Part shown: in pieces, positions 1 to 64,000 of the stretch
Position numbering within the stretch: the first letter of the stretch is position 1
How the letters are laid out: each line of letters starts with the position of its first letter
Source: a virus
Reading direction: 5' to 3' (one strand)
Length of the DNA stretch: 64,000 bases
Virus record (IMG/VR): IMGVR_UViG_3300033802_000463
Span: 64,001 to 128,000 of that record
The notes under the pieces: model-generated
What the model saw: only the letters and a program-made list of their open reading frames with translations
Databases searched by the model: none
What the model was told of the DNA's origin: nothing
Program-made: the position numbers and the translations under genes

Positions 1-3000
1 AAATAAGGCCGCGTTCATAGTAATCTTGAATCATTGCGGAGTGGGCATATACACGAGATTGCTTGGCCAAATCGGATTCGTTGCGCCGCACTTTCAAGTC
101 ATCATCCAAGTCCCGCTTCACTCCAGACAAGACGGTAACTTGATTGCGAACCAATCGCCTGGCCAGTTTATTTGCTTCTTCAAATTCTCCTTTTTGAATC
201 GCCTCAACCATATTTCGATAATTCCATTGGTCGTTTTCAGCCATGAGTTTGGGATCTGTCAGCATCATCGCCAATTTCTCGACCGAAGAAATCTGACGAT
301 TCTCTCTATTGATGCGAATCACATCAGTTACCGCATTAAGATGCTGGTTTCCATACACAAGCGTTCCTTGCCGGCTGACAAGCGGCACGACCATTTCAAA
401 CGCTTTCGGATGGGCCTCGTTTGATCCTGAAATCAGATGACGCATGACACTCATGCTGTCCTCTTTGTTGAACATGGTAATGATAGCTTGCGTCCCTTCC
501 CTGTTCATGGAAAGAACCGTCTGCATGCCTGGATTGATTTGGTTCAGATGACTGATGATTTGCTCCACGGCTTTACGGTTATTTGGATTCAATCCTGTAA
601 TCGGATGTCTGCGATCCAACTGATTGAAGATTTCCCCGATGTCGCCTTGAGACAAATCGGGCCTTACAACAAATCCATTATCAATCAAATATCCTTGCAT
701 GCCGCGCGCTTGCCCAATCACCGACTGAATCATTTGATGACCGGCTTGTTTGGATATTCGCTCTACGGATTCTCGCTTGCGAAGCGACTGTTCCGTGATG
801 TTTTGCATCATCAAACGCTGATTTTCCATGAGATCAAGCGCCAGGATTTGAATGGATTGCGGGATGGTCAGATTTCGCCCATGATAATCCCGGATGAGAT
901 TTTGCATGTATTCGTCTTCGATGATGCCTGAATCGTTTAGCGAAGCAAGCAAGGTCTTGAACCGTTCTTCCCGTACCACCAATTTTTCGGACTCGGACAA
1001 ATCAGCAGTATCGCTATTTACATATGAGCTTAATTGATTGATAGTATAATTCACATTTTGCAAGGTTACATTTCTACTCTTCCCTGTGATGCGGTCGCGG
1101 AATGTAAAACCGCGCTGCTCATAAGGAAGCGGTTCCCGAATCTCTTTATGATCTCCCGCAATTTCTTTTACTTGCTCGTGAAACAAAGCCCAGGCAACAC
1201 TCTTTTTCTGCTCATCCAATCCGCTTTTGTCGATGGCGTCGATTGCACTTTGATACAGCTGCCGTTCTGACATCAATCTTGGCAGCATGCGCCAAAATGC
1301 TCTTTCCTCTGCTTCGTTGTATACCCATGTTTTTGATACCGAATCCCAAAGCGAGTTAAAGTCCATCAGCTCTCTCATTTCGTCCTTGTTGATCCGTTTC
1401 TTGAGCAACCTGCCAATAATTTTTTCACGGGCCTGCTCATATTTCTCTGGAGTCCAATGACGGATAAATTGTCCGTTCTTGATTGTCAGCTCGTCAAGAC
1501 GCCGGGAGGCTTCAGCCTCAATGGCGCTCCACCGGCCGGCAGCAAATTTTTCATAGACCGCTGCATTTGCATACATGCGTCGAGCAGCCCGAAATCCTTT
1601 GGTCGCACTGTCATCCAAACTAAACAAGTTCTCATAGCGGCGACGTGCCAAATCGGATTCTCGACGATACTCAATCATTTTCCGCATTTTCTTGCTCAGG
1701 TTACTCACAGGCATGAAACTTCGGTGATAGAAATCCGCGATTTCATATGCTGCATTTTCGCCTTCACGCACCACAAAAGAACGAAGCGTTGGATTATCCG
1801 CGTTGACAAACTCGATGGCCCATCTTGGAATCCCGCCGGACGATAGGTCACGAATGCCGGCTACGCGATAAAACGATTCCGCGTTGATGACATTCTGATT
1901 AAATCCCGGTCGGAAGATTCGATATGTCCCATCTTCGGCCAACTCCGCCATGTAATCCAAATGACTGCCTTTATAGTTGCTGACTGCCCGGGTGGCAAAC
2001 AACAGATCATTTGTCGTTAGCGGTTGATTGGAGTACATCAAGTAAGGAAACCGTTGTCCTAATTTTCTCGCCTTGTACCGCTCGTTCACTTCCATGTGCG
2101 GCAGCATGCGGTCAAAATATTCCCAGGTATTTGCCACGACACCGCCAACCCCATGCATGCCTGTATCCGCTGAAGCCGCGTGTGCATCTCCCGTATCCAA
2201 TCCGAGCGTTCTGCGCCACTCTTGCAGCGTCCATGGACCTTCGACAAATGGCATGTCTTTTGTCCGGCCATAGATATCATGCAAATCTATAGGATTGCGG
2301 ATGATGGATTGCATGACAGCTTGATAATCCATATGATATTTTGGACCTTGAATCTTGAGACCAACACGATCCGCCCATCGCTGCAGCGTCGGCAAGTCAA
2401 AACGATCACCGTTCATGGTGACAAAATAACTGTTGCGATGCCTGGAAAGAAATTCATTGTATTCATTAATGACTTCTTCATATCCAGCGCCATTCGCAAT
2501 CAAGTTTTGCAGACCGCTGCGCATATGGCGAACAAACCGGTTTACATCTTGACTCAGAACGATTTGCTGAATTTCCTTGCCATGCAACACGCTGTGAATC
2601 AAGCTGTTGTGTCTGACCTCTTTTCCAAAGGATGCGGCCGTATATCCCTCCTCCGCGATCGAGGAATAACGAATCAAGTCCACCAGCGTTCGCTGTTGGC
2701 TAGGATTCAACTCATGAAAACGGCCGGTACGATACATGTAAATCAGATGATTCAATTCCCGCTGCATGATTTCATCCGGCCTAATCAATCGATTAAAACG
2801 AAGCCGTTTTGATTCTCCAATAACTTTGCCGCTTCGCATATTGATGGCATTTGCGGATATTTCTGACACAAAAAATTTATCGGATGCCGTATCTCCAAGT
2901 GTTTCAATATCCAATCCAAAGAATCGTGCATTTTTTAGCGTTCTTGTTCGCTCTGCAAAATGACGAAAAGTTTCGATATGACGTTGTGCATCGAATCGAT

Positions 3001-3298
3001 AATCACTGTAAGGATCAGCATTGCTTACAGGATTCAAAAAACTCCAAATGGTGGTGCCGCCCATATTAATGACGCCATTCTTCAGCGGCAGCGCAGGTAT
3101 TTTATTGATCGCATCGTTCAATTCAACAAGTGAAGGATTAATCTCATTGCTTCGTGTTGTCTTTGGTTTGTTAAACGAACCGTAAGCGGAGAGCACCACC
3201 CGTTTATGGCGATCGGCCGGCACATATTGCAAGCCGGCCTCGATCCCTTTGTTCACATTCTGAAATAACCTGTCATAATTCGTTTCATTTGTCGCCAT
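1..3298 (-). CDS. Giant (>1099 aa, truncated at window edge) tail-region/virion protein with N-terminal DEDDh 3'-5' exonuclease-like domain
   Basis: Absent from the ORF track, presumably because it runs off the edge. ATG at 3298 follows GGAGGTG. I translated about 2130-3298 and the last 60 nt by hand and both are open in the same frame (MATNETNYDRLF ... SRVYAHSAMIQDYYERGLI). Motifs: FGLDIETLG, TMNGDRFD, DAHAASAD. Confidence 0.85.
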   Translation of the reverse strand, partial: MATNETNYDRLFQNVNKGIEAGLQYVPADRHKRVVLSAYGSFNKPKTTRSNEINPSLVELNDAINKIPALPLKNGVINMGGTTIWSFLNPVSNADPYSDYRFDAQRHIETFRHFAERTRTLKNARFFGLDIETLGDTASDKFFVSEISANAINMRSGKVIGESKRLRFNRLIRPDEIMQRELNHLIYMYRTGRFHELNPSQQRTLVDLIRYSSIAEEGYTAASFGKEVRHNSLIHSVLHGKEIQQIVLSQDVNRFVRHMRSGLQNLIANGAGYEEVINEYNEFLSRHRNSYFVTMNGDRFDLPTLQRWADRVGLKIQGPKYHMDYQAVMQSIIRNPIDLHDIYGRTKDMPFVEGPWTLQEWRRTLGLDTGDAHAASADTGMHGVGGVVANTWEYFDRMLPHMEVNERYKARKLGQRFPYLMYSNQPLTTNDLLFATRAVSNYKGSHLDYMAELAEDGTYRIFRPGFNQNVINAESFYRVAGIRDLSSGGIPRWAIEFVNADNPTLRSFVVREGENAAYEIADFYHRSFMPVSNLSKKMRKMIEYRRESDLARRRYENLFSLDDSATKGFRAARRMYANAAVYEKFAAGRWSAIEAEASRRLDELTIKNGQFIRHWTPEKYEQAREKIIGRLLKKRINKDEMRELMDFNSLWDSVSKTWVYNEAEERAFWRMLPRLMSERQLYQSAIDAIDKSGLDEQKKSVAWALFHEQVKEIAGDHKEIREPLPYEQRGFTFRDRITGKSRNVTLQNVNYTINQLSSYVNSDTADLSESEKLVVREERFKTLLASLNDSGIIEDEYMQNLIRDYHGRNLTIPQSIQILALDLMENQRLMMQNITEQSLRKRESVERISKQAGHQMIQSVIGQARGMQGYLIDNGFVVRPDLSQGDIGEIFNQLDRRHPITGLNPNNRKAVEQIISHLNQINPGMQTVLSMNREGTQAIITMFNKEDSMSVMRHLISGSNEAHPKAFEMVVPLVSRQGTLVYGNQHLNAVTDVIRINRENRQISSVEKLAMMLTDPKLMAENDQWNYRNMVEAIQKGEFEEANKLARRLVRNQVTVLSGVKRDLDDDLKVRRNESDLAKQSRVYAHSAMIQDYYERGLI

Positions 3299-3313
3299 GT
3301 TTTGCACCTCCAC

Positions 3314-6300
3314 TTACATCAATGATGCCATGTTGTATCTTAAATAATTGTCGATCTCATCGCTGCGATCTTGCTGGTATTGGATCCCAATCCGTGTTGT
3401 GGATCCGGTATTGGGAGTCACCATGACATTGACATTTTTTAACCCTTGTCCTTCCAACACTTCTTGGATAGTGCGGCGCACTCTTTTGTAGCTGAATCCT
3501 TCGTTCTGATACAGATCATTTCCATAAGGCGTTAGATCTGGCGCCAGACGGGAGGCTTCAACATCATCCGGCCAAAAGTTAAAGTCGGAGAGATCCAGTT
3601 GCTGATTTTGAACCACTTTCAATTTGATGCTCTCCAAGTCAAATTCTGGCCGCCATCCTTCCCAATCTGCATCTGGAAGCACGTACTTTTGGAAGTATTC
3701 TTCAAGCGGCGGAACTTCTTCATCTCCATAGCCCCACAATGCTTTGTATATCCGCCTTTGATTTCTCGGAACAAGTTCCAGAATCCTCTCCCGGTCCCGC
3801 TCCGGCGCATTTACAAATTCGTCGAAAAACCACCGATCTTTCGTTGGAAAGGCGCGGGCAACCTTCATGCGATCGTCATACGGATCGATAGCATATAAGG
3901 TTTCTTCACTTTTCTCCTTATATTGTAACGCTTGACGTACAATATCGGGAAGTATTAATTCATCCCAACGGCTCTCTTGAATTTGAGCAAGCTCCTGATT
4001 GATTTCTCTTCGGCGTTCCTCCCAACCTTTGGGCTGAGTAATATACAGCCGCCGCTTTTCTTGCTCCAACTCATATCGGCGCTGCTTAACTTCAGCTTCT
4101 TTTTGTTCAATGTCTGCGAGTAGTGCTTCAACATCATAACCTTGTGCAGCGGCTTCTCGCTTAGCAGCCTCATACAAGCCAGTATATTTCATATACTTCA
4201 AGATGTCGAAGTATTCATTGATGTCATGCTCGATCCGTCTCCGTTTCGGGATCCATACTTCTCCATCATGAGTATATTCGTAGTGCCTTGCATATGCATG
4301 GCCGAGACCGCCAATCAGTGCTCCAACGATGGCTCCCGCGCTAGTGCGTCTTTTACCGCCTCCGCCCAGCACGGCCATAATCACCCCGCCGATTAAACCG
4401 CCGCGCATCATCGACTCCAGCAGATCGTGACGAAACGCAGCCTGGAAGCTTGGGATCAAGTAGTCACTTGTCAGGAAGTTGCGCCAAGTTGCCCAATCCT
4501 TTCCGTAAATCTGGTCTCGCTCGTATTCTTCAAGCGCTGTGCGCACTTGCAGAAATTTGGTATTTAGCGCCGATTCAAAATGCGCGATGGATTCCCATCT
4601 TGCTCCTTCAGCGATCTCATCAGTTGTAAAGCGCGCGTGAACCGCCGGCGCCGAGAAATCCGTCAGATTCTCTTTCATCAGGCCGCGGCGCAGGATTTCC
4701 TGGTTGATGTTTTTCAAGCCATCAAAGACAACGGCGCGCATCGTCTGATACGTATCATCTGATATTCGCCGGCTTTGATCCGCATCAACACCGATTGTGA
4801 TTTTATCCCCTACACTGATATAAGATTGCAAAACACCTTCCGCATTCGGCCGATAATCTACGCCGGCAAGCCGAATTGGCGTATCCCCAAATTCCTTCGT
4901 GAGAAACGTGTAATCATCCAGGAACTTGGTCACAGTTACTTGATATTTTTCAATATCTGCATATTTGAATCGGTAATCCACAAATTCATATTTTTGTTTT
5001 CGCCTCGCAACTTGCCGTTTAATCTCGGCGATTTGTTTACGAAGTTCCGGATCCGTAACGTTGGCCACCACATAATCGCGCCAAAATTTATATTCATCAC
5101 TCCATGGCGCCACATCAGCCAGAATTTTGAACTTGTCGAATGCACCGTAACGTCCGGTTTCATCCGGATGCAGCGTATTCAGTTTTTCATATGCTTCACC
5201 GGGCAAGCGATATTCTCCATGCTCAATTTTCGTGTAGGGATCGCCTACCTGGAAATTGATAAAGTAATTTGCTCCGGGGAGCCAATCTGGCATTGTGTTG
5301 CGAACCGGATTATAAGTATCCAGCTGCCCGTCATCGCGTCGAATGAAACGCCGGCCAATTTCGGAGACTGGTCCTCCGAGCGAACCAAGATTCATTCCCC
5401 AAAAACGGTTTGACAGGTTATTGGCTGCATCCGCTTTTTGGATGACCATTTCGCCTGCATAGGTGTTGTCTCCGACGACCTCCTCAAACATCCACTTGTA
5501 AACCCCAAGCGGTTCTGTCCAGTTTTGCGCAGTTTCTTGGATTCGCCAATTGAGACTTGTCGGATCATTCAATTCGCGCAGTTTTCGATTACGCACTTCG
5601 TTTTTGTACGCAAACTCCTCGGTTCTAAGTGCGCGCGGACTTGTATCCAATATGGGCTCGATTGGAGCAGCCATTGCAAACAGCTGATCAATGGAATAGT
5701 CTTCTTTTGCAATGCTGGACGGCACATAGATTGCTTGTCCGCTGGCGATTTCTTGCGCCACATAGGCACCTGTCGGATTTCCTTGGTCGTCTAATTCATT
5801 GGCGACAAAATATCGGATACCTTGCTCTTGACCGATTGTTTCCTCAGCTCCAGTCAAACCCGCAGCATAAGAGGATCCGTAATCGGTTGGTCCCGCATAA
5901 ACGATATGTTCAATTCGGCCGGCTGGAGATATGCGAGTCACAACCGGTGCCGTCGGTCGATCACCAAGTTCCTGATTTTCAGCATCAACCAAGACGGGAT
6001 CGCCCCAATACTCCGGATGCATATAGCGCGATGGCTTGATCAGCTGTCCGATCGTCGCATTCCCAATATCACCAAAAAACATCGTGTTCGGGTTAAACAG
6101 AGAACCGGTAATCAAGTAAGGGCGATCATAGTAGTGTTTTTGTTCCCAGTAATATTCATTTCCGTTCAGGACTCGTTTGAAGATCCCAAGCGGGTTTTCA
6201 AAGGTCGGCAAAATGTTCATTTCACCGTACCGTTCTTCGCCCGTCAGGTTTGTATTGGAATGTTCCCAATCACTCATCGCCAAACGCCATGCATTCGGTC

Positions 6301-9214
6301 TGAACTCTGTAATGCGATCGCCGCGATAAGCGGACTTGGAGCCCCACAGCCACCACCGGCTCTTACGCACCTCATCCACGCCATTCATCAGATAATCCGC
6401 GTACTCTTCAGCCGTGTACGTATCCTTCTCATCGATCGGCACAGTATTGCCCGTCAGAATATTGCCAATTGCTTCGATGGGGCTTCCGGATGTAAAGACA
6501 GCACCAAGAACATGCCCAGGTCCAAATTCACCAATCCCGGGCAAATACCATTCAGGCATCGCATCAAAATGCTCAATGCCCGGGTAAAGCATGCGTCTTC
6601 GAGCAAGGTCATCATTGACACCCATAGCATCTCTTGCCATGGCTGCCTCCAGATTTTCTCTTGCCCGCATGTTCTGCCATCTTGCTGTGATTCCCATGCC
6701 GGTATGTTTCTGCAGCTCATAATCGGCATATTGATAAGCTTCATACCCCAGATAAATTGGCAAAAATCGCTTCAAGAACAGAGATGATACGGTTTTCAGC
6801 GGACTGGACAGTGAATCCTGCGAAAAGCCAAGCCCCCAATCGCCGAGCGCATCCTGCAGACGGAACCATGGATACTGGCCGCCAAAAATCGAAAGTGTTG
6901 TGAAATCCTCCATATTTCGCCGGCCTGTGGTCCAGCTGAGCTGCTTCGCAATATCTTTGATGGTGTTGATGCCATCCCATCCGTTAAAGGCCTTGTTGAC
7001 ATATAAAAACTCGTCATTCACCAGGTTCGGCGGCTTCTGTCCTGTGAATTTTTCATAAATCGGATTCGTGCGTCGTACCGCTCTTAATACATCTTCACGA
7101 AATTCTTGAGAAAATGTGCCTTGTCCTAAAATCAAATGATTGACACTATCAACGGCAAAGGCTGGATTATCGTAAAACTGTGAGCTGGCTCGACGCAGCA
7201 GATGATGATTGAGCAGGAAATTTGCGTTTTGCGCATCGGCCGACAAAATGTCTCCGCTCCGATACAAGTCATTGAAGATCTTTCTGAGATTTAGATTGGG
7301 ATGACTTGCGTTATTCTCCGTTATCTGACGAATCAGCTCAAGACTAACTTCTCTCCGGATCCGATCGTGTCCGCTTTGAATCCGGGTATACTCATCAACA
7401 AGTAAGTTGCTCTCGCCAATCGGCCGCTTCGCCGCAAGGAACGAGTCCGGATCACGGCTGTACTTGCGCCAGATTTGGCGAATGACTTCTCCGGATTGAC
7501 TTTCCTGATAATTTTCTCCGAAGAATCGAAACAGCTTCATGATATGTTCTTCATTGGAGAAATTAATGCCGTTCTTCTCTAAGAATTGCTGAATATGCCC
7601 CGGCAGATACGTGCGAATCCTATTTAGCACACGCGGCGACAGCTCAACACTGTATTTATCAAAATAGCCGCGAAGCGCGCGCAAGCTCTCCTCATCAACA
7701 CCGCGATGCATGGCAGTGGTTACGATATTGCGCTCCCATTCTGGGTTCCAAATCTTTGTGATTTGGCTAAGCAGCTTGGGGCCAATCGCATCCTTGTCTT
7801 GCCGACCCAAATCGAATAACTTTTTGAATCGGCCGCGCGTATCTTCTTCGATATCCATAATGCCGCCTGTGCTGCGGTGAATTTTTGCGATCGTACCGAA
7901 GCGAGAGGATGTTGCATACATCTTTCGATGAGGATTAAGAATCTCCAAGGCTCGGGTTGGATCATTGACGGCCGCGGTATCCATCAATCTCACAAAGTCT
8001 CCGTTGATGAATACCAGATCCTCGTCCAGCGTACTGTTGATGTCTTTTCCCATTTGTGCAAGAAGGCTTTGATGGCGCGCTCCCATCGATACAACACGAA
8101 AGCTTCCGACTTCCCTTGCTTCCCGGATATTGATTTGATCCCGCAGGTGAAGCAGTCCGCCGGGCACCGTATTAGCTGCCTTTTTCTTTAGACCGAACAT
8201 CATCTCGTCGAATACTTTGTAATCCGTATAATCAATGATGTTTCCTGCGCTGTCGGTTTTGACATACAAATTGGCATCGAAGATTTGTTTGCGAAAATCA
8301 TCATGCCGGCGAATCATGTCATTAAGTTGGGCGACGGAATCCGCATCCAGCTGTATTCTTCCCGAGCTGTGCATAGCAAGAACATCTTCAACGGTTGCTT
8401 GCCGCTGTCCGCGAATATACCGGCTGAATGCAAATTCCCGCTTTACGACACCTTCTGCATTTGCTGCTGCCATTGTTTTAAGTTTGTCTTGCATGACATT
8501 AACGTATTGGCGAAACTCATCGCTGGTTCGGTAATTTACATTTCGCAATGCGTTCCGTGCATCCAATGCATGATCGATCAGGCTTTGTTCAATGCCCTGC
8601 TGATGCAAGAGTCCGCGAAGCTGATCGTCAGTATAATGACTCAAAAATCCAGGATCTTCCCGCCAACCAACCTTCATTGCCTCACGAACACGCTGCATGG
8701 GCGCGTTGCCAGCGCGCCGTTCCAGCTCCAGCATTACATCGCGGAAGCGAAGCCGATTTTCAATGCGGTAAGGGATATCATTTTGCAGCCGCTGATTGAC
8801 TTGCCGAATATACCGCAGCATATCGTATTCATTTTCCGGATCCCGCGCAGTAGCAAAATCGCTAAATTTGGACCTACGTTCATCCACGATGCGCCGGCGC
8901 CGCTCTGCAAAGTCACGCATCATTCTATCCAGGCGAGAAACGCTCATATCTTGACGCAACGCTCCCTGATGATCGAGCGTTTCTCGCAGGGCTAGAAGCG
9001 ACCCCTTTCCTTCAATCTCAAGAAATCGAGCAAACCGTTTCAGTGCTCCGATTCGATGCAGGACCGCTAATGCACCGACGCCAATGGCGGCATTAACAAG
9101 CAATGAACGAGCAGGCGATTGATCATCTTCGTCACTTGTCAAGAAGCGCGTAAGAGGCCGTTCATCTGTGCCATAATACTGCGCATACCTGGATTGTCCT
9201 GTTTCATCCGCCAT
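3314..9214 (-). CDS. Giant tape-measure-position virion protein (~1966 aa) with SNase/thermonuclease-like domain and hydrophobic segments
   Basis: Lies directly downstream of two chaperone-like genes. Contains VTKFLDDYTF...IRLAGVD...DTYQTMRAVV...NQEILRRGL and Gly-rich hydrophobic stretches. Start placed at ATG 9214 from the AGGTG RBS. Confidence 0.7.
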   Translation of the reverse strand: MADETGQSRYAQYYGTDERPLTRFLTSDEDDQSPARSLLVNAAIGVGALAVLHRIGALKRFARFLEIEGKGSLLALRETLDHQGALRQDMSVSRLDRMMRDFAERRRRIVDERRSKFSDFATARDPENEYDMLRYIRQVNQRLQNDIPYRIENRLRFRDVMLELERRAGNAPMQRVREAMKVGWREDPGFLSHYTDDQLRGLLHQQGIEQSLIDHALDARNALRNVNYRTSDEFRQYVNVMQDKLKTMAAANAEGVVKREFAFSRYIRGQRQATVEDVLAMHSSGRIQLDADSVAQLNDMIRRHDDFRKQIFDANLYVKTDSAGNIIDYTDYKVFDEMMFGLKKKAANTVPGGLLHLRDQINIREAREVGSFRVVSMGARHQSLLAQMGKDINSTLDEDLVFINGDFVRLMDTAAVNDPTRALEILNPHRKMYATSSRFGTIAKIHRSTGGIMDIEEDTRGRFKKLFDLGRQDKDAIGPKLLSQITKIWNPEWERNIVTTAMHRGVDEESLRALRGYFDKYSVELSPRVLNRIRTYLPGHIQQFLEKNGINFSNEEHIMKLFRFFGENYQESQSGEVIRQIWRKYSRDPDSFLAAKRPIGESNLLVDEYTRIQSGHDRIRREVSLELIRQITENNASHPNLNLRKIFNDLYRSGDILSADAQNANFLLNHHLLRRASSQFYDNPAFAVDSVNHLILGQGTFSQEFREDVLRAVRRTNPIYEKFTGQKPPNLVNDEFLYVNKAFNGWDGINTIKDIAKQLSWTTGRRNMEDFTTLSIFGGQYPWFRLQDALGDWGLGFSQDSLSSPLKTVSSLFLKRFLPIYLGYEAYQYADYELQKHTGMGITARWQNMRARENLEAAMARDAMGVNDDLARRRMLYPGIEHFDAMPEWYLPGIGEFGPGHVLGAVFTSGSPIEAIGNILTGNTVPIDEKDTYTAEEYADYLMNGVDEVRKSRWWLWGSKSAYRGDRITEFRPNAWRLAMSDWEHSNTNLTGEERYGEMNILPTFENPLGIFKRVLNGNEYYWEQKHYYDRPYLITGSLFNPNTMFFGDIGNATIGQLIKPSRYMHPEYWGDPVLVDAENQELGDRPTAPVVTRISPAGRIEHIVYAGPTDYGSSYAAGLTGAEETIGQEQGIRYFVANELDDQGNPTGAYVAQEIASGQAIYVPSSIAKEDYSIDQLFAMAAPIEPILDTSPRALRTEEFAYKNEVRNRKLRELNDPTSLNWRIQETAQNWTEPLGVYKWMFEEVVGDNTYAGEMVIQKADAANNLSNRFWGMNLGSLGGPVSEIGRRFIRRDDGQLDTYNPVRNTMPDWLPGANYFINFQVGDPYTKIEHGEYRLPGEAYEKLNTLHPDETGRYGAFDKFKILADVAPWSDEYKFWRDYVVANVTDPELRKQIAEIKRQVARRKQKYEFVDYRFKYADIEKYQVTVTKFLDDYTFLTKEFGDTPIRLAGVDYRPNAEGVLQSYISVGDKITIGVDADQSRRISDDTYQTMRAVVFDGLKNINQEILRRGLMKENLTDFSAPAVHARFTTDEIAEGARWESIAHFESALNTKFLQVRTALEEYERDQIYGKDWATWRNFLTSDYLIPSFQAAFRHDLLESMMRGGLIGGVIMAVLGGGGKRRTSAGAIVGALIGGLGHAYARHYEYTHDGEVWIPKRRRIEHDINEYFDILKYMKYTGLYEAAKREAAAQGYDVEALLADIEQKEAEVKQRRYELEQEKRRLYITQPKGWEERRREINQELAQIQESRWDELILPDIVRQALQYKEKSEETLYAIDPYDDRMKVARAFPTKDRWFFDEFVNAPERDRERILELVPRNQRRIYKALWGYGDEEVPPLEEYFQKYVLPDADWEGWRPEFDLESIKLKVVQNQQLDLSDFNFWPDDVEASRLAPDLTPYGNDLYQNEGFSYKRVRRTIQEVLEGQGLKNVNVMVTPNTGSTTRIGIQYQQDRSDEIDNYLRYNMASLM

Positions 9215-9238
9215 AACATTCACCTGCTTTTCTTTGCA

Positions 9239-9967
9239 TTATTCAAAATCCCCTTTCAGCTCCTCCTCTGCTCGGAACCAAGCCAGCTCTGGGAATATGT
9301 CATTCATCGTGTTCGGTTGATCCAAATTGACGGGTCTCCCTTCGGCTTGCGATAACATCCTCTCCACTTCTTCTTTGGAAAGCTGTTGATTTTTAGGGGA
9401 AACAGAATTAGTTTCTTGGACCGGCGGAGGGCTTACCGTATGTTGTTGCGGCTGCGCACCCGATCCAGGTTGATGATTTGCACTTGTCTCCTGTTCAATC
9501 GGAACCAGCTGCACGCCTCTCAAATTCACCAGTACCCATTCTGCCCGCGCAAGATAATACATCATTTTCTTGACGGACCAACTCTGAATTTCTTCCATTG
9601 AGATGTTCGGGAAAGCTTCATGAATAATCACGTCGGCTTGATAATCGAATATTGTCATATCTTGACGATATTGTTCCAGCAGCGCCTTCGCTTGGCCCTC
9701 TTGCAATCCGGATGCTTCAAGAATGAAATTGCTGATCGTTTCAGCAATTCCGGCAACATTATCAACAAAGTCATATGCTTGAGGATACAGTACTGCCTTT
9801 TGGCAAATAGCTTCCTGCATATCACTTATATTTTCTACGGAAAGAAGAATCTCTTTATATTCTTCTCGGCCAATGACCCGGAACACAAACTGTTGCTCCA
9901 GAATCGTTACTAAATAAACTTCCTCATACATGGATTTCCATTGTGCAATCTGTTCGTCACTCAGCAT
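9239..9967 (-). CDS. Putative tail assembly chaperone
   Basis: Sits between tube-like genes and the giant protein. N-terminus (IAQWKSMYEEVY...FVFRVIGREEY...VLYP) is paralogous to the neighbouring gene. Confidence 0.55.
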   Translation of the reverse strand: MLSDEQIAQWKSMYEEVYLVTILEQQFVFRVIGREEYKEILLSVENISDMQEAICQKAVLYPQAYDFVDNVAGIAETISNFILEASGLQEGQAKALLEQYRQDMTIFDYQADVIIHEAFPNISMEEIQSWSVKKMMYYLARAEWVLVNLRGVQLVPIEQETSANHQPGSGAQPQQHTVSPPPVQETNSVSPKNQQLSKEEVERMLSQAEGRPVNLDQPNTMNDIFPELAWFRAEEELKGDFE

Positions 9968-10028
9968 ATCGATCCGCCCTTATATAAAAATCAAGCAGGA
10001 CTCGACAGCCCTGCTTCGTTCTCATTGT

Positions 10029-10481
10029 TTAGAGTTTGATCGGCGCACTTTGGGCGACGAAACCGGATTTATCCATGATATTTTCAGACAGCAAACTTGG
10101 AACGCCGGCTTTTTCCGTCTGCAGCATTTCCCGTGTCAAATTGCGCGGATACAATACGCACATCACCGTGATTTCTTCTTCCCGGTCCATGGTGGTCAAG
10201 CTTTTATTATTAATGAGCGCATTGTATTCCCTGCGCTCCAGTACGCGCCAAATGTACACTTCATTTTCAATCGGCGTGAAATAGACGCCTTTGGGATATT
10301 TTTGTTTCCATTCTTCAACTTCCCGTCGCGTTGGACCGAATCCATCGAAGATGGGCGAGTTCCATTCTTCCTCTGTGTATCCAAATTCATTTACCGGCTC
10401 TTGCCTTTCTTGCTGATTTGCATTCCCGTTCTCAGGCTCTTTATTGGGATCCATGGGCGATTTCACTTGCTCCTCTTTCAT
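10029..10481 (-). CDS. Putative tail assembly chaperone
   Basis: VEEWKQKYPKGVY...YIWRVLERREY...CVLYP; RBS GAGGAAGGGG before ATG 10481. Confidence 0.55.
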   Translation of the reverse strand: MKEEQVKSPMDPNKEPENGNANQQERQEPVNEFGYTEEEWNSPIFDGFGPTRREVEEWKQKYPKGVYFTPIENEVYIWRVLERREYNALINNKSLTTMDREEEITVMCVLYPRNLTREMLQTEKAGVPSLLSENIMDKSGFVAQSAPIKL

Positions 10482-10545
10482 TTTCGTTCCCCTTCCTCGA
10501 ATCATTTTGTAATGCATTATTTTATTTTTATTATACTTGATTATT

Positions 10546-11325
10546 CTAGCGATATAAAGGCCCATTTAAGTCTCTTGCAATAAAGCCATAGTATTCGACG
10601 ATTGGCATCCCTTGCGCATCCGTTCCAATCCCGTGTTTGATCATGCTGTTAATTTGAACCCCATTTATGGTCTCCACCGTGATATTTGGCGGTTTGCGGC
10701 TGAGACTTGTTGTTGCGAAATTGGGCAGATTCGGATTCATGGCTTCGGATACTGCGCCATAATTGATTTTAATGTCAAACCCGATCGGATCGTGACGGAA
10801 GTACGTACTTGCGCTGGATGACAGCAGATTCTTCTCATCATCTTTCAAACCCCATAATGCCCGCTCATAATCATCGGCAATCTGATCGAAACTCTCTTTT
10901 CCGTACATGCTCAAAATCTCATCGAGCTTATATTTTTTGAAGTCATCCGGTTTGATGACACCTTCTTTTTGAGCGCTTTGCACTGCATACATCACGGCAT
11001 TGGCGTTTTCTAAAATCTGCTGCAGATATCCGACTTGCTTGAAGTTAATGCCAAATGATCCTTGAATCAGTCGGCGACCGCGCGCAACTGCATCAAACGT
11101 ATAAGAAGCATATCCATAGATCGGTAATACTTCTTCCTGCAGCTGAAAATTGAGTGATATGGCCTCATCCACCCAAATATCCCCGAAGAACAAATTCACA
11201 TCTGCACCGGAAAAATAATCCTCCGAAAACAATTGGTATTCCAGCCTTGTGTCCGGCCGTCGATACAAATTTCCTTGCGGAGCCGGTTTCATGCCTCGAA
11301 AGTTACCGTATAAATTGTATGCCAT
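10546..11325 (-). CDS. Tail tube-like virion structural protein (paralog 3)
   Basis: YFSGADV...PIYGY...ARGRRLIQGS motifs shared with 11892-12620. Confidence 0.6.
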   Translation of the reverse strand: MAYNLYGNFRGMKPAPQGNLYRRPDTRLEYQLFSEDYFSGADVNLFFGDIWVDEAISLNFQLQEEVLPIYGYASYTFDAVARGRRLIQGSFGINFKQVGYLQQILENANAVMYAVQSAQKEGVIKPDDFKKYKLDEILSMYGKESFDQIADDYERALWGLKDDEKNLLSSSASTYFRHDPIGFDIKINYGAVSEAMNPNLPNFATTSLSRKPPNITVETINGVQINSMIKHGIGTDAQGMPIVEYYGFIARDLNGPLYR

Positions 11326-11826
11326 TACATACCCGCTCCTTGTCTGATCCTTGTCAAAGGATCAATATCGAGTGCATAAAACTCATAAGTGTTTTCGATC
11401 AAAAGGTTGTTGGCGGACAATACTTTGCCCTCAGTATAGGTGGTGATGCCGTAGATCGTCATCTTGCTTCGCTGCCCATATTCGTTTGCCATACTGATGG
11501 TGACATCAAACATTGGCATTTCATCCATCAGCATTCGATAGCCTTGTGCAGCCACTTCTTCCATCGCCCGATAAACGATTGTCTCATCGAAGACGGTGAA
11601 ACTGAGAATCCCGGTAATTGTCCGCGCGCCGCGGGTAAATCCTTTCATGGTATGGCGACCGAGCGCTCGAACAGGATATTTTTCTCTGAATACGGAATAC
11701 GAAATCGTTGACAGCTCGCCAAATACAACCGGACCTTGGCCTGGAATATTTAACGTCGCAACCATGTCGGTTCCGCCATAACTGGTGAATGTTCGCATGT
11801 ATTCGCTCGGCATGATTCTTGCCATG
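11325..11826 (-). CDS. Tail tube-like virion structural protein (paralog 2)
   Basis: TFTSYGGTDMVAT...GELSTISYSV...RGARTITGILSFT...ISMANEYGQ; clear paralog of 11892-12620. Confidence 0.65.
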
Positions 11827-11891
11827 ATTCTCACCTCTTTCCGGTATGTAAAATGGGACAGCCGTACAGCTGCCCCATTGAAATTGGCGGC

Positions 11892-12620
11892 TTATGCGAA
11901 CAAGTTTTTGAAGTAGTTCCCAACCGTCCCGTTGTAGGAGTCTTCGCCGGAGTTGCGGAGGTTCTCCTTTGGCGTAACTCCTTTGATCTTGCGGGCAACC
12001 CAAGTATATGCTTTTGCCGAAACGACATCATCAACAGAGAATCCGGAACCTTCGTTCAAAATTTGAACGCCATAGATCTCCATGCCTGCACGTTGGCCGA
12101 ACTCGTTTGCCATCGAGATCGAGATATTGAACGGCATCAATTGGTCTGCATACTCCGGAGTATAAAACCCGGTAATTGCAGCATCATTGAACTGACCTTC
12201 GCCTTGAACGTTCGCATAACCCAATTGCGTCATCACATCATCCCAGGCTCTTACGCCGTAGCCGCGCTCGGTCCCCTTGAGTCCTGAGAGGATCGCATTC
12301 TCGTATGGATCCATATTGGCGACAAATTGCTGGAATGTTTGCATGATCGGCGCGCCCTGATATTGCTTTTTCATTTCATCCATCAATGCATCGCGGTCAA
12401 ACTGGGTGAAAATCAGTGAACCGCTGATTCCCCTTTTGCCGCGGCTAAAGCTTCTTGGATCCGGAGAACCCATCGTGTAAATTGGGGCCACTTCACGGAC
12501 AACTGAATAGCTGATGGCTTGCAATTCGCCAATCACCCGGCCGTTAAAGGTTGCCACAATATCCGCTCCGGAAAAAGAACTGAACGTTCGAGTATATCCT
12601 TCCATGTTCGGTCCAGCCAT
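11892..12620 (-). CDS. Tail tube protein
   Basis: Immediately downstream of the sheath; TFSSFSGADIVATF...GELQAISYSV...SRGKRGISGSLIFT. Confidence 0.7.
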   Translation of the reverse strand: MAGPNMEGYTRTFSSFSGADIVATFNGRVIGELQAISYSVVREVAPIYTMGSPDPRSFSRGKRGISGSLIFTQFDRDALMDEMKKQYQGAPIMQTFQQFVANMDPYENAILSGLKGTERGYGVRAWDDVMTQLGYANVQGEGQFNDAAITGFYTPEYADQLMPFNISISMANEFGQRAGMEIYGVQILNEGSGFSVDDVVSAKAYTWVARKIKGVTPKENLRNSGEDSYNGTVGNYFKNLFA

Positions 12621-12716
12621 AATGATTTCACTCCTTTGGTTTAATTCATGCGGGAGCTCTACAGCCCCCGCATGGTTGTATCATTTTGGTGTTGTTTATT
12701 AAACTAAACCAAACCT

Positions 12717-15515
12717 TTAGGAAGCTTTCAGCACAACTGAGGTCAAGAACTTCCTCGTTTCAAATTGCGGCACAAGCTCCAGCGTGACAAATGCATTGCC
12801 AAGCACGGCATCTTGTACAGAGCTGTAGATCGTGAACTTGAAGCGCTGAATGACACCAAGCTCCTTCAGGCGATCCAGTCCTGCCTGGATTTCGGCCGAC
12901 AGCGCATTTCGCTGTGCCAGACCATTTGGCAATCCGATGAACGGGTCAGCCTTTTTGCGGATGAGTTGAACCGCTGTGTGCGTGATTCGGAGCGTGGAAA
13001 GACGAGTGTAATCCGAAGTCGGGCTTGCTGCCGTGATGCCGTCTTTTACCACAAACCGAGATGAGTTCCCGGCATTGCCGCCGAAAATCTTACGGTCAAA
13101 CGTCACGTATCGACCGCCTACAAGCTGATTGTGCTGCGCTTCCGACAAAATGTAACGGAGTCCGGTCACTGAATCCAATGCTTGGTTCGTAGTTGCCACT
13201 TCCGGATTCAATGTCGTAATCAGAGCGCCGTAGATTGTTGCCCCGCTCGTAACATAATTGCCGAGCTTGTCGCTCGATTGGCCAATCTCAGGTCCGAACA
13301 AAACGCTGATATAGCGGCCGACATCAATTCGATTGCCTTCATCATCCAGGACATATTCGAAGTTGGCCTCGTTGTACATGTAGTGTTCGTTCGTATAATC
13401 CAGGCGGATACCTTGCTCTTTGTACAAAGCTTGCCGGTCATCGCTGAGGCTTTGCGGCGAGATGGCGCCCGTCAGCAAATCTACGTACTCTTGTACGGCC
13501 ACCAGGCTGGAATCCAGAGCCGGTGCGACGCCGATTACCCCGATGGTCTCCCACGTTTTGGCCGTGACCACCGCGCAGTGTTGTGCCAGCTGTGTTGCGA
13601 AGTTCTTGTTCGGCTGCTCGCTATCAACAACCGTGTTTGCATAAGCATCCAACAGCACGATAACATCCACGACATAGTTCTCCAAGCTGGAGTAGATGCC
13701 TTGCTTAACCAGCTTGGTTTCACCCTTCGCATTTTGTTCGTATACGCCGCCCAGTTTTTCAAACAGCTTTTTCATGTCCTCTTCTTTGGTAACATCGAAA
13801 ATGCCGTCTTGGCCAAGCCACGGATAACGTTCAGGCGTATGCTGCGGAGCCGAAGGATCTTCTTTCAGGACACTCGGTGCCTCTTGTCCAAGATAGACTG
13901 CTTCCGGAATAGCCCCTTCGCCGGTTTGCAGCAATCCTTTAATCGGTACACTGCCAAATGCGTTGTCGCAAGACAAGTACACGATATTGTTCATCGGGTC
14001 ATTGTTGACATGCTTGATGAACTCGCGCATCGTGCGCACTTTGACTTTTGCCAGATCAGCCGTCTTGTACACCAATGCTTCATCCGATGCATACAGTTTC
14101 TTTTCTTCCGGTTTGAAGAACGTGATAATCTTTTCATTGTCAGCCGCATGCTCCGGATCGATTTCAACTTTCACGGATACACCGCGAATAGATTCGGGAT
14201 CATAAATATCCGTCAGGCTGCCGTAAATGGAACCCGGATATTTCCCTTCAACGACCAGTTTCGGATCCTGCACAGTGCTCGCCGAAGTCTTATAGGAAGC
14301 AAACAATTGCGCTCCGACCGGAACCGCACCGGCAAATACCGTCACTTTCTTGTTGATCGCGCTGTAAGAGAAATCAACGCCTTCAACAAGCTCGTATTTG
14401 TTTGTGCCAACCATGTAGTAGACCTTGAAATTTTCCGCTTGCGGCGTGTAGTTCAGGTCATACTCGGCATCAACACCCGGGATTCGCTCCGTCACTGAAT
14501 TTTCATTGATCAGCGACGTATACCAGGCATATTCCACCATGACCTGCACGTTGCCGGTAATGCTTGGATACGTCCCTTTTGCCACTTCTGCATCATAAGC
14601 AGCTGTGAAGAAAATTCCGCCGTCCGCATAATCTTGATCAGACCATGGATCTCTCAGCGGATCCGCCACTTGACCTTTACCCACGCGATAGATATACTCG
14701 CCGGTCGGCGTCATAGATGGAATGGTATACACTTCATTATTCGTCAGGTCTTTCACCACGACGGTTGGGATATGGCCGCTTTCCAGCTTATTGGACCAAT
14801 TGCGGCGAGACGAATAGAAGTAGTGCGTATTCACGGTGTCCCGTGTCAGCGTATAGTCCGGATCGCTGTAGTCCGGGATGTCGCCTGAATCTCTCTTCGG
14901 AACCAGCGTATAGCTTCTGGTTTCGTAATTGTAGGTCACTTTAACATCATCCATCGGCCGCATTTTATTGGCATAAAAGTAAGCCTTCTCTTGGCCGGGC
15001 GTGCGATCCACATAATCCAGGGCATTCGCAATAACCGTCGAATTGTTTTCCTTGTCGATCGCTTCGATCTTTGTAATTTCAACGAGCTCACCTCCGGCCG
15101 GAACATTCAGATTCACGCTAAACGCCGTGTTGCCGCCCGCATAATCAAGGAACTGCTCCATGTTGCGCGCAATATCTTTGGCCTTCAGTTCCGTCCGCGC
15201 GGATACGCCATCGATGCGCAGCAAACGAACATCTTCGTTGCCGGCGCGAATCGCTTCATACATGCCACGAATCAGGCTTGCTCTGACCGGTTCTTTCGTT
15301 CTGCGGTCCACCAGTCCGCCGAACAGTTTTTCAGCGGATTTGATGCCGATATCACGAACCGAGATCGGTTCTCCTACAGGACCATCCACCGCACTGCCAA
15401 TGAGCAAAATCGATTGCGTATTTGCTGCAAGGCGCTGATCACCAGCATAAAGATTCCCATCTTCATAAGTGACTTTGACACCAGGGAGATTTTGATACTT
15501 CTCTGTCTGTGCCAT
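12717..15515 (-). CDS. Tail sheath protein
   Basis: N-terminal LPGVKV and LLIGSAVDGPVGEP; C-terminal YTRLSTLRI...PFIGLPN...LELVPQFE. This is typical sheath architecture. Confidence 0.85.
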   Translation of the reverse strand: MAQTEKYQNLPGVKVTYEDGNLYAGDQRLAANTQSILLIGSAVDGPVGEPISVRDIGIKSAEKLFGGLVDRRTKEPVRASLIRGMYEAIRAGNEDVRLLRIDGVSARTELKAKDIARNMEQFLDYAGGNTAFSVNLNVPAGGELVEITKIEAIDKENNSTVIANALDYVDRTPGQEKAYFYANKMRPMDDVKVTYNYETRSYTLVPKRDSGDIPDYSDPDYTLTRDTVNTHYFYSSRRNWSNKLESGHIPTVVVKDLTNNEVYTIPSMTPTGEYIYRVGKGQVADPLRDPWSDQDYADGGIFFTAAYDAEVAKGTYPSITGNVQVMVEYAWYTSLINENSVTERIPGVDAEYDLNYTPQAENFKVYYMVGTNKYELVEGVDFSYSAINKKVTVFAGAVPVGAQLFASYKTSASTVQDPKLVVEGKYPGSIYGSLTDIYDPESIRGVSVKVEIDPEHAADNEKIITFFKPEEKKLYASDEALVYKTADLAKVKVRTMREFIKHVNNDPMNNIVYLSCDNAFGSVPIKGLLQTGEGAIPEAVYLGQEAPSVLKEDPSAPQHTPERYPWLGQDGIFDVTKEEDMKKLFEKLGGVYEQNAKGETKLVKQGIYSSLENYVVDVIVLLDAYANTVVDSEQPNKNFATQLAQHCAVVTAKTWETIGVIGVAPALDSSLVAVQEYVDLLTGAISPQSLSDDRQALYKEQGIRLDYTNEHYMYNEANFEYVLDDEGNRIDVGRYISVLFGPEIGQSSDKLGNYVTSGATIYGALITTLNPEVATTNQALDSVTGLRYILSEAQHNQLVGGRYVTFDRKIFGGNAGNSSRFVVKDGITAASPTSDYTRLSTLRITHTAVQLIRKKADPFIGLPNGLAQRNALSAEIQAGLDRLKELGVIQRFKFTIYSSVQDAVLGNAFVTLELVPQFETRKFLTSVVLKAS

Positions 15516-15533
15516 GTTTTTCTCCTCCTTTAA

Positions 15534-16142
15534 TTAAGCTTGGGGCTTGACTGCTTTTGCTTGAGCAAGGATCTGCTCAATTTGATTTAGGAATACAGGG
15601 GTGACTTTTTCAAACCGCATTGTATATTGGATCGGCCTAACGGCAATTGGGAACCGATAGTCCGTGATCACCTTATCAGATTCTTGGGCGTAAAAAAGCA
15701 TTTCTTGAACACCGTTTCGCTTGAAATAGCCTTTATACATCTGAATAAAGTCATCAAGCTCATCTACGATGTAATCCGCATCTTCTGCGGACGTGGAATA
15801 AACGGTAAACTCCACCCAAACATCAAAAATTTGACCATAGAGTTGAACATATTGATCTGGAACATAAGGATGACGAATCGTTGTTCGAATCCTTGGTTTA
15901 ATATCCTTGAAATCCTGATTCACCAGGCGCCGCAAAATCTTGAATGTAATCAAAGGAAATTCAGCTTCATCATCCAATGGTGTGTCCCGCTTAATGATTC
16001 CAGGCTTGCCAGCCAACTTCCATAGTCGATTCAGATCGTCAATGAAGCTTAGGAATGTGGCGGCTTTTTCCGATCGGAGCCGAGCATCAAGGTAAGGATC
16101 TTGCTCCGGATCATAGCCGTCTGCATAGATTTCCTGATTCAT
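15534..16142 (-). CDS. Putative tail terminator/neck protein
   Basis: Position upstream of the sheath; FPLITF...FDVWVEFTVYSTSAEDAD. Confidence 0.45.
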   Translation of the reverse strand: MNQEIYADGYDPEQDPYLDARLRSEKAATFLSFIDDLNRLWKLAGKPGIIKRDTPLDDEAEFPLITFKILRRLVNQDFKDIKPRIRTTIRHPYVPDQYVQLYGQIFDVWVEFTVYSTSAEDADYIVDELDDFIQMYKGYFKRNGVQEMLFYAQESDKVITDYRFPIAVRPIQYTMRFEKVTPVFLNQIEQILAQAKAVKPQA

Positions 16143-17173
16143 CTTCTCACCCTCACTTGTACCGTAGAACTCATGCGATACACCGAAAATATAGGCACAA
16201 TCTCAATATCGGTGCGCATATAAGGACCATCAGCATAGACTTCAAAAGTTCCAGATGTAATGCGATTCAAATCAATATAAGATTGAATCGTACTTGCAGC
16301 AATGAGCCGCAAATCCTCAAGAACAGGAATATATCCAACGCGCCCCACCAAAAGATCCTGCTTCTCGGCAATCTCTTGAATAAGCCATTGTGCGATTCGA
16401 AAATTCGCAATGTGCTTATGCGCACTGCCTGGTGTGGAGACCGCACAGCTTGATGTTGCACATACAACGCCTTTCTTGAATGTTTTTTTGAAACACACAA
16501 TTCCGGCCGCACCAAGCTCATCTATTTCTTTATTGCTATATTCGGTTGCGAGTTCTACATCAAGAGTTTTATTAACAGGACTGATTTCAGGATTCAGTGA
16601 AGACAAGAACCCGGCATATACCGCGGCAGCTTTCTTCTCCTTCATCTGATCAGCAACGACGGAAAGATATTTTCCTTGCTCCTCGATGCCATCTTCAACA
16701 GGAACTGACAATTTCATGATTGGAATATATAACTCCCGAAGGTTGTCCATTTCCTTTGATCCAGCATCGAAAAAACCATGGATGAGCTGCCCCATCTCCT
16801 CTTTTTCTTTGGCGAACGCAATAAACGATGAAATCAGCGAACCTGCTTCTGAAAAAGTGAGCCCATCATTGTAAATCAGGTCGAATGGAAATTTAATCAG
16901 ATAACCCCATGCTTTTTGAAAAGCATTTGGTTCAATCCTCATCAGATAAACCCCAGAACTGTTGCCGGCAGCCACATCATTCAGACGATCGATCAGCGGA
17001 CCAGAGCCAAATACTGCCTTGGCAATCTCTACATTAGAGATGGGAATTGGGTTGTATAATTCGCCTTGGGTTGACTCGCCAAGAAGCACAAGTCGCTTTC
17101 CTGTCGGCAAATACGTGGAGAAGTAGCTGTTTGGCAACTGGATATACTCAATGCTCTGTGAGGGCTGCATCAT
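16139..17173 (-). CDS. Short sheath-like paralog
   Basis: LVLLGESTQGELYNPIPI...AKAVFGSG and C-terminal IANFRI...IEIVPIF mirror the N- and C-termini of the main sheath. Confidence 0.6.
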   Translation of the reverse strand: MMQPSQSIEYIQLPNSYFSTYLPTGKRLVLLGESTQGELYNPIPISNVEIAKAVFGSGPLIDRLNDVAAGNSSGVYLMRIEPNAFQKAWGYLIKFPFDLIYNDGLTFSEAGSLISSFIAFAKEKEEMGQLIHGFFDAGSKEMDNLRELYIPIMKLSVPVEDGIEEQGKYLSVVADQMKEKKAAAVYAGFLSSLNPEISPVNKTLDVELATEYSNKEIDELGAAGIVCFKKTFKKGVVCATSSCAVSTPGSAHKHIANFRIAQWLIQEIAEKQDLLVGRVGYIPVLEDLRLIAASTIQSYIDLNRITSGTFEVYADGPYMRTDIEIVPIFSVYRMSSTVQVRVRR

Positions 17174-17630
17174 CTTCACTACCTTTGTAGATCGACCGTG
17201 TATACACCTGATAAAATTCGACCCGACCATTCTTCCCTCGCTTCACTGCTGAATAACTAATTTCCTGTTTATCCAAAATGCGAATCGGGTTGTTTCCTTT
17301 CCATTCAATTTCGAGGATCAAATCGTTATCTTTTGGGTTCACATCATGCTCGAAATAGTAGATGTATGCTTTGGGAACCAGTCGGCCCGCCGGCGTCCCC
17401 TGGTTCACCCCTGAAAGCGTCATCGGCTCTGAATTGGGTCTTCGGAACGTTCGGATCTTATGAATGGTCACGCAATAACCGGTCCCGTAGCATTTGGGGC
17501 ATCCACCTCCAGACTCCCCGCTTCTTTCCACATAACATTCGCATCGAAACCTTATGTCACGCCTTACATAGATCACCGGATAACCGACTTGATCCAGAAG
17601 CTTGGCAAGATCAGCGCGCAAATCACGCAT
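17148..17630 (-). CDS. Head-tail joining/closure protein (Cys-containing)
   Basis: CEC...CPKCYGTGY; located in the neck cluster. Confidence 0.45.
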   Translation of the reverse strand: MRDLRADLAKLLDQVGYPVIYVRRDIRFRCECYVERSGESGGGCPKCYGTGYCVTIHKIRTFRRPNSEPMTLSGVNQGTPAGRLVPKAYIYYFEHDVNPKDNDLILEIEWKGNNPIRILDKQEISYSAVKRGKNGRVEFYQVYTRSIYKGSEDDAALTEH

Positions 17631-18424
17631 CAGAATCCACCCCTATCATCTGGCGTTACCGTGTTTCTTCGGAATCCAGCAGAAATCGGAGCTGCGTATC
17701 CACGGCGATCACGGTTCATCAAATGATCCGTCCAGTATTTCGTTTGCAATTCCACTTCATTCATCATGGCCTTAATCGCATCCAAGACCCCGGCCCCGAT
17801 CAGCTTCGGATCCGCTTTCTCGGAAACGCTCAAATCGCCAAGTGAAGTCATCAGTTCGCTGGAAATACTGAACTCAGGATCGCCAAGTTTCATTTTCTCA
17901 GCAAGCCGAATGTAGAGCGTTCCAAGCAAAAATCTGGCTGCCTCATAAGGCACATATCGCGTGACACCAAAATATTCGGTCCTTGAATCCAGGAGCGGCC
18001 GAAAACGCGGACTATTCACGTCAGGATGCATATTCAGAAGCACATAAGCCTTTTGTCCGGCGTCTCGAAGCGCAACATACACTTCATGAATCGTAAAATA
18101 ATCACACAAACTCTTCATGATGTTTTGCACTTCAAGGAGCTGGTTGCCAAAAAGAGGACCATACTGACTGGTAAAGATCTTCTTGATCTTTTCCTTCGGG
18201 CTTAGTCCAGATTCTGACTTCACAGATGTATCTACAACAACCGTATAGGTATGGTTGTACTGGAAGCCGTCTCTTGGCCTGAAAACCAGTTTCCTTGCCT
18301 TAACATCGGACAGCTTTGCATCCTCTAAAGTCATTCTTGTGCCATCTGCGGTTTCCACATAAATAGTGCCCGGCATTCCATATACTGCAGAAGGTGTGAA
18401 TGATTCAACAGGAATATTTAACAT
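17630..18424 (-). CDS. Neck/head-tail adaptor-like protein with N-terminal Ig-like segment
   Basis: GGAGGTG RBS before ATG 18424; FRPRDGFQYNHTYTVVVD is Ig-like. Confidence 0.45.
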   Translation of the reverse strand: MLNIPVESFTPSAVYGMPGTIYVETADGTRMTLEDAKLSDVKARKLVFRPRDGFQYNHTYTVVVDTSVKSESGLSPKEKIKKIFTSQYGPLFGNQLLEVQNIMKSLCDYFTIHEVYVALRDAGQKAYVLLNMHPDVNSPRFRPLLDSRTEYFGVTRYVPYEAARFLLGTLYIRLAEKMKLGDPEFSISSELMTSLGDLSVSEKADPKLIGAGVLDAIKAMMNEVELQTKYWTDHLMNRDRRGYAAPISAGFRRNTVTPDDRGGF

Positions 18425-18755
18425 ACTGCCATCACCTCCCATGAAATTTCGGCTTGAATCTTTTGGCGATGGCGATGTAATCACCGGGCAAAAACATAAA
18501 AACAGCCTGAAAGCAGATTCTTTGGCCTGTTTCTTCCAGTGTAACACGCGCAACGCCATAATGACTATTTTCATCAAAATAATTCAAGGGATACCGTACA
18601 TGCAAAATCATTGGAATCACAGCAATATCCTAGCTTTAGTCAATAATTCTAAAATAATCATTGAGTTTTTGCTGTATTCTCGAACGATTTCACTGCACCA
18701 TCACCCTTCTTCATCGTTATGTAACGCTCTCCAAAACACTTGGAGAGCATAATTG

Positions 18756-19667
18756 TTAATTCCTTTGAGCTATGACATAAAAGCTGCTGCTGTTAATGGT
18801 GGACAGATCCAGATCGTCATCAAACTCAACCACGATCTCAGTTAACGGATTATTCGTGATGTCATACGAGATAGGAACGTTCACTTCCTGATCGGCCGGC
18901 GTCATTGAAACAACGTTGAGTGATTCCTCTTCTTCTTCTGAGCCGCCAAGTTCATCTTTGATCTGTTCCAACTCCTCATCGAGACCATCCGAACAACCCG
19001 GATCGGATCCATTTGGAGGCTCAGGATCTGGATGTTGATGCTGTGAGGATTTCTCCACATAGAACTGGATCGGCTTGGAGTACGAACTTTTCTCTCCGCT
19101 GTGATTCACCGTGCGGATACGTGCATAATAGTTGCCAGGCTCATAAGAAATATCGGGAGTTACTTGTGTCTCATAAACGCGTGATTCGCCCCGCGGCCAT
19201 ACCAACACATCAAATGTATTGCTCCGAGAAATCTCCAACTCATAGAAGTAAGCTTTTTCTGCCGCATTCCAGGCAAACGACACAGGACCGGTCAAGGAGG
19301 TTTGATGTGCAGGAGCGGTAAGTACCGGCGGCTTAATGTGATCAACGTCGGCAGTATAAAACTCAAAAAGATAGGATTGTTCAAGGAACCGGCCAGTAAT
19401 ATCCTTAATCCCGTTCTTACCCCCAACAAGCTCAATCTGATAGTGCGTATTTGGACTAAGCTTGTTTTCGGGCTTAATCAGGAGAACTTTATTCCGGTAT
19501 TCAAGTGTAATCGATTCGCTTCTTTGCTCTTCGACATTAAGCAAGATCACATTTTGCGGCAAAATGGTATCTGTAACAATGTCGATGACAAAGTAAATCT
19601 CTATCGTAACATCTTGCGGGACGGCCACCGCGAGATGATTGGGAAAAGTTCTTAATACGAACTTCAT
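18756..19667 (-). CDS. Ig-like (Big_5-type)/FN3-like virion protein
   Basis: LLIKPENKLSPNTHYQIEL...GIKDITG; FAWNAAEKAYFYELEIS...YYARIR. Confidence 0.6.
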   Translation of the reverse strand: MKFVLRTFPNHLAVAVPQDVTIEIYFVIDIVTDTILPQNVILLNVEEQRSESITLEYRNKVLLIKPENKLSPNTHYQIELVGGKNGIKDITGRFLEQSYLFEFYTADVDHIKPPVLTAPAHQTSLTGPVSFAWNAAEKAYFYELEISRSNTFDVLVWPRGESRVYETQVTPDISYEPGNYYARIRTVNHSGEKSSYSKPIQFYVEKSSQHQHPDPEPPNGSDPGCSDGLDEELEQIKDELGGSEEEEESLNVVSMTPADQEVNVPISYDITNNPLTEIVVEFDDDLDLSTINSSSFYVIAQRN

Positions 19668-19975
19668 TGCTGCGGATCCATGGTTTTATAGTTTACGACG
19701 ATCACCGCACGATCAGATGGCGCTTCAGCAAAGACAATGACCTTTCCATTGATCACATAGTCTTTATCTACGCCACGCATCATGAACATGCCGTCTTTGA
19801 AGATTTGTTCACTTTGCGGGATCGGCGTGTTACTCAAAACAAATTGCTTATTTTCGCCGTCTTTTACACCCATTGGCTCTTCCTGGCTGATCTGACGGGT
19901 GCCTGAAAACTCTGGCATAACGCCAATTTTCACACGATACTGCGGGAACCTATCATGCTGAACGACTCTTGCCAT
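19664..19975 (-). CDS. Small structural protein
   Basis: GVKDGENKQFVL...DYVINGKVIVFAEAP is a beta-rich module also present in 22305-24401. Confidence 0.5.
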   Translation of the reverse strand: MARVVQHDRFPQYRVKIGVMPEFSGTRQISQEEPMGVKDGENKQFVLSNTPIPQSEQIFKDGMFMMRGVDKDYVINGKVIVFAEAPSDRAVIVVNYKTMDPQQ

Positions 19976-19987
19976 ATCCTTCCCTCC

Positions 19988-20500
19988 CTATTTCCACTGT
20001 ACGCAGAAATCGTAAACAACCGGCCGAACTGTTCCTTTATACAAGCAATCGACCTTGATCTGAAGAAATTTGGTCGGCGCCGGCAAATAAATGGGTTCGT
20101 CCAAATTGCACGGAATCCATGGGCCGGCCGACCCTGTTCGATAATTGAATTGGACCTTCGCATCATTGGCCGGATCTTCTTCAATATTGCCGTACAGGTA
20201 AATTTCGCTTGTTGGAGCAGGCAGTTCCAAGAGGGTAGTGATCCAAGAGTCGGCATTAATCGAGTACGACAGTGGGTTTAGCACTGCCGTACTCGACGGA
20301 TCGCGACGACTCGTATCGATGAAGGGTTCGGCGAAGTACATTTGATAAGGCGACACCATCAGCAACATGTCATAGCGCTCATACATGGTTTTGAGCTTGA
20401 TCGCTTGTGAGATGTTGGATTGCATGGTATTCAGATGGAAGTCATGCAATACCTGGCCATCCAGAAAGCTGATCCGCTTCATGTAGTTGCCTGTTGCCAT
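19988..20500 (-). CDS. Hypothetical virion protein
   Basis: RBS GGTGAAGG; coupled within the structural operon. Confidence 0.5.
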   Translation of the reverse strand: MATGNYMKRISFLDGQVLHDFHLNTMQSNISQAIKLKTMYERYDMLLMVSPYQMYFAEPFIDTSRRDPSSTAVLNPLSYSINADSWITTLLELPAPTSEIYLYGNIEEDPANDAKVQFNYRTGSAGPWIPCNLDEPIYLPAPTKFLQIKVDCLYKGTVRPVVYDFCVQWK

Positions 20501-20518
20501 TATCCTTCACCGCCTATC

Positions 20519-22285
20519 TTAGAATGTGACCGACCACGTAATCCGCATGCCTGTGTTTTTATCTTTGGTAACCGGACCAATACCGGAAATATTGAACATC
20601 TTGCCTGCTGTTTGCTCAGTGAACATGGCCACTTGATAAATGTCGTGGGTCTCTTTGTACCACTTGTAGGAGATCGCCAGCGTATCACCTGTCGCTACAG
20701 CAATATTCAGGATGATTTGCGCTCCATCTGCAGACAGATTGTAGTCTGTGCCTTCAGTAAGCTCGGTCGTTCCTTTTTTGACCGAATCGATAACGAATTT
20801 CCCGCTTCCGTCTTTCGCTACCGGATGCTGCAGCGAATACGTGGTTTGCCCTGTGTTCATCGGAATTAATTCCTGATGGCTTGTGAGCATCGGGCCGGGA
20901 ATCCCCTTCGGGAAGTCCGCGACAAATTGAACAGTTGTGCCGGAGTTAATCCGATATTGGAACGTGAGCTGCCCAGGCTTATCGACAGGCGGCGCAGGAT
21001 TTAGCGGGTCTTTCCCTTTGGGTTCTGTTGAGAACTGCACAATGCCTTTGCTCGGGTTGAGCAGCCATACATCCCCATTTCCAACCACAAGACCGCCATT
21101 AGTGATTTGATAGGCTGTTACCTTGCCATTCAAATCTTCGTGCGTCACGCTGATCAGTTCCAAAACCGGACCTTGCGACAAACTAAAGATGGTGTAGTTC
21201 ACATTCTCTCGGACCTTGTAACGCACCTCAATGACGTTGCCTTCCGTCAGTTCCGTGTTAAATTTGATAGTTGCCCTATTTGCATCTTGAATGGCTACAT
21301 TCTCGGTAAGATCAACCGGATTTTCCGAATCGGTTACATCTGTCACGCTGACCAAATCGGTCAGCAGCCTGCCGGCCGCACCGGAGAGTACATATGTGTC
21401 TTCTGTCGTTGCAGTGATTGTGTCTGTTACTTCAACCTTGGCCATGACTTGCGTCGGAAATACTTCCACTTCCGGCTCACCGGTGCCAATCGGAGCGGGA
21501 TAACGAATCAGTTGACGGCAGCCTTCAAATTCGGCATCCATAAACGTCTTCATTTTGTCGAGATTCGAAAATTCCACCGGTTTGTAATCCGGGTGACCTT
21601 CCGGCTTGCCGCCAAGCCCCATGAACCCGAGACCATAAGCAACTTTGTACACGTAGCTGACCGATACACCCGATTTCGCAGATTCAAAATAAACTTTGCC
21701 GGCGCCGTAATCGATTGTGTACGTTTTGTTTGCATCCGATGGTTCGGTTCCGCGCATGTAAGCCACTCCGCCAACCGTGACCGTTTCTGTACCGGCCACA
21801 ATCTCCACATAGGGATTGTATACGCGCCGGTACTCAACGGTAACTCGGCCTTTGGGCGCGACAGCAAAATACAGGATACCCGCATCTGCATCTTTCAGAA
21901 ATACATCCTGATCGATGACTTGCTCCACATCGTCCACGAGAACTTTCTTGAGCTGAACGATATTGGTTACATTCGTCAGCACCAAATCTTGATTCGTATT
22001 CGTGGAACCCAAATCGACGGTATAGCTGCCATCGATTTGCGGCTGCAGCGACAAGTTGAAGCAATATTTCCCGTCCGGATCGGCCGTCAGATTGGATGAA
22101 CCTTCATCCGTCTGATTGGCCCGAACCGTTTTCTTGGGATCCGCAAAAGCGGCACCCACAATTTCATTTGCCGAAAGCACGACAAGGTTTTTCTTTTCTT
22201 TGGTGAAGAACACTTCACCATTCTCGTCGTAGAGCTCAAGCTTTACGTGTCCCTTTGCGTTAATGAAAGCATCGTCTCTCAACAT
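20519..22285 (-). CDS. Beta-rich virion structural protein (paralog of 22305-24401)
   Basis: Shared termini KGHVKLE...NLVV and FVADFP...GMRITWSV. Confidence 0.6.
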   Translation of the reverse strand: MLRDDAFINAKGHVKLELYDENGEVFFTKEKKNLVVLSANEIVGAAFADPKKTVRANQTDEGSSNLTADPDGKYCFNLSLQPQIDGSYTVDLGSTNTNQDLVLTNVTNIVQLKKVLVDDVEQVIDQDVFLKDADAGILYFAVAPKGRVTVEYRRVYNPYVEIVAGTETVTVGGVAYMRGTEPSDANKTYTIDYGAGKVYFESAKSGVSVSYVYKVAYGLGFMGLGGKPEGHPDYKPVEFSNLDKMKTFMDAEFEGCRQLIRYPAPIGTGEPEVEVFPTQVMAKVEVTDTITATTEDTYVLSGAAGRLLTDLVSVTDVTDSENPVDLTENVAIQDANRATIKFNTELTEGNVIEVRYKVRENVNYTIFSLSQGPVLELISVTHEDLNGKVTAYQITNGGLVVGNGDVWLLNPSKGIVQFSTEPKGKDPLNPAPPVDKPGQLTFQYRINSGTTVQFVADFPKGIPGPMLTSHQELIPMNTGQTTYSLQHPVAKDGSGKFVIDSVKKGTTELTEGTDYNLSADGAQIILNIAVATGDTLAISYKWYKETHDIYQVAMFTEQTAGKMFNISGIGPVTKDKNTGMRITWSVTF

Positions 22286-22304
22286 GGATATGTCCCCTCC
22301 TGTA

Positions 22305-24401
22305 TTAGAATCCGCCAGTAAACGGTTGTCCATCTTTATTGAGCAGCGTGATTGTCCACGTTACGCGGATGCCCGTAGATACTTCTTTGCGAGTTTCGCC
22401 GACGCGCACCAAGGAAAATGCATCAACCGGATAATTATTGAACCCTTCGATTTTGTCATCGGCACGCGGCCCGTCAAACAAACCCATTTCACGGATCGTA
22501 ACTTGATAATTCGGCACATTCTCCGGAAACTCCGCGATGAAGCTGACCGAACCTTTGTCCAGCTGATACCACGGATACGCCGTTCCGGCTTTCGGCTTCT
22601 CGATAACCGCACGGGCATAGCCAGTAGGCACACCAGGGACTTCATCCGATGTCATGAAGATCTCATAAGCCGCAATTTCATTACCTTCGCTGTTGCGATT
22701 GCTTACAATGATCTTTTTGTTGTTTGCATCGACCTTGAATGTACCCTTGCCAAACTGATTATCGTCGGTTACCAGAGTAAGCTCTTTTCCGGTCCCGTAC
22801 TCCAACACCTGAACCGTATTTGGCACATGCTCCAAATCAATTTCTTTGGAAGGTGTTGTGTTTTGATAGTCAACCAGCAGTGATTCACCTGCTTTCGGCT
22901 TCTTATTCTCATTAAAGGTGATCTTGCCGTTTGCGTTGTCCACCACATAATCCGAAGGTGCCACAATTACCGGTTCTTCACTGTCTGCAGGGATTTTTCG
23001 AACCACAACACTTCCTGCAACCAAATTTTGATTGGCCAGCGTAAAGACGCGGTTCACGCCATCGATAACACCTTGCGGCTCTTCTCCTTCCACAGAACGT
23101 GTTACCATTCCGGAAGTGAGCCCAGAAGCTTGCCGGGTCAGATAGAGTTCTCCGGTCACGTTGTAGGTGACGAGCAGATTGGACAACGAACGGTTGAAGT
23201 AGACCTTTCCATACTTTGGATCGACATAGTATTTCCCTTCAGCCAATTCTGACAGATCGTTGACCGGTTCCAGCTTCACAGAGTTATATTCAACATTCAA
23301 GCTTTCCGGAACAATCGGGAAATGCTCCAGCTGAATATAGAACGGGGCCACCGTCGTAGTACTGTAAAAAGTCGGCGTATCAAACGTTCGGGTGAAAGAC
23401 TCGAACTCATGAATGAGGGCGTTCATGTCCTTGCTCAGCGCATCAAAACGAAGAGAAGTGATCACCACTTTCGGCTCAGCCACGGATTCGTCAGCGCCGC
23501 TAAATACGATGTTGATTTCTGTTTCTGCTTCATGGTTCAACGCATTGTATTCTTTGAACCCTTCCACCGGCTCATCCAGGGTTGAGTCCAGCGTTTCAAT
23601 GGTATCTTTCAGCACGCCGTTGATATATACGCTGATCTGGCCACCTGTATTGGACTTCTGATAGCCAAGCACAAAGTTGCTGATTTTCTCCTTGAACGAA
23701 AGGCTTTCTCCCATCTCAGCAGCAACTTTATGGCCATCTTCATCCGACCAATTTGCGGAATAGGTCAGGCGAGTGTCGCTCAAATCAACAGCATAGTTTT
23801 TGCCGTCGCCGATACCGATAAACAAGTTGGTGTGCGTGCTGTAGATCTCCGAACCGATCGGAATGCAGCCTGAAACATCATTCTTGGCGTGAATCGTAAA
23901 GGCCTTCTTGCCAACTTCGGATACATCCGGCGTTTCTTCTTTGAGGTATACCGTGTGCGGCCGGTAACTGTAAAACACGTCGAAATCCTTGTCATCGACA
24001 ACGCGCCAGAAAATGTTCGGCGCAAAGTTCAGCTGATCAACGCCGTTTTCGACTCTGGAGATGGTATCGCTAAGGCCGATATGATATTTCGGTGAAACGC
24101 CGTTTTTCGGAATGCGAACTTTGTACAGGATCTGATCGGGATCTCCGGAAAATGCGCGCAGCAAAATTTCTTCTGCACCCTTCACGACCAGGTTTGCTTG
24201 ATCGGCAAGTACGCCCGTCACATGGCCGTTCGAGTCAATGGTTTCAATTTTAATATGTCCCTTCGGCGCAAACTCAAATGTGTCATGAAGTCCCGTTTTT
24301 GCTTTACCGCCAACAACTTGATTGAATTTGGCCATGAGCTCCCTCTTTTTCTCACCTTCAGGAAGCATGCCGATCAACTTTTTGATGACATTGAGGTTCA
24401 T
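22305..24401 (-). CDS. Beta-rich virion structural protein
   Basis: KGHIKIE...NLVV; FIAEFP...IREMGLF...GIRVTWTI. Confidence 0.6.
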   Translation of the reverse strand: MNLNVIKKLIGMLPEGEKKRELMAKFNQVVGGKAKTGLHDTFEFAPKGHIKIETIDSNGHVTGVLADQANLVVKGAEEILLRAFSGDPDQILYKVRIPKNGVSPKYHIGLSDTISRVENGVDQLNFAPNIFWRVVDDKDFDVFYSYRPHTVYLKEETPDVSEVGKKAFTIHAKNDVSGCIPIGSEIYSTHTNLFIGIGDGKNYAVDLSDTRLTYSANWSDEDGHKVAAEMGESLSFKEKISNFVLGYQKSNTGGQISVYINGVLKDTIETLDSTLDEPVEGFKEYNALNHEAETEINIVFSGADESVAEPKVVITSLRFDALSKDMNALIHEFESFTRTFDTPTFYSTTTVAPFYIQLEHFPIVPESLNVEYNSVKLEPVNDLSELAEGKYYVDPKYGKVYFNRSLSNLLVTYNVTGELYLTRQASGLTSGMVTRSVEGEEPQGVIDGVNRVFTLANQNLVAGSVVVRKIPADSEEPVIVAPSDYVVDNANGKITFNENKKPKAGESLLVDYQNTTPSKEIDLEHVPNTVQVLEYGTGKELTLVTDDNQFGKGTFKVDANNKKIIVSNRNSEGNEIAAYEIFMTSDEVPGVPTGYARAVIEKPKAGTAYPWYQLDKGSVSFIAEFPENVPNYQVTIREMGLFDGPRADDKIEGFNNYPVDAFSLVRVGETRKEVSTGIRVTWTITLLNKDGQPFTGGF

Positions 24402-26494
24402 CAGGAAGTACCTCCCTTTAGTGTATTGGTGCCAATTTTGAATTTACCAAGCGGCCATCCTGTATCCGACATTTCACCAAGGGCGTACAAGACCCGCTCC
24501 TTGCCGTTCAACTCATACTTGTCTTTAATATCGGACAACATCAGAATGTCGCATGATTCCTGTTTATCTCGACCATAACTGTCCTTTGGATGGGGCAGAT
24601 ATGTCGGTGAAACATTTCGAGAAAACGTCATCTGCAAATATTCAGATGGTGAGGAAACCAGATCGAAATGCTTTTCAATTCGCTCTTCCGGACCAATATC
24701 AAAATAGTCATAGAGGCTGGATATGAGATCAAGACGACCAGACACGCTATCGAAAGATTCAAATGTCAATTCATCCAGCATCTGCTTTTGAGTCCAGGGG
24801 CGGATATACAGCAAATCATCCAATTTCATATTAAGATGATCCGACAATGATTGGGTAAGTGTCGGGGAAATATTCAGGATTTCACCATTTAACAACGAAA
24901 GCACTTCGTTCTTGCTCGGAGAAAAATCCGGCAGCAAGTCGGTTTCATCTTGCAAATCGAACGCGATATCTTCTTTTTGATCTGCAAAAATCGCGTTATA
25001 ATGCGCAGCAAATTGCTCTCCCATGAGCGATATGCAATCAAAGTATTCAATCCAATGATTGTTGATATAAAGCGCAGTCCGATCTGTCACCAAACGGATC
25101 AGTTCATCGATGAGCTCGATTTCATAGGAGCGGCGAAGATGCACATCATTCAAGAGCAACGTCTTGACCATATCACGAACCAGCAGGGTTCTGAATATGC
25201 CATCTTCTGATTCCAAATCATACTCCACAACAGCATCATCAACTTGAACCTTGTCTCTGGTATCATCAAGATCGATGGTAATTTCGGCCAGCCGCTGATC
25301 CACGATCAGGTGCGGCACATACAAATCCTTCATGATCATGCGAAGGAATTTGGAAATTTCCTCAGATGGATGAACCTCTAAGGTTTCGCTGACAAGCTTT
25401 TTGAATAAAAGCAGCGATTGCCGCAAAGAGCTGATCATCTGGTAATCCATCGATTCACGAGCCACGGGTTCTGCTATTAATTGTACCGTACTGGTTGCGT
25501 TAAGGAAAAAGCGATCTTCAGGCATTAAGGTATAGGAGTGACGCAAGAGTTCTCCTTTTATATCGAAATTGTAATGCCCTTCTAAATAAATCTGCTGATT
25601 TTCCTCATTATCTAAGAAGACTTCAATCTTGGTCGATTGAACAACCTTCTCTATGGCTTCTTCCAGATAATGCTGAACAAGAAGACCTGCCAAGTCACTG
25701 AGGCTCTGCGTAAACACATCCTGCCTTTGATACCTTTTGAGAATATTCGAGTCTTCGTTTATTGTTGTGCAAAGCATTTCCTTAAATGATTCATGGAGCT
25801 TCGAGCTTATATGTTGCATCATCCCTTCAATGCGTGCAACAAACTTCTCGTCTACTCCGGGTATCGCTTGATTGCTTGTTGTTTTAATCTGCTCTTGTAA
25901 ATAATGCTCAACTTGCTCAAGCGAATCCAGTCCCAATGCATACAGAGGCGACCCCTCTTGGAACAAGATTGCATGAAAGGAATCCTGCACAAGCGTTGTC
26001 AAAAAAGTTTCCAGCTCGTCATCATATACCATTGCTGCCAAATCCAGAATATCATGCAGCAGCTGGAAGATTTCGAGGCGATTTTCTCGATCGCGAAGCT
26101 CGGAATACACCCAATCCGTATACCAGCCTTGTTTCGTGACGCCGCGAACCCGGTACTGATTATGATCTTGAATCAGATCCGCATAATCCTGATGATGCAT
26201 GGTGAGCCAGTATGATTCGGACACGCCATCAATGGACTCACTTAACACTGCTTTAATTCGGAATCGTTTCCCATCAACATTCTCAATCGGAATGCCTGTT
26301 TCAACAGCCCTCCGGATAACCGTACTCAATGTTTTTAGATTTTTACCCTTAGCCCGGATCCGATAGGTGCCAACCGTTCCAGGAAAGACAACTTGCCGAT
26401 AGAGACGATCATCGGATTGATCCTTGAAATCAACAGGGAAAGGCACGGCTCTTGCTGTCGCGCTTGCCGCTATGGACAGTTTTGACTCAAGCAT
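24401..26494 (-). CDS. Hypothetical acidic protein in structural cluster
   Basis: 697-aa ORF coupled to the next gene. Confidence 0.55.
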   Translation of the reverse strand: MLESKLSIAASATARAVPFPVDFKDQSDDRLYRQVVFPGTVGTYRIRAKGKNLKTLSTVIRRAVETGIPIENVDGKRFRIKAVLSESIDGVSESYWLTMHHQDYADLIQDHNQYRVRGVTKQGWYTDWVYSELRDRENRLEIFQLLHDILDLAAMVYDDELETFLTTLVQDSFHAILFQEGSPLYALGLDSLEQVEHYLQEQIKTTSNQAIPGVDEKFVARIEGMMQHISSKLHESFKEMLCTTINEDSNILKRYQRQDVFTQSLSDLAGLLVQHYLEEAIEKVVQSTKIEVFLDNEENQQIYLEGHYNFDIKGELLRHSYTLMPEDRFFLNATSTVQLIAEPVARESMDYQMISSLRQSLLLFKKLVSETLEVHPSEEISKFLRMIMKDLYVPHLIVDQRLAEITIDLDDTRDKVQVDDAVVEYDLESEDGIFRTLLVRDMVKTLLLNDVHLRRSYEIELIDELIRLVTDRTALYINNHWIEYFDCISLMGEQFAAHYNAIFADQKEDIAFDLQDETDLLPDFSPSKNEVLSLLNGEILNISPTLTQSLSDHLNMKLDDLLYIRPWTQKQMLDELTFESFDSVSGRLDLISSLYDYFDIGPEERIEKHFDLVSSPSEYLQMTFSRNVSPTYLPHPKDSYGRDKQESCDILMLSDIKDKYELNGKERVLYALGEMSDTGWPLGKFKIGTNTLKGGTS

Positions 26495-26517
26495 AGCGAT
26501 CCCTGCCTTTCACCGGA

Positions 26518-27063
26518 TTATTGTTTGCGCCCACGTCTGCTGCTCTTTTTCACTTCTTCTTGGGAATCTTCTTCATTTTCTTCTTGTTCTGCAAAGTCAT
26601 TTGCTTCTTGTTCTGCAAAGTCATTTGCTTCTTGTTCTGGGTTTTCTTCAGCGCCTACATCTGACGACTGATTTTCCAGGTCCAAAGCAAGTTCAGCGTC
26701 ACCAACAGATTGCGGCGTAATCGCATCAGCAGGATTTGTTTTCACTTGACCGAAACCTTGCGAGCTCACGTCTGACACCGGTGGCCTTTCGATTCCTGCA
26801 ATATGGTCAGCTCTTGCCTTAGCCTGCCGGCCAGCAAGGTCAAATTTCGCCTTATATGCATCAACAGCCGCTTGCGGCAATTCACCTTCATAAAGTTTGA
26901 GCGCCGGAGCAGATCCCAAAATAGCATGCGCAATCCCCGAGAGATCGGTGCTTCCATCAAAACGGATCACTTGAACCGGATTGCTTGGCGTAATGTAGGT
27001 GTTTGTTTTTGGATCATAATAGCTTCCAGATGGCGAAGACAATCCAACTTTGATTTCAGGCAT
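26518..27063 (-). CDS. Post-capsid protein with acidic tail
   Basis: RBS AAGGAGG; follows the major capsid gene; EQEANDFA repeat. Confidence 0.6.
   Translation of the reverse strand: MPEIKVGLSSPSGSYYDPKTNTYITPSNPVQVIRFDGSTDLSGIAHAILGSAPALKLYEGELPQAAVDAYKAKFDLAGRQAKARADHIAGIERPPVSDVSSQGFGQVKTNPADAITPQSVGDAELALDLENQSSDVGAEENPEQEANDFAEQEANDFAEQEENEEDSQEEVKKSSRRGRKQ
26581..26639. repeat. 24-bp in-frame tandem repeat (about 2.5 copies)
   Basis: TTCTTGTTCTGCAAAGTCATTTGC x2 plus 11 nt. Confidence 0.9.
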
Positions 27064-27096
27064 GGTAGTATCCTCCTTTAATCATGATCAACATTA

Positions 27097-27133
27097 GAAA
27101 AGGCAGGCGAACAGACATCTATTCGCCCGCCTT
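27097..27133 (-). terminator. Intrinsic terminator after major capsid gene
   Basis: AAGGCGGGCGAATAG-loop-CTGTTCGCCTGCCTT followed by TTCT on the minus strand. Confidence 0.7.
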
Positions 27134-27149
27134 GAGATCAAGAGCAGTA

Positions 27150-28235
27150 TTAAGATACGATCTTCATGCGATCCGGTTGCGGATAAGACTTCGCAAACGC
27201 CAGGTTGCGGGCTGTTGCAACAGCTTTTCCTTCATTCAGGATGCCGATGCCGTAGCGCTCTTTTACTTTGATCGTTTGGATGTCGCGCGTCGGATCGTCA
27301 AACTGCTCGGTCGAAAGCGGATCTTTCACAAGCAGAATGCCGATATTGTTGCGGTCAACAACGTACATGTCGAATTTCTTGGTTTCAAAGTTGAACGGCG
27401 CAAACGGCGTGAAATTGATATTGATCGCAAATGGGATGCGTCCTTGAACCTGCTCCGGATTGATTTGCAGATTCGTAATTTGGCTGCCGCCAAGAGCTGC
27501 ATAGCTCAGCGAGCTGATCAAATCGTTCTTGAAGAACACGCTCCAGGTCAGCGGATGCATGATGATGTCGCTTGGCGTGAAGCCATTGGCCATAACTGCA
27601 ATGAACAGGTCGATCAAATCTTCCGTGCTCATCGTGTTATTGAAGTTGCCGTCGATATCGCAGCCGGTCGTACCTGCTTCCGGATATTTCTGACGGATAT
27701 CGTTGTCAAATACGATATGTCCGTGCTTGGAGAACTGGATAAAGATCTTCTCCTCTTTCAAGCGCGCCATCGCTTCCCCGGCTTTGCGAACCAAGATCCC
27801 GATTACGTCCCATTGCGAATCGTTGATCATTTCATCCGTAACCCGGACGACCATACCGGACTTGCCAACCTTCACCTCTTGCGTCCGATGCAGTTGGAAG
27901 TCCACCGTTTCTTCAAGGTACGATTGGCTTTCACCAATATCATGCGCCCGCATCGCGCCGATGGATGGGAACTCAATGGAGCGGCCTTCCGTGAGCCGTA
28001 CCGTTTGCAGAAGCTGCGTGCCGATATACATCGGTTCTGCCGCCTCGCGCATCATTCCGGTAATAACACGCGGGATCAAGATGGAAGCGTCCTGGGTTGT
28101 CAGAGCTTCTTTTACGGTCACCAGTTCATTTTTTGGAATTTGTGTCCAGTCTTCAGAAAGATTCAACTGGCGCTGCATGCGCTTAAGGACATTCATGGAT
28201 TGTTCGCTAAGTTTCAGATCATTTACATTAATCAT
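27150..28235 (-). CDS. Major capsid protein (HK97-like)
   Basis: ILIPRVI...GESQSYLE...KVGKSGMVVRVTDEMINDSQWD...IKVKERYGIGIL; downstream of the protease. Confidence 0.85.
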   Translation of the reverse strand: MINVNDLKLSEQSMNVLKRMQRQLNLSEDWTQIPKNELVTVKEALTTQDASILIPRVITGMMREAAEPMYIGTQLLQTVRLTEGRSIEFPSIGAMRAHDIGESQSYLEETVDFQLHRTQEVKVGKSGMVVRVTDEMINDSQWDVIGILVRKAGEAMARLKEEKIFIQFSKHGHIVFDNDIRQKYPEAGTTGCDIDGNFNNTMSTEDLIDLFIAVMANGFTPSDIIMHPLTWSVFFKNDLISSLSYAALGGSQITNLQINPEQVQGRIPFAININFTPFAPFNFETKKFDMYVVDRNNIGILLVKDPLSTEQFDDPTRDIQTIKVKERYGIGILNEGKAVATARNLAFAKSYPQPDRMKIVS

Positions 28236-28257
28236 GGCTCCTCAGACCTCCCTTTCT

Positions 28258-29490
28258 TTATTTTTGAAGCAGGATGCGAACGGCACCTACGGAGCCTTTC
28301 CAATCCCAGTTGGTTGGTACGCCTGGAATTTGTCCCGTCGCTTTGAACGTAGCCTTGATGTCAACCGGAGCCGAACCAGACGAGTTGTCATAGTTCACAA
28401 CAACAAGACCCGTTTCATAGTCCACATAGGCCGGCTGGATCGGAGTTCCGTTTGCGGTCAGCGTCAAGGAACCTTCAACAATCGGCACTTGCCAGATGCG
28501 GAAATCATGGCGACCAGATTGACCTGGCTGAACGGTGCCGATGACAATATCGGTGAACGGTACTTCGATATTGGCGCCGTTGGTCAAACCAGGAATAGCG
28601 CGAGGGAAGTATTTCGCACCTTCCATATTTCGGTACGTTTTTTCATATGGATAGCCCGGGAATCCATCTTGCGCGCCGATGTCCTGCGGGCGGAAGCCGC
28701 TGTTGTTGATCCATCTGTCATCTTGCCGCATGTCTTCCATGGACCAAGTAACCCATTTCAACCAGCCTTGCGGAGGCAGATTCGTTTCAACGGACCATAC
28801 TTGGCCGATGACTTGTTCCTGCAAACGGCCGAGCTCTTTGACCAGCTTGTTGTATTCAACCAGGTCGCCGGCTGCTGCGGCAGCGTCAAGCTGTGCATAG
28901 ATTTTCTCAAACGGTGCTTTGATAAAGCGGCCGTTTTCGTCGGACATTACAAAGTCGCCGTTTTTCACAGGGTCGCTCAAATCGTAGTCGTAGAAGCTGC
29001 CCCATTCGATTTCTTCTGCGTCTTCTTTTTTCGGAATGTACGGCAGCTCGATGTAAATTTCATTCTCGATGGTCGGCTGCATGCCGTTGAAGCCATCGAC
29101 AAATTCCTCATACAAGTTGCCGTAAGCCACCCCAATAGCCCTGTTCGCCTTGCGAACGTGCTGCGTGCCGTCTTTTCCGATTTCGGTTACATCCTTGCCG
29201 CCATTGGCCAGGGTAAGAACCGGACGCTTTACATTGCCGTCAAAATCATGCATCACACCGTCTTGGTTTTCACCGAAATTATCGGTCGCCGGCGCCACGA
29301 TGCGTCCCTTTGGAATGACTACCCAGCCATCGCCGCCGAAGTGGTAACGGAACAAACGTTTCAGCCGCGGGTCAACCAGGAATTTTTCACCTGGGGAATC
29401 GTGCGTACCAGCTTGAAGCTTGGTATTTGTGCGCATATATTGGTCTGGGGTCGATTTAATTGGACCGGCAATACCACGAAATAGTGCCAT
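28258..29490 (-). CDS. Head decoration/minor capsid-like protein
   Basis: Between scaffold and major capsid; VVIPKGRIVA...AIGVAYGN. Confidence 0.5.
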   Translation of the reverse strand: MALFRGIAGPIKSTPDQYMRTNTKLQAGTHDSPGEKFLVDPRLKRLFRYHFGGDGWVVIPKGRIVAPATDNFGENQDGVMHDFDGNVKRPVLTLANGGKDVTEIGKDGTQHVRKANRAIGVAYGNLYEEFVDGFNGMQPTIENEIYIELPYIPKKEDAEEIEWGSFYDYDLSDPVKNGDFVMSDENGRFIKAPFEKIYAQLDAAAAAGDLVEYNKLVKELGRLQEQVIGQVWSVETNLPPQGWLKWVTWSMEDMRQDDRWINNSGFRPQDIGAQDGFPGYPYEKTYRNMEGAKYFPRAIPGLTNGANIEVPFTDIVIGTVQPGQSGRHDFRIWQVPIVEGSLTLTANGTPIQPAYVDYETGLVVVNYDNSSGSAPVDIKATFKATGQIPGVPTNWDWKGSVGAVRILLQK

Positions 29491-29517
29491 TTGAACTCAC
29501 TCCTCATTCAAAATGTG

Positions 29518-31011
29518 TTATTTTCTTTTTCTTTTGCTGCTGAACATGCTGGAGATGATGCTTTCAGCTTCGGCTACCGTGTAGGTTTTGTCGTTTTCGT
29601 TTTCCTCGCCGGACCAACCAGGATTTGTGACACTTCCTGGCGCCGGACGCTGGCTTTTCATTTCCAGCTGCAGATCTGCGAGTGTATTTTCGAGCGACTC
29701 TTTTGTACGCTCCGCATGAGCCGCAATTGCCGCTTCACGCTCAACGCCAATCACATCCGGTTTGTTCAAGCTTCGCTTGAGATCAACCACTTTTTCCGCC
29801 AAGTTGCGATGGAGTTTTGCAAGCAGTTCAGCATTTTCAGCCAACAGCCGCTGTGTTTCTTGCTCTGCAGTCGAGACGCGCGTCGCCAGACGTTGGTTTT
29901 CCATTACCAGGTTGGTAATCGTCCCTTGCATCTCGGTGACCTTTGTGCGAAGCGCAGTCAGGTCATTTTCTTGAACAGATGTCGCAGGAGGCGTTGCTGC
30001 AGGTTCAGCCGGATTTGCCGGTGATTGTTGCCCTTCTTGCACAACAGGAGGTTCACCTTCCTGCTCCGGAGGCGCAGACTGTTGCTGCTGTCCTTCCTGA
30101 ACAGGCGTTTCAGTCGGATTGTTTGCAGGCACCGGGGGTTCAGGAGCTTGTTGTCCTTCTTGAACCGGTACTTGCTGATTTTGATTTTCAGGTTCAGGGT
30201 CCATCTTTGGATCGCTCCTTTCTGCGGTCACAAGACCTGTGATGAGTCGCCTTACATTTTCATTCAGCTGATGATACAGATTCACATCAGGCTGGCGTAT
30301 ATTTTGAAACAGCCCTTCGGCGATTTGGTAAATCTCCATATACGCCGATTCATTCGAGCTGGAAGGTTGCTGGTTGTCGCCTTCAACAACAGACACGCTG
30401 ATGTTTCCAGCATCTTGGTCTGCGGGTACATTCACATAAGAGACTTCGCGCCCATAAGTGGTTCCAATAATGAAATGTGCGGTTTGTCCATCGTATTCTT
30501 CCCCTGGATAGTGATCACACCACTCTTGAGTGCGGTCTGTACCGCAAATGTTACACGTTACTTTATCCGTCGTAGCCCCAATTGAGACGGTTTGGTAACG
30601 CCCATCGAGCACCTTCTCGATGGCCTCGGGATCCGTAATCTCACATGTGAATACCAGACCTGCCCGGCCGGATTTTGTTGTTTCATGAAATTCAGCCTTC
30701 AGAATGCGGCCGATCGGCTCTCCGAAATAATCGTTATGATGGGTGAGAACCGGTTTATTGTACGGCGTCGTCCAACTGGTAAGTCCTGCACTTAGCCCCT
30801 CTTTCGTGTAGTACGTGTAGTTGGCCGTCCGTCCAACGTGAATCGCCTCCATCTGAACGATCAGCTTCCGTTTGCCGGCGTTTTTCGCCGATTCATTCAG
30901 CTGCTGGACAGCTTCCTTCGAGAGCTTCGGAATGGAGCATACATACTCGGTGACGCTTCTCGGGACCAGCTTCCTGGATTGATGCTCTGCAAGAGAATAC
31001 AAGTGCTTCAA
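29518..31011 (-). CDS. Prohead protease-scaffold fusion
   Basis: PVLTHHND...PIGRI...VSIGA...EVSYVNVPAD, then a Pro/Gln linker and a coiled-coil C-terminus. Confidence 0.8.
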   Translation of the reverse strand: MKHLYSLAEHQSRKLVPRSVTEYVCSIPKLSKEAVQQLNESAKNAGKRKLIVQMEAIHVGRTANYTYYTKEGLSAGLTSWTTPYNKPVLTHHNDYFGEPIGRILKAEFHETTKSGRAGLVFTCEITDPEAIEKVLDGRYQTVSIGATTDKVTCNICGTDRTQEWCDHYPGEEYDGQTAHFIIGTTYGREVSYVNVPADQDAGNISVSVVEGDNQQPSSSNESAYMEIYQIAEGLFQNIRQPDVNLYHQLNENVRRLITGLVTAERSDPKMDPEPENQNQQVPVQEGQQAPEPPVPANNPTETPVQEGQQQQSAPPEQEGEPPVVQEGQQSPANPAEPAATPPATSVQENDLTALRTKVTEMQGTITNLVMENQRLATRVSTAEQETQRLLAENAELLAKLHRNLAEKVVDLKRSLNKPDVIGVEREAAIAAHAERTKESLENTLADLQLEMKSQRPAPGSVTNPGWSGEENENDKTYTVAEAESIISSMFSSKRKRK

Positions 31012-31026
31012 AACAGTTCACCTCCT

Positions 31027-33225
31027 TCAATCATGGCGCCCAATCTCCTTTTCATCTGATAAAGCTTCATCCGAATGGATCGTCAGATCGCACTCGCAGT
31101 TTGTATGAAACGGCGGAATCTGATGAAACAGGATGGCTTCATCAATTTTGCCGGGATTGGATATATCAATCGGGATCTTCGATTTTTCGTGACAATGCAT
31201 GCATTCGCTTGCGGAAGCCTTCGGATATAACGTGGTTTCCCCGTAACGAATCATTGCCAGTGCATACCCGTAATGATGGGTCTTCATCAAAATCGATTTG
31301 GAGATCGATGCAAGCCGATGCCTGATCGACTGGAACGCGCCTTTCACAGCCAATATGGAATCAAGGAGATTATCTGTTCCTTCAAGTCGCTTAACCAGAA
31401 GTTCATGAAGGTTTTTTTCGATGAGATCAATCGAGTTCATCGCTGATTCGTTAATCAAACGCAGTGCCATCGAAGCATCGATCGCTGCGAGCTTTGTTCG
31501 TCTCGCATCTTCCATTGCCCGATGAACGCCAGTTTGCAAGATGGAATATGCTTCTTTTTGGATCAGCTGCTTCATGCGATCTTTTCCGAAGTAGATCGAA
31601 GATACCATTTGCTTCACGTTGTGAAGCGGGAACGCTTTTCGTTCACTGTAGCGTTTAAGCTCTTGAATCACATCGGTTTCCATTTGCTGATAGATGGATT
31701 CCAATGCGTTGGTCAGATCAGTGATACTCTGCCTTGGAATCTTATCCAAGGCGGATTCTTTGAGACTTTCAAGAACAATCGATTCTGTACTTCGTTTTGG
31801 ACCTGATCGCTTGCCATGCTGATTCTCTGGCTGCTGCTTGTTATTGGTTTCACTATTTCCGGCTTCGGTAGTTTTGGCGCCGGCCAGAAGCTTTGGAATC
31901 TCGATCATATTCAGATATAGGCGAGATTCATCGACTACCGGTTCCATCGACATGTTCTTGCGTGTTTCTTCGAAGGTCTGAATATTGTGCTCGAACTTGT
32001 AAATTTCGTGTGTATCGAGCTTGATCCGCATTTCAGCTTCGATCTCGTTGAACACGAAGTTAACTGCGAAATCAGGATTGACAACTGGATCAAATCCGCC
32101 TTCGATCAACAGCTCATCAATGATGAGGTTTGTAATTTGATATTGAAGAGCTTGCTGCCATCCTTTTACCCGGTCGGCTTTGATGCCGGTCATAGCATCT
32201 GCCGTGTTTCGGTTTGCGGTATCCCCGCGGCCCATGTCCACAGAAGACATGCCCATTCCGGTAAAGACCCGCTGCTCGAAATAATCAAGATACGGCTTAC
32301 CGTCAATTGCAGTGAGCTTGACCGCCTCAATCTTATGGCGCTCCGGCAAGAGAATGGCGCCATCGGTTGGCATATCCTCAATCACGGATCGAAGCTGTTC
32401 AAGCTCTGTATCAGTTGCCTCATATCCAGGCTTATCAATACCGACCGTGTAAGCCAAAAGCGGAAAAATATGTCGATACAGCAATAACGCGGCATTTTCT
32501 TCTATCTTTCGCAGAAGTCGTACATCATCAAGCACGGGAGCCAGCCACGGGAGCCCAAACGCCTCACCGGACGGCACATTGACTTTGATATGAACGACAT
32601 CTTCAGGCCTGAATGTCAGTTTGGTTTGCTGGCCAGGCACCTCCTGTTGATAGGAGAGAACCGTACCGTTTGCATCTCTGGCAATCTGAATCGTAGATGG
32701 CGGTAACAAAAAGTACCCGGCAATCGGATCTTTGGCCGGCGGCACTGCCGTTACAGAAATCCCCGGCATGAGCCCTTTTCCGCCTTTGGCCCTTGCTTTT
32801 ACAATAAAGGCGTTCGAATATCGGACCACATCTCGTGCAATTCCATGCCACAATTCTTCCGTTTGAACCCCTGTCGCAATGGCCATAGCTTCCAGGCGAA
32901 GCCTTAAATATTCAAGGGCTTGGTCGTTTTTCGCCTGATAAGAATATCCGGACTTAAAGATCAATTCTTCATATTTCATAACCCCTTGCATGATATAACT
33001 ATCACGCTCGATAGCGGTTTGAATAACCGAAAAATCAACCTTTGGCCCTTCAAAATTGTCTCGTCCGCTGCCTCCGCCTTGCGAGTTGGAGATTTGATAG
33101 CCAACTCGCTTGACGCCGATCGCTTTCGGGTCACGCTGGATGGCTCCTCCGCCGCCGCCTTTTTTGGGAGCGGGTGCATTTTTGAAGCCAAATTTTGATA
33201 TGAAGCGATCGAACAATTTAGCCAA
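31027..33225 (-). CDS. Portal protein with C-terminal MuF-like domain
   Basis: RDVVRYSNAFIVK...FRPEDVVHIK...AFGLPWLAP portal motifs; C-terminal CMHC...IPPFHTNCEC. TTG start chosen from the RBS. Confidence 0.75.
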   Translation of the reverse strand: MAKLFDRFISKFGFKNAPAPKKGGGGGAIQRDPKAIGVKRVGYQISNSQGGGSGRDNFEGPKVDFSVIQTAIERDSYIMQGVMKYEELIFKSGYSYQAKNDQALEYLRLRLEAMAIATGVQTEELWHGIARDVVRYSNAFIVKARAKGGKGLMPGISVTAVPPAKDPIAGYFLLPPSTIQIARDANGTVLSYQQEVPGQQTKLTFRPEDVVHIKVNVPSGEAFGLPWLAPVLDDVRLLRKIEENAALLLYRHIFPLLAYTVGIDKPGYEATDTELEQLRSVIEDMPTDGAILLPERHKIEAVKLTAIDGKPYLDYFEQRVFTGMGMSSVDMGRGDTANRNTADAMTGIKADRVKGWQQALQYQITNLIIDELLIEGGFDPVVNPDFAVNFVFNEIEAEMRIKLDTHEIYKFEHNIQTFEETRKNMSMEPVVDESRLYLNMIEIPKLLAGAKTTEAGNSETNNKQQPENQHGKRSGPKRSTESIVLESLKESALDKIPRQSITDLTNALESIYQQMETDVIQELKRYSERKAFPLHNVKQMVSSIYFGKDRMKQLIQKEAYSILQTGVHRAMEDARRTKLAAIDASMALRLINESAMNSIDLIEKNLHELLVKRLEGTDNLLDSILAVKGAFQSIRHRLASISKSILMKTHHYGYALAMIRYGETTLYPKASASECMHCHEKSKIPIDISNPGKIDEAILFHQIPPFHTNCECDLTIHSDEALSDEKEIGRHD

Positions 33226-33307
33226 ATGCTCTCCCCCTTCCCCAATTTGGCGCATAGATATGTCTTCATCAATTATAAACCGAAATTGTAAAGCATTACA
33301 CTTTTAA

Positions 33308-34552
33308 TCAGGCATCGTATCCGTGATCTGATACATACTCGTCAACCCATTCTGCCGTGATTGCATTCGCATCTTGCAAATCCTCTATTATTCTAAAAAA
33401 TTGTCGGATTTGCTCTTTCTTCTGGATCATCATGATCTGCTTTTCATAAAAAAACGACTCTTGTTGGTAAAATTTCAGCATATCGATTACGCTGGAATCG
33501 TATTTTTCTTGATTCTTTTGAATCGAATCGACCAGGATGCTGGCAAATGAATCGAAAGCAGGGCTTCCTTCTGTTTGATTGTACAGCCAGGTGGTGATCG
33601 AATGCGTGCTTTCTGTTTTCACTTTCTGATGAAACCACTGCTGGCGATTCACAAATTGCTCCATCTGATCATCAATCATGACAAACTGCGCCTTGCTGGC
33701 TTGATGTGTTTGCTTGATATCCGCAAAACTAAGCATCAAATGGGCTTTTGCCGATCCAAGATCACTGAGCGTGGACAGCCGCAGCACAAACTCCTTCATC
33801 CCGGACGGCATCACCACCTGCGGGGCTTGTACCAACATGCGAATAGTGTTCAAGATGCCGGCAAACATGACGGTCCGATTTCGATGTACATAAGCAGTGT
33901 CCGCCAGTGTCGTATGGAAGCTTTCCATATGACGCTTATTGATTTCGGTCGCAAGCAATGCTTTTTCTATAGCCGCAACCGCTGCGCTGTACTCTTCCGA
34001 ATCGTCTTCATGCCCAAAAGAGGATTTCAGCTGGTCTGATAGCATAATGAACTGCTGCTCCAGATCAATCCAGTTATCAATGCTTTGGTATTCCGCCTCA
34101 GTGATCTCTTTGCTGTCGGTTCGATCCGTGATCTGTGTTCGAAAATGTTCATCGACAAACGAGCGGCGCAGCTCGCATGACTTCTTCATGCGATAAAGAA
34201 TGGTGTAAATCTCCATGTCGCCCGATCCTCGAATCCCGCTAAACGCTTCTTCATCGTCGATGATGTCTTTGTAGGATCCGGCCTGCAAATGTTGCAGGTA
34301 TGAAGCAAATGCCTCTGTCTGGTTGCGCTTCTCAATGATAGCCATCAGCGCTTCAATTTCTTGGATCAGCTGATCATAATCCATTAAGGTTCGGGCGATC
34401 GTAAAGTCTCTGGAGCGCTCAATTTTCTGAATGATCTTGGGATCGATTCGCATATCATGACGATTTTTCTGAGGCTTCAGCTCTGGCCGGTATTCGATCT
34501 TTTCTCGTTCATATGGCGTATCAATCCCTTGTTTTCCGTATAGATCCTCCAA
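33308..34552 (-). CDS. Hypothetical helical protein between terL and portal
   Basis: RBS GGAGTG before TTG 34552. The longer track start overlaps a structured non-coding region. Confidence 0.6.
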   Translation of the reverse strand: MEDLYGKQGIDTPYEREKIEYRPELKPQKNRHDMRIDPKIIQKIERSRDFTIARTLMDYDQLIQEIEALMAIIEKRNQTEAFASYLQHLQAGSYKDIIDDEEAFSGIRGSGDMEIYTILYRMKKSCELRRSFVDEHFRTQITDRTDSKEITEAEYQSIDNWIDLEQQFIMLSDQLKSSFGHEDDSEEYSAAVAAIEKALLATEINKRHMESFHTTLADTAYVHRNRTVMFAGILNTIRMLVQAPQVVMPSGMKEFVLRLSTLSDLGSAKAHLMLSFADIKQTHQASKAQFVMIDDQMEQFVNRQQWFHQKVKTESTHSITTWLYNQTEGSPAFDSFASILVDSIQKNQEKYDSSVIDMLKFYQQESFFYEKQIMMIQKKEQIRQFFRIIEDLQDANAITAEWVDEYVSDHGYDA

Positions 34553-34580
34553 AGCAATCACTCCAGTACACGTATGTAAA

Positions 34581-34760
34581 GCGCGGTGTTTCCACCGCGC
34601 CCCCAGGGAAGGAGAGATGAAGATGAGCCTTGCCACAAGAAAGGATACAGGGGATGATTTGCCTTCCACCTATTCGGGCCCGGCAACCGAACAGGGTCAA
34701 CGCATTACTTCAGGCGTTCCAATCCTTTCTTTTGGCGGGTATTCGGATTTCATGGAAGAA
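34581..34760 (-). ncRNA. Candidate structured ncRNA
   Basis: Closing stem GCCAAAAGAAAGGAT/ATCCTTTCTTGTGGC encloses two hairpins, followed by GCGCGGTG-GAAA-CACCGCGC-TTT. Confidence 0.4.
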
Positions 34761-34805
34761 ATCACCATTTCGATTTCCAGTAGTTTGTTTCGCTATTTGA
34801 TCATA

Positions 34806-34997
34806 CTACGCCATAAAGTATCCTTGTTTCTGTACTGTTTCCCACTCTTTTTCTCCAAACCATCGAGTATATTCACGTTCGTTTCCGTAACAATTTGCGA
34901 TTAAAGTAACTTCTACATATGAATGCTTCATCCAATCCACTTGTTTTACAGGTCTGACACTTATCACGCGCTTAATGTAATGTTTAAGCAAGTTCAC
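34806..34997 (-). CDS. Small hypothetical protein
   Basis: 63 aa; RBS AAGGAGTG. Confidence 0.5.
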   Translation of the reverse strand: MNLLKHYIKRVISVRPVKQVDWMKHSYVEVTLIANCYGNEREYTRWFGEKEWETVQKQGYFMA

Positions 34998-35045
34998 AGG
35001 TTCACTCCTTCCGCCAATTGGTTAAGTTAAATAAACTTAACTAAA

Positions 35046-35843
35046 CTAGAATTTAGCACGAGTCGGCTTGTACCGCGTATTGCCGCGCCCCCAAGGCGAC
35101 GCTGCTGCAGCGCGCTTGGAATAACCAAGCGGAACCTTATTCCAATGCCATGCCGGATTGTCTTTTGGCTCTCTTTCTCTCGTTTTTTGCTGCGGCTTAA
35201 ACACATCGCGTGCGCCGCCAAATACTTTTTCGGCAATTTTTTCTTCCGTTTTGCTTTTGATTGGAATGGTTTTACGAGCCACTTTGACTTCTTCCAGAAT
35301 CTTTGTGATGTCCGGAAACTCCAGCGTAAATCCAAGAATGGTAAGCATGAAGGCATCAAGCGCGTGCTCGTTTTCAGATGTGTAAATTGGTCGCCCGTTT
35401 TGTGTGATTTTGACGACCTGATAATCCATCATTTGCTTCCAGATCATCTCATCGAAAGGCGAGAGCAGGATTTGATCCCGATCCAACAAAATGGAAGTCT
35501 GATTCACCATGAACGGTTTGACATCTTTCATGTCCACTTCCCGGGTTCCAGGGTCGCGAATTTCAATCTTTGAACCAAAGTGAATGCCTTTGACCTTTCG
35601 ATCCAGTCCTGATCTTGGATTTTCCCGGCCGTGCAGCCGCAGCATTTCAATCTGATATTCACCGAAACCGCGGTCAATGTAAATGAATTTTGGATCATAA
35701 ATCTCGTTTAATTCGATGATCTTTTTCACTGCGTTGTCCAGCGTAAATTCGCCGCGCGTGATCTCTGCGCGCATACAAACTCTGAACTTTTTGTAAAGCT
35801 CATCAAATTCAGTCACAACAATTTGAGTGGCTGCACCATATTT
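35046..35843 (-). CDS. terL: Terminase large subunit, exon 2 (nuclease domain)
   Basis: KYGAATQIVV...IYIDRGFG...EHALDAF; in frame after the intron's terminal G. Confidence 0.85.
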   Translation of the reverse strand, partial: KYGAATQIVVTEFDELYKKFRVCMRAEITRGEFTLDNAVKKIIELNEIYDPKFIYIDRGFGEYQIEMLRLHGRENPRSGLDRKVKGIHFGSKIEIRDPGTREVDMKDVKPFMVNQTSILLDRDQILLSPFDEMIWKQMMDYQVVKITQNGRPIYTSENEHALDAFMLTILGFTLEFPDITKILEEVKVARKTIPIKSKTEEKIAEKVFGGARDVFKPQQKTREREPKDNPAWHWNKVPLGYSKRAAAASPWGRGNTRYKPTRAKF

Positions 35844-36791
35844 CAGTTGTGTTACGTCCCACCCGCTTCCGATAGGACTCTGCATGTTTCCATGCAGCTC
35901 AGACTATATCATCACCCTCTTTTGAGGGGCCGGGCGCTTCGAGCTCGCTTGAACCCTACTCCCTTGCGGGATAGTCGTTGCACCTTCCTGCCTTCTGGCA
36001 GGCTTGGCTCAGGATTGCCCTCGTCTTTACGTTAGGGGTTTCCCTGAGTTCACCCGGTTTTATTCGACGGGATTACTCCCGAAGGGGACTTAAATTGTTA
36101 ACATATCGCTCGAACTTTTCGAGCTTTCGGTGAAGATAGATTGTTGATCCATCGTACAAATACCGATGCATTTTCTCAACATTCTCTCTGGAATGAATGC
36201 TTAACATCCATGCTTGGCTTTTCACGTTTTGATCCATTGCTTTCTCGGATAATGAAACCCCAGCTTCTGTCTCTAACGTATTAGCCAATTTTTCAAGAAA
36301 CTTCTTGCCGCCAATAAAATCAATTCTTGCTCTGTTGCCATAGAGCTTGATGCTACCATCACCATCGAAGAACCCTCGAACATAGTGTCTCATCAAGCCA
36401 CCATGAAGATCAGGAAAATGATCATTGAGTGTTTTCTGAGGCACGATTCCTTGGTGCATCAAAGCCTCACAGAATGGCTTAGAATTGATTTTAACTGTGC
36501 AGCTCGTGTATTCTTTTCCGTTTGCTCTAATGAGCTTGTCGGACACCTTATAGGTTGAATCCACGGCTTCGTTGAATTTTATCAAATGATCTTTATCCTT
36601 ACCAGATAAATTCATTTGAAAGCGGTAGGTGGTTTCCTGGATGTAAATGCATCCATCTGCCTGAATGAATCCCAGCCAATATGCTTTTGCCTCAGAATCA
36701 ATCGCTTTGAAGTAATCTTCATTCACATGATTTCTTCTGGCATTTGCATTATAGCCTCGACCCATTCGTTTCACCTCTATGCCACTTTTCT
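35844..36791 (-). mobile_element. Group I intron in terL
   Basis: P GAACTCAGGGAAACC, Q AATCCTGAGC, R GTGCAACGACTA, S GATGATATAGTCT. Exon 1 ends in U (GGGAU) and pairs with IGS GUCCC; the intron ends in G. Splicing restores IIGVDWD|KYG. Confidence 0.92.
36073..36765 (-). CDS. Intron-encoded LAGLIDADG homing endonuclease
   Basis: Two motifs YWLGFIQADGC and YVRGFFDGDGS; own RBS GAGGTG. Confidence 0.9.
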   Translation of the reverse strand: MGRGYNANARRNHVNEDYFKAIDSEAKAYWLGFIQADGCIYIQETTYRFQMNLSGKDKDHLIKFNEAVDSTYKVSDKLIRANGKEYTSCTVKINSKPFCEALMHQGIVPQKTLNDHFPDLHGGLMRHYVRGFFDGDGSIKLYGNRARIDFIGGKKFLEKLANTLETEAGVSLSEKAMDQNVKSQAWMLSIHSRENVEKMHRYLYDGSTIYLHRKLEKFERYVNNLSPLRE

Positions 36792-37748
36792 ATCCCAGTC
36801 TACCCCGATAATGCGATAAGCTGGAGGTGCGGGCTTATTTTTAGTATAAGGCCCAAAGTACACAATGTCATCCAGATTTATCCCTTGATTGCTGTACTGT
36901 TCCTTCTCCCACTCATTTAATTCACGATAAGAATACAAGTATTGCGATTTTGCTCGCTCTACCGCGGATTTATTGAAAACTCCAACCGTCTCTTCACCAA
37001 ATTCAGCCAACACCTCATGAATGTAGGCCTGTTCGGTCATTGTCGCACGCAGCTCGCCTTCGAACTTGGGATCCCAGTCAGGGTTTACCATCGAAGGAAA
37101 GTAGTATGATTTATAGCCGGTTTTCGGATTTGTGCAGATCTCATAGAAGAAGTCGCGTTTTCCTGTCGGCGTGGACGAACACCATATGCCGATCCGCTTC
37201 GGATCTTCGTTGGCGATCGCCGTTGTGGCGTCAATACCATTCCGATCCATATAGTCGCATTCATCAAGAAACAACCAATCTGCCCGCTGACCGCGGATGG
37301 AAGCGCCAGCATTACCGCTGGTTGCGCCGACCGTGAACCCCATGATCGTGGAACCATTCGCAAACTGAATGATGAAAGGATTCTTGGTTCTCGACACCTG
37401 GGAGCTCAGCAGCTCTTCGCAGCCATCGATCATTTCAGCAAGACGCATGAAGATCAAGCGAACTTGGTTTTCATATGGGGCCGCAATGATAAGCCTTGCA
37501 TTTTCGTGATGGAACGCATACCAGAGACAGAATACGACCATGGTTTCCGTCTTTCCTACCCGCCGCCCCATACGAACAGCAAGACGCCTTACACCCTTCA
37601 TGATGTCTCGAATGAGCTTCTTTTGATACCATCTGGCTTTCCATGGATTTCCCTTTGGGTCTTTCAGTTTCCAATAGGCCCACTTTACAGGGTCAGAACG
37701 TATTTCCAGTTCAAGTTTTTCAAGATCCTGTTCCTGGATTGCATTCAT
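36792..37748 (-). CDS. terL: Terminase large subunit, exon 1 (ATPase domain)
   Basis: RMGRRVGKT Walker A, RGQRADWLFLDE Walker B, SSTP motif III, ends IIGVDWD. Confidence 0.9.
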
Positions 37749-37760
37749 AAATGCTCACCG

Positions 37761-38132
37761 TCATCGCAGGACTCGGCCAGTTGAAGACTGCTTCACTCCG
37801 TCTGATGCGCCTCCGCCTATCGTGACCGTTCCAAGTTCATTTCTGATTACGGTAGCGCCAGCGTCTCCCCCGGCTTGCGACGCTTTCCATTTCCGATGTG
37901 CCTCCCGCAAAGCATCCCAATCTTTATCACTGGCTGCGACCTGTGATGCCCGGCTTGCGACGCTTTCGCCAATTGCTTGAGCCCGCTGCGCGGTTCTGCT
38001 AAAGAGCCCTTTGATTGCGTGGCGGTTTCGATACCCAAGGAAGCCGGCACCGGCTACCGCGGCCATTCCGAAGATGCCGCTCCACGAAATTCCTTGATCT
38101 GCTGATTGATACGGTTGATTACTTTGAAGCAT
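37761..38132 (-). CDS. Small Gly/Ala-rich protein with hydrophobic segment
   Basis: RBS GGAGG; GIFGMAAVAGAGFLG. Confidence 0.55.
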   Translation of the reverse strand: MLQSNQPYQSADQGISWSGIFGMAAVAGAGFLGYRNRHAIKGLFSRTAQRAQAIGESVASRASQVAASDKDWDALREAHRKWKASQAGGDAGATVIRNELGTVTIGGGASDGVKQSSTGRVLR

Positions 38133-38165
38133 TGGACCTCATCCTCCTTTTGTCTTGGCTACGAA

Positions 38166-38603
38166 TCAATAAGGCTTTGCGGCGCCGCGGGCGTGATTAG
38201 CCATGATCGCGGAAGCGTTCTGTCGAGCACTCATGACATTGCTAAGCCCCATTTGCTTCATGTATTGTTGACCTTCGTTTTGTGTGAATCCGCCGCTAAA
38301 GCCAATGCTCTTGGCGCCGATTCCTGATTTCATCTGATCAAAGCTTCTGGCGACTTCGGGGGCTACTTGAAGGGCTGCCAAACCAAGCATCGTGGCAAAT
38401 CCGCCAGGCACCATATTCCACAATGCGTTGGTGACCAACGCCTTGCCAATCGCCACCGGCGCTGATTTTCCCTCTCTCATGCTCATGTATGCATCTATCC
38501 CGATGAAGCCATAGCCGGCTATGCTGCCGATGGATTTCATGATGCCGCCTTTCGCGGTAGCAGGAATCGGATTTTGAGTGTTGGCATTCGGGTTTTTTGC
38601 CAT
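38166..38603 (-). CDS. Small Gly/Ala-rich protein
   Basis: RBS GGAGG; amphipathic Gly/Ala-rich sequence. Confidence 0.6.
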   Translation of the reverse strand: MAKNPNANTQNPIPATAKGGIMKSIGSIAGYGFIGIDAYMSMREGKSAPVAIGKALVTNALWNMVPGGFATMLGLAALQVAPEVARSFDQMKSGIGAKSIGFSGGFTQNEGQQYMKQMGLSNVMSARQNASAIMANHARGAAKPY

Positions 38604-38609
38604 GACTCA

Positions 38610-38978
38610 TCATCCTCCATGCCTTAAATTATGAAGTGCAAAAACCAGATCTCCGGAAGCGACTACTGGATCGAAGGATTCTACTCTTTGACCACTGCTT
38701 TCGCCGCGCCTTTGATATGCGGCCGGATACATTACGCCGTCTGCTGTCGTTTGCGGCAGCGCATAAATATTCGGATCCAGATTATAAACCAGAGCTGTGT
38801 CACGATGATATTGGTTCTTCTGAGAGATCCCAGTGCCAACCGCATAGGCGCTGATCCCCGTAAACGCGATTGCTTTTCCTTTTCCGGATAAACCAATCCC
38901 GGTCCACAGATTGTTTACGTTTCTTGGATTTCCTGTCTCGAACAAACTACGTATGAATTTCCCGTTAAATCTCGCCAT
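38610..38978 (-). CDS. Small hypothetical protein
   Basis: Ends ASGDLVFALHNLRHGG; in operon. Confidence 0.6.
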   Translation of the reverse strand: MARFNGKFIRSLFETGNPRNVNNLWTGIGLSGKGKAIAFTGISAYAVGTGISQKNQYHRDTALVYNLDPNIYALPQTTADGVMYPAAYQRRGESSGQRVESFDPVVASGDLVFALHNLRHGG

Positions 38979-38992
38979 CTGAATCCACCGCC

Positions 38993-39337
38993 TTAAATGA
39001 GCGGCAAGCCGACTAAATCCCGTCGCCCTGATGCATTTCTAGTAACGCTGCCTCCGGATGCAACCCTTCCGACCGCATCCAAGACAGCATATCCGCCCAG
39101 TCCAACTGCCGCTACACGGCCCATGCTAAAGCTTCCTGGACCATAAGTGAACTCGTCGGCTGTCCCATTGCGCACCGCAGCGCGATAAGCCGCTTTGGCT
39201 TTTTCATTGCGCAAAATGTACGTCAGGTTGTTGAACGAAGCATCTCCGCGCCAAGTTCGTTGCGCATCCAGAGCAAAACGCTTGGCGCTTCTTGAAATTC
39301 CATTCCAAGCATTCAGGGCAATGTTTGCTTTTGTCAT
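38993..39337 (-). CDS. Small Gly/Ala-rich basic protein
   Basis: RBS GGAAGG; in operon. Confidence 0.55.
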   Translation of the reverse strand: MTKANIALNAWNGISRSAKRFALDAQRTWRGDASFNNLTYILRNEKAKAAYRAAVRNGTADEFTYGPGSFSMGRVAAVGLGGYAVLDAVGRVASGGSVTRNASGRRDLVGLPLI

Positions 39338-39377
39338 TTCAATCCTTCCTTTCCGTGTGGTGTGGTTTTATGAGAAC

Positions 39378-40121
39378 TTATTCGGTCTCATCCAATCCAA
39401 TCGGTTCCACATCAATGATCGTATTATTGCTTTGAGCCATTCGACGGTAATACGCCTCTTCAGCTTCTTGTTCCTCTTCTTCCAATTTTTTAAGATCGTT
39501 TTGCAGCTTGAGCATTTCTGCTGCCCGCTGAGAGGCATCCAGCACAAAGGTTGTCTTGCTGCCTTCCCGATCCTTCCGTGTGCTGTTTAAGAGCTGAAGC
39601 GTTTTGTGTTTCGAAGCCAGAAGCTTTTGTTTGTATTCAACGGCCGGATGGAGTTCGGATCGGGTAAGAGCGTCCCCGTCTTCTGTAACGCTAACGGTAT
39701 TCTCAATAATAAAGTCAGCATCAATGGCCATTTTATTATCACAACGGAGAATCTGGATATCCAGATCTACAACCTCTTTCACCATAATCAAATCCACCGT
39801 GCTGTTCGGATCATCCCGATCAATCTTCAGCGCCGTGATATACCGGTCAAACAAGTCTTCGATCGCTGCAATTTCAATCGGACATTTTTCCCCGTGCGGC
39901 GCCAGCTGCATTTGAAACAGTTGACAAGAATCTTTATAAGGACAGCCATTGGATTTGCATATAATCGGAACGCTGGCATAAAGGCCGTGCTTTGTATTGC
40001 GCAATCGTTTGGCCACTTCAATGGCCTGAACCGCATTCGGGTTTTGCGTCCATGCGGTTGGGTTCAGATTTTGGGACACCACAAGCTTTCCCGCTTCTGT
40101 TTTCGGCCCTGTTCTGCTCAT
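39378..40121 (-). CDS. Putative terminase small subunit/DNA-packaging protein
   Basis: TGPKTEAGK...KHGLYA, Cys cluster, ELHPAV; first gene of the packaging operon. Confidence 0.45.
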   Translation of the reverse strand: MSRTGPKTEAGKLVVSQNLNPTAWTQNPNAVQAIEVAKRLRNTKHGLYASVPIICKSNGCPYKDSCQLFQMQLAPHGEKCPIEIAAIEDLFDRYITALKIDRDDPNSTVDLIMVKEVVDLDIQILRCDNKMAIDADFIIENTVSVTEDGDALTRSELHPAVEYKQKLLASKHKTLQLLNSTRKDREGSKTTFVLDASQRAAEMLKLQNDLKKLEEEEQEAEEAYYRRMAQSNNTIIDVEPIGLDETE

Positions 40122-40303
40122 CGGTCATCCTCCCTCCAAAAGCAATAAGAGGTAGCACCATGCCCCCTCTATGTCCGAATCGGTGCTTTATAGGCGGTCT
40201 ACCCCTTATAAATTATTGTACATATTATTGAGACTGTACCCGAATGCAATCAAAGATGATCACAAAAAAGGAGCCACATCTAGGAGCTCCAATGAATCAT
40301 ATC

Positions 40304-40480
40304 TTATCCGGTTTCGTTGTTTTTCTTTACATTCCTGAAATTACCTCTTAATTTTTCGTCTGCCTCAAGTCCAAGAAGCATAAGCCGTCTTGCCTCGTGG
40401 GCTTGATCGCCTTTTGCGATGGGTTTGAAATGATCTCTTAACTTACTGTCTGATTCGCGCAATGTAACCTGAAGTCTCAT
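40304..40480 (-). CDS. ParR-like ribbon-helix-helix adaptor (58 aa, below track cut-off)
   Basis: Hand-translated MRLQVTLRESDSKLRDHFKPIAKGDQAHEARRLMLLGL...; ATGA overlap with the parM stop. Confidence 0.6.
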   Translation of the reverse strand: MRLQVTLRESDSKLRDHFKPIAKGDQAHEARRLMLLGLEADEKLRGNFRNVKKNNETG

Positions 40481-41676
40481 GCCGCATTCGCTCCAAATAC
40501 CGGAATTACATATTGTTCAAACGCTGCCGTCTCTCCGATCATTTTGGATTGCACCAATGCGCCAACCATATAGAATCCAATGACGTTCGCAAATTGCGGA
40601 TTTTCGAGCGATACCAAGATGTCGATGCCTTTCTCGGCAAGCAATTCGCGGATCGCATTGTCGAAAATATGCGCGCCGCCTCCGGTGAGGTAGATCGCAT
40701 TCAAGCGGAACACTTCGTCTCCCCAGGCATCCAGCACAGCTTTGACAATGATCGGCGCAACTTCATCAACGGCCGCTTTGATTTCTTCCTCAACCGGAAC
40801 GGGTTTGTTCAGATGAATAATTTCTTTTGTTCGGATGGCTTGATCCAAATCTTCATCCGTTACTTTGATCCGTTTGCCCATGCTGTCAAATTTGGCAACA
40901 ATCAGTTTGCGCAGGGCGTCGTATACTGCCGTGGTGGCCACCGTAGAAATAATGTGGTCTTTCCGGCGATCATCGATGGTTCCGTTAATGAACAGTGCCG
41001 CATCGGTTGTACCATGACCAATATCGATGACACCCAGGTTTTTGTGCTTCACATTGTTGATGATAAAATTCACCGGGTCGAACACAAAGCTGTCGTAGGT
41101 GACTGATCCTTCTGGCTGGCGAAGAACCAGATTTCCAACAATATTGATCTTTTTCCTGACGGTAATCGGCTTCTTTTGATGGCGATCATAGCCAACGTGG
41201 AAATCAATTTCATAGCTTCCGGTCAAAAACTCTTCGAGATCCGCCCGGATGTTCAAATCATAATCTTCGTTTGGAACGCCTGTAACGACAAACACATCAT
41301 ATTCGCCTTCTTCGTGAGGAACACTCATGGCGATCGCTGTCTTAAACAGAACGCGGCTGACAGGATCTTTGGCGCGGTTCCGGTCGCGCGTCCGGTTTGA
41401 AGCCCCCATGTCTACCTGAAGCGCCTGAAGTCCGACGTAATGCGTTTCACCATCAATGGTCACAAGCAGCTCGTCTTTATGTATCCTTCCGCTGAATCCG
41501 CTTGCCCCTTCTGCCCTTCCGGACATCGCTGTGCTCGGGAAGTTGTCCCCGTCCGTGACATAATTGGAAAGAAACTTGGTAATCCCAAATCCGATGTCGA
41601 TTCCAGCCAAATAAGGATACGTTTGCTTTGTCCCTTCTTCCCTGGCGATACCCGCTTGTTTGATCTTGGACGGCAT
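40477..41676 (-). CDS. parM: ParM/StbA-family actin-like ATPase
   Basis: GIDIGFGITK, VTGVP, QPEG, VIDIGHGTTD, YLTGGGA, FANVIG. Confidence 0.88.
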   Translation of the reverse strand: MPSKIKQAGIAREEGTKQTYPYLAGIDIGFGITKFLSNYVTDGDNFPSTAMSGRAEGASGFSGRIHKDELLVTIDGETHYVGLQALQVDMGASNRTRDRNRAKDPVSRVLFKTAIAMSVPHEEGEYDVFVVTGVPNEDYDLNIRADLEEFLTGSYEIDFHVGYDRHQKKPITVRKKINIVGNLVLRQPEGSVTYDSFVFDPVNFIINNVKHKNLGVIDIGHGTTDAALFINGTIDDRRKDHIISTVATTAVYDALRKLIVAKFDSMGKRIKVTDEDLDQAIRTKEIIHLNKPVPVEEEIKAAVDEVAPIIVKAVLDAWGDEVFRLNAIYLTGGGAHIFDNAIRELLAEKGIDILVSLENPQFANVIGFYMVGALVQSKMIGETAAFEQYVIPVFGANAA

Positions 41677-41690
41677 AAATTTTCCTCCTC

Positions 41691-41760
41691 GTTACTCAAA
41701 TATACTCAAAATTACTCTTTATGAGTAAATTCTATCATGTTTCTTTTATAAAAACAAGAA
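41691..41760 (-). promoter_or_regulatory. parM promoter with parC-like 10-bp-phased repeats
   Basis: TTGTTT-17-TAGAAT (extended TG) on the minus strand; repeats GTTACTCAAA/TATACTCAAA/ATTACTCTTT plus an inverted TGAGTAA. Confidence 0.55.
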
Positions 41761-41925
41761 ATACTTTCCTCTATAAATCTTGCAAAATCTCTATTTTTCT
41801 ACAAAATGAAGCAGCCTGCAGATGTGCCGTTTCTGCAGGCTGCTTCATGATGTGCGGGGTTGTCACGAAAGGTGGAGATCCTTCGCAAGTGACTATTTCA
41901 AGCCTTTCGGCTCAAAATACAATGA

Positions 41926-42120
41926 TTATTCGGTTTGCTCGATATCTTCTTCGGGTTCAGCGGCCAGGCAAGACTCACATGGTTCATTTGCCTGCTCTTG
42001 CGTGCTTTTAGGAGATCCGACACAATAATCGCTGATGACCTTAATCAGATTTCCGCAGACCGGGCAGATGACTTCTCTGCGCCATGGCCATACGTTTCGA
42101 TCAATGGGCATCGGAATCAC
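41926..42120 (-). CDS. Small Zn-ribbon protein
   Basis: CPVC...CESC; RBS GAGGGTG. Confidence 0.45.
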   Translation of the reverse strand: MIPMPIDRNVWPWRREVICPVCGNLIKVISDYCVGSPKSTQEQANEPCESCLAAEPEEDIEQTE

Positions 42121-42135
42121 CCTCTTAAACGTTTA

Positions 42136-42213
42136 TGGTCGGGACGGCAGGACTCGAACCTGCGATCCCGCGCTCCCAAGGCGTGTGCGCTAACCAAGCT
42201 GCGCTACGTCCCG
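42136..42213 (-). tRNA. tRNA-Pro(TGG)
   Basis: Cloverleaf, CT-TGG-GA loop, CCA encoded. Confidence 0.9.
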
Positions 42214-42219
42214 CTATGA

Positions 42220-42308
42220 ATCAGGAGGAGGATTCGAACCGCCGATATTGACACCCATTCTCTTCGCGAGCAGGAATCGAACCTGCGTGTCAATACCCCA
42301 TGCCTGAT
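42220..42308 (-). ncRNA. tRNA-like element with two T-arms and no anticodon arm
   Basis: ATCAGG/CCTGAT closing stem; GTATTGACAC/GTGTCAATAT stem; GCAGG-TTCGATT-CCTGC and GGCGG-TTCGAAT-CCTCC. Confidence 0.5.
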
Positions 42309-42309
42309 A

Positions 42310-42398
42310 TGGCGGATGGAGAGGGATTCGAACCCCCGTAGACTTTCGCCCTAACGGTTTTCAAGACCGCCCCGTTATGACCACTTCGGTATCCATCC
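42310..42398 (-). tRNA. tRNA-Ser(TGA)
   Basis: Long variable arm, CT-TGA-AA loop, GCCA end. Confidence 0.92.
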
Positions 42399-42401
42399 GA
42401 A

Positions 42402-42474
42402 TGCTGCCGAGAGGAATCGAACCTCCAACCTGCTGATTACAAGTCAGCTGCTCTGCCTGTTGAGCTACAGCAGC
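42402..42474 (-). tRNA. tRNA-Thr(TGT)
   Basis: CT-TGT-AA loop; CCA not encoded. Confidence 0.9.
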
Positions 42475-42480
42475 AGATTA

Positions 42481-42556
42481 TGGCGGAACCGACGGGATTT
42501 GAACCCGCGATCTCCTGCGTGACAGGCAGGTATGCTAACCGCTGCACCACGGTTCC
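42481..42556 (-). tRNA. tRNA-Asp(GTC)
   Basis: CT-GTC-AC loop, GCCA end. Confidence 0.92.
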
Positions 42557-42566
42557 GAATGAAGAA

Positions 42567-42639
42567 TGGATCCTGCAGGACTTGAACCTACAACCAACCG
42601 GTTATGAGCCGGCTGCTCTACCAGTTAAGCTAAGGATCC
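42567..42639 (-). tRNA. tRNA(CAT), probably Ile2 rather than Met
   Basis: CT-CAT-AA loop; body resembles Bacillus-type Ile2; lacks initiator features; CCA not encoded. Confidence 0.8.
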
Positions 42640-42640
42640 A

Positions 42641-42716
42641 TGGCTCCCCGAACAGGACTCGAACCTGTGACCCGCAGATTAACAGTCCGCTGCTCTACCG
42701 ACTGAGCTATCAGGGA
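42641..42716 (-). tRNA. tRNA-Asn(GTT)
   Basis: CT-GTT-AA loop, GCCA end. Confidence 0.92.
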
Positions 42717-42717
42717 A

Positions 42718-42792
42718 TGGCACCGGCTCAGGGATTCGAACCCCGACTGACGGTTTTGGAGACCGCTGTTCTGCCAATTAAACTAATCCGAT
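42718..42792 (-). tRNA. tRNA-Trp(CCA)
   Basis: CT-CCA-AA loop, GCCA end, one acceptor-stem mismatch. Confidence 0.85.
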
Positions 42793-42802
42793 TTGATGAA
42801 AA

Positions 42803-42888
42803 TGGGAAAGGAGAGATTCGAACTCCCTGCGTTTCTAATGTGCCGGATTTACAGTCCGGTGCCACTCCGCCATTGTGACCGCTTTCCC
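42803..42888 (-). tRNA. tRNA-Tyr(GTA)
   Basis: CT-GTA-AA loop, long variable arm; CCA not encoded. Confidence 0.85.
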
Positions 42889-42893
42889 ATGGA

Positions 42894-43035
42894 TTCATGT
42901 TCCTCTCCTCTCGCAACTTTCTCCATGAACACTCTCATTATGTATGCACCGCCCCTGCTGTGGATTGGCGGCGAAACAGGGGCGGTGCGTCGTCAGATAC
43001 CGTCCAAAAACCGAGAGAGGAGAGGCTATCATGAA
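42894..43035 (-). ncRNA. Rod-shaped structured RNA heading the tRNA operon (6S-like shape)
   Basis: CCTCTCCTCTC/GAGAGGAGAGG closing stem, GU-rich middle, internal bubble, GCACCGCCCCTG/CAGGGGCGGTGC apical stem. Confidence 0.45.
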
Positions 43036-43062
43036 CAGCCCAGGCATCGCTGCCTGTTTCTT

Positions 43063-43092
43063 ATTATACACATATTGTAATGCATTACAATA
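43063..43092 (-). promoter_or_regulatory. sigmaA-like promoter of the tRNA cluster overlapped by a 20-bp palindrome
   Basis: TTGTAA-16-TATAAT; TATTGTAATGCATTACAATA at 43073-43092. Confidence 0.65.
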
Positions 43093-43119
43093 CATTTTTT
43101 GTGTTTTTCTTCAACTTCC

Positions 43120-43830
43120 TCACCAATCCATAACCATAGCATTGCGATGCGGCTCATTCTCGCTCGCTTCCACATCGCACATGTATTCCATCCGCCAAAC
43201 TTGATCACTCATATACCGTCTGGATTCCTGCATGGCCTCATATAGGGACGGAAACATATTTCCCGTAATCGTCGTTACATAACCGCCCATCATTTGTGCA
43301 TACCGATGATACTGCTTAAATACGGTATCTTCTCGCCTGACCATCGAACCGGCCATCACTACGTCGCTATTCAGCTGATTAAGATATCGAATCATCGTAT
43401 TCATGTTCCCGATGCCGCGGCGGATCTCCGGCTCATCAAAAAGCAGCTGCTTATTGCTCCGATAGGACGAAACGTAGCCTTCCAGCGAATGCTCAATATG
43501 AATGAAATGGTCATTGACGTAAAGTTCCATCATGTCATTACTGTCTCGTGTGATCTGAGCGTCCATGTCCATTTCCAAGATCAATCGGCACAGCATATCA
43601 AAATAATGGCGCCTTAATTGACTGGACGGCACAATGAGTATTGCATCTTTATCTTTCTTTAGAATCGCCCGTTTCATAAGCGCCGTGGTCTTCCCGCTCT
43701 TGCGGCAGGCGATGGCCGAAATGCAACGCGCATCACTGTTGATGAAGTCATCCCAAATCCTATACTCGCCCTCGCCTCGATACGGCGGAAGACCGGGATG
43801 CACCTCCAAATACTGGGCTAACAGATCCAT
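43120..43830 (-). CDS. Stand-alone terminase-like ATPase domain protein
   Basis: ACRKSGKTT Walker A, LLFDE Walker B, C-terminal WRMEYMCD; ATG 43830 after AGGTG. Confidence 0.6.
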   Translation of the reverse strand: MDLLAQYLEVHPGLPPYRGEGEYRIWDDFINSDARCISAIACRKSGKTTALMKRAILKKDKDAILIVPSSQLRRHYFDMLCRLILEMDMDAQITRDSNDMMELYVNDHFIHIEHSLEGYVSSYRSNKQLLFDEPEIRRGIGNMNTMIRYLNQLNSDVVMAGSMVRREDTVFKQYHRYAQMMGGYVTTITGNMFPSLYEAMQESRRYMSDQVWRMEYMCDVEASENEPHRNAMVMDW

Positions 43831-44047
43831 GCGAATCACCTGCCTCGATAAAGCGCGGACCTCTGTATCCGTCTTTGTTGATTTCTTCAAACCACATCGA
43901 AAGCGGCCGGAAAAACAGCTCACCTTCTTCATTTGTGTAAGACACCATATCTTCCATCGTTTCTGAATGCTTTCCAATTCCAATGACCCTGTACACCTTG
44001 CCGTTCTTCCAATGGCGATACAGAGCCCCAATCCTTGGTGTTCTCAT
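43760..44047 (-). CDS. DUF1653-family protein
   Basis: YRHWKNGKVYRVIGIGKHSETMEDMVSY...FRPLSMW. Confidence 0.75.
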   Translation of the reverse strand: MRTPRIGALYRHWKNGKVYRVIGIGKHSETMEDMVSYTNEEGELFFRPLSMWFEEINKDGYRGPRFIEAGDSHGSVSPVFGGASRSSAVSRRGRV

Positions 44048-44255
44048 GGTCCTATTCTCCTTATAAAAAAAGGCCGTGGGCCTTCAATGTTTCTTTTCTT
44101 CTGAGTTTCCCAATGTTGTTTGAGCTTGCCTTTTATCGAAATAGCCGTCACAGATCTTCGTATCATGAATGACGGTTTTCTTTCTGCAGCAGAAACCAAT
44201 GAACTCGGGAGTATACCGGTCTTGACACAACTCCACACATAATAAGCATGACTCT

Positions 44256-44441
44256 TCATGTTCGGCTTTCATAATAAACACCTGCCGCTTGCAGAAGCTC
44301 GCGGGCAAGTGAAAATCGGCCAAACCAATAATCATCTGAGGTCCGTACTTCTGCGTTTTTATATTCGTTTTTAATTCTGTCAATCAGTTCCTGGAACTTT
44401 TGCGGATCCATGTGCATCCTCCTGTCAATTGTGATAAACAA
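44256..44441 (-). CDS. Small hypothetical protein
   Basis: ORF in operon; true start probably at MDPQKF after GGAGG. Confidence 0.45.
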   Translation of the reverse strand: MFITIDRRMHMDPQKFQELIDRIKNEYKNAEVRTSDDYWFGRFSLARELLQAAGVYYESRT

Positions 44442-44808
44442 TCCAATCGTCAGCCATCATATCGTCGCCATCTGCCGTGTATTCTGTCGGCTCATGTCCC
44501 GGAATCACGATCTGCTCCATGATCGTTCCCGTATTTTCATCCAGATACAGATAAGAATTGATTTTACTAAATCGTGTTACTTTCCATCCAGACTTGACCA
44601 ATGTCAGTGCGATGCTGAAATCAAAGTGCCTCAGATACTGAAGATCTTCATTATTCGGAACAATAATCAGCACTTTGCTGTCGCCAAATTGCTCTTGCCA
44701 TGCTTCGGCAAACCGAGCTGCATCTTCATAGGGCATATCGCCGGCTTTAAGAACATAAACCCCCTGAACATACTGAGCCCGATGAATATACTCTTGCAAG
44801 AGCTCCAT
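44425..44808 (-). CDS. DUF2829/Tad2-like domain protein
   Basis: FDFSIALTLVKSGWKVTR...DDMMADDWIV. Confidence 0.55.
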   Translation of the reverse strand: MELLQEYIHRAQYVQGVYVLKAGDMPYEDAARFAEAWQEQFGDSKVLIIVPNNEDLQYLRHFDFSIALTLVKSGWKVTRFSKINSYLYLDENTGTIMEQIVIPGHEPTEYTADGDDMMADDWIVYHN

Positions 44809-45002
44809 TCGGTCACCGACACCTCCAGGAGCACGCTAGTAGCCGTTTCATGATAACCTCTCCCCTGTCACAGCCAGTCTTCTTCCATCAATTGAGCTGT
44901 GGATTGTCCGCTGTCCGGCAGCTTTAATTCGATCAAAGCCTTGAAACGCATAACGAAACAGTGGATTTGCTGTTACCGCCTTGTTACTAAAAAGCACCGC
45001 AA

Positions 45003-45368
45003 TCACCTCCTTTCGGATTCGTTGCGGTTTCCTGCCTTTCTCTTTAACCGACTATTCTTTTTGTACTGGCTTCGCTTCACTTTACAGGATGAACAATAGA
45101 CCGTCGTGCGGTCATTTTCTTTCCCGCACATGACGCAGAGTCCTTTCTCCAATCTGTCTTGATATTGCTTTTTCTGATAGTGCTTTTGGCAAAGACCTGC
45201 GCCAAATGCTTTGCGGTTGCATTCCGGCTCACTGCATGTACCCGCTTCTTTTCGCATGACCGCATTCGCATCCCCATAACGAAGCTCACGCCTGTAGTGC
45301 TTCCAACACTTCCCCCTGGCGACAACTTTTTCTTCTGTGCATCCTTCGACACTGCAGCCCATCTCCAT
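45003..45368 (-). CDS. Cys/His-rich Zn-finger repeat protein
   Basis: CSVEGC...CWKHY, CSEPEC...CQKHY, CVMC...CSSC. Confidence 0.65.
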   Translation of the reverse strand: MEMGCSVEGCTEEKVVARGKCWKHYRRELRYGDANAVMRKEAGTCSEPECNRKAFGAGLCQKHYQKKQYQDRLEKGLCVMCGKENDRTTVYCSSCKVKRSQYKKNSRLKRKAGNRNESERR

Positions 45369-45374
45369 CCCCCT

Positions 45375-45548
45375 TTACTCAAATACATCATCTCTACATT
45401 GTTGTTCTTTGATACTCCTTACACGGATTCGAATCTTCTTGTCAGCTTGGATCTTCTTCTCAGCCTCCTCTCCTGAAGAAGCCTCAACAAGTGCGAAATA
45501 AATCGCTCTCAATGGCGGAATTTCGTATTCCACACCGTAGGTACGCAT
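45375..45548 (-). CDS. Small hypothetical protein (first gene of left arm)
   Basis: RBS GAGGGTGG; MRTYGVEYEIPP...; downstream of TTGTCA-18-TACAAT. Confidence 0.5.
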   Translation of the reverse strand: MRTYGVEYEIPPLRAIYFALVEASSGEEAEKKIQADKKIRIRVRSIKEQQCRDDVFE

Positions 45549-45572
45549 CACTTTTACCACCCTCTTTATCTT

Positions 45573-45602
45573 ATTGTAATGCATTACATTACACTTTGAC
45601 AA
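45573..45602 (-). promoter_or_regulatory. Leftward sigmaA-like promoter overlapped by TGTAATGCATTACA
   Basis: TTGTCA-18-TACAAT on the minus strand; palindrome at 45575-45588. Confidence 0.55.
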
Positions 45603-45720
45603 GACAGAAAAAACCCTATATAGCCCCAAATTTTTATAAAAAAATTTTGGGCCAAGCCTCTTCATTTGACACTCTGGAAAAAACCCCATATAGGGCCATT
45701 TTTATAAAAAAAAATTGCGC
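45595..45720 (+). repeat. Imperfect 70-bp-period tandem duplication at the strand switch
   Basis: Two copies of TTTGACA-N17-TATAG-GC-rich-TTTTTATAAAAAAA(A)TT. Confidence 0.7.
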
Positions 45721-45809
45721 GTGGTAGTAGGTTTCCTTGAGTTGGGTATGGGCGGCGTTCGGAGCCCCACCCACCTCTAATACCAAATACGATGAAAGGA
45801 TGATTTCGC

Positions 45810-45992
45810 ATGGCACAACAAAAACAAAGACTGAAACTGATCATGGAGTATCTGAAGGAGAACGGGAAAGCTGTTCGATTTGGTGACCTGATGAGACAAG
45901 GATTCTATTCCTTTGTCATCAAGATGGTGGCTGAAGAAGTGGGAGCAAAGCTTGATTATGACGATCAAGGGTACAGCATCATCGCCTTCTGA
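45810..45992 (+). CDS. Small hypothetical protein (first gene of right arm)
   Basis: RBS AAAGGA; 60 aa. Confidence 0.6.
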   Translation: MAQQKQRLKLIMEYLKENGKAVRFGDLMRQGFYSFVIKMVAEEVGAKLDYDDQGYSIIAF

Positions 45993-46008
45993 TGATGCTC
46001 CCTCTCTT

Positions 46009-46063
46009 GCCTGCACCGTGCTGGCCTCCCCGTGGCGCAGGTGGATACCCAACCAACAGCACG
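46009..46063 (+). ncRNA. Minimal HDV-like (theta-type architecture) self-cleaving ribozyme
   Basis: P1 GCCUGC/GCAGGU with G1-U wobble; J1/2 AC; P2 CGUGCUG/CAGCACG; P3 GCC/GGC; L3 UCCCCGU; GG for P1.1; J4/2 CCAA. Confidence 0.85.
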
Positions 46064-46164
46064 ATTGGCACGCTGATGACAGTATGCGTGTTCAATTAAA
46101 ACCTGTCACACCAATCAGGGTTGGCAGTGATCCCGCAAAACTGACCATAAGAAAGGAGTTTAAC

Positions 46165-46698
46165 ATGAAAAACGCAGCAGCAAACATCAAATTCGGTTAT
46201 GAGCTGAAGAACGCCCTGGGCAAGATTGTGGTTATGCCAAGGGCACACAAGGCAATGGTAATCGGCAAGTCTGTAAGCAAGGGCAAGATGGTTTTCGATG
46301 CAGTTGTGACCTATGGTGGCAAGGCTCTGAACGCCGTATGGAAAGGCATCAAGTGGACCGGACGCATGCTCTGGAGGAATCGTGCAGCGATTACCATTGG
46401 TGCAGTGTCGGCTATTGCAGCCGGCGCCATGACGAGTAGCATGACAGGTGCAGTCATGGCAGCTTCAGCAATTGCTCCCGCAGCGATGATGGCATGGGAT
46501 TCGATTATTGCATCGATCCGGGAACGCAAGATGCAATTCCGCTTGAATCTGAGGAGGATGTTGAATGCATCCATTGCGGGATCCATGTTCCCTTGCTTGT
46601 TTATCTATGGCTTCTTTGGCCTGGCGCTTGCTTTGGATTATGCCTTCTATGCTGCACTGGATGGGCTGTTCTATAGCCTGGTGCTGTTCTACCTGTAA
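46165..46698 (+). CDS. Membrane protein
   Basis: RBS AAAGGAG; several hydrophobic helices. Confidence 0.7.
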   Translation: MKNAAANIKFGYELKNALGKIVVMPRAHKAMVIGKSVSKGKMVFDAVVTYGGKALNAVWKGIKWTGRMLWRNRAAITIGAVSAIAAGAMTSSMTGAVMAASAIAPAAMMAWDSIIASIRERKMQFRLNLRRMLNASIAGSMFPCLFIYGFFGLALALDYAFYAALDGLFYSLVLFYL

Positions 46699-46975
46699 TT
46701 AGGTAGACAGTACAGGTGATGATGCATATGCCTGACGTGATGACGACGGATGAAGGCATGGTGTAGGCGTCACCAGGCGCGGCGCAGGCATGCGCGCCCT
46801 ATAAATACATGGCTGTTGGATTGATGCCTCCATTACCGGCATCCGCAGTGATGACAAGCGCATTGTTATCCGTATTGGCCACTCGTCATGATGGCCCGCA
46901 GTAGCGCCGGCGATATAGGTGCTCTTTGTCGTTTAGTGGGAATCACCCGCCGGCATCGTACCCGTCATTTGCAGA

Positions 46976-47003
46976 GGTTTCATCCTCTTGGCGGGACTCA
47001 TGC
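46976..47003. repeat. Left arm of 28-nt long-range inverted repeat
   Basis: GGTTTCATCCTCTTGGCGGGACTCATGC; 27/28 reverse complement of 51320-51347. Confidence 0.9.
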
Positions 47004-47108
47004 TTGATCACTTGCAGTATATAAGCTGCTTTTTCTAATTTTCTATTTTTCTGCTTTTATATCAATTTTCAAGATCAACAAATTCACATAAAAGGAGAAT
47101 GATTCACT

Positions 47109-50100
47109 ATGCAACAAAATCAAATCAACAAGTTCATGTCTGCAGCTGATGTTCTTGGTGCTTTGGCTTCCTTCCCGGGCATCCGTGAAGGCGGCAAGAA
47201 CTTTGATCTCGTAACCAGTGCTATGACGGAGGGGAACAATATCTTGAACATTCTGCGTGACCCGGTTGGTATTGCAGGGATTGCGCCTCAGCAAGCGCAT
47301 CATTTCGCTCGCTTTGTTGAAACCTACAAGGATCAGCTTCCAGAACGCTTGATGCCGAAGAAGCGGGATTCCATCCAAATCCTGATTGCAGACATCAACT
47401 TCATGAAGCGAGATGAAGATGGATGGATGGTGTCCACATTTAAGTACAATGATCCAACGAAAGACAACGGATTTGACTTCAAGAGTGAGAATCAAATGGC
47501 TGATGTATTTGCATCGGAGCCGGTTATTCTGCAAATTCGCCGCAAGTTTAACAAAGGCGAGATGGTTGTAGAGAAGCGTGCTCGTCTGATGCATGACATT
47601 GTAACGGTCAACATGAACTGGGTCCTGGAGGAAGGCCAATCCGAGCCGACCGCCGAGCAGCTGGCCATCCAAGCGGAGCTGATGGAAAAAGGCTTCAAGA
47701 TCATGATGAATGGTGAAGCTAAGTATTGCAAAATGATTCAGCAAACCAACAGCCAGGCACGCCAAGTTATGGCCAATTTCTTGGTTTGCGACAATGAGTT
47801 TGATGCTGTTCCTGAGTTCTTCATGAAGCTGGGACACAACCTTGTTGCTTATGGAAAGAAGAATGCAGATGGAACCATTACGATTGATTGCACCAAATAT
47901 ATGAGCCGTATTGGTCTGTCTGGAACCAGCTCCATCCTCTGCCGCGCCATTCAAATCGGAGATCAGATTCAAGAGAATGGAGATGGCAGCTATTCCATCC
48001 TGGGTGGCAATATGACGATGCGTGTTCAGCCGGATGTGCATGTCATGGTTCGCATCGGCAAATATAAAGTCATCAATGCACAAACCAAAGAGTTTGAAGT
48101 CTTCGATGCTTCCGAACATCCGGTAAAGATGGTGGCTGGCGATGGCCTGATCTTTGTAAACAAGCGTATGTATAAGGCACTCGTTGCTGAACATGGCGTT
48201 AATGTCGATGCTTGGCAAGTTCGGATTACGCCGTTTGGCAAAGGGCTGGCTGTCTATGTCCCTGGCCTGGAGAAAACATTCGAGGAAGATATTGTGGCAT
48301 TTAGCTCCGCCATCAAAGGTGACTTCCGCGATGTTGTAGGCGTACACAAGATCCAATTCCGTGTCGCACTTTTCAATAAGCCGGCCAAGAAGATTAAGAA
48401 GTATACGGAGTATCCGTATCAATTTGTCCATGGAACCAGCCTGACTGCTGAAGATATGATGAATCTGGTAAAACCTCATATGGAGAAAGTCAAGGCAATG
48501 CTTGAAGATCCGGAGCTTCTGATGGATTATCTTGGCATGGATCGTCTGGAAGGTGCATCCGACGAAGAACTGGACAAGGCACTGGTGACAACGTTGATGA
48601 CATTCCTGCATGAGGCGCCGTTCACTTACAAGGATGTCCAAATGAAGAAGTATGCAATGCAACACATTATGGACATGATCAAGAACTGGGTTGTCGGTTC
48701 GATCCCTGTTGAAGCCAATTACAAGTTCATGGTTCATGATCCGCTGGCCATCCTGGAGACGCTGCGCTTGGATCGCTTGCTCCCAGGCAAGCTGCGTGAT
48801 GAAGATGGCGATCTTGTTATTCCTCCGAATGTGGGCTTGCCTGCAGGTACGGTTGTCGTTCGTGATATGAATGACGAGTATCTTGAAGGTGAAATTGGCA
48901 TGCAGCGCAATCCGTTGATTGCCAAGAGTGAATCTGCGGTTGCTGTGGCTATGAAAGATCCGAAATATGTTCGTGTCGGCCATTTCCGTAATCTTTGCGT
49001 CATGAGCGTTCATGACTTCAATACCGCAAAGCAAGGTGGAGCCGACAATGACGGTGACAAAACACTGGTTATTAAGGATCCTGTGATCATCAATGCCATC
49101 AAGCGCAATGCTCACCTTCCTGCCCTGCTGGATATTCATGTGGTTGAATATGTGGATGGTCAACCGGTATTCGATAGCGGCTGCCCGAAATCCTGGAGCG
49201 CGAAGCCAGAGAATGTGTATTCCATTCCCGCTCCCATGATTGTTAAGCAAGACGGCTTCAAAGTGACATTCGCTAAGGATCAGTATAATGAAACGCTCAT
49301 TAATGAGCTTCATAAACTAACCAAGGATTACATCACTCGCACACTGAAGCCGAACCAAATCGGCTTGTTGACCAATTATGCCACGAAGCTTGCAGATGCC
49401 GTGCGTTCACTTGGTTATCAATACAAGCTTGGCGTAGACAAGGATGGTCTGCCGCTTTCTCAGAAAGATAAGCAAGACATTCTGAATAAGATCAAACAAT
49501 TCGAAGAATGGATTGATCTTCTCCGCCTGTGCCAAGGATGGGAGATTGACGCCGCGAAGCATGGCGGTGCATTCTGGGAGGCGCTTGAGAATGAGCTGAG
49601 CTTCATCAAGAATCCGCCGGAGGAAGTTGGATACGTTAGCGAGAAGACCAGCAGGACTGTATGGTATACGCCGGACTGGATGGCTGAGCGCAATAACAAA
49701 GAATTTGGTGTATACACCGGTTCGGTTCTTTCCCGCTTGTTTGTCGATATGGTGAAAGAACGCGCTGACATCTCGAAGTTTGTTGATGAAATGGACAAGC
49801 GTTCTGAAGGAGCCAACATTTACGGTGAGCTGAATGCAGCGATTTCCATGTCTCCGGAACGTTATGAAATGATCAAGGCACATGTGGTAGACATCGATCG
49901 TGAGTATCGCATGGGTATGCAGAACCTTATCAAGAAAGAATCCGAAGCAATAGATCGCGCGGTCGCTCTGGCTGAAGGCAACAAGCACAAGCTGGAGTAT
50001 CTCATGGAAATGGTTCATACCAAGATGAAAGAGGAACGAGCTTTGCTCATTGAGTCCTGCGCCGCGCAGCTGGAGAAGCTGGAAGATGTATTTGCGCCGG

Positions 50101-50540
50101 AAGAGATCGGATTCGTGGCTTACAAGCTCACTTATATTGACTCCAAGTCTGAATCCACTTCTTTCCCGTGGACCGTAGCTAAGCGTCAGTTCCTGGCAAC
50201 TTGCCAAGTTGCGGCCGGCAAAAATCCATCCCGTCTGCCGAAGATCGCAACACGCAAGGCCGACGCGGAGATTAACCTGATGCTGGTGAATCCGAAGCAT
50301 GCAGAGTTGATCGATCGGGCAACGCGCAATGGTTATATGGACGTGAAGTTGGTGCAAGATCAATTAACCGGCAATCTGGTGTATGCCGTTGGCGTCGAGA
50401 ATGTCCTGCTTGGCTATGTATACAACAAGTCGGCCATTTGGTTCTCTGGCGCAGCGCAAGCTCGTGTATATTTCTCTGAACATCGCTACATGTCTCAGAA
50501 GTCGGCTGCAATCAGAGCAACCACTATCAATCTTGCTTAA
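47109..50540 (+). CDS. Single-chain two-barrel RNA polymerase, YonO/eukaryotic-RdRP family
   Basis: GDGLIFV...AWQVRITPFGKG, QRNPLI, catalytic GGADNDGDK, IGLLTN, EIDAAKHG; RBS AAAGGAG. Confidence 0.85.
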   Translation: MQQNQINKFMSAADVLGALASFPGIREGGKNFDLVTSAMTEGNNILNILRDPVGIAGIAPQQAHHFARFVETYKDQLPERLMPKKRDSIQILIADINFMKRDEDGWMVSTFKYNDPTKDNGFDFKSENQMADVFASEPVILQIRRKFNKGEMVVEKRARLMHDIVTVNMNWVLEEGQSEPTAEQLAIQAELMEKGFKIMMNGEAKYCKMIQQTNSQARQVMANFLVCDNEFDAVPEFFMKLGHNLVAYGKKNADGTITIDCTKYMSRIGLSGTSSILCRAIQIGDQIQENGDGSYSILGGNMTMRVQPDVHVMVRIGKYKVINAQTKEFEVFDASEHPVKMVAGDGLIFVNKRMYKALVAEHGVNVDAWQVRITPFGKGLAVYVPGLEKTFEEDIVAFSSAIKGDFRDVVGVHKIQFRVALFNKPAKKIKKYTEYPYQFVHGTSLTAEDMMNLVKPHMEKVKAMLEDPELLMDYLGMDRLEGASDEELDKALVTTLMTFLHEAPFTYKDVQMKKYAMQHIMDMIKNWVVGSIPVEANYKFMVHDPLAILETLRLDRLLPGKLRDEDGDLVIPPNVGLPAGTVVVRDMNDEYLEGEIGMQRNPLIAKSESAVAVAMKDPKYVRVGHFRNLCVMSVHDFNTAKQGGADNDGDKTLVIKDPVIINAIKRNAHLPALLDIHVVEYVDGQPVFDSGCPKSWSAKPENVYSIPAPMIVKQDGFKVTFAKDQYNETLINELHKLTKDYITRTLKPNQIGLLTNYATKLADAVRSLGYQYKLGVDKDGLPLSQKDKQDILNKIKQFEEWIDLLRLCQGWEIDAAKHGGAFWEALENELSFIKNPPEEVGYVSEKTSRTVWYTPDWMAERNNKEFGVYTGSVLSRLFVDMVKERADISKFVDEMDKRSEGANIYGELNAAISMSPERYEMIKAHVVDIDREYRMGMQNLIKKESEAIDRAVALAEGNKHKLEYLMEMVHTKMKEERALLIESCAAQLEKLEDVFAPEEIGFVAYKLTYIDSKSESTSFPWTVAKRQFLATCQVAAGKNPSRLPKIATRKADAEINLMLVNPKHAELIDRATRNGYMDVKLVQDQLTGNLVYAVGVENVLLGYVYNKSAIWFSGAAQARVYFSEHRYMSQKSAAIRATTINLA

Positions 50541-50545
50541 TGCAT

Positions 50546-50574
50546 GAAGGGGAGAGTGACAAGCTCTCCCCTTC
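50546..50574 (+). terminator. Hairpin after the RNAP gene (weak U-tract)
   Basis: GAAGGGGAGAG/CTCTCCCCTTC. Confidence 0.45.
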
Positions 50575-50607
50575 TCTATATTCATTATTCATTTAGGAGG
50601 AATCAAT

Positions 50608-51252
50608 ATGGCAACTTTGTACAATCGTGTGGCAGCATGGATCAATCCCAAGCATATCAAGGTCCGCCGGGATGGCAATACGGTATACATCAATATTGCA
50701 GGAAAGGAACACACCATAACATTCTACAATCTTCAAGAGCCGGTGGAGTTGGAAGTCTCCGCCCATGTCGTAGAGTTTGTGAATGTATCCTATTTCCGCC
50801 GCACAGGAAAGCGTATTGAGAGATCCTATTATTCGACGGTGATTGCATTTGAAAATAAACTTAACGAGGATCACCGCATTTCCCCTTACAAGTTGTGCGA
50901 GTTTCGCACTGATATCCAAGACGCATTGAACGCATTAAAGTCGCTTGCCGATCTTCCGATGCCGACTGATAAACAACTTCAGCTTCTTGTTTATCAAGCA
51001 TTGATTCAAGCTTGCAAAGAGAGCAAGTACAAGACAGCTACTTATACTCAATGGGAAAGCACATGGTTTAATCTGCTTGATCAATTCGATATGGTTTACT
51101 TGCCGCGAGACATTTTCAAAACATTAGCTGCAAAGTATCTTGAAGCCGGTTATGCAGATGCTATTGAACGAAATGGTCAGTATGGATCATTTAATGTCTT
51201 CAAGCCATCCCAAAAAGGATTGACTCGTTGGAATCAGCATACAGGTCAATGA
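50608..51252 (+). CDS. Hypothetical protein enclosed with RNAP by the inverted repeat
   Basis: RBS AGGAGG; 214 aa. Confidence 0.75.
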   Translation: MATLYNRVAAWINPKHIKVRRDGNTVYINIAGKEHTITFYNLQEPVELEVSAHVVEFVNVSYFRRTGKRIERSYYSTVIAFENKLNEDHRISPYKLCEFRTDIQDALNALKSLADLPMPTDKQLQLLVYQALIQACKESKYKTATYTQWESTWFNLLDQFDMVYLPRDIFKTLAAKYLEAGYADAIERNGQYGSFNVFKPSQKGLTRWNQHTGQ

Positions 51253-51319
51253 GGCCCTTCGGGCACGGGTGCGGCGGTCATAACTGCAGCTGCCGCACCA
51301 CTGCAACATCGTGACACTT

Positions 51320-51347
51320 GCATGAGTCCCGCCAAGAGCATGAAACC
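51320..51347. repeat. Right arm of 28-nt long-range inverted repeat
   Basis: GCATGAGTCCCGCCAAGAGCATGAAACC. Confidence 0.9.
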
Positions 51348-51813
51348 CAGCCACTGCATATTTGATCCTCTTTATCTCTCCATGACTTCTCCTCTATTTC
51401 TCTCCCCTCTTTCCTCATGATGCTCATCATGCTCATATATCCAATTATGCGAATCATCTCTCCTCTGCCCCATCAACATCAAACCTGAGGTATTTCAGCA
51501 TTATTCTTGCTCCCCTAACCATCTGCTCCCGGAACGGGGTTTTGTAAGCTCCTCCTCCCTCCTCACACTGTTCTTTCACATCATAATAGCTTCTCTTCGC
51601 TGGAAATTTTCTCCCTAAGTTATACCTTCGGCATGATGCTATTCTTATTTATGTTTCATGCATGTGTAATGCGTTACGAATCTCTCCCGTGCTTTATTTG
51701 ATGCTTATAAGTATCAATGTTGCTTGGTTTCGTTCGTGCTATTAGGATGACTAGAGGTGCGCCTGACGGCGCGCTTCACTGCAGATAAATTTTTCTTTCA
51801 AGGAGGAACTACG

Positions 51814-52254
51814 ATGAAAGAAGTTACGATTTACACTGACGGCGCCTGCTCCGGCAATCCTGGTCCTGGAGGCTGGGGAGCCGTTCTAACATATAAAGAC
51901 AAGCAAAAGACGGCTTTTGGCTACGAGCCGCATACGACAAACAATCGTATGGAGCTTGTAGCCGTTATTGAGTCGTTGAAGCTTTTGAACCAACCCTGCC
52001 ACGTCCAAGTGTATAGCGATTCAGCCTACTTGGTGAATTGCTTCAACAACAATTGGATCGAGGGTTGGCAAAAGAACGGCTGGAGAACCAGCAAAAATCA
52101 ACCGGTGGAAAACCGGGAATTGTGGGAGGCGTTGCTTGAACTAATGAAGATTCATCAAGTTGAATACTTCAAAGTCAAGGGGCACTCCCACGTTACATTA
52201 AACGAAATGGCTGATCGGTTAGCGCGTGAAGCCATTAAACGACATCGTTCTTGA
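51814..52254 (+). CDS. rnhA: Ribonuclease HI (copy 1)
   Basis: YTDGACSGNPGPGGWG, NNRMEL, SDSAY, KGH...NEMAD. Confidence 0.92.
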   Translation: MKEVTIYTDGACSGNPGPGGWGAVLTYKDKQKTAFGYEPHTTNNRMELVAVIESLKLLNQPCHVQVYSDSAYLVNCFNNNWIEGWQKNGWRTSKNQPVENRELWEALLELMKIHQVEYFKVKGHSHVTLNEMADRLAREAIKRHRS

Positions 52255-52293
52255 TTTTACTGGCGGCATGTTTTTGCCGCCAGTGTGTGTTTA

Positions 52294-52350
52294 TCTCTGT
52301 CTGCAGAGTAACAGCTGCACTGATGAGTCTTATTGGAGACGAAATAGAGA
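52294..52350 (+). ncRNA. Type III hammerhead ribozyme
   Basis: UCUCUGUC^UGCAG-loop-CUGCA CUGAUGA GUCUU-AUUG-GAGAC GAAA UAGAGA; GUC cleavage predicted after 52301. Confidence 0.9.
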
Positions 52351-52372
52351 ATCTATCATGGAGGCAATGCGA

Positions 52373-52835
52373 ATGGCTGATCCGTCTATTTTTTTCTTAT
52401 CAGAGATTGATTCTGCGAGTTTATATACTCGTGAAAATATTAAACGTGTAAAGGAGATGTTTGTTGAAGGGCTAAAAGCAGATGTAGAATCAAACCATAT
52501 TGATCGTCAATTGGCGAATAAATGGTTTCGTATGATGATTCAGAATAAGATGGCTTTCGCCATTGCCCTTGGGTCCGACTTTAAGGGTTTCCGTGTTGCT
52601 AAGAGCAAGTCAGATTTTCATCCTTATACGGAGAATCTGGCAATATGGCCCAGACAGCTTTTTTTATGATCGTTTGTCTAATTACGATCTTATTTACCAA
52701 GAAGTATATTCATGGAGAGGTGATAAGTTTAAGAGTGACACATTATACTTTATGTCTCGTAAGTTGAGGTTAGATGTTGGTTTGATAGGATCCCCTCGGA
52801 CGATGGTCCGGCCGCCTATTCAATTTGAAGACTGA
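52373..52835 (+). pseudogene. Hypothetical gene apparently frameshifted at a T7 run (52659-52665)
   Basis: RBS GGAGG. Removing one T joins ...WPRQLF to YDRLSNYDL..., which ends at the terminator. Confidence 0.4.
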
Positions 52836-52870
52836 GGAGATATGATTCTTTTATCTCCTCTTTTTTATTT
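52834..52870 (+). terminator. Intrinsic terminator
   Basis: GAGGAGATA/TATCTCCTC followed by TTTTTT. Confidence 0.75.
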
Positions 52871-53025
52871 TCCTTCTCCTGTCCCGCTTCCACTTCACCT
52901 CCATTGAATGATGTTACTTTTTTATGTTCGACGTAAAAGATCATGCCAGGAGCGGCTGACGCCGCATTTCCATCACAGATGTAGGCGAAACTTCTACATC
53001 AATCTTAGTCGTGGAGGTATTGCTT

Positions 53026-53202
53026 ATGGTGGAGCAAGAGATCATGGAAATCATTCCAAGAGGAAACATGAAGCAATCGCAATATGATCTGCTTGTGAAA
53101 CTGATAGGGATCTACTATCGTGCAAATGGATTAATGCTTCACATTGTTCCTGCTCCTGATACACGTAACAAGAAATTGCGATTGATACGTGGGGATAAAT
53201 GA
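53026..53202 (+). CDS. Small hypothetical protein
   Basis: RBS GGAGGT before ATG 53026. Confidence 0.55.
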   Translation: MVEQEIMEIIPRGNMKQSQYDLLVKLIGIYYRANGLMLHIVPAPDTRNKKLRLIRGDK

Positions 53203-53262
53203 TGCATGAATGCCTGACGGCATAATTCATTATCCAGCGTTGATTCACAAGGAGATGATATT

Positions 53263-53493
53263 GTGGAGTTGATCGATCCATGTCGTCGTCTTCATCTGCT
53301 TCGGCCAGGCAACCTGGTTGTAATTCAAGGCACTGTCATTGGCTGTTTAGGTGCGGAAGGAAAAATTGGTGTGATTACCGATGAGCCTAATCAGTCTGGA
53401 TTATTGTCTCATAAGCCCGGTGTGAATGTAAAGCTTGATGCAGGCTTCGTATGGCTTGTCAACAAAGATGCTGTAAAACCTTTTGGCAAGTGA
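53263..53493 (+). CDS. Small SH3-like hypothetical protein
   Basis: RBS AAGGAG; GNLVVI...GKIGVI...VNVKL. Confidence 0.5.
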   Translation: MELIDPCRRLHLLRPGNLVVIQGTVIGCLGAEGKIGVITDEPNQSGLLSHKPGVNVKLDAGFVWLVNKDAVKPFGK

Positions 53494-53517
53494 ATATTGA
53501 GGAAGGATGTGCATGGA

Positions 53518-53952
53518 ATGAAATATGAGATCTATCAGATCAAGGATGAGTATCGCAGGCAATATGGTTTTGCAAACTTGGATATATTGCCGATGAGATA
53601 TAGAGAGGATACGGATCATCCTGTATTGATTTCAAATGGTGTTGTTCCTGTTCTAAATATCGATGCTTATAACAAGGTGTATGAGGGTGATACTGCATCT
53701 ATTGGTGGTATTGATCGTTTTGTTATTAACGATCCGGCCAACCCGATGCATAAGCAGCAAATGAGGTTGCTTGAGCATATGTTTGAAGTGTTTAATCTTT
53801 ATCATCCTTCGGATTATCGCGCCCCCTCTATGAGTGTAGGCGATCTTGTTGTATTGTATCCGTATGATGATAGTAACAGGGAAGCATTCTTTTGCGACAG
53901 CTTTTCCTGGAAACCAATTGAGTTAATGTCCCGCTCCGGGTCATGGAGTTGA
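53518..53952 (+). CDS. YodL-like domain protein
   Basis: YEIYQI...YNKVYEG...FEVFNLYHPSDY...SMSVGDLVVL...FFCDSF. Confidence 0.75.
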   Translation: MKYEIYQIKDEYRRQYGFANLDILPMRYREDTDHPVLISNGVVPVLNIDAYNKVYEGDTASIGGIDRFVINDPANPMHKQQMRLLEHMFEVFNLYHPSDYRAPSMSVGDLVVLYPYDDSNREAFFCDSFSWKPIELMSRSGSWS

Positions 53953-53957
53953 TCATT

Positions 53958-54137
53958 ATGTACAAAGCAACAATTTATTATCGATCGGGTCATACGGCGA
54001 CTATTCGTTGTGACTCTATTTCTCTTGCACGTATGTATCTGTTTGGCCGTGGTGTGGATCATATTGTAATGGCCATGCCCGGCCGCCCCTCTCTCCCTCC
54101 TATTATCCTTCGTCATTCATCCGATTCATGCGGCTGA
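53958..54137 (+). CDS. Small hypothetical protein
   Basis: RBS GGAG; its stop codon is the loop of a hairpin motif copy. Confidence 0.4.
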   Translation: MYKATIYYRSGHTATIRCDSISLARMYLFGRGVDHIVMAMPGRPSLPPIILRHSSDSCG

Positions 54138-54384
54138 TGCCGCTTTTCATTTTGATGTGCTATAATACTGCTTGCATGAGGAGGATACAGAATGTTTAAA
54201 AAGAAACCAACGCTTAATAACGCATGACTGGCAGCCGGTTGATTCCCAAGGCTATGGGATGGAATGCTCCAATTGCGGCAAATACATCTCTGCATTTGAG
54301 CCGGACGCTTGGAAGGCCGGCCAGGAGTCGCTTTGCATCCCGACGGCACGACTACAGAAGAGAAAATACGGAGGTGATATTCAG

Positions 54385-54582
54385 ATGACAAAACCGGAAG
54401 GCGCATATTATTTTGACCAAGAATCAGGACTGTGGGTTACGGATGGAAAGCATGACAAACAGCATTATTTTTGGTATTTGGAACATAGGCTAGGTTTTTC
54501 GCAAGAAGCAATATCTGCCATGAGCGATGAAGATCATTTCAATATGGCAGATATGTACGCGGCTGATTATTTATCATTTTGA
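54385..54582 (+). CDS. Small hypothetical protein
   Basis: RBS GGAGGTG; MTKPEGAYYF... Confidence 0.55.
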   Translation: MTKPEGAYYFDQESGLWVTDGKHDKQHYFWYLEHRLGFSQEAISAMSDEDHFNMADMYAADYLSF

Positions 54583-54600
54583 TGCTTTTGGGCTGATTCC

Positions 54601-54894
54601 ATGCAGTGTTCCGTTTGTCGGAATAAAATTCAGTGTCCTTATACTTCGCTGCGCGGCAAGCTCTTTTGCATGTTTTTCACCAATAAAAATAAAGAGCTTG
54701 TCGCTCGCGGCGTCGTTGACTTCATGTTCATGGTTATGTATGATCAGCTGCCTTCGGATATTCAGAAACGCGTGCAAAAAATCATCGAAGGCAAGATTTC
54801 TCGTTTCGGCGTCTCCTTTGAGGAGATCGTGCAACAATATGCCGATATCGAAAAGACGTACCAGGAGTGGCTATTCAGAGAAAAATATGCTTGA
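54601..54894 (+). CDS. Hypothetical protein
   Basis: 97-aa ORF in the operon. Confidence 0.55.
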   Translation: MQCSVCRNKIQCPYTSLRGKLFCMFFTNKNKELVARGVVDFMFMVMYDQLPSDIQKRVQKIIEGKISRFGVSFEEIVQQYADIEKTYQEWLFREKYA

Positions 54895-54959
54895 TAAGCC
54901 TGTCGGCTTGATTTCTGTAAATGGTTAATGCACACAACATTTAAGGAGGCATATGGTCT

Positions 54960-55400
54960 ATGCATGCAAGATTCAATGCAAAATTCACATGCTGCCCGGA
55001 ATGTTCTAACGTATGGCTTTTACCCGCGTTTGTGAAAGATTCCGATGTTCGATGGAAACTGTGCCCCAAATGCCGCGCAAGAAAGCGTGCGTTTTATGCG
55101 GTATTTTGGGGGAAGTATGTAAAAGCCATGCAAAATGGTGATTTAACCGAAGACGGTCTTATGGTTGCTCGCATCGATGGTGAGCATTACGTTATTGGTC
55201 CTGAAAATACTGTCGGCTTCCGAGGCTTCAGCGGACGCCGCTTTGTCATTCGGTTTACGGTTGGCCCGCATGCCGGCGAGATTGTGGAGACTACGAATCT
55301 GTGGCATCAAGGCACGATCTCACATGGATACGAGAAGATCCTGCATGACAATGCAGTGTTTGTGCCGCAAGAGTATCCTTCGTTGATCTCGGTATCATAG
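54960..55400 (+). CDS. Zn-ribbon hypothetical protein
   Basis: RBS AAGGAGG; CPEC...CPKC; TTNLWHQG. Confidence 0.65.
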   Translation: MHARFNAKFTCCPECSNVWLLPAFVKDSDVRWKLCPKCRARKRAFYAVFWGKYVKAMQNGDLTEDGLMVARIDGEHYVIGPENTVGFRGFSGRRFVIRFTVGPHAGEIVETTNLWHQGTISHGYEKILHDNAVFVPQEYPSLISVS

Positions 55401-55426
55401 CATTTTCAAGCGGCTTACAATGCCGC

Positions 55427-55481
55427 TGCTGTCGTAGGGTTGTGCCCTGCCTGATGATGGCTTCTCTAAGCCGAAACAGCA
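55427..55481 (+). ncRNA. Type III hammerhead ribozyme (extra U after A9)
   Basis: UGCUGUC^GUAGGG-UUGUG-CCCUGC CUGAUGA U GGCUU-CUCU-AAGCC GAAA CAGCA; cleavage predicted after 55433. Confidence 0.88.
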
Positions 55482-55511
55482 AAACGATTATACTATGTGG
55501 AGGTTGATAAA

Positions 55512-55733
55512 ATGCCTTATCAGCATACTTTGGAAGATCGCATTTACATCCTGCAGAAAACCAATCTTCCGGATGATCTTTCCTATATGCTTCAACAGGC
55601 AGATCAGTATTATGTTCAATATCTGGACAAACAAGCTGAAGAGTTGGTTGCTCAAATTGAAAAAGAGTGTGTCGCAAGGAATATCAAATTGTTTAAGCCG
55701 CTTAATTGTTTTGCGGAGCTCATTTACACATAA
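55512..55733 (+). CDS. Small hypothetical protein
   Basis: RBS GGAGGT just downstream of the hammerhead. Confidence 0.6.
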   Translation: MPYQHTLEDRIYILQKTNLPDDLSYMLQQADQYYVQYLDKQAEELVAQIEKECVARNIKLFKPLNCFAELIYT

Positions 55734-55816
55734 TTTTTGTTGAGCATTACAACATGATCTTTTTTTATACATAACAATGAATACCGTAAATATTTCGTTT
55801 GAAAGGATGATTAATT

Positions 55817-55990
55817 GTGCTTCAACGGTTTTTCATTCGTCCGTCTGGATCGGAATTTGCAATTATCGCGGTTGTCGGCGGCGTGGAGACGGAGGTCGAG
55901 CGCGGCGCAAAGGCGCTTATTCGAGGCAAGTTTTTGCATTACGTGAAGAATCGATCGGCACTTATTGAGAAAATTGGTGATCTGGCATGA
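55817..55990 (+). CDS. 57-aa hypothetical protein
   Basis: Hand-translated from GTG after AAAGGA; ATGA overlap with the next gene. Confidence 0.5.
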   Translation: MLQRFFIRPSGSEFAIIAVVGGVETEVERGAKALIRGKFLHYVKNRSALIEKIGDLA

Positions 55991-56160
55991 GGCGTCATCT
56001 TGCTTTTTGGATTGCCGTCGGCCTGTTGCTTCTCTTTACCATCCGCATCTGGCTTCCAGTTCTGATTGGATTGGCGCTTGCTATCATCGCCATTTGCTTT
56101 GTGGTCAAAGTATTTGCAGACGGTTATGATTTATGGAGGACTCTTTCTCGCAAGCGGTGA
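55987..56160 (+). CDS. 57-aa membrane peptide
   Basis: Hand-translated MRRHLAFWIAVGLLLLFTIRIWLPVLIGLALAIIAICFVV... Confidence 0.55.
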   Translation: MRRHLAFWIAVGLLLLFTIRIWLPVLIGLALAIIAICFVVKVFADGYDLWRTLSRKR

Positions 56161-56587
56161 CGCTTGCTTCTTGCCCTCCCCCGGGATCAGACCATTGCAT
56201 CCTATTGGGGCCACCCTGGCCCCCCTTTAAGAGGGCATACTTCCCCCAAAGGTATGAAGGTGCATGTTTTGGAACAATCAGCGATTCTTGATTGACTGTC
56301 ATGCTGCTTTTGCCGTATAGTGAGAAATGCTTCATGGCATCTATCAAGATTCTTTTTAGCGCTGTTCATTTTCCATTTTTGGAATCTTGTTCCATGTTTA
56401 TTCGTGCCATTTCTCACTTGCTTGCTGCATGATTAAAAATGCACCTATAAATTATACATAGCGGAAAACCTGGGGTATTTTAACCCCAGTTATTTCCATC
56501 TGGTATATTTCACAAAATTGTCACATTTTGTTCGCATTTTTTATCTATTATGGCTGACGCCATGTTTCCTTTTGGGGTGAGTTTTCC

Positions 56588-57109
56588 ATGTATGTAATAC
56601 AGTATCGTGATCACGCATCATTCGGTGAACTCCGCGTCGATCAAGTTCAGACTGAATCAGAATTGTACGGATTCTTTCGAGAAGATGGCGGCGCTATCGA
56701 TGTTATTCATTATTGGGAGATCCCTGGTACTGCAAATTTGTTTCGCCTAATTGTTGCAGGCAGCCGCGATTTCAATGATTACCCTCTACTCTGCTCCAAG
56801 CTTGATTATTTGCTTCAGAGACAGCCGTATACAATCATCGTATCGGGCGCAGCTCGCGGAGCTGATTCGCTTGGAGAAAGGTATGCACGAGAACACGGTC
56901 TGCCGATTGATCAATATCCTGCAGATTGGGTCAATTTAGGGAAGCGTGCAGGATATGTTCGAAACGAACAAATGGCGAAAGTGGCGAATGCATGTGTTTG
57001 CTTTTGGGATGGAGTTTCCCCTGGCACAAAAAGTATGATCAAGCTTGCCCGCCAGTATAATTTGGATACGCGCGTGATCATATATAAAAACAATCTTATC
57101 ACAAATTAA
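56588..57109 (+). CDS. SLOG-superfamily (DUF2493/YspA-like) protein
   Basis: LIVAGSRDFNDY...IVSGAARGADSLGERYA...AGYVRNEQM...FWDGVSPGT. Confidence 0.8.
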   Translation: MYVIQYRDHASFGELRVDQVQTESELYGFFREDGGAIDVIHYWEIPGTANLFRLIVAGSRDFNDYPLLCSKLDYLLQRQPYTIIVSGAARGADSLGERYAREHGLPIDQYPADWVNLGKRAGYVRNEQMAKVANACVCFWDGVSPGTKSMIKLARQYNLDTRVIIYKNNLITN

Positions 57110-57126
57110 TTTTTGGAGGCATTTGG

Positions 57127-57660
57127 ATGATACAAAACCCTTCCATGCAACGAGAAGATATTGAACGTTTTCTCTCTATTTGTCGTGAAAGTACGCCGGC
57201 TCTGCTTCAAGCAGCCGGCGTTTTTGTTGATTATTCAGAAGAATCGTTATCGCATTGCGAGGACTTTATCAATGCGATTTATCCGGTTGGACACATCCCG
57301 CATCCAACGACGGTCCTCCCTTTCGGCTATTACTTGGGAGAAACGATCATACGGAACATTCCAGATTCAAAGTGGGATGTTGATACACCAGCTGAAACGG
57401 TTTGGGATATTGGCGTCAAAATTGAAATACCTTTTGCAAGCGAAGACATGCCTCGAACACAAATCGTTCGGCCGTTTATGCGTGCTCAGAAGTTTTGGCG
57501 AGATCGATCGGATGGTCTTCGCGCCATGTACATACTTGTCAATCAATTGTCACTTGGATTTGTTGATCCCACGAAAGCCAAACCTGGCGAATGGATAGAA
57601 TTGCCTGTTGGCATCAAATTCCGTTACACAATTGCAATCAAGGAGGATTTAACAGAGTGA
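57127..57660 (+). CDS. Hypothetical protein (immunity-protein-like pattern)
   Basis: DYSEESL...FGYYLGETI...W; RBS GGAGG. Confidence 0.55.
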   Translation: MIQNPSMQREDIERFLSICRESTPALLQAAGVFVDYSEESLSHCEDFINAIYPVGHIPHPTTVLPFGYYLGETIIRNIPDSKWDVDTPAETVWDIGVKIEIPFASEDMPRTQIVRPFMRAQKFWRDRSDGLRAMYILVNQLSLGFVDPTKAKPGEWIELPVGIKFRYTIAIKEDLTE

Positions 57661-58097
57661 AAGAAGTAACGATCTATACAGATGGCGCATGCAGCGGCAA
57701 TCCTGGCCCAGGGGGCTGGGGTGCCGTTTTAATTTATGGAGAAATAACGGAGCAACTCAGTGGTTACGAACCGCATGCAACCAACAATCGCATGGAGCTG
57801 ATCGCAGTTATTGAATCACTAAAAGCGCTCAAAGAGCCTTGCCGCGTAAAAATCATCAGCGATTCGGCTTATGTCGTCAATTGCTTCAAACACAAATGGT
57901 ACGAATCCTGGATTGCAAAAGGCTGGAAAAACTCTCAAGGCAAGAAGGTCGAAAACCAGGAGCTTTGGGAGGAACTCCTGCATCTGATGACAATTCATCA
58001 GGTATTCTACCAAAAAACAAGAGGTCATGCTGATGATCAGTACAATAATCTAGCTGATCAGCTGGCTCGAAATGCAATTAAACAGCATGGTGCCTGA
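57657..58097 (+). CDS. rnhA: Ribonuclease HI (copy 2)
   Basis: All catalytic motifs present; GTG start after GGAGG. Confidence 0.92.
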   Translation: MKEVTIYTDGACSGNPGPGGWGAVLIYGEITEQLSGYEPHATNNRMELIAVIESLKALKEPCRVKIISDSAYVVNCFKHKWYESWIAKGWKNSQGKKVENQELWEELLHLMTIHQVFYQKTRGHADDQYNNLADQLARNAIKQHGA

Positions 58098-58172
58098 CGG
58101 CACAATTCGCTTCAGATTCCATCAGTTTTCATCAGATCACATCATATTCTATTCAAATTGGAGGTTTTTACC

Positions 58173-58361
58173 ATGAAACTCAGCTATTCCGTAAAAGATT
58201 TGCAAGTGAATATCCCGCTGCCAGAAGAGTTCACCGGTGCAGACGAACTTCTTTCCGTCAACATTCATATTGGCGAATTGAATTATTCTCTTGAAGATGT
58301 GACGGTTACTGATTTGGTCAGTGGCTTGAAGGAGATTATTTCCCTATTTCTTGACAAATAA
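58173..58361 (+). CDS. Small acidic protein
   Basis: RBS GGAGG. Confidence 0.55.
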   Translation: MKLSYSVKDLQVNIPLPEEFTGADELLSVNIHIGELNYSLEDVTVTDLVSGLKEIISLFLDK

Positions 58362-58419
58362 AAACTGGCCGCATTTTCCACTTCTTTGATTCATAACAAG
58401 GAGAGTAGAAGCCATAAAC

Positions 58420-58734
58420 TTGATTGATACAATTCTAAATCATGGGGTCGAGAACGTCTTCTTTCTCGCAAAGGCACGGCCGTTGAGGAAAGTCCTTTTT
58501 GTCTCCTACACATCTTCAAGCGATCCGGCAATTGAAATGATGTGCAAGATCGACACTAGCCGGTATAAGCTCGAAGACCAATACAAGATTACCATTGCTC
58601 CGATCTATGTAGGGTATGCTAAAGAAGATTACTATGTTACTGACTTGCAATCCATGCTGAATCGAGGATATGCCAAAATGTTGGTTCAGCTGCCTGTTGA
58701 GATACCGGCCAGGAAAACACTGCCGGTTATTTGA
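58420..58734 (+). CDS. Hypothetical protein
   Basis: RBS AAGGAG; 104 aa. Confidence 0.55.
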   Translation: MIDTILNHGVENVFFLAKARPLRKVLFVSYTSSSDPAIEMMCKIDTSRYKLEDQYKITIAPIYVGYAKEDYYVTDLQSMLNRGYAKMLVQLPVEIPARKTLPVI

Positions 58735-58835
58735 TTTTCATATTCCCTATTTTTCATAGAAAATATATTCTTATATGCTTATTATTGATGTTTATATATC
58801 ATATGTGTATTTGAATATATTTTCTAATGAACAAT

Positions 58836-58874
58836 GAAATAGGCGACATCCGAATCATGGGTGTCGCCTATTTC
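58836..58874. terminator. Hairpin between convergent genes
   Basis: GAAATAGGCGACATC/GGTGTCGCCTATTTC. Confidence 0.6.
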
Positions 58875-59710
58875 TTAATAAACCATCTTACGAAGAATGG
58901 AAGCGAGTTGATTATCTCCTGTTTCATTTCTTGCCTTAATTGTTTATCTTCCAGTCTTTGATTCAATTGTTCCATCAACACTCTGTCTCGGACTTCAACA
59001 TCTTGCCGCATGGTATTTACGGCATGATCGATGAGCTCCTTTTGCTTCTCATCTGAAGCCATGCTTTGCAAGGCGTTCATTGTTTCTGCTATTTTTTCTA
59101 TTTTTTCTTGCATCTCATCAATCCGGCTATCTCCTGGAAGCATAAGCATCTTCTCTTCCAATCGCTTATCGATGAGTGCGTTCATCCATTCCGTCAATTT
59201 TTGGATTTGTTCCTCGCTGGCTCCAGCGAACGGATCGGCCAGGTTCGTGTCGCGTCTTGGTTCGTCATCGTAGTCATCCCGATCAATGATGCGAAATGCA
59301 TCTGCCGAAACGATGCCAACCAGCTCCGCACAGCGCGACAGTTTGATGTTGTGGTGTTTTCGAAGCAGCAGCGCCATTTTGAGGCGAAAGACGGCTTGGT
59401 AGTCCATGATGACTGTGCGTCCACTCATCCGTGCCTCTATGTAATGGTTGAGCTGCTTTTGCCAGCTCCTCATGGTTGAAGGCTTGCAAAGGAAGTTGAT
59501 CGCCTGCTCATGGGTGCAGTACCACTCTTCAAAATCTGTAGTGGTATAGTCTGCCCCCTCTTTCAGGTTCTCGATGTAGTCGTCAAACAGATATTCAACA
59601 AGATCAAGCTTCACTATGAGCTTGAACAGTGGATCTTGCTTAAATTCTTGGCTCAATCGCTCACTCATGGGCATGCTAAGCGATGATGGTCGAATATGTT
59701 CATCCATCAA
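58868..59710 (-). CDS. MerR-like HTH plus coiled-coil protein (RacA/DUF3967-like architecture)
   Basis: AINFLCKPSTMRSWQKQL HTH; coiled coil; C-terminal amphipathic PFFVRWFIKK. Confidence 0.55.
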   Translation of the reverse strand: MMDEHIRPSSLSMPMSERLSQEFKQDPLFKLIVKLDLVEYLFDDYIENLKEGADYTTTDFEEWYCTHEQAINFLCKPSTMRSWQKQLNHYIEARMSGRTVIMDYQAVFRLKMALLLRKHHNIKLSRCAELVGIVSADAFRIIDRDDYDDEPRRDTNLADPFAGASEEQIQKLTEWMNALIDKRLEEKMLMLPGDSRIDEMQEKIEKIAETMNALQSMASDEKQKELIDHAVNTMRQDVEVRDRVLMEQLNQRLEDKQLRQEMKQEIINSLPFFVRWFIKK

Positions 59711-59956
59711 ATCAGATCACCTCAAATTTTATTCTAACCCAATGTGGCCTGATCTGTCACGATTTAGCTTTGTTTACCTTTTATCATATTTCATCAGATT
59801 TTATCAGGTTTTATTATTCTTTGTTTTTCTATTGTATTCTGATATGTTCTGATTGATTCTGTTAGTTTATGTTTCATTATTTATCCATTTAGAACATATC
59901 AGATCAAATCTGATAATTTTCCGATGAAATCTGATGTGGAAGAGAGGAGGATTTCA

Positions 59957-60556
59957 TTGAAACCGACAACATTGGGTGGAATCTACACCTCAATATTACT
60001 GTTAGTCGGATACGTGTTAAATTATCTTATCGTTCCAATTGCTTTATTATCTGCCGCGGTCGTAATCGCCGCGAGTTACTTTATTTTCAGCCGATTCACA
60101 TGGCAAAAGGATGCCAAAATCGATCAGCTAACCGGCTGCCACAATCGCGCTGCTTTAGAATCCTACCTGGAATCTTTCAACGGTCGGCAAGCATGCGTCA
60201 TGATGATCGACATTGACGATTTCAAGATGATCAATGACACCTTCGGTCATGATGCGGGTGATCGGATCCTCCGTGAGGTTGGCTACTTGCTTTCCAGTTA
60301 CGTGCGACCTGGCGAAGTATATCGATATGGGGGAGAGGAGTTTGCCATCATCATGAAAGATGTTCCGAATCACCATGTGTATGAGATTGCCGACCGGATC
60401 CGGAAAGCTGTTGAGCATAACGTAAACATCAATGGCCATCCGATCACTGTTTCCATTGGCATTGCATGTAGTGTGAATCCAAAAGTAGCACTGAAAGCAG
60501 CTGACGAGTTTCTTTATATATCCAAACGCAAAGGCAAAAACACAATTACCTATTGA
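59957..60556 (+). CDS. Membrane-anchored GGDEF diguanylate cyclase
   Basis: DQLTGCHNR, DIDDFKMINDTFGHDAGD, RYGGEEF, SIGIA; two TM helices; TTG start after GGAGG. Confidence 0.9.
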   Translation: MKPTTLGGIYTSILLLVGYVLNYLIVPIALLSAAVVIAASYFIFSRFTWQKDAKIDQLTGCHNRAALESYLESFNGRQACVMMIDIDDFKMINDTFGHDAGDRILREVGYLLSSYVRPGEVYRYGGEEFAIIMKDVPNHHVYEIADRIRKAVEHNVNINGHPITVSIGIACSVNPKVALKAADEFLYISKRKGKNTITY

Positions 60557-60633
60557 GCCTGACGACTCGCTTCATTTTAGAGAGTCGCAAATGCGGTTCT
60601 TTTTTGATTTCAAGAGAAAGGAGGTTGTTACGA

Positions 60634-61143
60634 TTGGCCGCTCTGTCTGGAAAATTCCACTACGATAAACTCCGTGTGGAAATGTGGGTGTCAGGTACAG
60701 CAGGAGAGGATGGTGCTGGTGGTTATTGCGCTCATTTGCACAGTGTGCTGGATGGGAACAAGTACACCAAAACTATCGCAGGCTTTGGGATTGGCGTGAC
60801 GCCGACTCGAATGACGCTGAAGGCCGTTCTGGAAGGCCTCAAGCAGATCAAGAATAAATGTTTTATCCATATTTACACCGGTATTCCGCAAGTGAGTGTT
60901 GGTTTGAACAAACATATTCATAGCTGGGCTAAAAAAGACTTCAAGCGATTGAATGGCGAAGACCTTCAACATGAAGATCTCTGGCGTCAAATCTACCATT
61001 TGCTTCAGGAAAAGGCGATCAGCTACAAAGTGCATTATTTGGGTGATTCGCCGATACCGGACAACAATGTAATGGTGATTCATACGGCCAGTCAATATGC
61101 CCAGCGCGCCAGAAAAAACTTCATGGAGGTGTCTTTATCTTGA
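60634..61143 (+). CDS. Degenerate RNase H-fold protein
   Basis: Aligns by eye to RNase HI, but the catalytic acidic residues are replaced (WVSG, RMTL, YTGI). Confidence 0.7.
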   Translation: MAALSGKFHYDKLRVEMWVSGTAGEDGAGGYCAHLHSVLDGNKYTKTIAGFGIGVTPTRMTLKAVLEGLKQIKNKCFIHIYTGIPQVSVGLNKHIHSWAKKDFKRLNGEDLQHEDLWRQIYHLLQEKAISYKVHYLGDSPIPDNNVMVIHTASQYAQRARKNFMEVSLS

Positions 61144-61397
61144 ACATGAATCGAATCGGTCCTATTATCGATCGAATTGCCGACAGCAATCGTCTGCTCA
61201 TACTTGTCTTTATTATCATTTTAGGTTTGTCATTGCTTATGGGTATCTATGCAGTCGTTTTGTTTATCGGGATTTCTATCTTGATGTATAGCTACATTCG
61301 CTGGTCGATCAATCAGGAAGCTGCCGAAGAGGAGAGTGAGCTGCATGAAACAAGTCAAAACCACTTGCAACAAATGCAAAACCGAAATCACGCTTGA
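61140..61397 (+). CDS. Small membrane protein
   Basis: Two hydrophobic helices; RBS GGAGGT. Confidence 0.55.
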   Translation: MNMNRIGPIIDRIADSNRLLILVFIIILGLSLLMGIYAVVLFIGISILMYSYIRWSINQEAAEEESELHETSQNHLQQMQNRNHA

Positions 61398-61560
61398 TTT
61401 TACCGGTCTTTCCTATGAAGAAGCGATTCGTCAAGTTGAGCGACTCGATAACCTTCCAAAAGAATGTCCAGGATTTCATGTTGAAATCGGCGGATGGAGA
61501 AAACGCTGGAATATGGATGAAGCCCTTCGGCAGGCTTATCCGGAGCAATACAAAAATTGA
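61345..61560 (+). CDS. Small Zn-binding hypothetical protein
   Basis: CNKC...ECPGFH. Confidence 0.5.
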   Translation: MKQVKTTCNKCKTEITLDFTGLSYEEAIRQVERLDNLPKECPGFHVEIGGWRKRWNMDEALRQAYPEQYKN

Positions 61561-61613
61561 GCCTGACGGCTCGCTTCATTGTAGAAAAATTAATCCGAGA
61601 GGAGATCATTTCT

Positions 61614-61877
61614 ATGCAGAATGTTGCCAATCAAATAATTGCGGCCGGCAGTGCAAAGGAAGTTCGTATGGCTATTTCGTCGCTCACTCCTGAACAACAA
61701 TATGAAGCGCTGAAAATGTCGGCCGAGCAAATTCTCGTCTCTGTTGAAGTCAACATCGCGCAGAAAAATCACCAAATCGCAATTTGGGAGCTGTCCAAAC
61801 TTGCGATTGTGGAAGATGAATTGCTCAAGGCTGAACGCCGCATGAACAACATTGTATCGGCTGGTGTTCACTTCTAA
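61614..61877 (+). CDS. Hypothetical helical protein
   Basis: RBS GAGGAG before ATG 61614. Confidence 0.55.
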   Translation: MQNVANQIIAAGSAKEVRMAISSLTPEQQYEALKMSAEQILVSVEVNIAQKNHQIAIWELSKLAIVEDELLKAERRMNNIVSAGVHF

Positions 61878-62020
61878 TGTTTTGGTTTTTTCTATTCTGC
61901 TTCATTGTTTTATCGGGGCAAATACAGTATCTGCCCCTTCTCTTTATTTTTTACTTCGTGGTCATGGCTTACAAGAAAACGAATTGAACATCATTCAAAC
62001 AAAACAATGGAGGGATTCAC

Positions 62021-63058
62021 ATGTTGGATCAAGTAAAAGCAATTGTCGAAAACGGTGTTAAAGTTGAAGTTCGCGATCAAAATCAATACTCGCAATATCC
62101 GGTCATTGTTACCGATGTTGCTCCGGAGTCCATCACAAACGGCTGGTTTTTGACGTACTATCCGCGTCTGATTACGAAAGGAAATCCGCGGCTGTACGAC
62201 GGTAAGGAAGCATTCTCGTCGCTGACGATTACCCATTTCAAGCGACTCTATGATCGGCTGATGGAGATCGACGCGCGATTTGCTTCCGGCGAAGGCGTAA
62301 CGGTTGGTGCGAACAATCAACGTACCGCGACTTATGAGTTCCCGGGTAAAGCTCGTTTCCATGTGCGCCAATTCAATGACAGCGTGACGATCAGTCTGTC
62401 GATTACGGATCCCGCTTCGCCGTTCCACATGCTGGCGATCAATTTCCGGATCGTGAACAGCAAGAAGGAGCAAGGCAAGCGGCATCTGATCGGCTCGGAG
62501 TCCCAATGGGATCTGAATACTGACTCGTTTGTGGAGCACAATGCGATTCTGTCTCCGAAGAAGAAACGCTATCTGCAAGTGTTCCAGGAGGATCAAAACA
62601 CGATCCCGTATGTTAAGGCGCCGAGCCGACCTGGTATGAATGGAACGACGCAAGTGGATCCGAACAACAGCGAGTTCCTGTATCTCATGGATATCGACAA
62701 TGCATACCGCGCACTTGCGTTCATCTATGAGCAAACGATTCTGGAACATGCAATGGCTGTAGCACTGCCTCTGGTACAAGCAAAACAAGCTCCGGCTTCC
62801 AATGCATTCGGCGCTCCTGCAACTGGCGGCTTCGATGGACAACATGCATTCGGCGCACCGGCGCAAACGGGATTCGGCTTCCCGGCTGCAGGCTTTGGCG
62901 ATCAAGCTGCTTCGTTCCAAAATCAAGCTTTTGGCGTTCAAGCGCAAGCACCAGCCAACAATCAATCGCAAAACGGGTTTGTGAAAGAGCCAGTAATGCA
63001 AAGCAGCAACCCGTTTATGCAAAAAGTAAATTGGGGCGATAATGACCGGGTATTCTAA
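62021..63058 (+). CDS. Hypothetical protein with low-complexity FG/Q-rich C-terminus (possibly ssDNA-binding)
   Basis: RBS GGAGGG; AFGAP repeats; acidic/aromatic end GDNDRVF. Confidence 0.6.
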   Translation: MLDQVKAIVENGVKVEVRDQNQYSQYPVIVTDVAPESITNGWFLTYYPRLITKGNPRLYDGKEAFSSLTITHFKRLYDRLMEIDARFASGEGVTVGANNQRTATYEFPGKARFHVRQFNDSVTISLSITDPASPFHMLAINFRIVNSKKEQGKRHLIGSESQWDLNTDSFVEHNAILSPKKKRYLQVFQEDQNTIPYVKAPSRPGMNGTTQVDPNNSEFLYLMDIDNAYRALAFIYEQTILEHAMAVALPLVQAKQAPASNAFGAPATGGFDGQHAFGAPAQTGFGFPAAGFGDQAASFQNQAFGVQAQAPANNQSQNGFVKEPVMQSSNPFMQKVNWGDNDRVF

Positions 63059-63076
63059 TGCCCGGCCATTATCCTT

Positions 63077-63113
63077 AAAAAAAGAGAGCAGATTTTCTCT
63101 GCTCTCTTTTTTT
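63077..63113. terminator. Bidirectional intrinsic terminator
   Basis: A7-GAGAGCAGA/TCTGCTCTC-T7. Confidence 0.8.
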
Positions 63114-63321
63114 ATAAAAGATTACCCCCCCAGGGATGCGCCCCCCTCAGATGCAGCGATGTCTTGAAATTTATTTCAACAAGCTGTTATAAATGTATTG
63201 TTGTGGGCCGCTTTCTGATGGTATATTTGTATTTCTGATATATTTCTGCAATAGTTTGGGATTTACTGTGATTTTTCTTTAGAATTTGGTATACTATTTA
63301 TATTGGAAAGGAGGGAATCGG

Positions 63322-64000
63322 ATGATACAAGTGCGAATGCAGTACGGTAATATTTATCTGAAGATTCTCGACAGCATGGAAACATTCGATCATACACTTG
63401 AAAAAGTTCGCATGATTCGAAACCGCGGTTTTAACCTGGAAACCGGCGAATGGATGTTTGACCGGGAATACATCGGCGATTTGCTTGTGCTGTTTGGCAA
63501 TCAGATTACATGGATGACGCCTCTGCACGAAATTGTCAACGGTCTCTCCCTGGATCATGAACTGGTGCAAAAGCATCTTCAATGGGAAGCGGATAACGAA
63601 TTTAAGAACTTTTTGCTGCCCATGTATCCTTATCAGAAAGTGGGCGCGAACTTTTTGATTGACCGAGGCTGCGCAGCAATTTTTGACGGTTGCGGCCTGG
63701 GCAAAACCCCCCAGCTCATAGGCGCATGCGAAAAGCTGTATGAACAGGGACTTGCAAAAAAAATGCTGATTATCACGCTCAGTTCGCTCAAGCGCCAGTG
63801 GGTCAAGGAGATTGAGAAATTTACCGGCAAGCCGGCCATTGCGGTAACCGGCACTCCTTCGAGACGAGCTTCGTTAATCAAAGAGTTTGCGAAGAAGAAA
63901 GATGTGCAGTACTTGGTCATCAATTACGAAATCCTTTGGAACGATACATTGCGCAAGTTGATTAAAAATACACCATTTGATGTGGTAGCGCTCGATGAGG
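63322..64000 (+). CDS. SNF2-family helicase (truncated at window edge)
   Basis: Hand-translated MYPYQKVG...FDGCGLGKT...QWVKEIEKF...INYE...VVALDE. Confidence 0.85.
   Translation, partial: MIQVRMQYGNIYLKILDSMETFDHTLEKVRMIRNRGFNLETGEWMFDREYIGDLLVLFGNQITWMTPLHEIVNGLSLDHELVQKHLQWEADNEFKNFLLPMYPYQKVGANFLIDRGCAAIFDGCGLGKTPQLIGACEKLYEQGLAKKMLIITLSSLKRQWVKEIEKFTGKPAIAVTGTPSRRASLIKEFAKKKDVQYLVINYEILWNDTLRKLIKNTPFDVVALDE

Follow-up and report, generated by a model that had tools for sequence, protein, structure and literature searches.

Repeated hairpin elements downstream of a two-barrel RNA polymerase gene in a viral genome: possible N4-style promoters

The window analysed here is a stretch of 64,000 nucleotides of a viral record of 136,063 bp (IMGVR_UViG_3300033802_000463, positions 64,001 to 128,000). 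Positions are those of the window unless described as genome positions, and positions to the right of the window are given as window equivalents. A gene for an RdRP/YonO-like two-barrel RNA polymerase lies upstream of all the copies in the record of a short hairpin element, which sit in the gaps of the right arm, ahead of tightly packed gene clusters. The polymerase gene and the copies are as follows, with E-values for the elements from a covariance model of the element, here called R1.

47109 to 50540, + strand: gene for the 1143-aa RdRP/YonO-like two-barrel RNA polymerase (Pfam PF05183, 4.2e-9; phrog_8308)
51759 to 51788, + strand: element 1, GCGCC-TGAC-GGCGC, then GC and TTC (E 5e-6)
52952 to 52981, + strand: element 2, GCGGC-TGAC-GCCGC, then AT and TTC (E 2e-4)
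53210 to 53239, + strand: element 3, ATGCC-TGAC-GGCAT, then AA and TTC (E 3.5e-6)
54130 to 54159, + strand: element 4, GCGGC-TGAT-GCCGC, then TT and TTC (E 3e-7)
54896 to 54926, + strand: element 5, AAGCC-TGTC-GGCTT, then GAT (a 3-nt spacer) and TTC (E 9e-5); heads 54960-55400
56550 to 56579, + strand: element 6, ATGGC-TGAC-GCCAT, then GT and TTC (E 4e-7)
58090 to 58119, + strand: element 7, GTGCC-TGAC-GGCAC, then AA and TTC (E 7e-5)
60555 to 60584, + strand: element 8, GAGCC-TGAC-GACTC (one C.A mismatch), then GC and TTC (E 1.3e-6)
61559 to 61588, + strand: element 9, GAGCC-TGAC-GGCTC, then GC and TTC (E 9e-7); heads 61614-61877
65385 (window equivalent), + strand: extra copy right of the window, atypical, with CTC and a T-run in its tail
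68945 (window equivalent), + strand: extra copy right of the window

The GGADxDGD block of the polymerase is invariant in eight homologs, and this is the only polymerase recognised in this phage. A search for T7-like RNA polymerases (PF00940) matched none of four records, and likewise gave nothing in the control genomes. A 2330-aa ORF has a DSDGD motif, and comparison with the polymerase family using hhalign gave it a probability of 0.3%.

The genes that follow the elements are varied. Element 1 heads an RNase H gene at 51814-52254 (Pfam RNase_H, 1.4e-47), whose start codon is 41 nt past the stem, while element 3 heads 53263-53493 and a YodL-like gene at 53518-53952. Element 4 has on its 3' side an extended -10 box (TGcTATAAT) and an 11-codon mini-ORF. 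Element 6 heads a SLOG/YAcAr gene (56588-57109), with the start codon 24 nt past the stem; a terminator-like hairpin lies upstream of it at 56470-56489, and it has an ortholog at position 21140 of the relative L143. On the 3' side of element 8 there is a terminator-like hairpin with a T-run at 60579-60602, followed by a second RNase H-like gene, and the ortholog of this element in the relative G001 (48149) has an identical layout, including the terminator-like hairpin. In elements 8 and 9 the TGA of the upstream ORF overlaps the first two bases of the stem. The copy at 65385 extends to a long stem with a T-run, and is terminator-like, as is its ortholog.

The element consists of a 5-bp stem in which the letters vary but pairing is kept, a loop TGAC, two or three nucleotides, TTC, and a loose ATTTTGATG. 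It was originally described in a sequence-only reading of this DNA, which listed nine hairpins. All nine are present at the positions tabulated above and letter for letter, including the TGAT loop at 54130, the TGTC loop at 54896 and the mismatch at 60555. Also borne out are their single orientation (nine of nine on the + strand), the spacing of TTC from the stem (2 nt in eight copies, 3 nt in the copy at 54896), and the use of the loop TGA as the upstream stop codon in two copies, at 54130 (ORF ending at 54137) and 58090 (ORF ending at 58097). With the two copies to the right of the window, the record contains 11, all on the + strand, and the spacing is 2 nt in 10 of the 11 if the CTC at 65385 is counted. 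The base following TTC is mostly A, but is C or T in about 40% of copies. Upstream of the hairpin no conserved block is seen, either within 8 nt or within 50 nt. RNA contigs compared with this DNA overlap none of the hairpins.

The same reading had suggested comparing the frequency of the motif with that in control sequence. A perfect stem with loop and TTC occurs nine times on the + strand of the whole record and never on the - strand, compared to a mean of 0.05 and a maximum of 1 in 100 genomes simulated with a first-order Markov model and searched on both strands. The 10-mer core occurs four times, with 0.12 expected. A relaxed scan of the window gave five extra matches, three on the + strand (289, 27480 and 41152) and two on the - strand; none of the five has an in-register TTC tail, and three have a stem mismatch.

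Pairing in the stem was assessed by searching the whole record without any condition on the outer stem (C-TGNY-G, with TTC following after 4 nt and a further 2-3 nt). This gave 22 matches on the + strand, of which nine have all four outer pairs, two have three (60555 and an unrelated site at genome 11857) and 11 have none or one, and therefore the pairing of the stem is not a product of the search design. This is the unbiased test of pairing. In a set of 21 copies from the window, the right flank and two relatives, 96.2% of cells are paired compared to 71.2% in shuffles (none of 500 shuffles reached 96.2%), though this figure is inflated because the copies were chosen to have no more than one mismatch. 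The compensatory variation noted earlier at stem positions 1, 2 and 4 is seen in this set as changes on both sides, with all four Watson-Crick pairs at position 2. Mismatched copies in the record and relatives have G.T on the sense strand in two cases, G.T on the template strand in four, and other mismatches in seven, so that neither strand is favoured for G.T. Overall, the element is genuine: it far exceeds chance, keeps to one strand and is constrained in structure.

It is also confined to one part of the genome. R1 finds 11 strong matches in the record, all within genome positions 115757-132943, with one weak match (E 0.38) at genome 74737. There is no strong match in the 115 kb on the left of the record, in agreement with the earlier observation that the structural arm has no clear copy. 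Measured from the end of the polymerase gene, all 11 copies are 1.2 to 18.4 kb downstream.

The sequence-only reading proposed that scanning relatives with a covariance model would reveal whether the element occurs together with the polymerase, and in two relatives it does. In the 76%-identical relative G001, R1 gives 13 strong and three weak matches, and in G002, whose polymerase is 34% identical, it gives eight matches at E<=3.5e-4 together with weaker ones. All are on the same strand as the polymerase gene and downstream of it, and those outside the set used to build the model have perfect stems with new sequence. L084, which falls in the same polymerase clade as G002 in a quick tree, has two copies with the loop TATC. 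More distant relatives have a different version. In G004, whose polymerase is 33% identical, NNSCC-TCC-GGSNN followed by N and TTTGGTGAAA occurs 12 times, always on the same strand and starting just past the polymerase gene, and 11 of the 12 copies are followed by a Shine-Dalgarno sequence and ATG. At the Alicyclobacillus locus L001, a TATC hairpin is combined with a TTTGGTGAA box. In the cultured Bacillus phage 0305phi8-36, our own scan shows NNCGT-TCGC-ACGNN at 19 places in the right arm, each time on the sense strand; its 5-bp stem covaries, the loop TCGC is constant, and a TTTTGTA box follows downstream. In four genomes, hairpin signals are found only downstream of the polymerase gene and on its strand. 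Two of the copies in 0305phi8-36 are upstream of its polymerase gene, so the polymerase gene does not always come first, and the sites may be read by another enzyme. R1 found no match in the 75 kb of SPbeta searched, which included yonO to yonK, and nothing below E 0.7 in the 10-kb flanks of five full-length relatives (L083, L085, L089, L144 and L146). SPbeta is to our knowledge the only phage with a studied YonO. The element is thus conserved with the polymerase lineage, and other versions of a hairpin plus a box replace it in more distant relatives.

The position of the elements ahead of genes is consistent. In this record, G001 and G002, 26 of 35 copies are followed by a Shine-Dalgarno sequence and start codon 24-69 nt past the stem, compared to 670 of 3000 positions drawn at random from the same arm. 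In the copy at 56550 and in its ortholog in L143 the start codon is only 24-25 nt past the stem and the ribosome site comes directly after TTCATTTT, so that any start site must be at or before TTCATTTT. Terminator-like hairpins precede some copies, as at 56470-56489 and at 58385 of G001, implying that re-initiation is needed there. Between 45000 and 64000 there are 35 sigma-70-like matches, with 35.0 expected from shuffles, and the Sigma70_r2 profile matched none of four records. No host-type promoter explains the element sites.

The loops follow a simple rule. On the sense strand they are TGAC, TGTC, TATC, TCC and TCGC, all with T as the first base and C as the last, and the loops on the template strand are therefore GTCA, GACA, GATA, GGA and GCGA, of the form G..A. 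In this record the template loops are GTCA in nine copies, with one GACA and one ATCA; G002 has GACA and GATA, and G004 has GGA. The closing pair is C:G in all copies of these three genomes. According to the available text of PMC13037366, stable DNA mini-hairpins have a G..A loop (GCGNNAGC or GCGNAGC), with a Tm of 72 C tabulated for GCGACAGC, and the hairpin bound by the virion RNA polymerase of coliphage N4, on the template strand, has a stem of 5 bp and GGA or GAA as its loop. For the N4 hairpin to be extruded, the pair that closes the loop must be C:G and the loop itself must have G at its 5' end and A at its 3' end, as described in the accessible part of PMC4496689. GTCA is not among the loop variants named in the available text of either source.

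On the basis of these observations we propose, with a probability of roughly 0.55, that the elements are N4-style template-strand hairpin promoters for the two-barrel polymerase of the phage. The inverted repeat would fold on the template strand as a DNA mini-hairpin whose 5-bp stem is closed by C:G below a G-N-N-A loop. A phage RNA polymerase would recognise the shape of the hairpin and the bases of the loop, and would start its RNA a short way downstream, at TTC or within a few bases of it. The best candidate for this enzyme is the 1143-aa polymerase. Its own gene would have to be expressed earlier, from some other signal, and the product would then switch on roughly a dozen gene clusters of the rightward (early/middle) arm. 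There is a parallel in T7, where gene 1 precedes all the T7 promoters. We favour this reading because of the placement at the heads of clusters, the promoter-like distance, the location linked to the polymerase gene, the swapping of boxes between relatives, and the G..A loop. That the element acts as DNA rather than RNA, that it has a role at a start site, and that this polymerase reads it are all inferred.

The N4 promoters P1-P3, which are read by the virion RNA polymerase gp50, are likewise short inverted repeats with stems of 5-7 bp, in which the stem letters are partly free, the template-strand loop is fixed with a 5' G and 3' A closed by C:G, and sequence conservation extends from the hairpin as far as the start site (available text of PMC4496689 and PMC13037366). 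The G004 version has the N4 loop GGA itself, on a 5-bp stem. However, N4 has three promoters at one genome end while there are at least 11 over at least 17 kb here, and the loop is 3 nt in N4 but 4 nt (GTCA) here. The N4 enzyme is of T7 type, in contrast to the two-barrel RdRP/YonO type of the only polymerase recognised here. Given that the PF05183 protein is the only polymerase recognised, the element would work like an N4 promoter without being a member of that family. A further mark of N4-type hairpin promoters is their dependence on negative supercoiling and SSB.

A parallel in genome plan is 0305phi8-36, a phage of Bacillus thuringiensis, for which Hardies et al. (2007) described 14 phage-specific 21-bp promoter candidates in the right arm and proposed them as targets of gp99 (Pfam05183). 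As far as the available text of that paper (PMC2147016) goes, it has the same layout of a structural arm and an opposed right arm with many small non-coding gaps. The gene for its RdRP-like polymerase is likewise close to where the right arm begins, with a SLOG/DUF1273 gene in the neighbourhood. Its repeated motif is also in the right-arm gaps and on the sense strand, and the 19 copies in our scan presumably correspond to the 14 candidates. Features of the kind used there are found in the present record, namely a gap motif in the non-structural arm, a PF05183 polymerase and no match to Sigma70_r2. The motif sequence, however, is unrelated and has a T:A closing pair, and the resemblance between the two polymerases is remote (E 2e-6 over 84 residues). 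In the available text of Hardies et al. the motif is not called a hairpin ('stem' does not occur, and 'hairpin' occurs once, for terminators). Thermus phage P23-45 also has two-barrel single-chain polymerases with their own promoter motifs, which were mapped by sequencing of start sites: an AT-rich motif for the virion RNA polymerase gp96, fused to the tape measure, and a GC-rich one for the non-virion gp64. In that phage early expression of a polymerase gene leads on to transcription of other genes by its product (bioRxiv 10.1101/2022.12.01.518664, available text). In the present phage the PF05183 polymerase is the only one recognised. The P23-45 text, so far as available, mentions neither 'hairpin' nor 'stem-loop'.

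Some observations do not sit easily with a promoter. An RNA hairpin in a 5' leader would just as well be expected to covary, to keep to one strand and to precede genes. On the same side are the lack of a G.T preference among mismatched copies, the absence of R1 matches in the 75 kb of SPbeta and, below E 0.7, in the 10-kb flanks of five relatives, the two copies of 0305phi8-36 that precede its polymerase gene, and the absence of GTCA from the loop variants named in the available text. The variable base after TTC is unusual for a fixed +1, and the terminator-like hairpin with its T-run inside the would-be leader at 60555 and G001 48149 looks like attenuation or antitermination. The copy at 65385 and its ortholog look like ordinary terminators. 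The main rival is that the hairpin acts as RNA, as a site of protein binding or cutting in the 5' leader or between the cistrons of long rightward transcripts. A protein of the phage or the host would recognise it there and bring about processing, stabilisation or antitermination of the message, much as at boxB/nut or a Cas6-style site. We regard this as possible, though distinctly less probable than a promoter. The covarying stem, fixed loop, single orientation and placement before ribosome sites would fit a protein-binding hairpin, the hairpin is part of the predicted minimum-energy RNA fold in seven of 11 local contexts, the arm is rich in RNA processing (a Hammerhead_3 match is described below), and at 60555 and G001 48149 the hairpin stands about 10 nt before the terminator-like hairpin, as in a nut site. 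Against this, it is the loop complements and not the sense loops that match the rule for DNA mini-hairpins, and we know of no stable RNA loop class that the sense loops UGAC, UAUC, UCC and UCGC match. The scan for sigma-70-like sites between 45000 and 64000 found no consistent upstream promoter to feed such transcripts, some copies come after terminator-like hairpins, and ribozymes already cut between cistrons at other junctions. There are 11-19 sites per genome, each heading a gene cluster, which is unlike nut sites. In lambda and P22 each early operon carries one nut-site boxB, a hairpin with a GNRA-like pentaloop that lies downstream of a boxA and is the binding site of the N antiterminator. 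This boxB resembles the present element in its 5-bp GC-rich stem, small fixed loop, nearby single-stranded block and presence in phage early transcripts. Here, though, the loop is the 4-nt UGAC and not a GNRA-like pentaloop, the conserved single-stranded block is downstream with none upstream, and there are at least 11 sites (11 in 17 kb in this record, and 11-16 per genome rather than one or two). Hence among the three roles offered by the sequence-only reading, the N4-like hairpin promoter is favoured, a processing or protein-binding site is the main competitor, and boxB/nut fits poorly.

Other roles for the element are much less probable. A double-stranded operator for a repressor or activator is improbable, although there is a precedent in SPBRE, a 15-bp element at about ten early promoter regions of SPbeta, a large Bacillus prophage encoding the YonO polymerase, that is bound by the master repressor MrpR (available text of PMC10516654); the copy number is similar, and early genes lie downstream. 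SPBRE is a duplex sequence motif, AT-rich in our own comparison, that is bound by a recombinase-fold repressor, and it has no covarying stem. A palindrome that binds a dimer keeps the letters of its half-sites, whereas here the outer stem letters are not conserved yet stay complementary, in contrast to a conserved 15-bp duplex motif. The block common to three SPBRE-bearing promoter regions of SPbeta, as derived from our own k-mer comparison and not from the published logo, is AT-rich with no hairpin, and R1 has no match in the 75 kb of SPbeta searched. Better operator candidates are also present, in the ATCAGAT/TCTGAT repeats and the TGTAATGCATTACA palindrome considered below. A role of the elements between transcription units, as weak intrinsic terminators or as stop-restart signals, is similarly unlikely. 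A loose consensus scan does flag five of the nine window copies, because a GC-rich stem precedes a T-rich tail, but only the copy at 65385 resembles a real terminator. The tail is broken (NN-TTC-A-TTTT) and not uninterrupted, the G004 version carries TTTGGTGAAA in place of a U-tract, a terminator has no use for a fixed loop sequence, and several copies are 24-40 nt before a start codon, leaving no room for a separate promoter. Least probable of all is a role in replication and not transcription, in which primase would use the mini-hairpins as single-strand initiation signals on the lagging-strand template. Mini-hairpin sequences are found at the priming sites of phage G4 and at ssiA (PMC13037366, available text), but a position 24-69 nt ahead of ribosome sites would serve no purpose in priming, and neither would restriction to a single arm lying past the polymerase gene.

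Several other features of the arm are worth recording. The ATCAGAT/TCTGAT repeats lie around a - strand ORF at 58868-59710 and are possible operators; the ORF encodes 280 aa and has no significant Pfam match. The TGTAATGCATTACA palindrome is found in the relatives and is another operator candidate. A Hammerhead_3 match at 52294-52350 scores 38 bits (E 4e-5), which is below the gathering score. The SSB family is matched weakly in this record (0.0086, below the cut-off), and in G004 at 1.3e-9.

All nine hairpins described by the sequence-only reading are present at the coordinates it gave. They share one architecture: a 5-bp stem N-N-G-S-C, a TGAC loop, the complementary arm, two nucleotides, TTC and a looser ATTTTGATG (alignment A2). 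The exceptions among the nine are one TGAT loop, one TGTC loop and one 3-nt spacer. The record contains two further copies, beyond the right end of the window. It has nine perfect copies, all of them on the + strand, whereas the chance count for both strands together averages 0.05 (100 Markov simulations), and the 10-mer core is found 4 times where 0.12 are expected. A second search, chosen against circularity, used the loop, the closing pair and TTC with no requirement on the outer stem. It returned 22 + strand matches, with outer pairs 4/4 in nine, 3/4 in two and only 0–1 in the other 11. Ten of the 11 matches with three or four outer pairs lie in the right arm; the remaining one (3/4) is an unrelated site at genome 11857. 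Compensatory change at stem positions 1, 2 and 4, also noted from the sequence alone, is borne out, and position 2 has all four pairs. Because the outer pairs split into two groups and the stems change on both sides, selection acts on the structure of the stem and not on its letters.

The 136,063-bp IMG/VR virus record, of which bases 64001-128000 form the window, has a completeness estimate of 69%. Long − strand ORFs occupy window 1-46000, and from about 45800 onward the genes run rightward on the + strand. Two large genes bear on which polymerase might read the element.

47109-50540, + strand: polymerase gene, the first large gene of the right arm, 1143 aa; Pfam PF05183 at 4.2e-9; phrog_8308
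Genome 60321-67313 (window 1-3313 plus 3.7 kb to the left), − strand: 2330-aa ORF (L192), with a DSDGD motif at residue 1869

PF05183 is the family of eukaryotic-type RNA-dependent RNA polymerases. This match, that to phrog_8308 and a GGADxDGD block invariant across the polymerase homologs (n=8) mark the 1143-aa protein, on its sequence, as a single-chain two-barrel polymerase like SPbeta YonO and 0305phi8-36 gp99. The 2330-aa ORF has homologs of 2267-2325 aa in three relatives (G002-G004). It shows no profile similarity to the polymerase family (hhalign probability 0.3%), and has no Pfam family and no PDB relative, and it is therefore not called a virion polymerase here. No Sigma70 region 2 was found in any of the four records searched, and sigma-70-like matches in the right arm are at the shuffled expectation. 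The 214-aa gene that follows the polymerase gene was considered for a conserved cofactor role and set aside, having no match in the relatives G001-G004.

Neither megablast of window 51000-62000 nor tblastn of the polymerase gave a match in the phage collection, and a single-protein polymerase query found nothing among viral contigs. Related loci from genomes, metagenomes and IMG/VR were obtained using an alignment of polymerase homologs (A1) as query; a 76% relative (L143) was reached via IMG/VR. Polymerase clades were read off a quick tree. The closest polymerase homolog (76% identity) carries the source name Paenibacillus sp., and the ribosome sites are strong and of AGGAGG type, which together point to a Firmicutes host.

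From 21 copies of the element we built a covariance model, R1, and ran it on whole records. Conservation of the element among relatives, which the sequence-only reading proposed to check, holds for part of them: there are matches in the record itself, G001 and G002, and nothing significant in G003 or G004.

Matches to the covariance model R1
G000 (this record): 11 strong matches
G001 (provirus, polymerase 76% identical): 13 strong and 3 weak matches
G002 (228.8 kb, CheckV estimate 100% complete, polymerase 34% identical): 8 at E<=3.5e-4, plus weaker ones

No significant match lies upstream of the polymerase gene or on the strand opposite to it. Matches outside the training set pair perfectly in stems whose sequence is new, third-pair changes included (GTCGC, GCCGC). 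The loops in G002 are TGTC or TATC, and a locus from its polymerase clade (L084) has two TATC copies. Several relatives have no element in the flanking sequence searched, and for five loci (L083, L085, L089, L144 and L146) hairpin-flank enrichment and 8-mer counts were too noisy to define a motif.

Other relatives carry other combinations of hairpin and box. In G004 (215.9 kb, terminal repeats, polymerase 33% identical) the TGAC element is absent, and there are 12 same-strand copies of NNSCC-TCC-GGSNN, one base and TTTGGTGAAA. They start just past the polymerase gene, and a ribosome site and start codon follow 11 of the 12. At the Alicyclobacillus locus L001, the TTTGGTGAA box is coupled to a TATC hairpin. 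Bacillus thuringiensis phage 0305phi8-36, whose gp99 is distantly similar to the polymerase here (E 2e-6) and whose arm layout is like that here, has 19 copies of NNCGT-TCGC-ACGNN with a TTTTGTA-like box downstream, all on the right-arm sense strand. For this phage, 14 '21-bp phage-specific promoter candidates' have been published, with gp99 proposed as their reader (Hardies et al., 2007, PMC2147016); the sections of that article drawn on here do not term them hairpins. We infer that the 19 TCGC copies match these 14 candidates.

Copies of the element occupy the larger non-coding gaps, at the head of tightly packed runs of genes that include RNase H, YodL-like, SLOG/YAcAr and second RNase H-like proteins. 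A ribosome site and start codon lie 24-69 nt past the stem for 26 of 35 copies in three genomes, compared to 670 of 3000 random same-arm positions; the other nine copies have a longer leader, or structured non-coding sequence next.

On the basis of these observations, we hypothesise that throughout a lineage of large Firmicutes phages and prophages, early/middle transcripts begin at template-strand DNA mini-hairpins, read by their shape by a single-chain two-barrel RdRP/YonO-type RNA polymerase. We give this a probability of about 0.5. Paenibacillus-type proviruses would stand at one end of the lineage and the cultured Bacillus phage 0305phi8-36 at the other, and the specificity of the reader would reside in the loop (GNNA or GNA) and the short downstream box, both co-evolving with the enzyme. 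All copies are downstream of the RdRP-like gene in four genomes (G000, G001, G002 and G004), just as T7 promoters are downstream of T7 gene 1, and this genomic arrangement points to the RdRP-like polymerase as the probable reader. Against so simple a picture, two of the 0305phi8-36 hairpins precede gp99. Several observations count against promoters in general: about 40% of copies have a pyrimidine right after TTC, the orthologous pair at 60555 and G001 48149 has a terminator-like hairpin inside the would-be leader, one copy and its ortholog resemble terminators, and the element is absent from the stretch of SPbeta searched and from the searched flanks of several relatives. Among the pieces listed from two metatranscriptome runs, cover comprises 54194-54631, 54900-55202, 58907-59715 and the gene from 63322. 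The listed RNA contigs do not overlap a hairpin, the nearest (151 nt, depth 2) beginning at 54900, inside the element 54896-54926, and they are thus neutral on the start site there.

The alternative that deserves most attention is that the element acts in RNA, as a site for binding, cutting or antitermination. A hairpin ahead of genes would serve either purpose, and the loops provide a clue. In all versions the sense-strand loop has T as its first base and C as its last, and therefore the template-strand loop runs from G to A: GTCA, GACA, GATA, GGA and GCGA, with a C:G closing pair for the first four. The part of PMC13037366 used here describes unusually stable DNA mini-hairpins, GCGNNAGC and GCGNAGC, held by a sheared G-A pair, lists GCGACAGC at 72 C, and has N4 mini-vRNAP binding a single-stranded promoter with a 5-bp stem and a GGA or GAA cap. 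Extrusion and stability of the N4 hairpin need a C:G closing pair and a loop with 5' G and 3' A, according to the portion of PMC4496689 consulted. By resemblance, the G..A rule for template loops would speak for action at the DNA level. We know of no stable RNA loop class that matches the RNA forms of these loops. We hold an RNA-level site to be possible but less likely. G.T wobble asymmetry between the strands was also considered as a discriminator; the mismatched copies are too few and show no trend.

The remaining explanations account for less. Since the letters of the stem vary freely, an SPBRE-like duplex operator is unlikely; the comparison made here was of k-mers in three SPbeta promoter regions, not with the published SPBRE sequence. 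In 75 kb of SPbeta searched with R1 no element was found (best E 2.3 and 4.2). SPbeta has a 1.68-kb non-coding gap between yonN and yonK (L176 9153-10833, − strand), the reported place of the YonO start site. A terminator would suit the appearance of the copy at window-equivalent 65385 and its ortholog; for the version in G004 this explanation fails. A priming signal would leave unexplained why the element sits ahead of ribosome sites.

The hairpin promoter proposed here would work like the N4 early promoter. Unlike N4, the phage has no recognised T7-type polymerase, and the element would thus not be a member of the N4 promoter family. Its place is with the promoter candidates put forward for 0305phi8-36 in 2007; what the present analysis contributes is their recognition as hairpins, the loop rule for the template strand and the exchange of loop and box from one lineage to another. 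In the literature searched, no account of a hairpin promoter for a two-barrel phage polymerase was found, and to our knowledge structure-read DNA promoters have so far been demonstrated only for the T7-like enzyme of N4. If the proposal is true, the N4 strategy was re-invented convergently by an unrelated polymerase fold, one common to cellular RNAPs and eukaryotic RNAi polymerases, in which structure-read promoters would have arisen independently, and the YonO family would gain its first defined promoter. The proposal is directly testable, with an element of 30 nt, a single-protein enzyme and a cultured phage, 0305phi8-36. The natural hairpin-plus-box versions, three or more, would provide ready-made orthogonal polymerase/promoter pairs.

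A separate, strongly conserved element of about 100 nt (window 45684-45790, + strand) precedes the polymerase gene by 1.4-2.8 kb in this record and nine relatives, whose polymerases are 31-41% identical, with one at 76%. It reads as a palindrome CCCTATATAGGG, an A-run, TTGCG.G.GGTA and, further on, GCGTTCGG.GCCCC, and nothing in Rfam matches it at E<=1. Two possibilities are a structured RNA and a promoter from which the arm is first turned on.

Position of the upstream conserved element in the nine relatives
L001 8164; L083 8400; L084 7397
L085 8680; L089 7195; L143 8832
L144 8154; L145 7352; L147 8201

Within the 400-nt non-coding leader of the polymerase gene, 46729-46771 reads ATGCC-TGACG, 18 nt, GGCAT, with no TTC tail, and is possibly a degenerate or expanded-loop copy of the hairpin. 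Directly past the hairpin at 54130, 54144-54227 holds an extended -10 box (TGcTATAAT), a strong ribosome site and an 11-codon mini-ORF, possibly a host-type promoter and leader peptide overlapping the phage element. The sequence TGTAATGC recurs in three relatives (L001 1065-14675; L084 790-20205; G002 near 125190 and 114310), frequently in the form of the perfect palindrome TGTAATGCATTACA and frequently right behind a -10-like box; it looks like a duplex operator separate from the hairpin element. The SLOG ortholog of L084 was considered as a leaderless gene starting right after TTC, and was rejected: its true start is the ATG inside TGTAATGC, with a ribosome site upstream.

The right arm has three other features of note.

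52294-52350, + strand: Hammerhead_3 match in the interval separating RNase H from the gene after it; 38 bits, E 4e-5
58868-59710, − strand: 280-aa ORF, the sole sizeable − strand ORF of the arm, with a metatranscriptome contig over it
63080-63115 and 63286-64000: two-way terminator, then a predicted ordinary extended -10 promoter and a 629-aa gene (63322-65211 window-equivalent)

The Hammerhead_3 score is below the gathering score of 48.5. The 280-aa ORF has no significant Pfam match and its flanks (58100-58150 and 59720-59950) contain many ATCAGAT/TCTGAT repeats; together they look like a lysogeny repressor with its operators. The 629-aa gene has the deepest cover among the listed pieces of the two metatranscriptome runs (word depth 22.5 and 7.7), and is probably expressed from the prophage.
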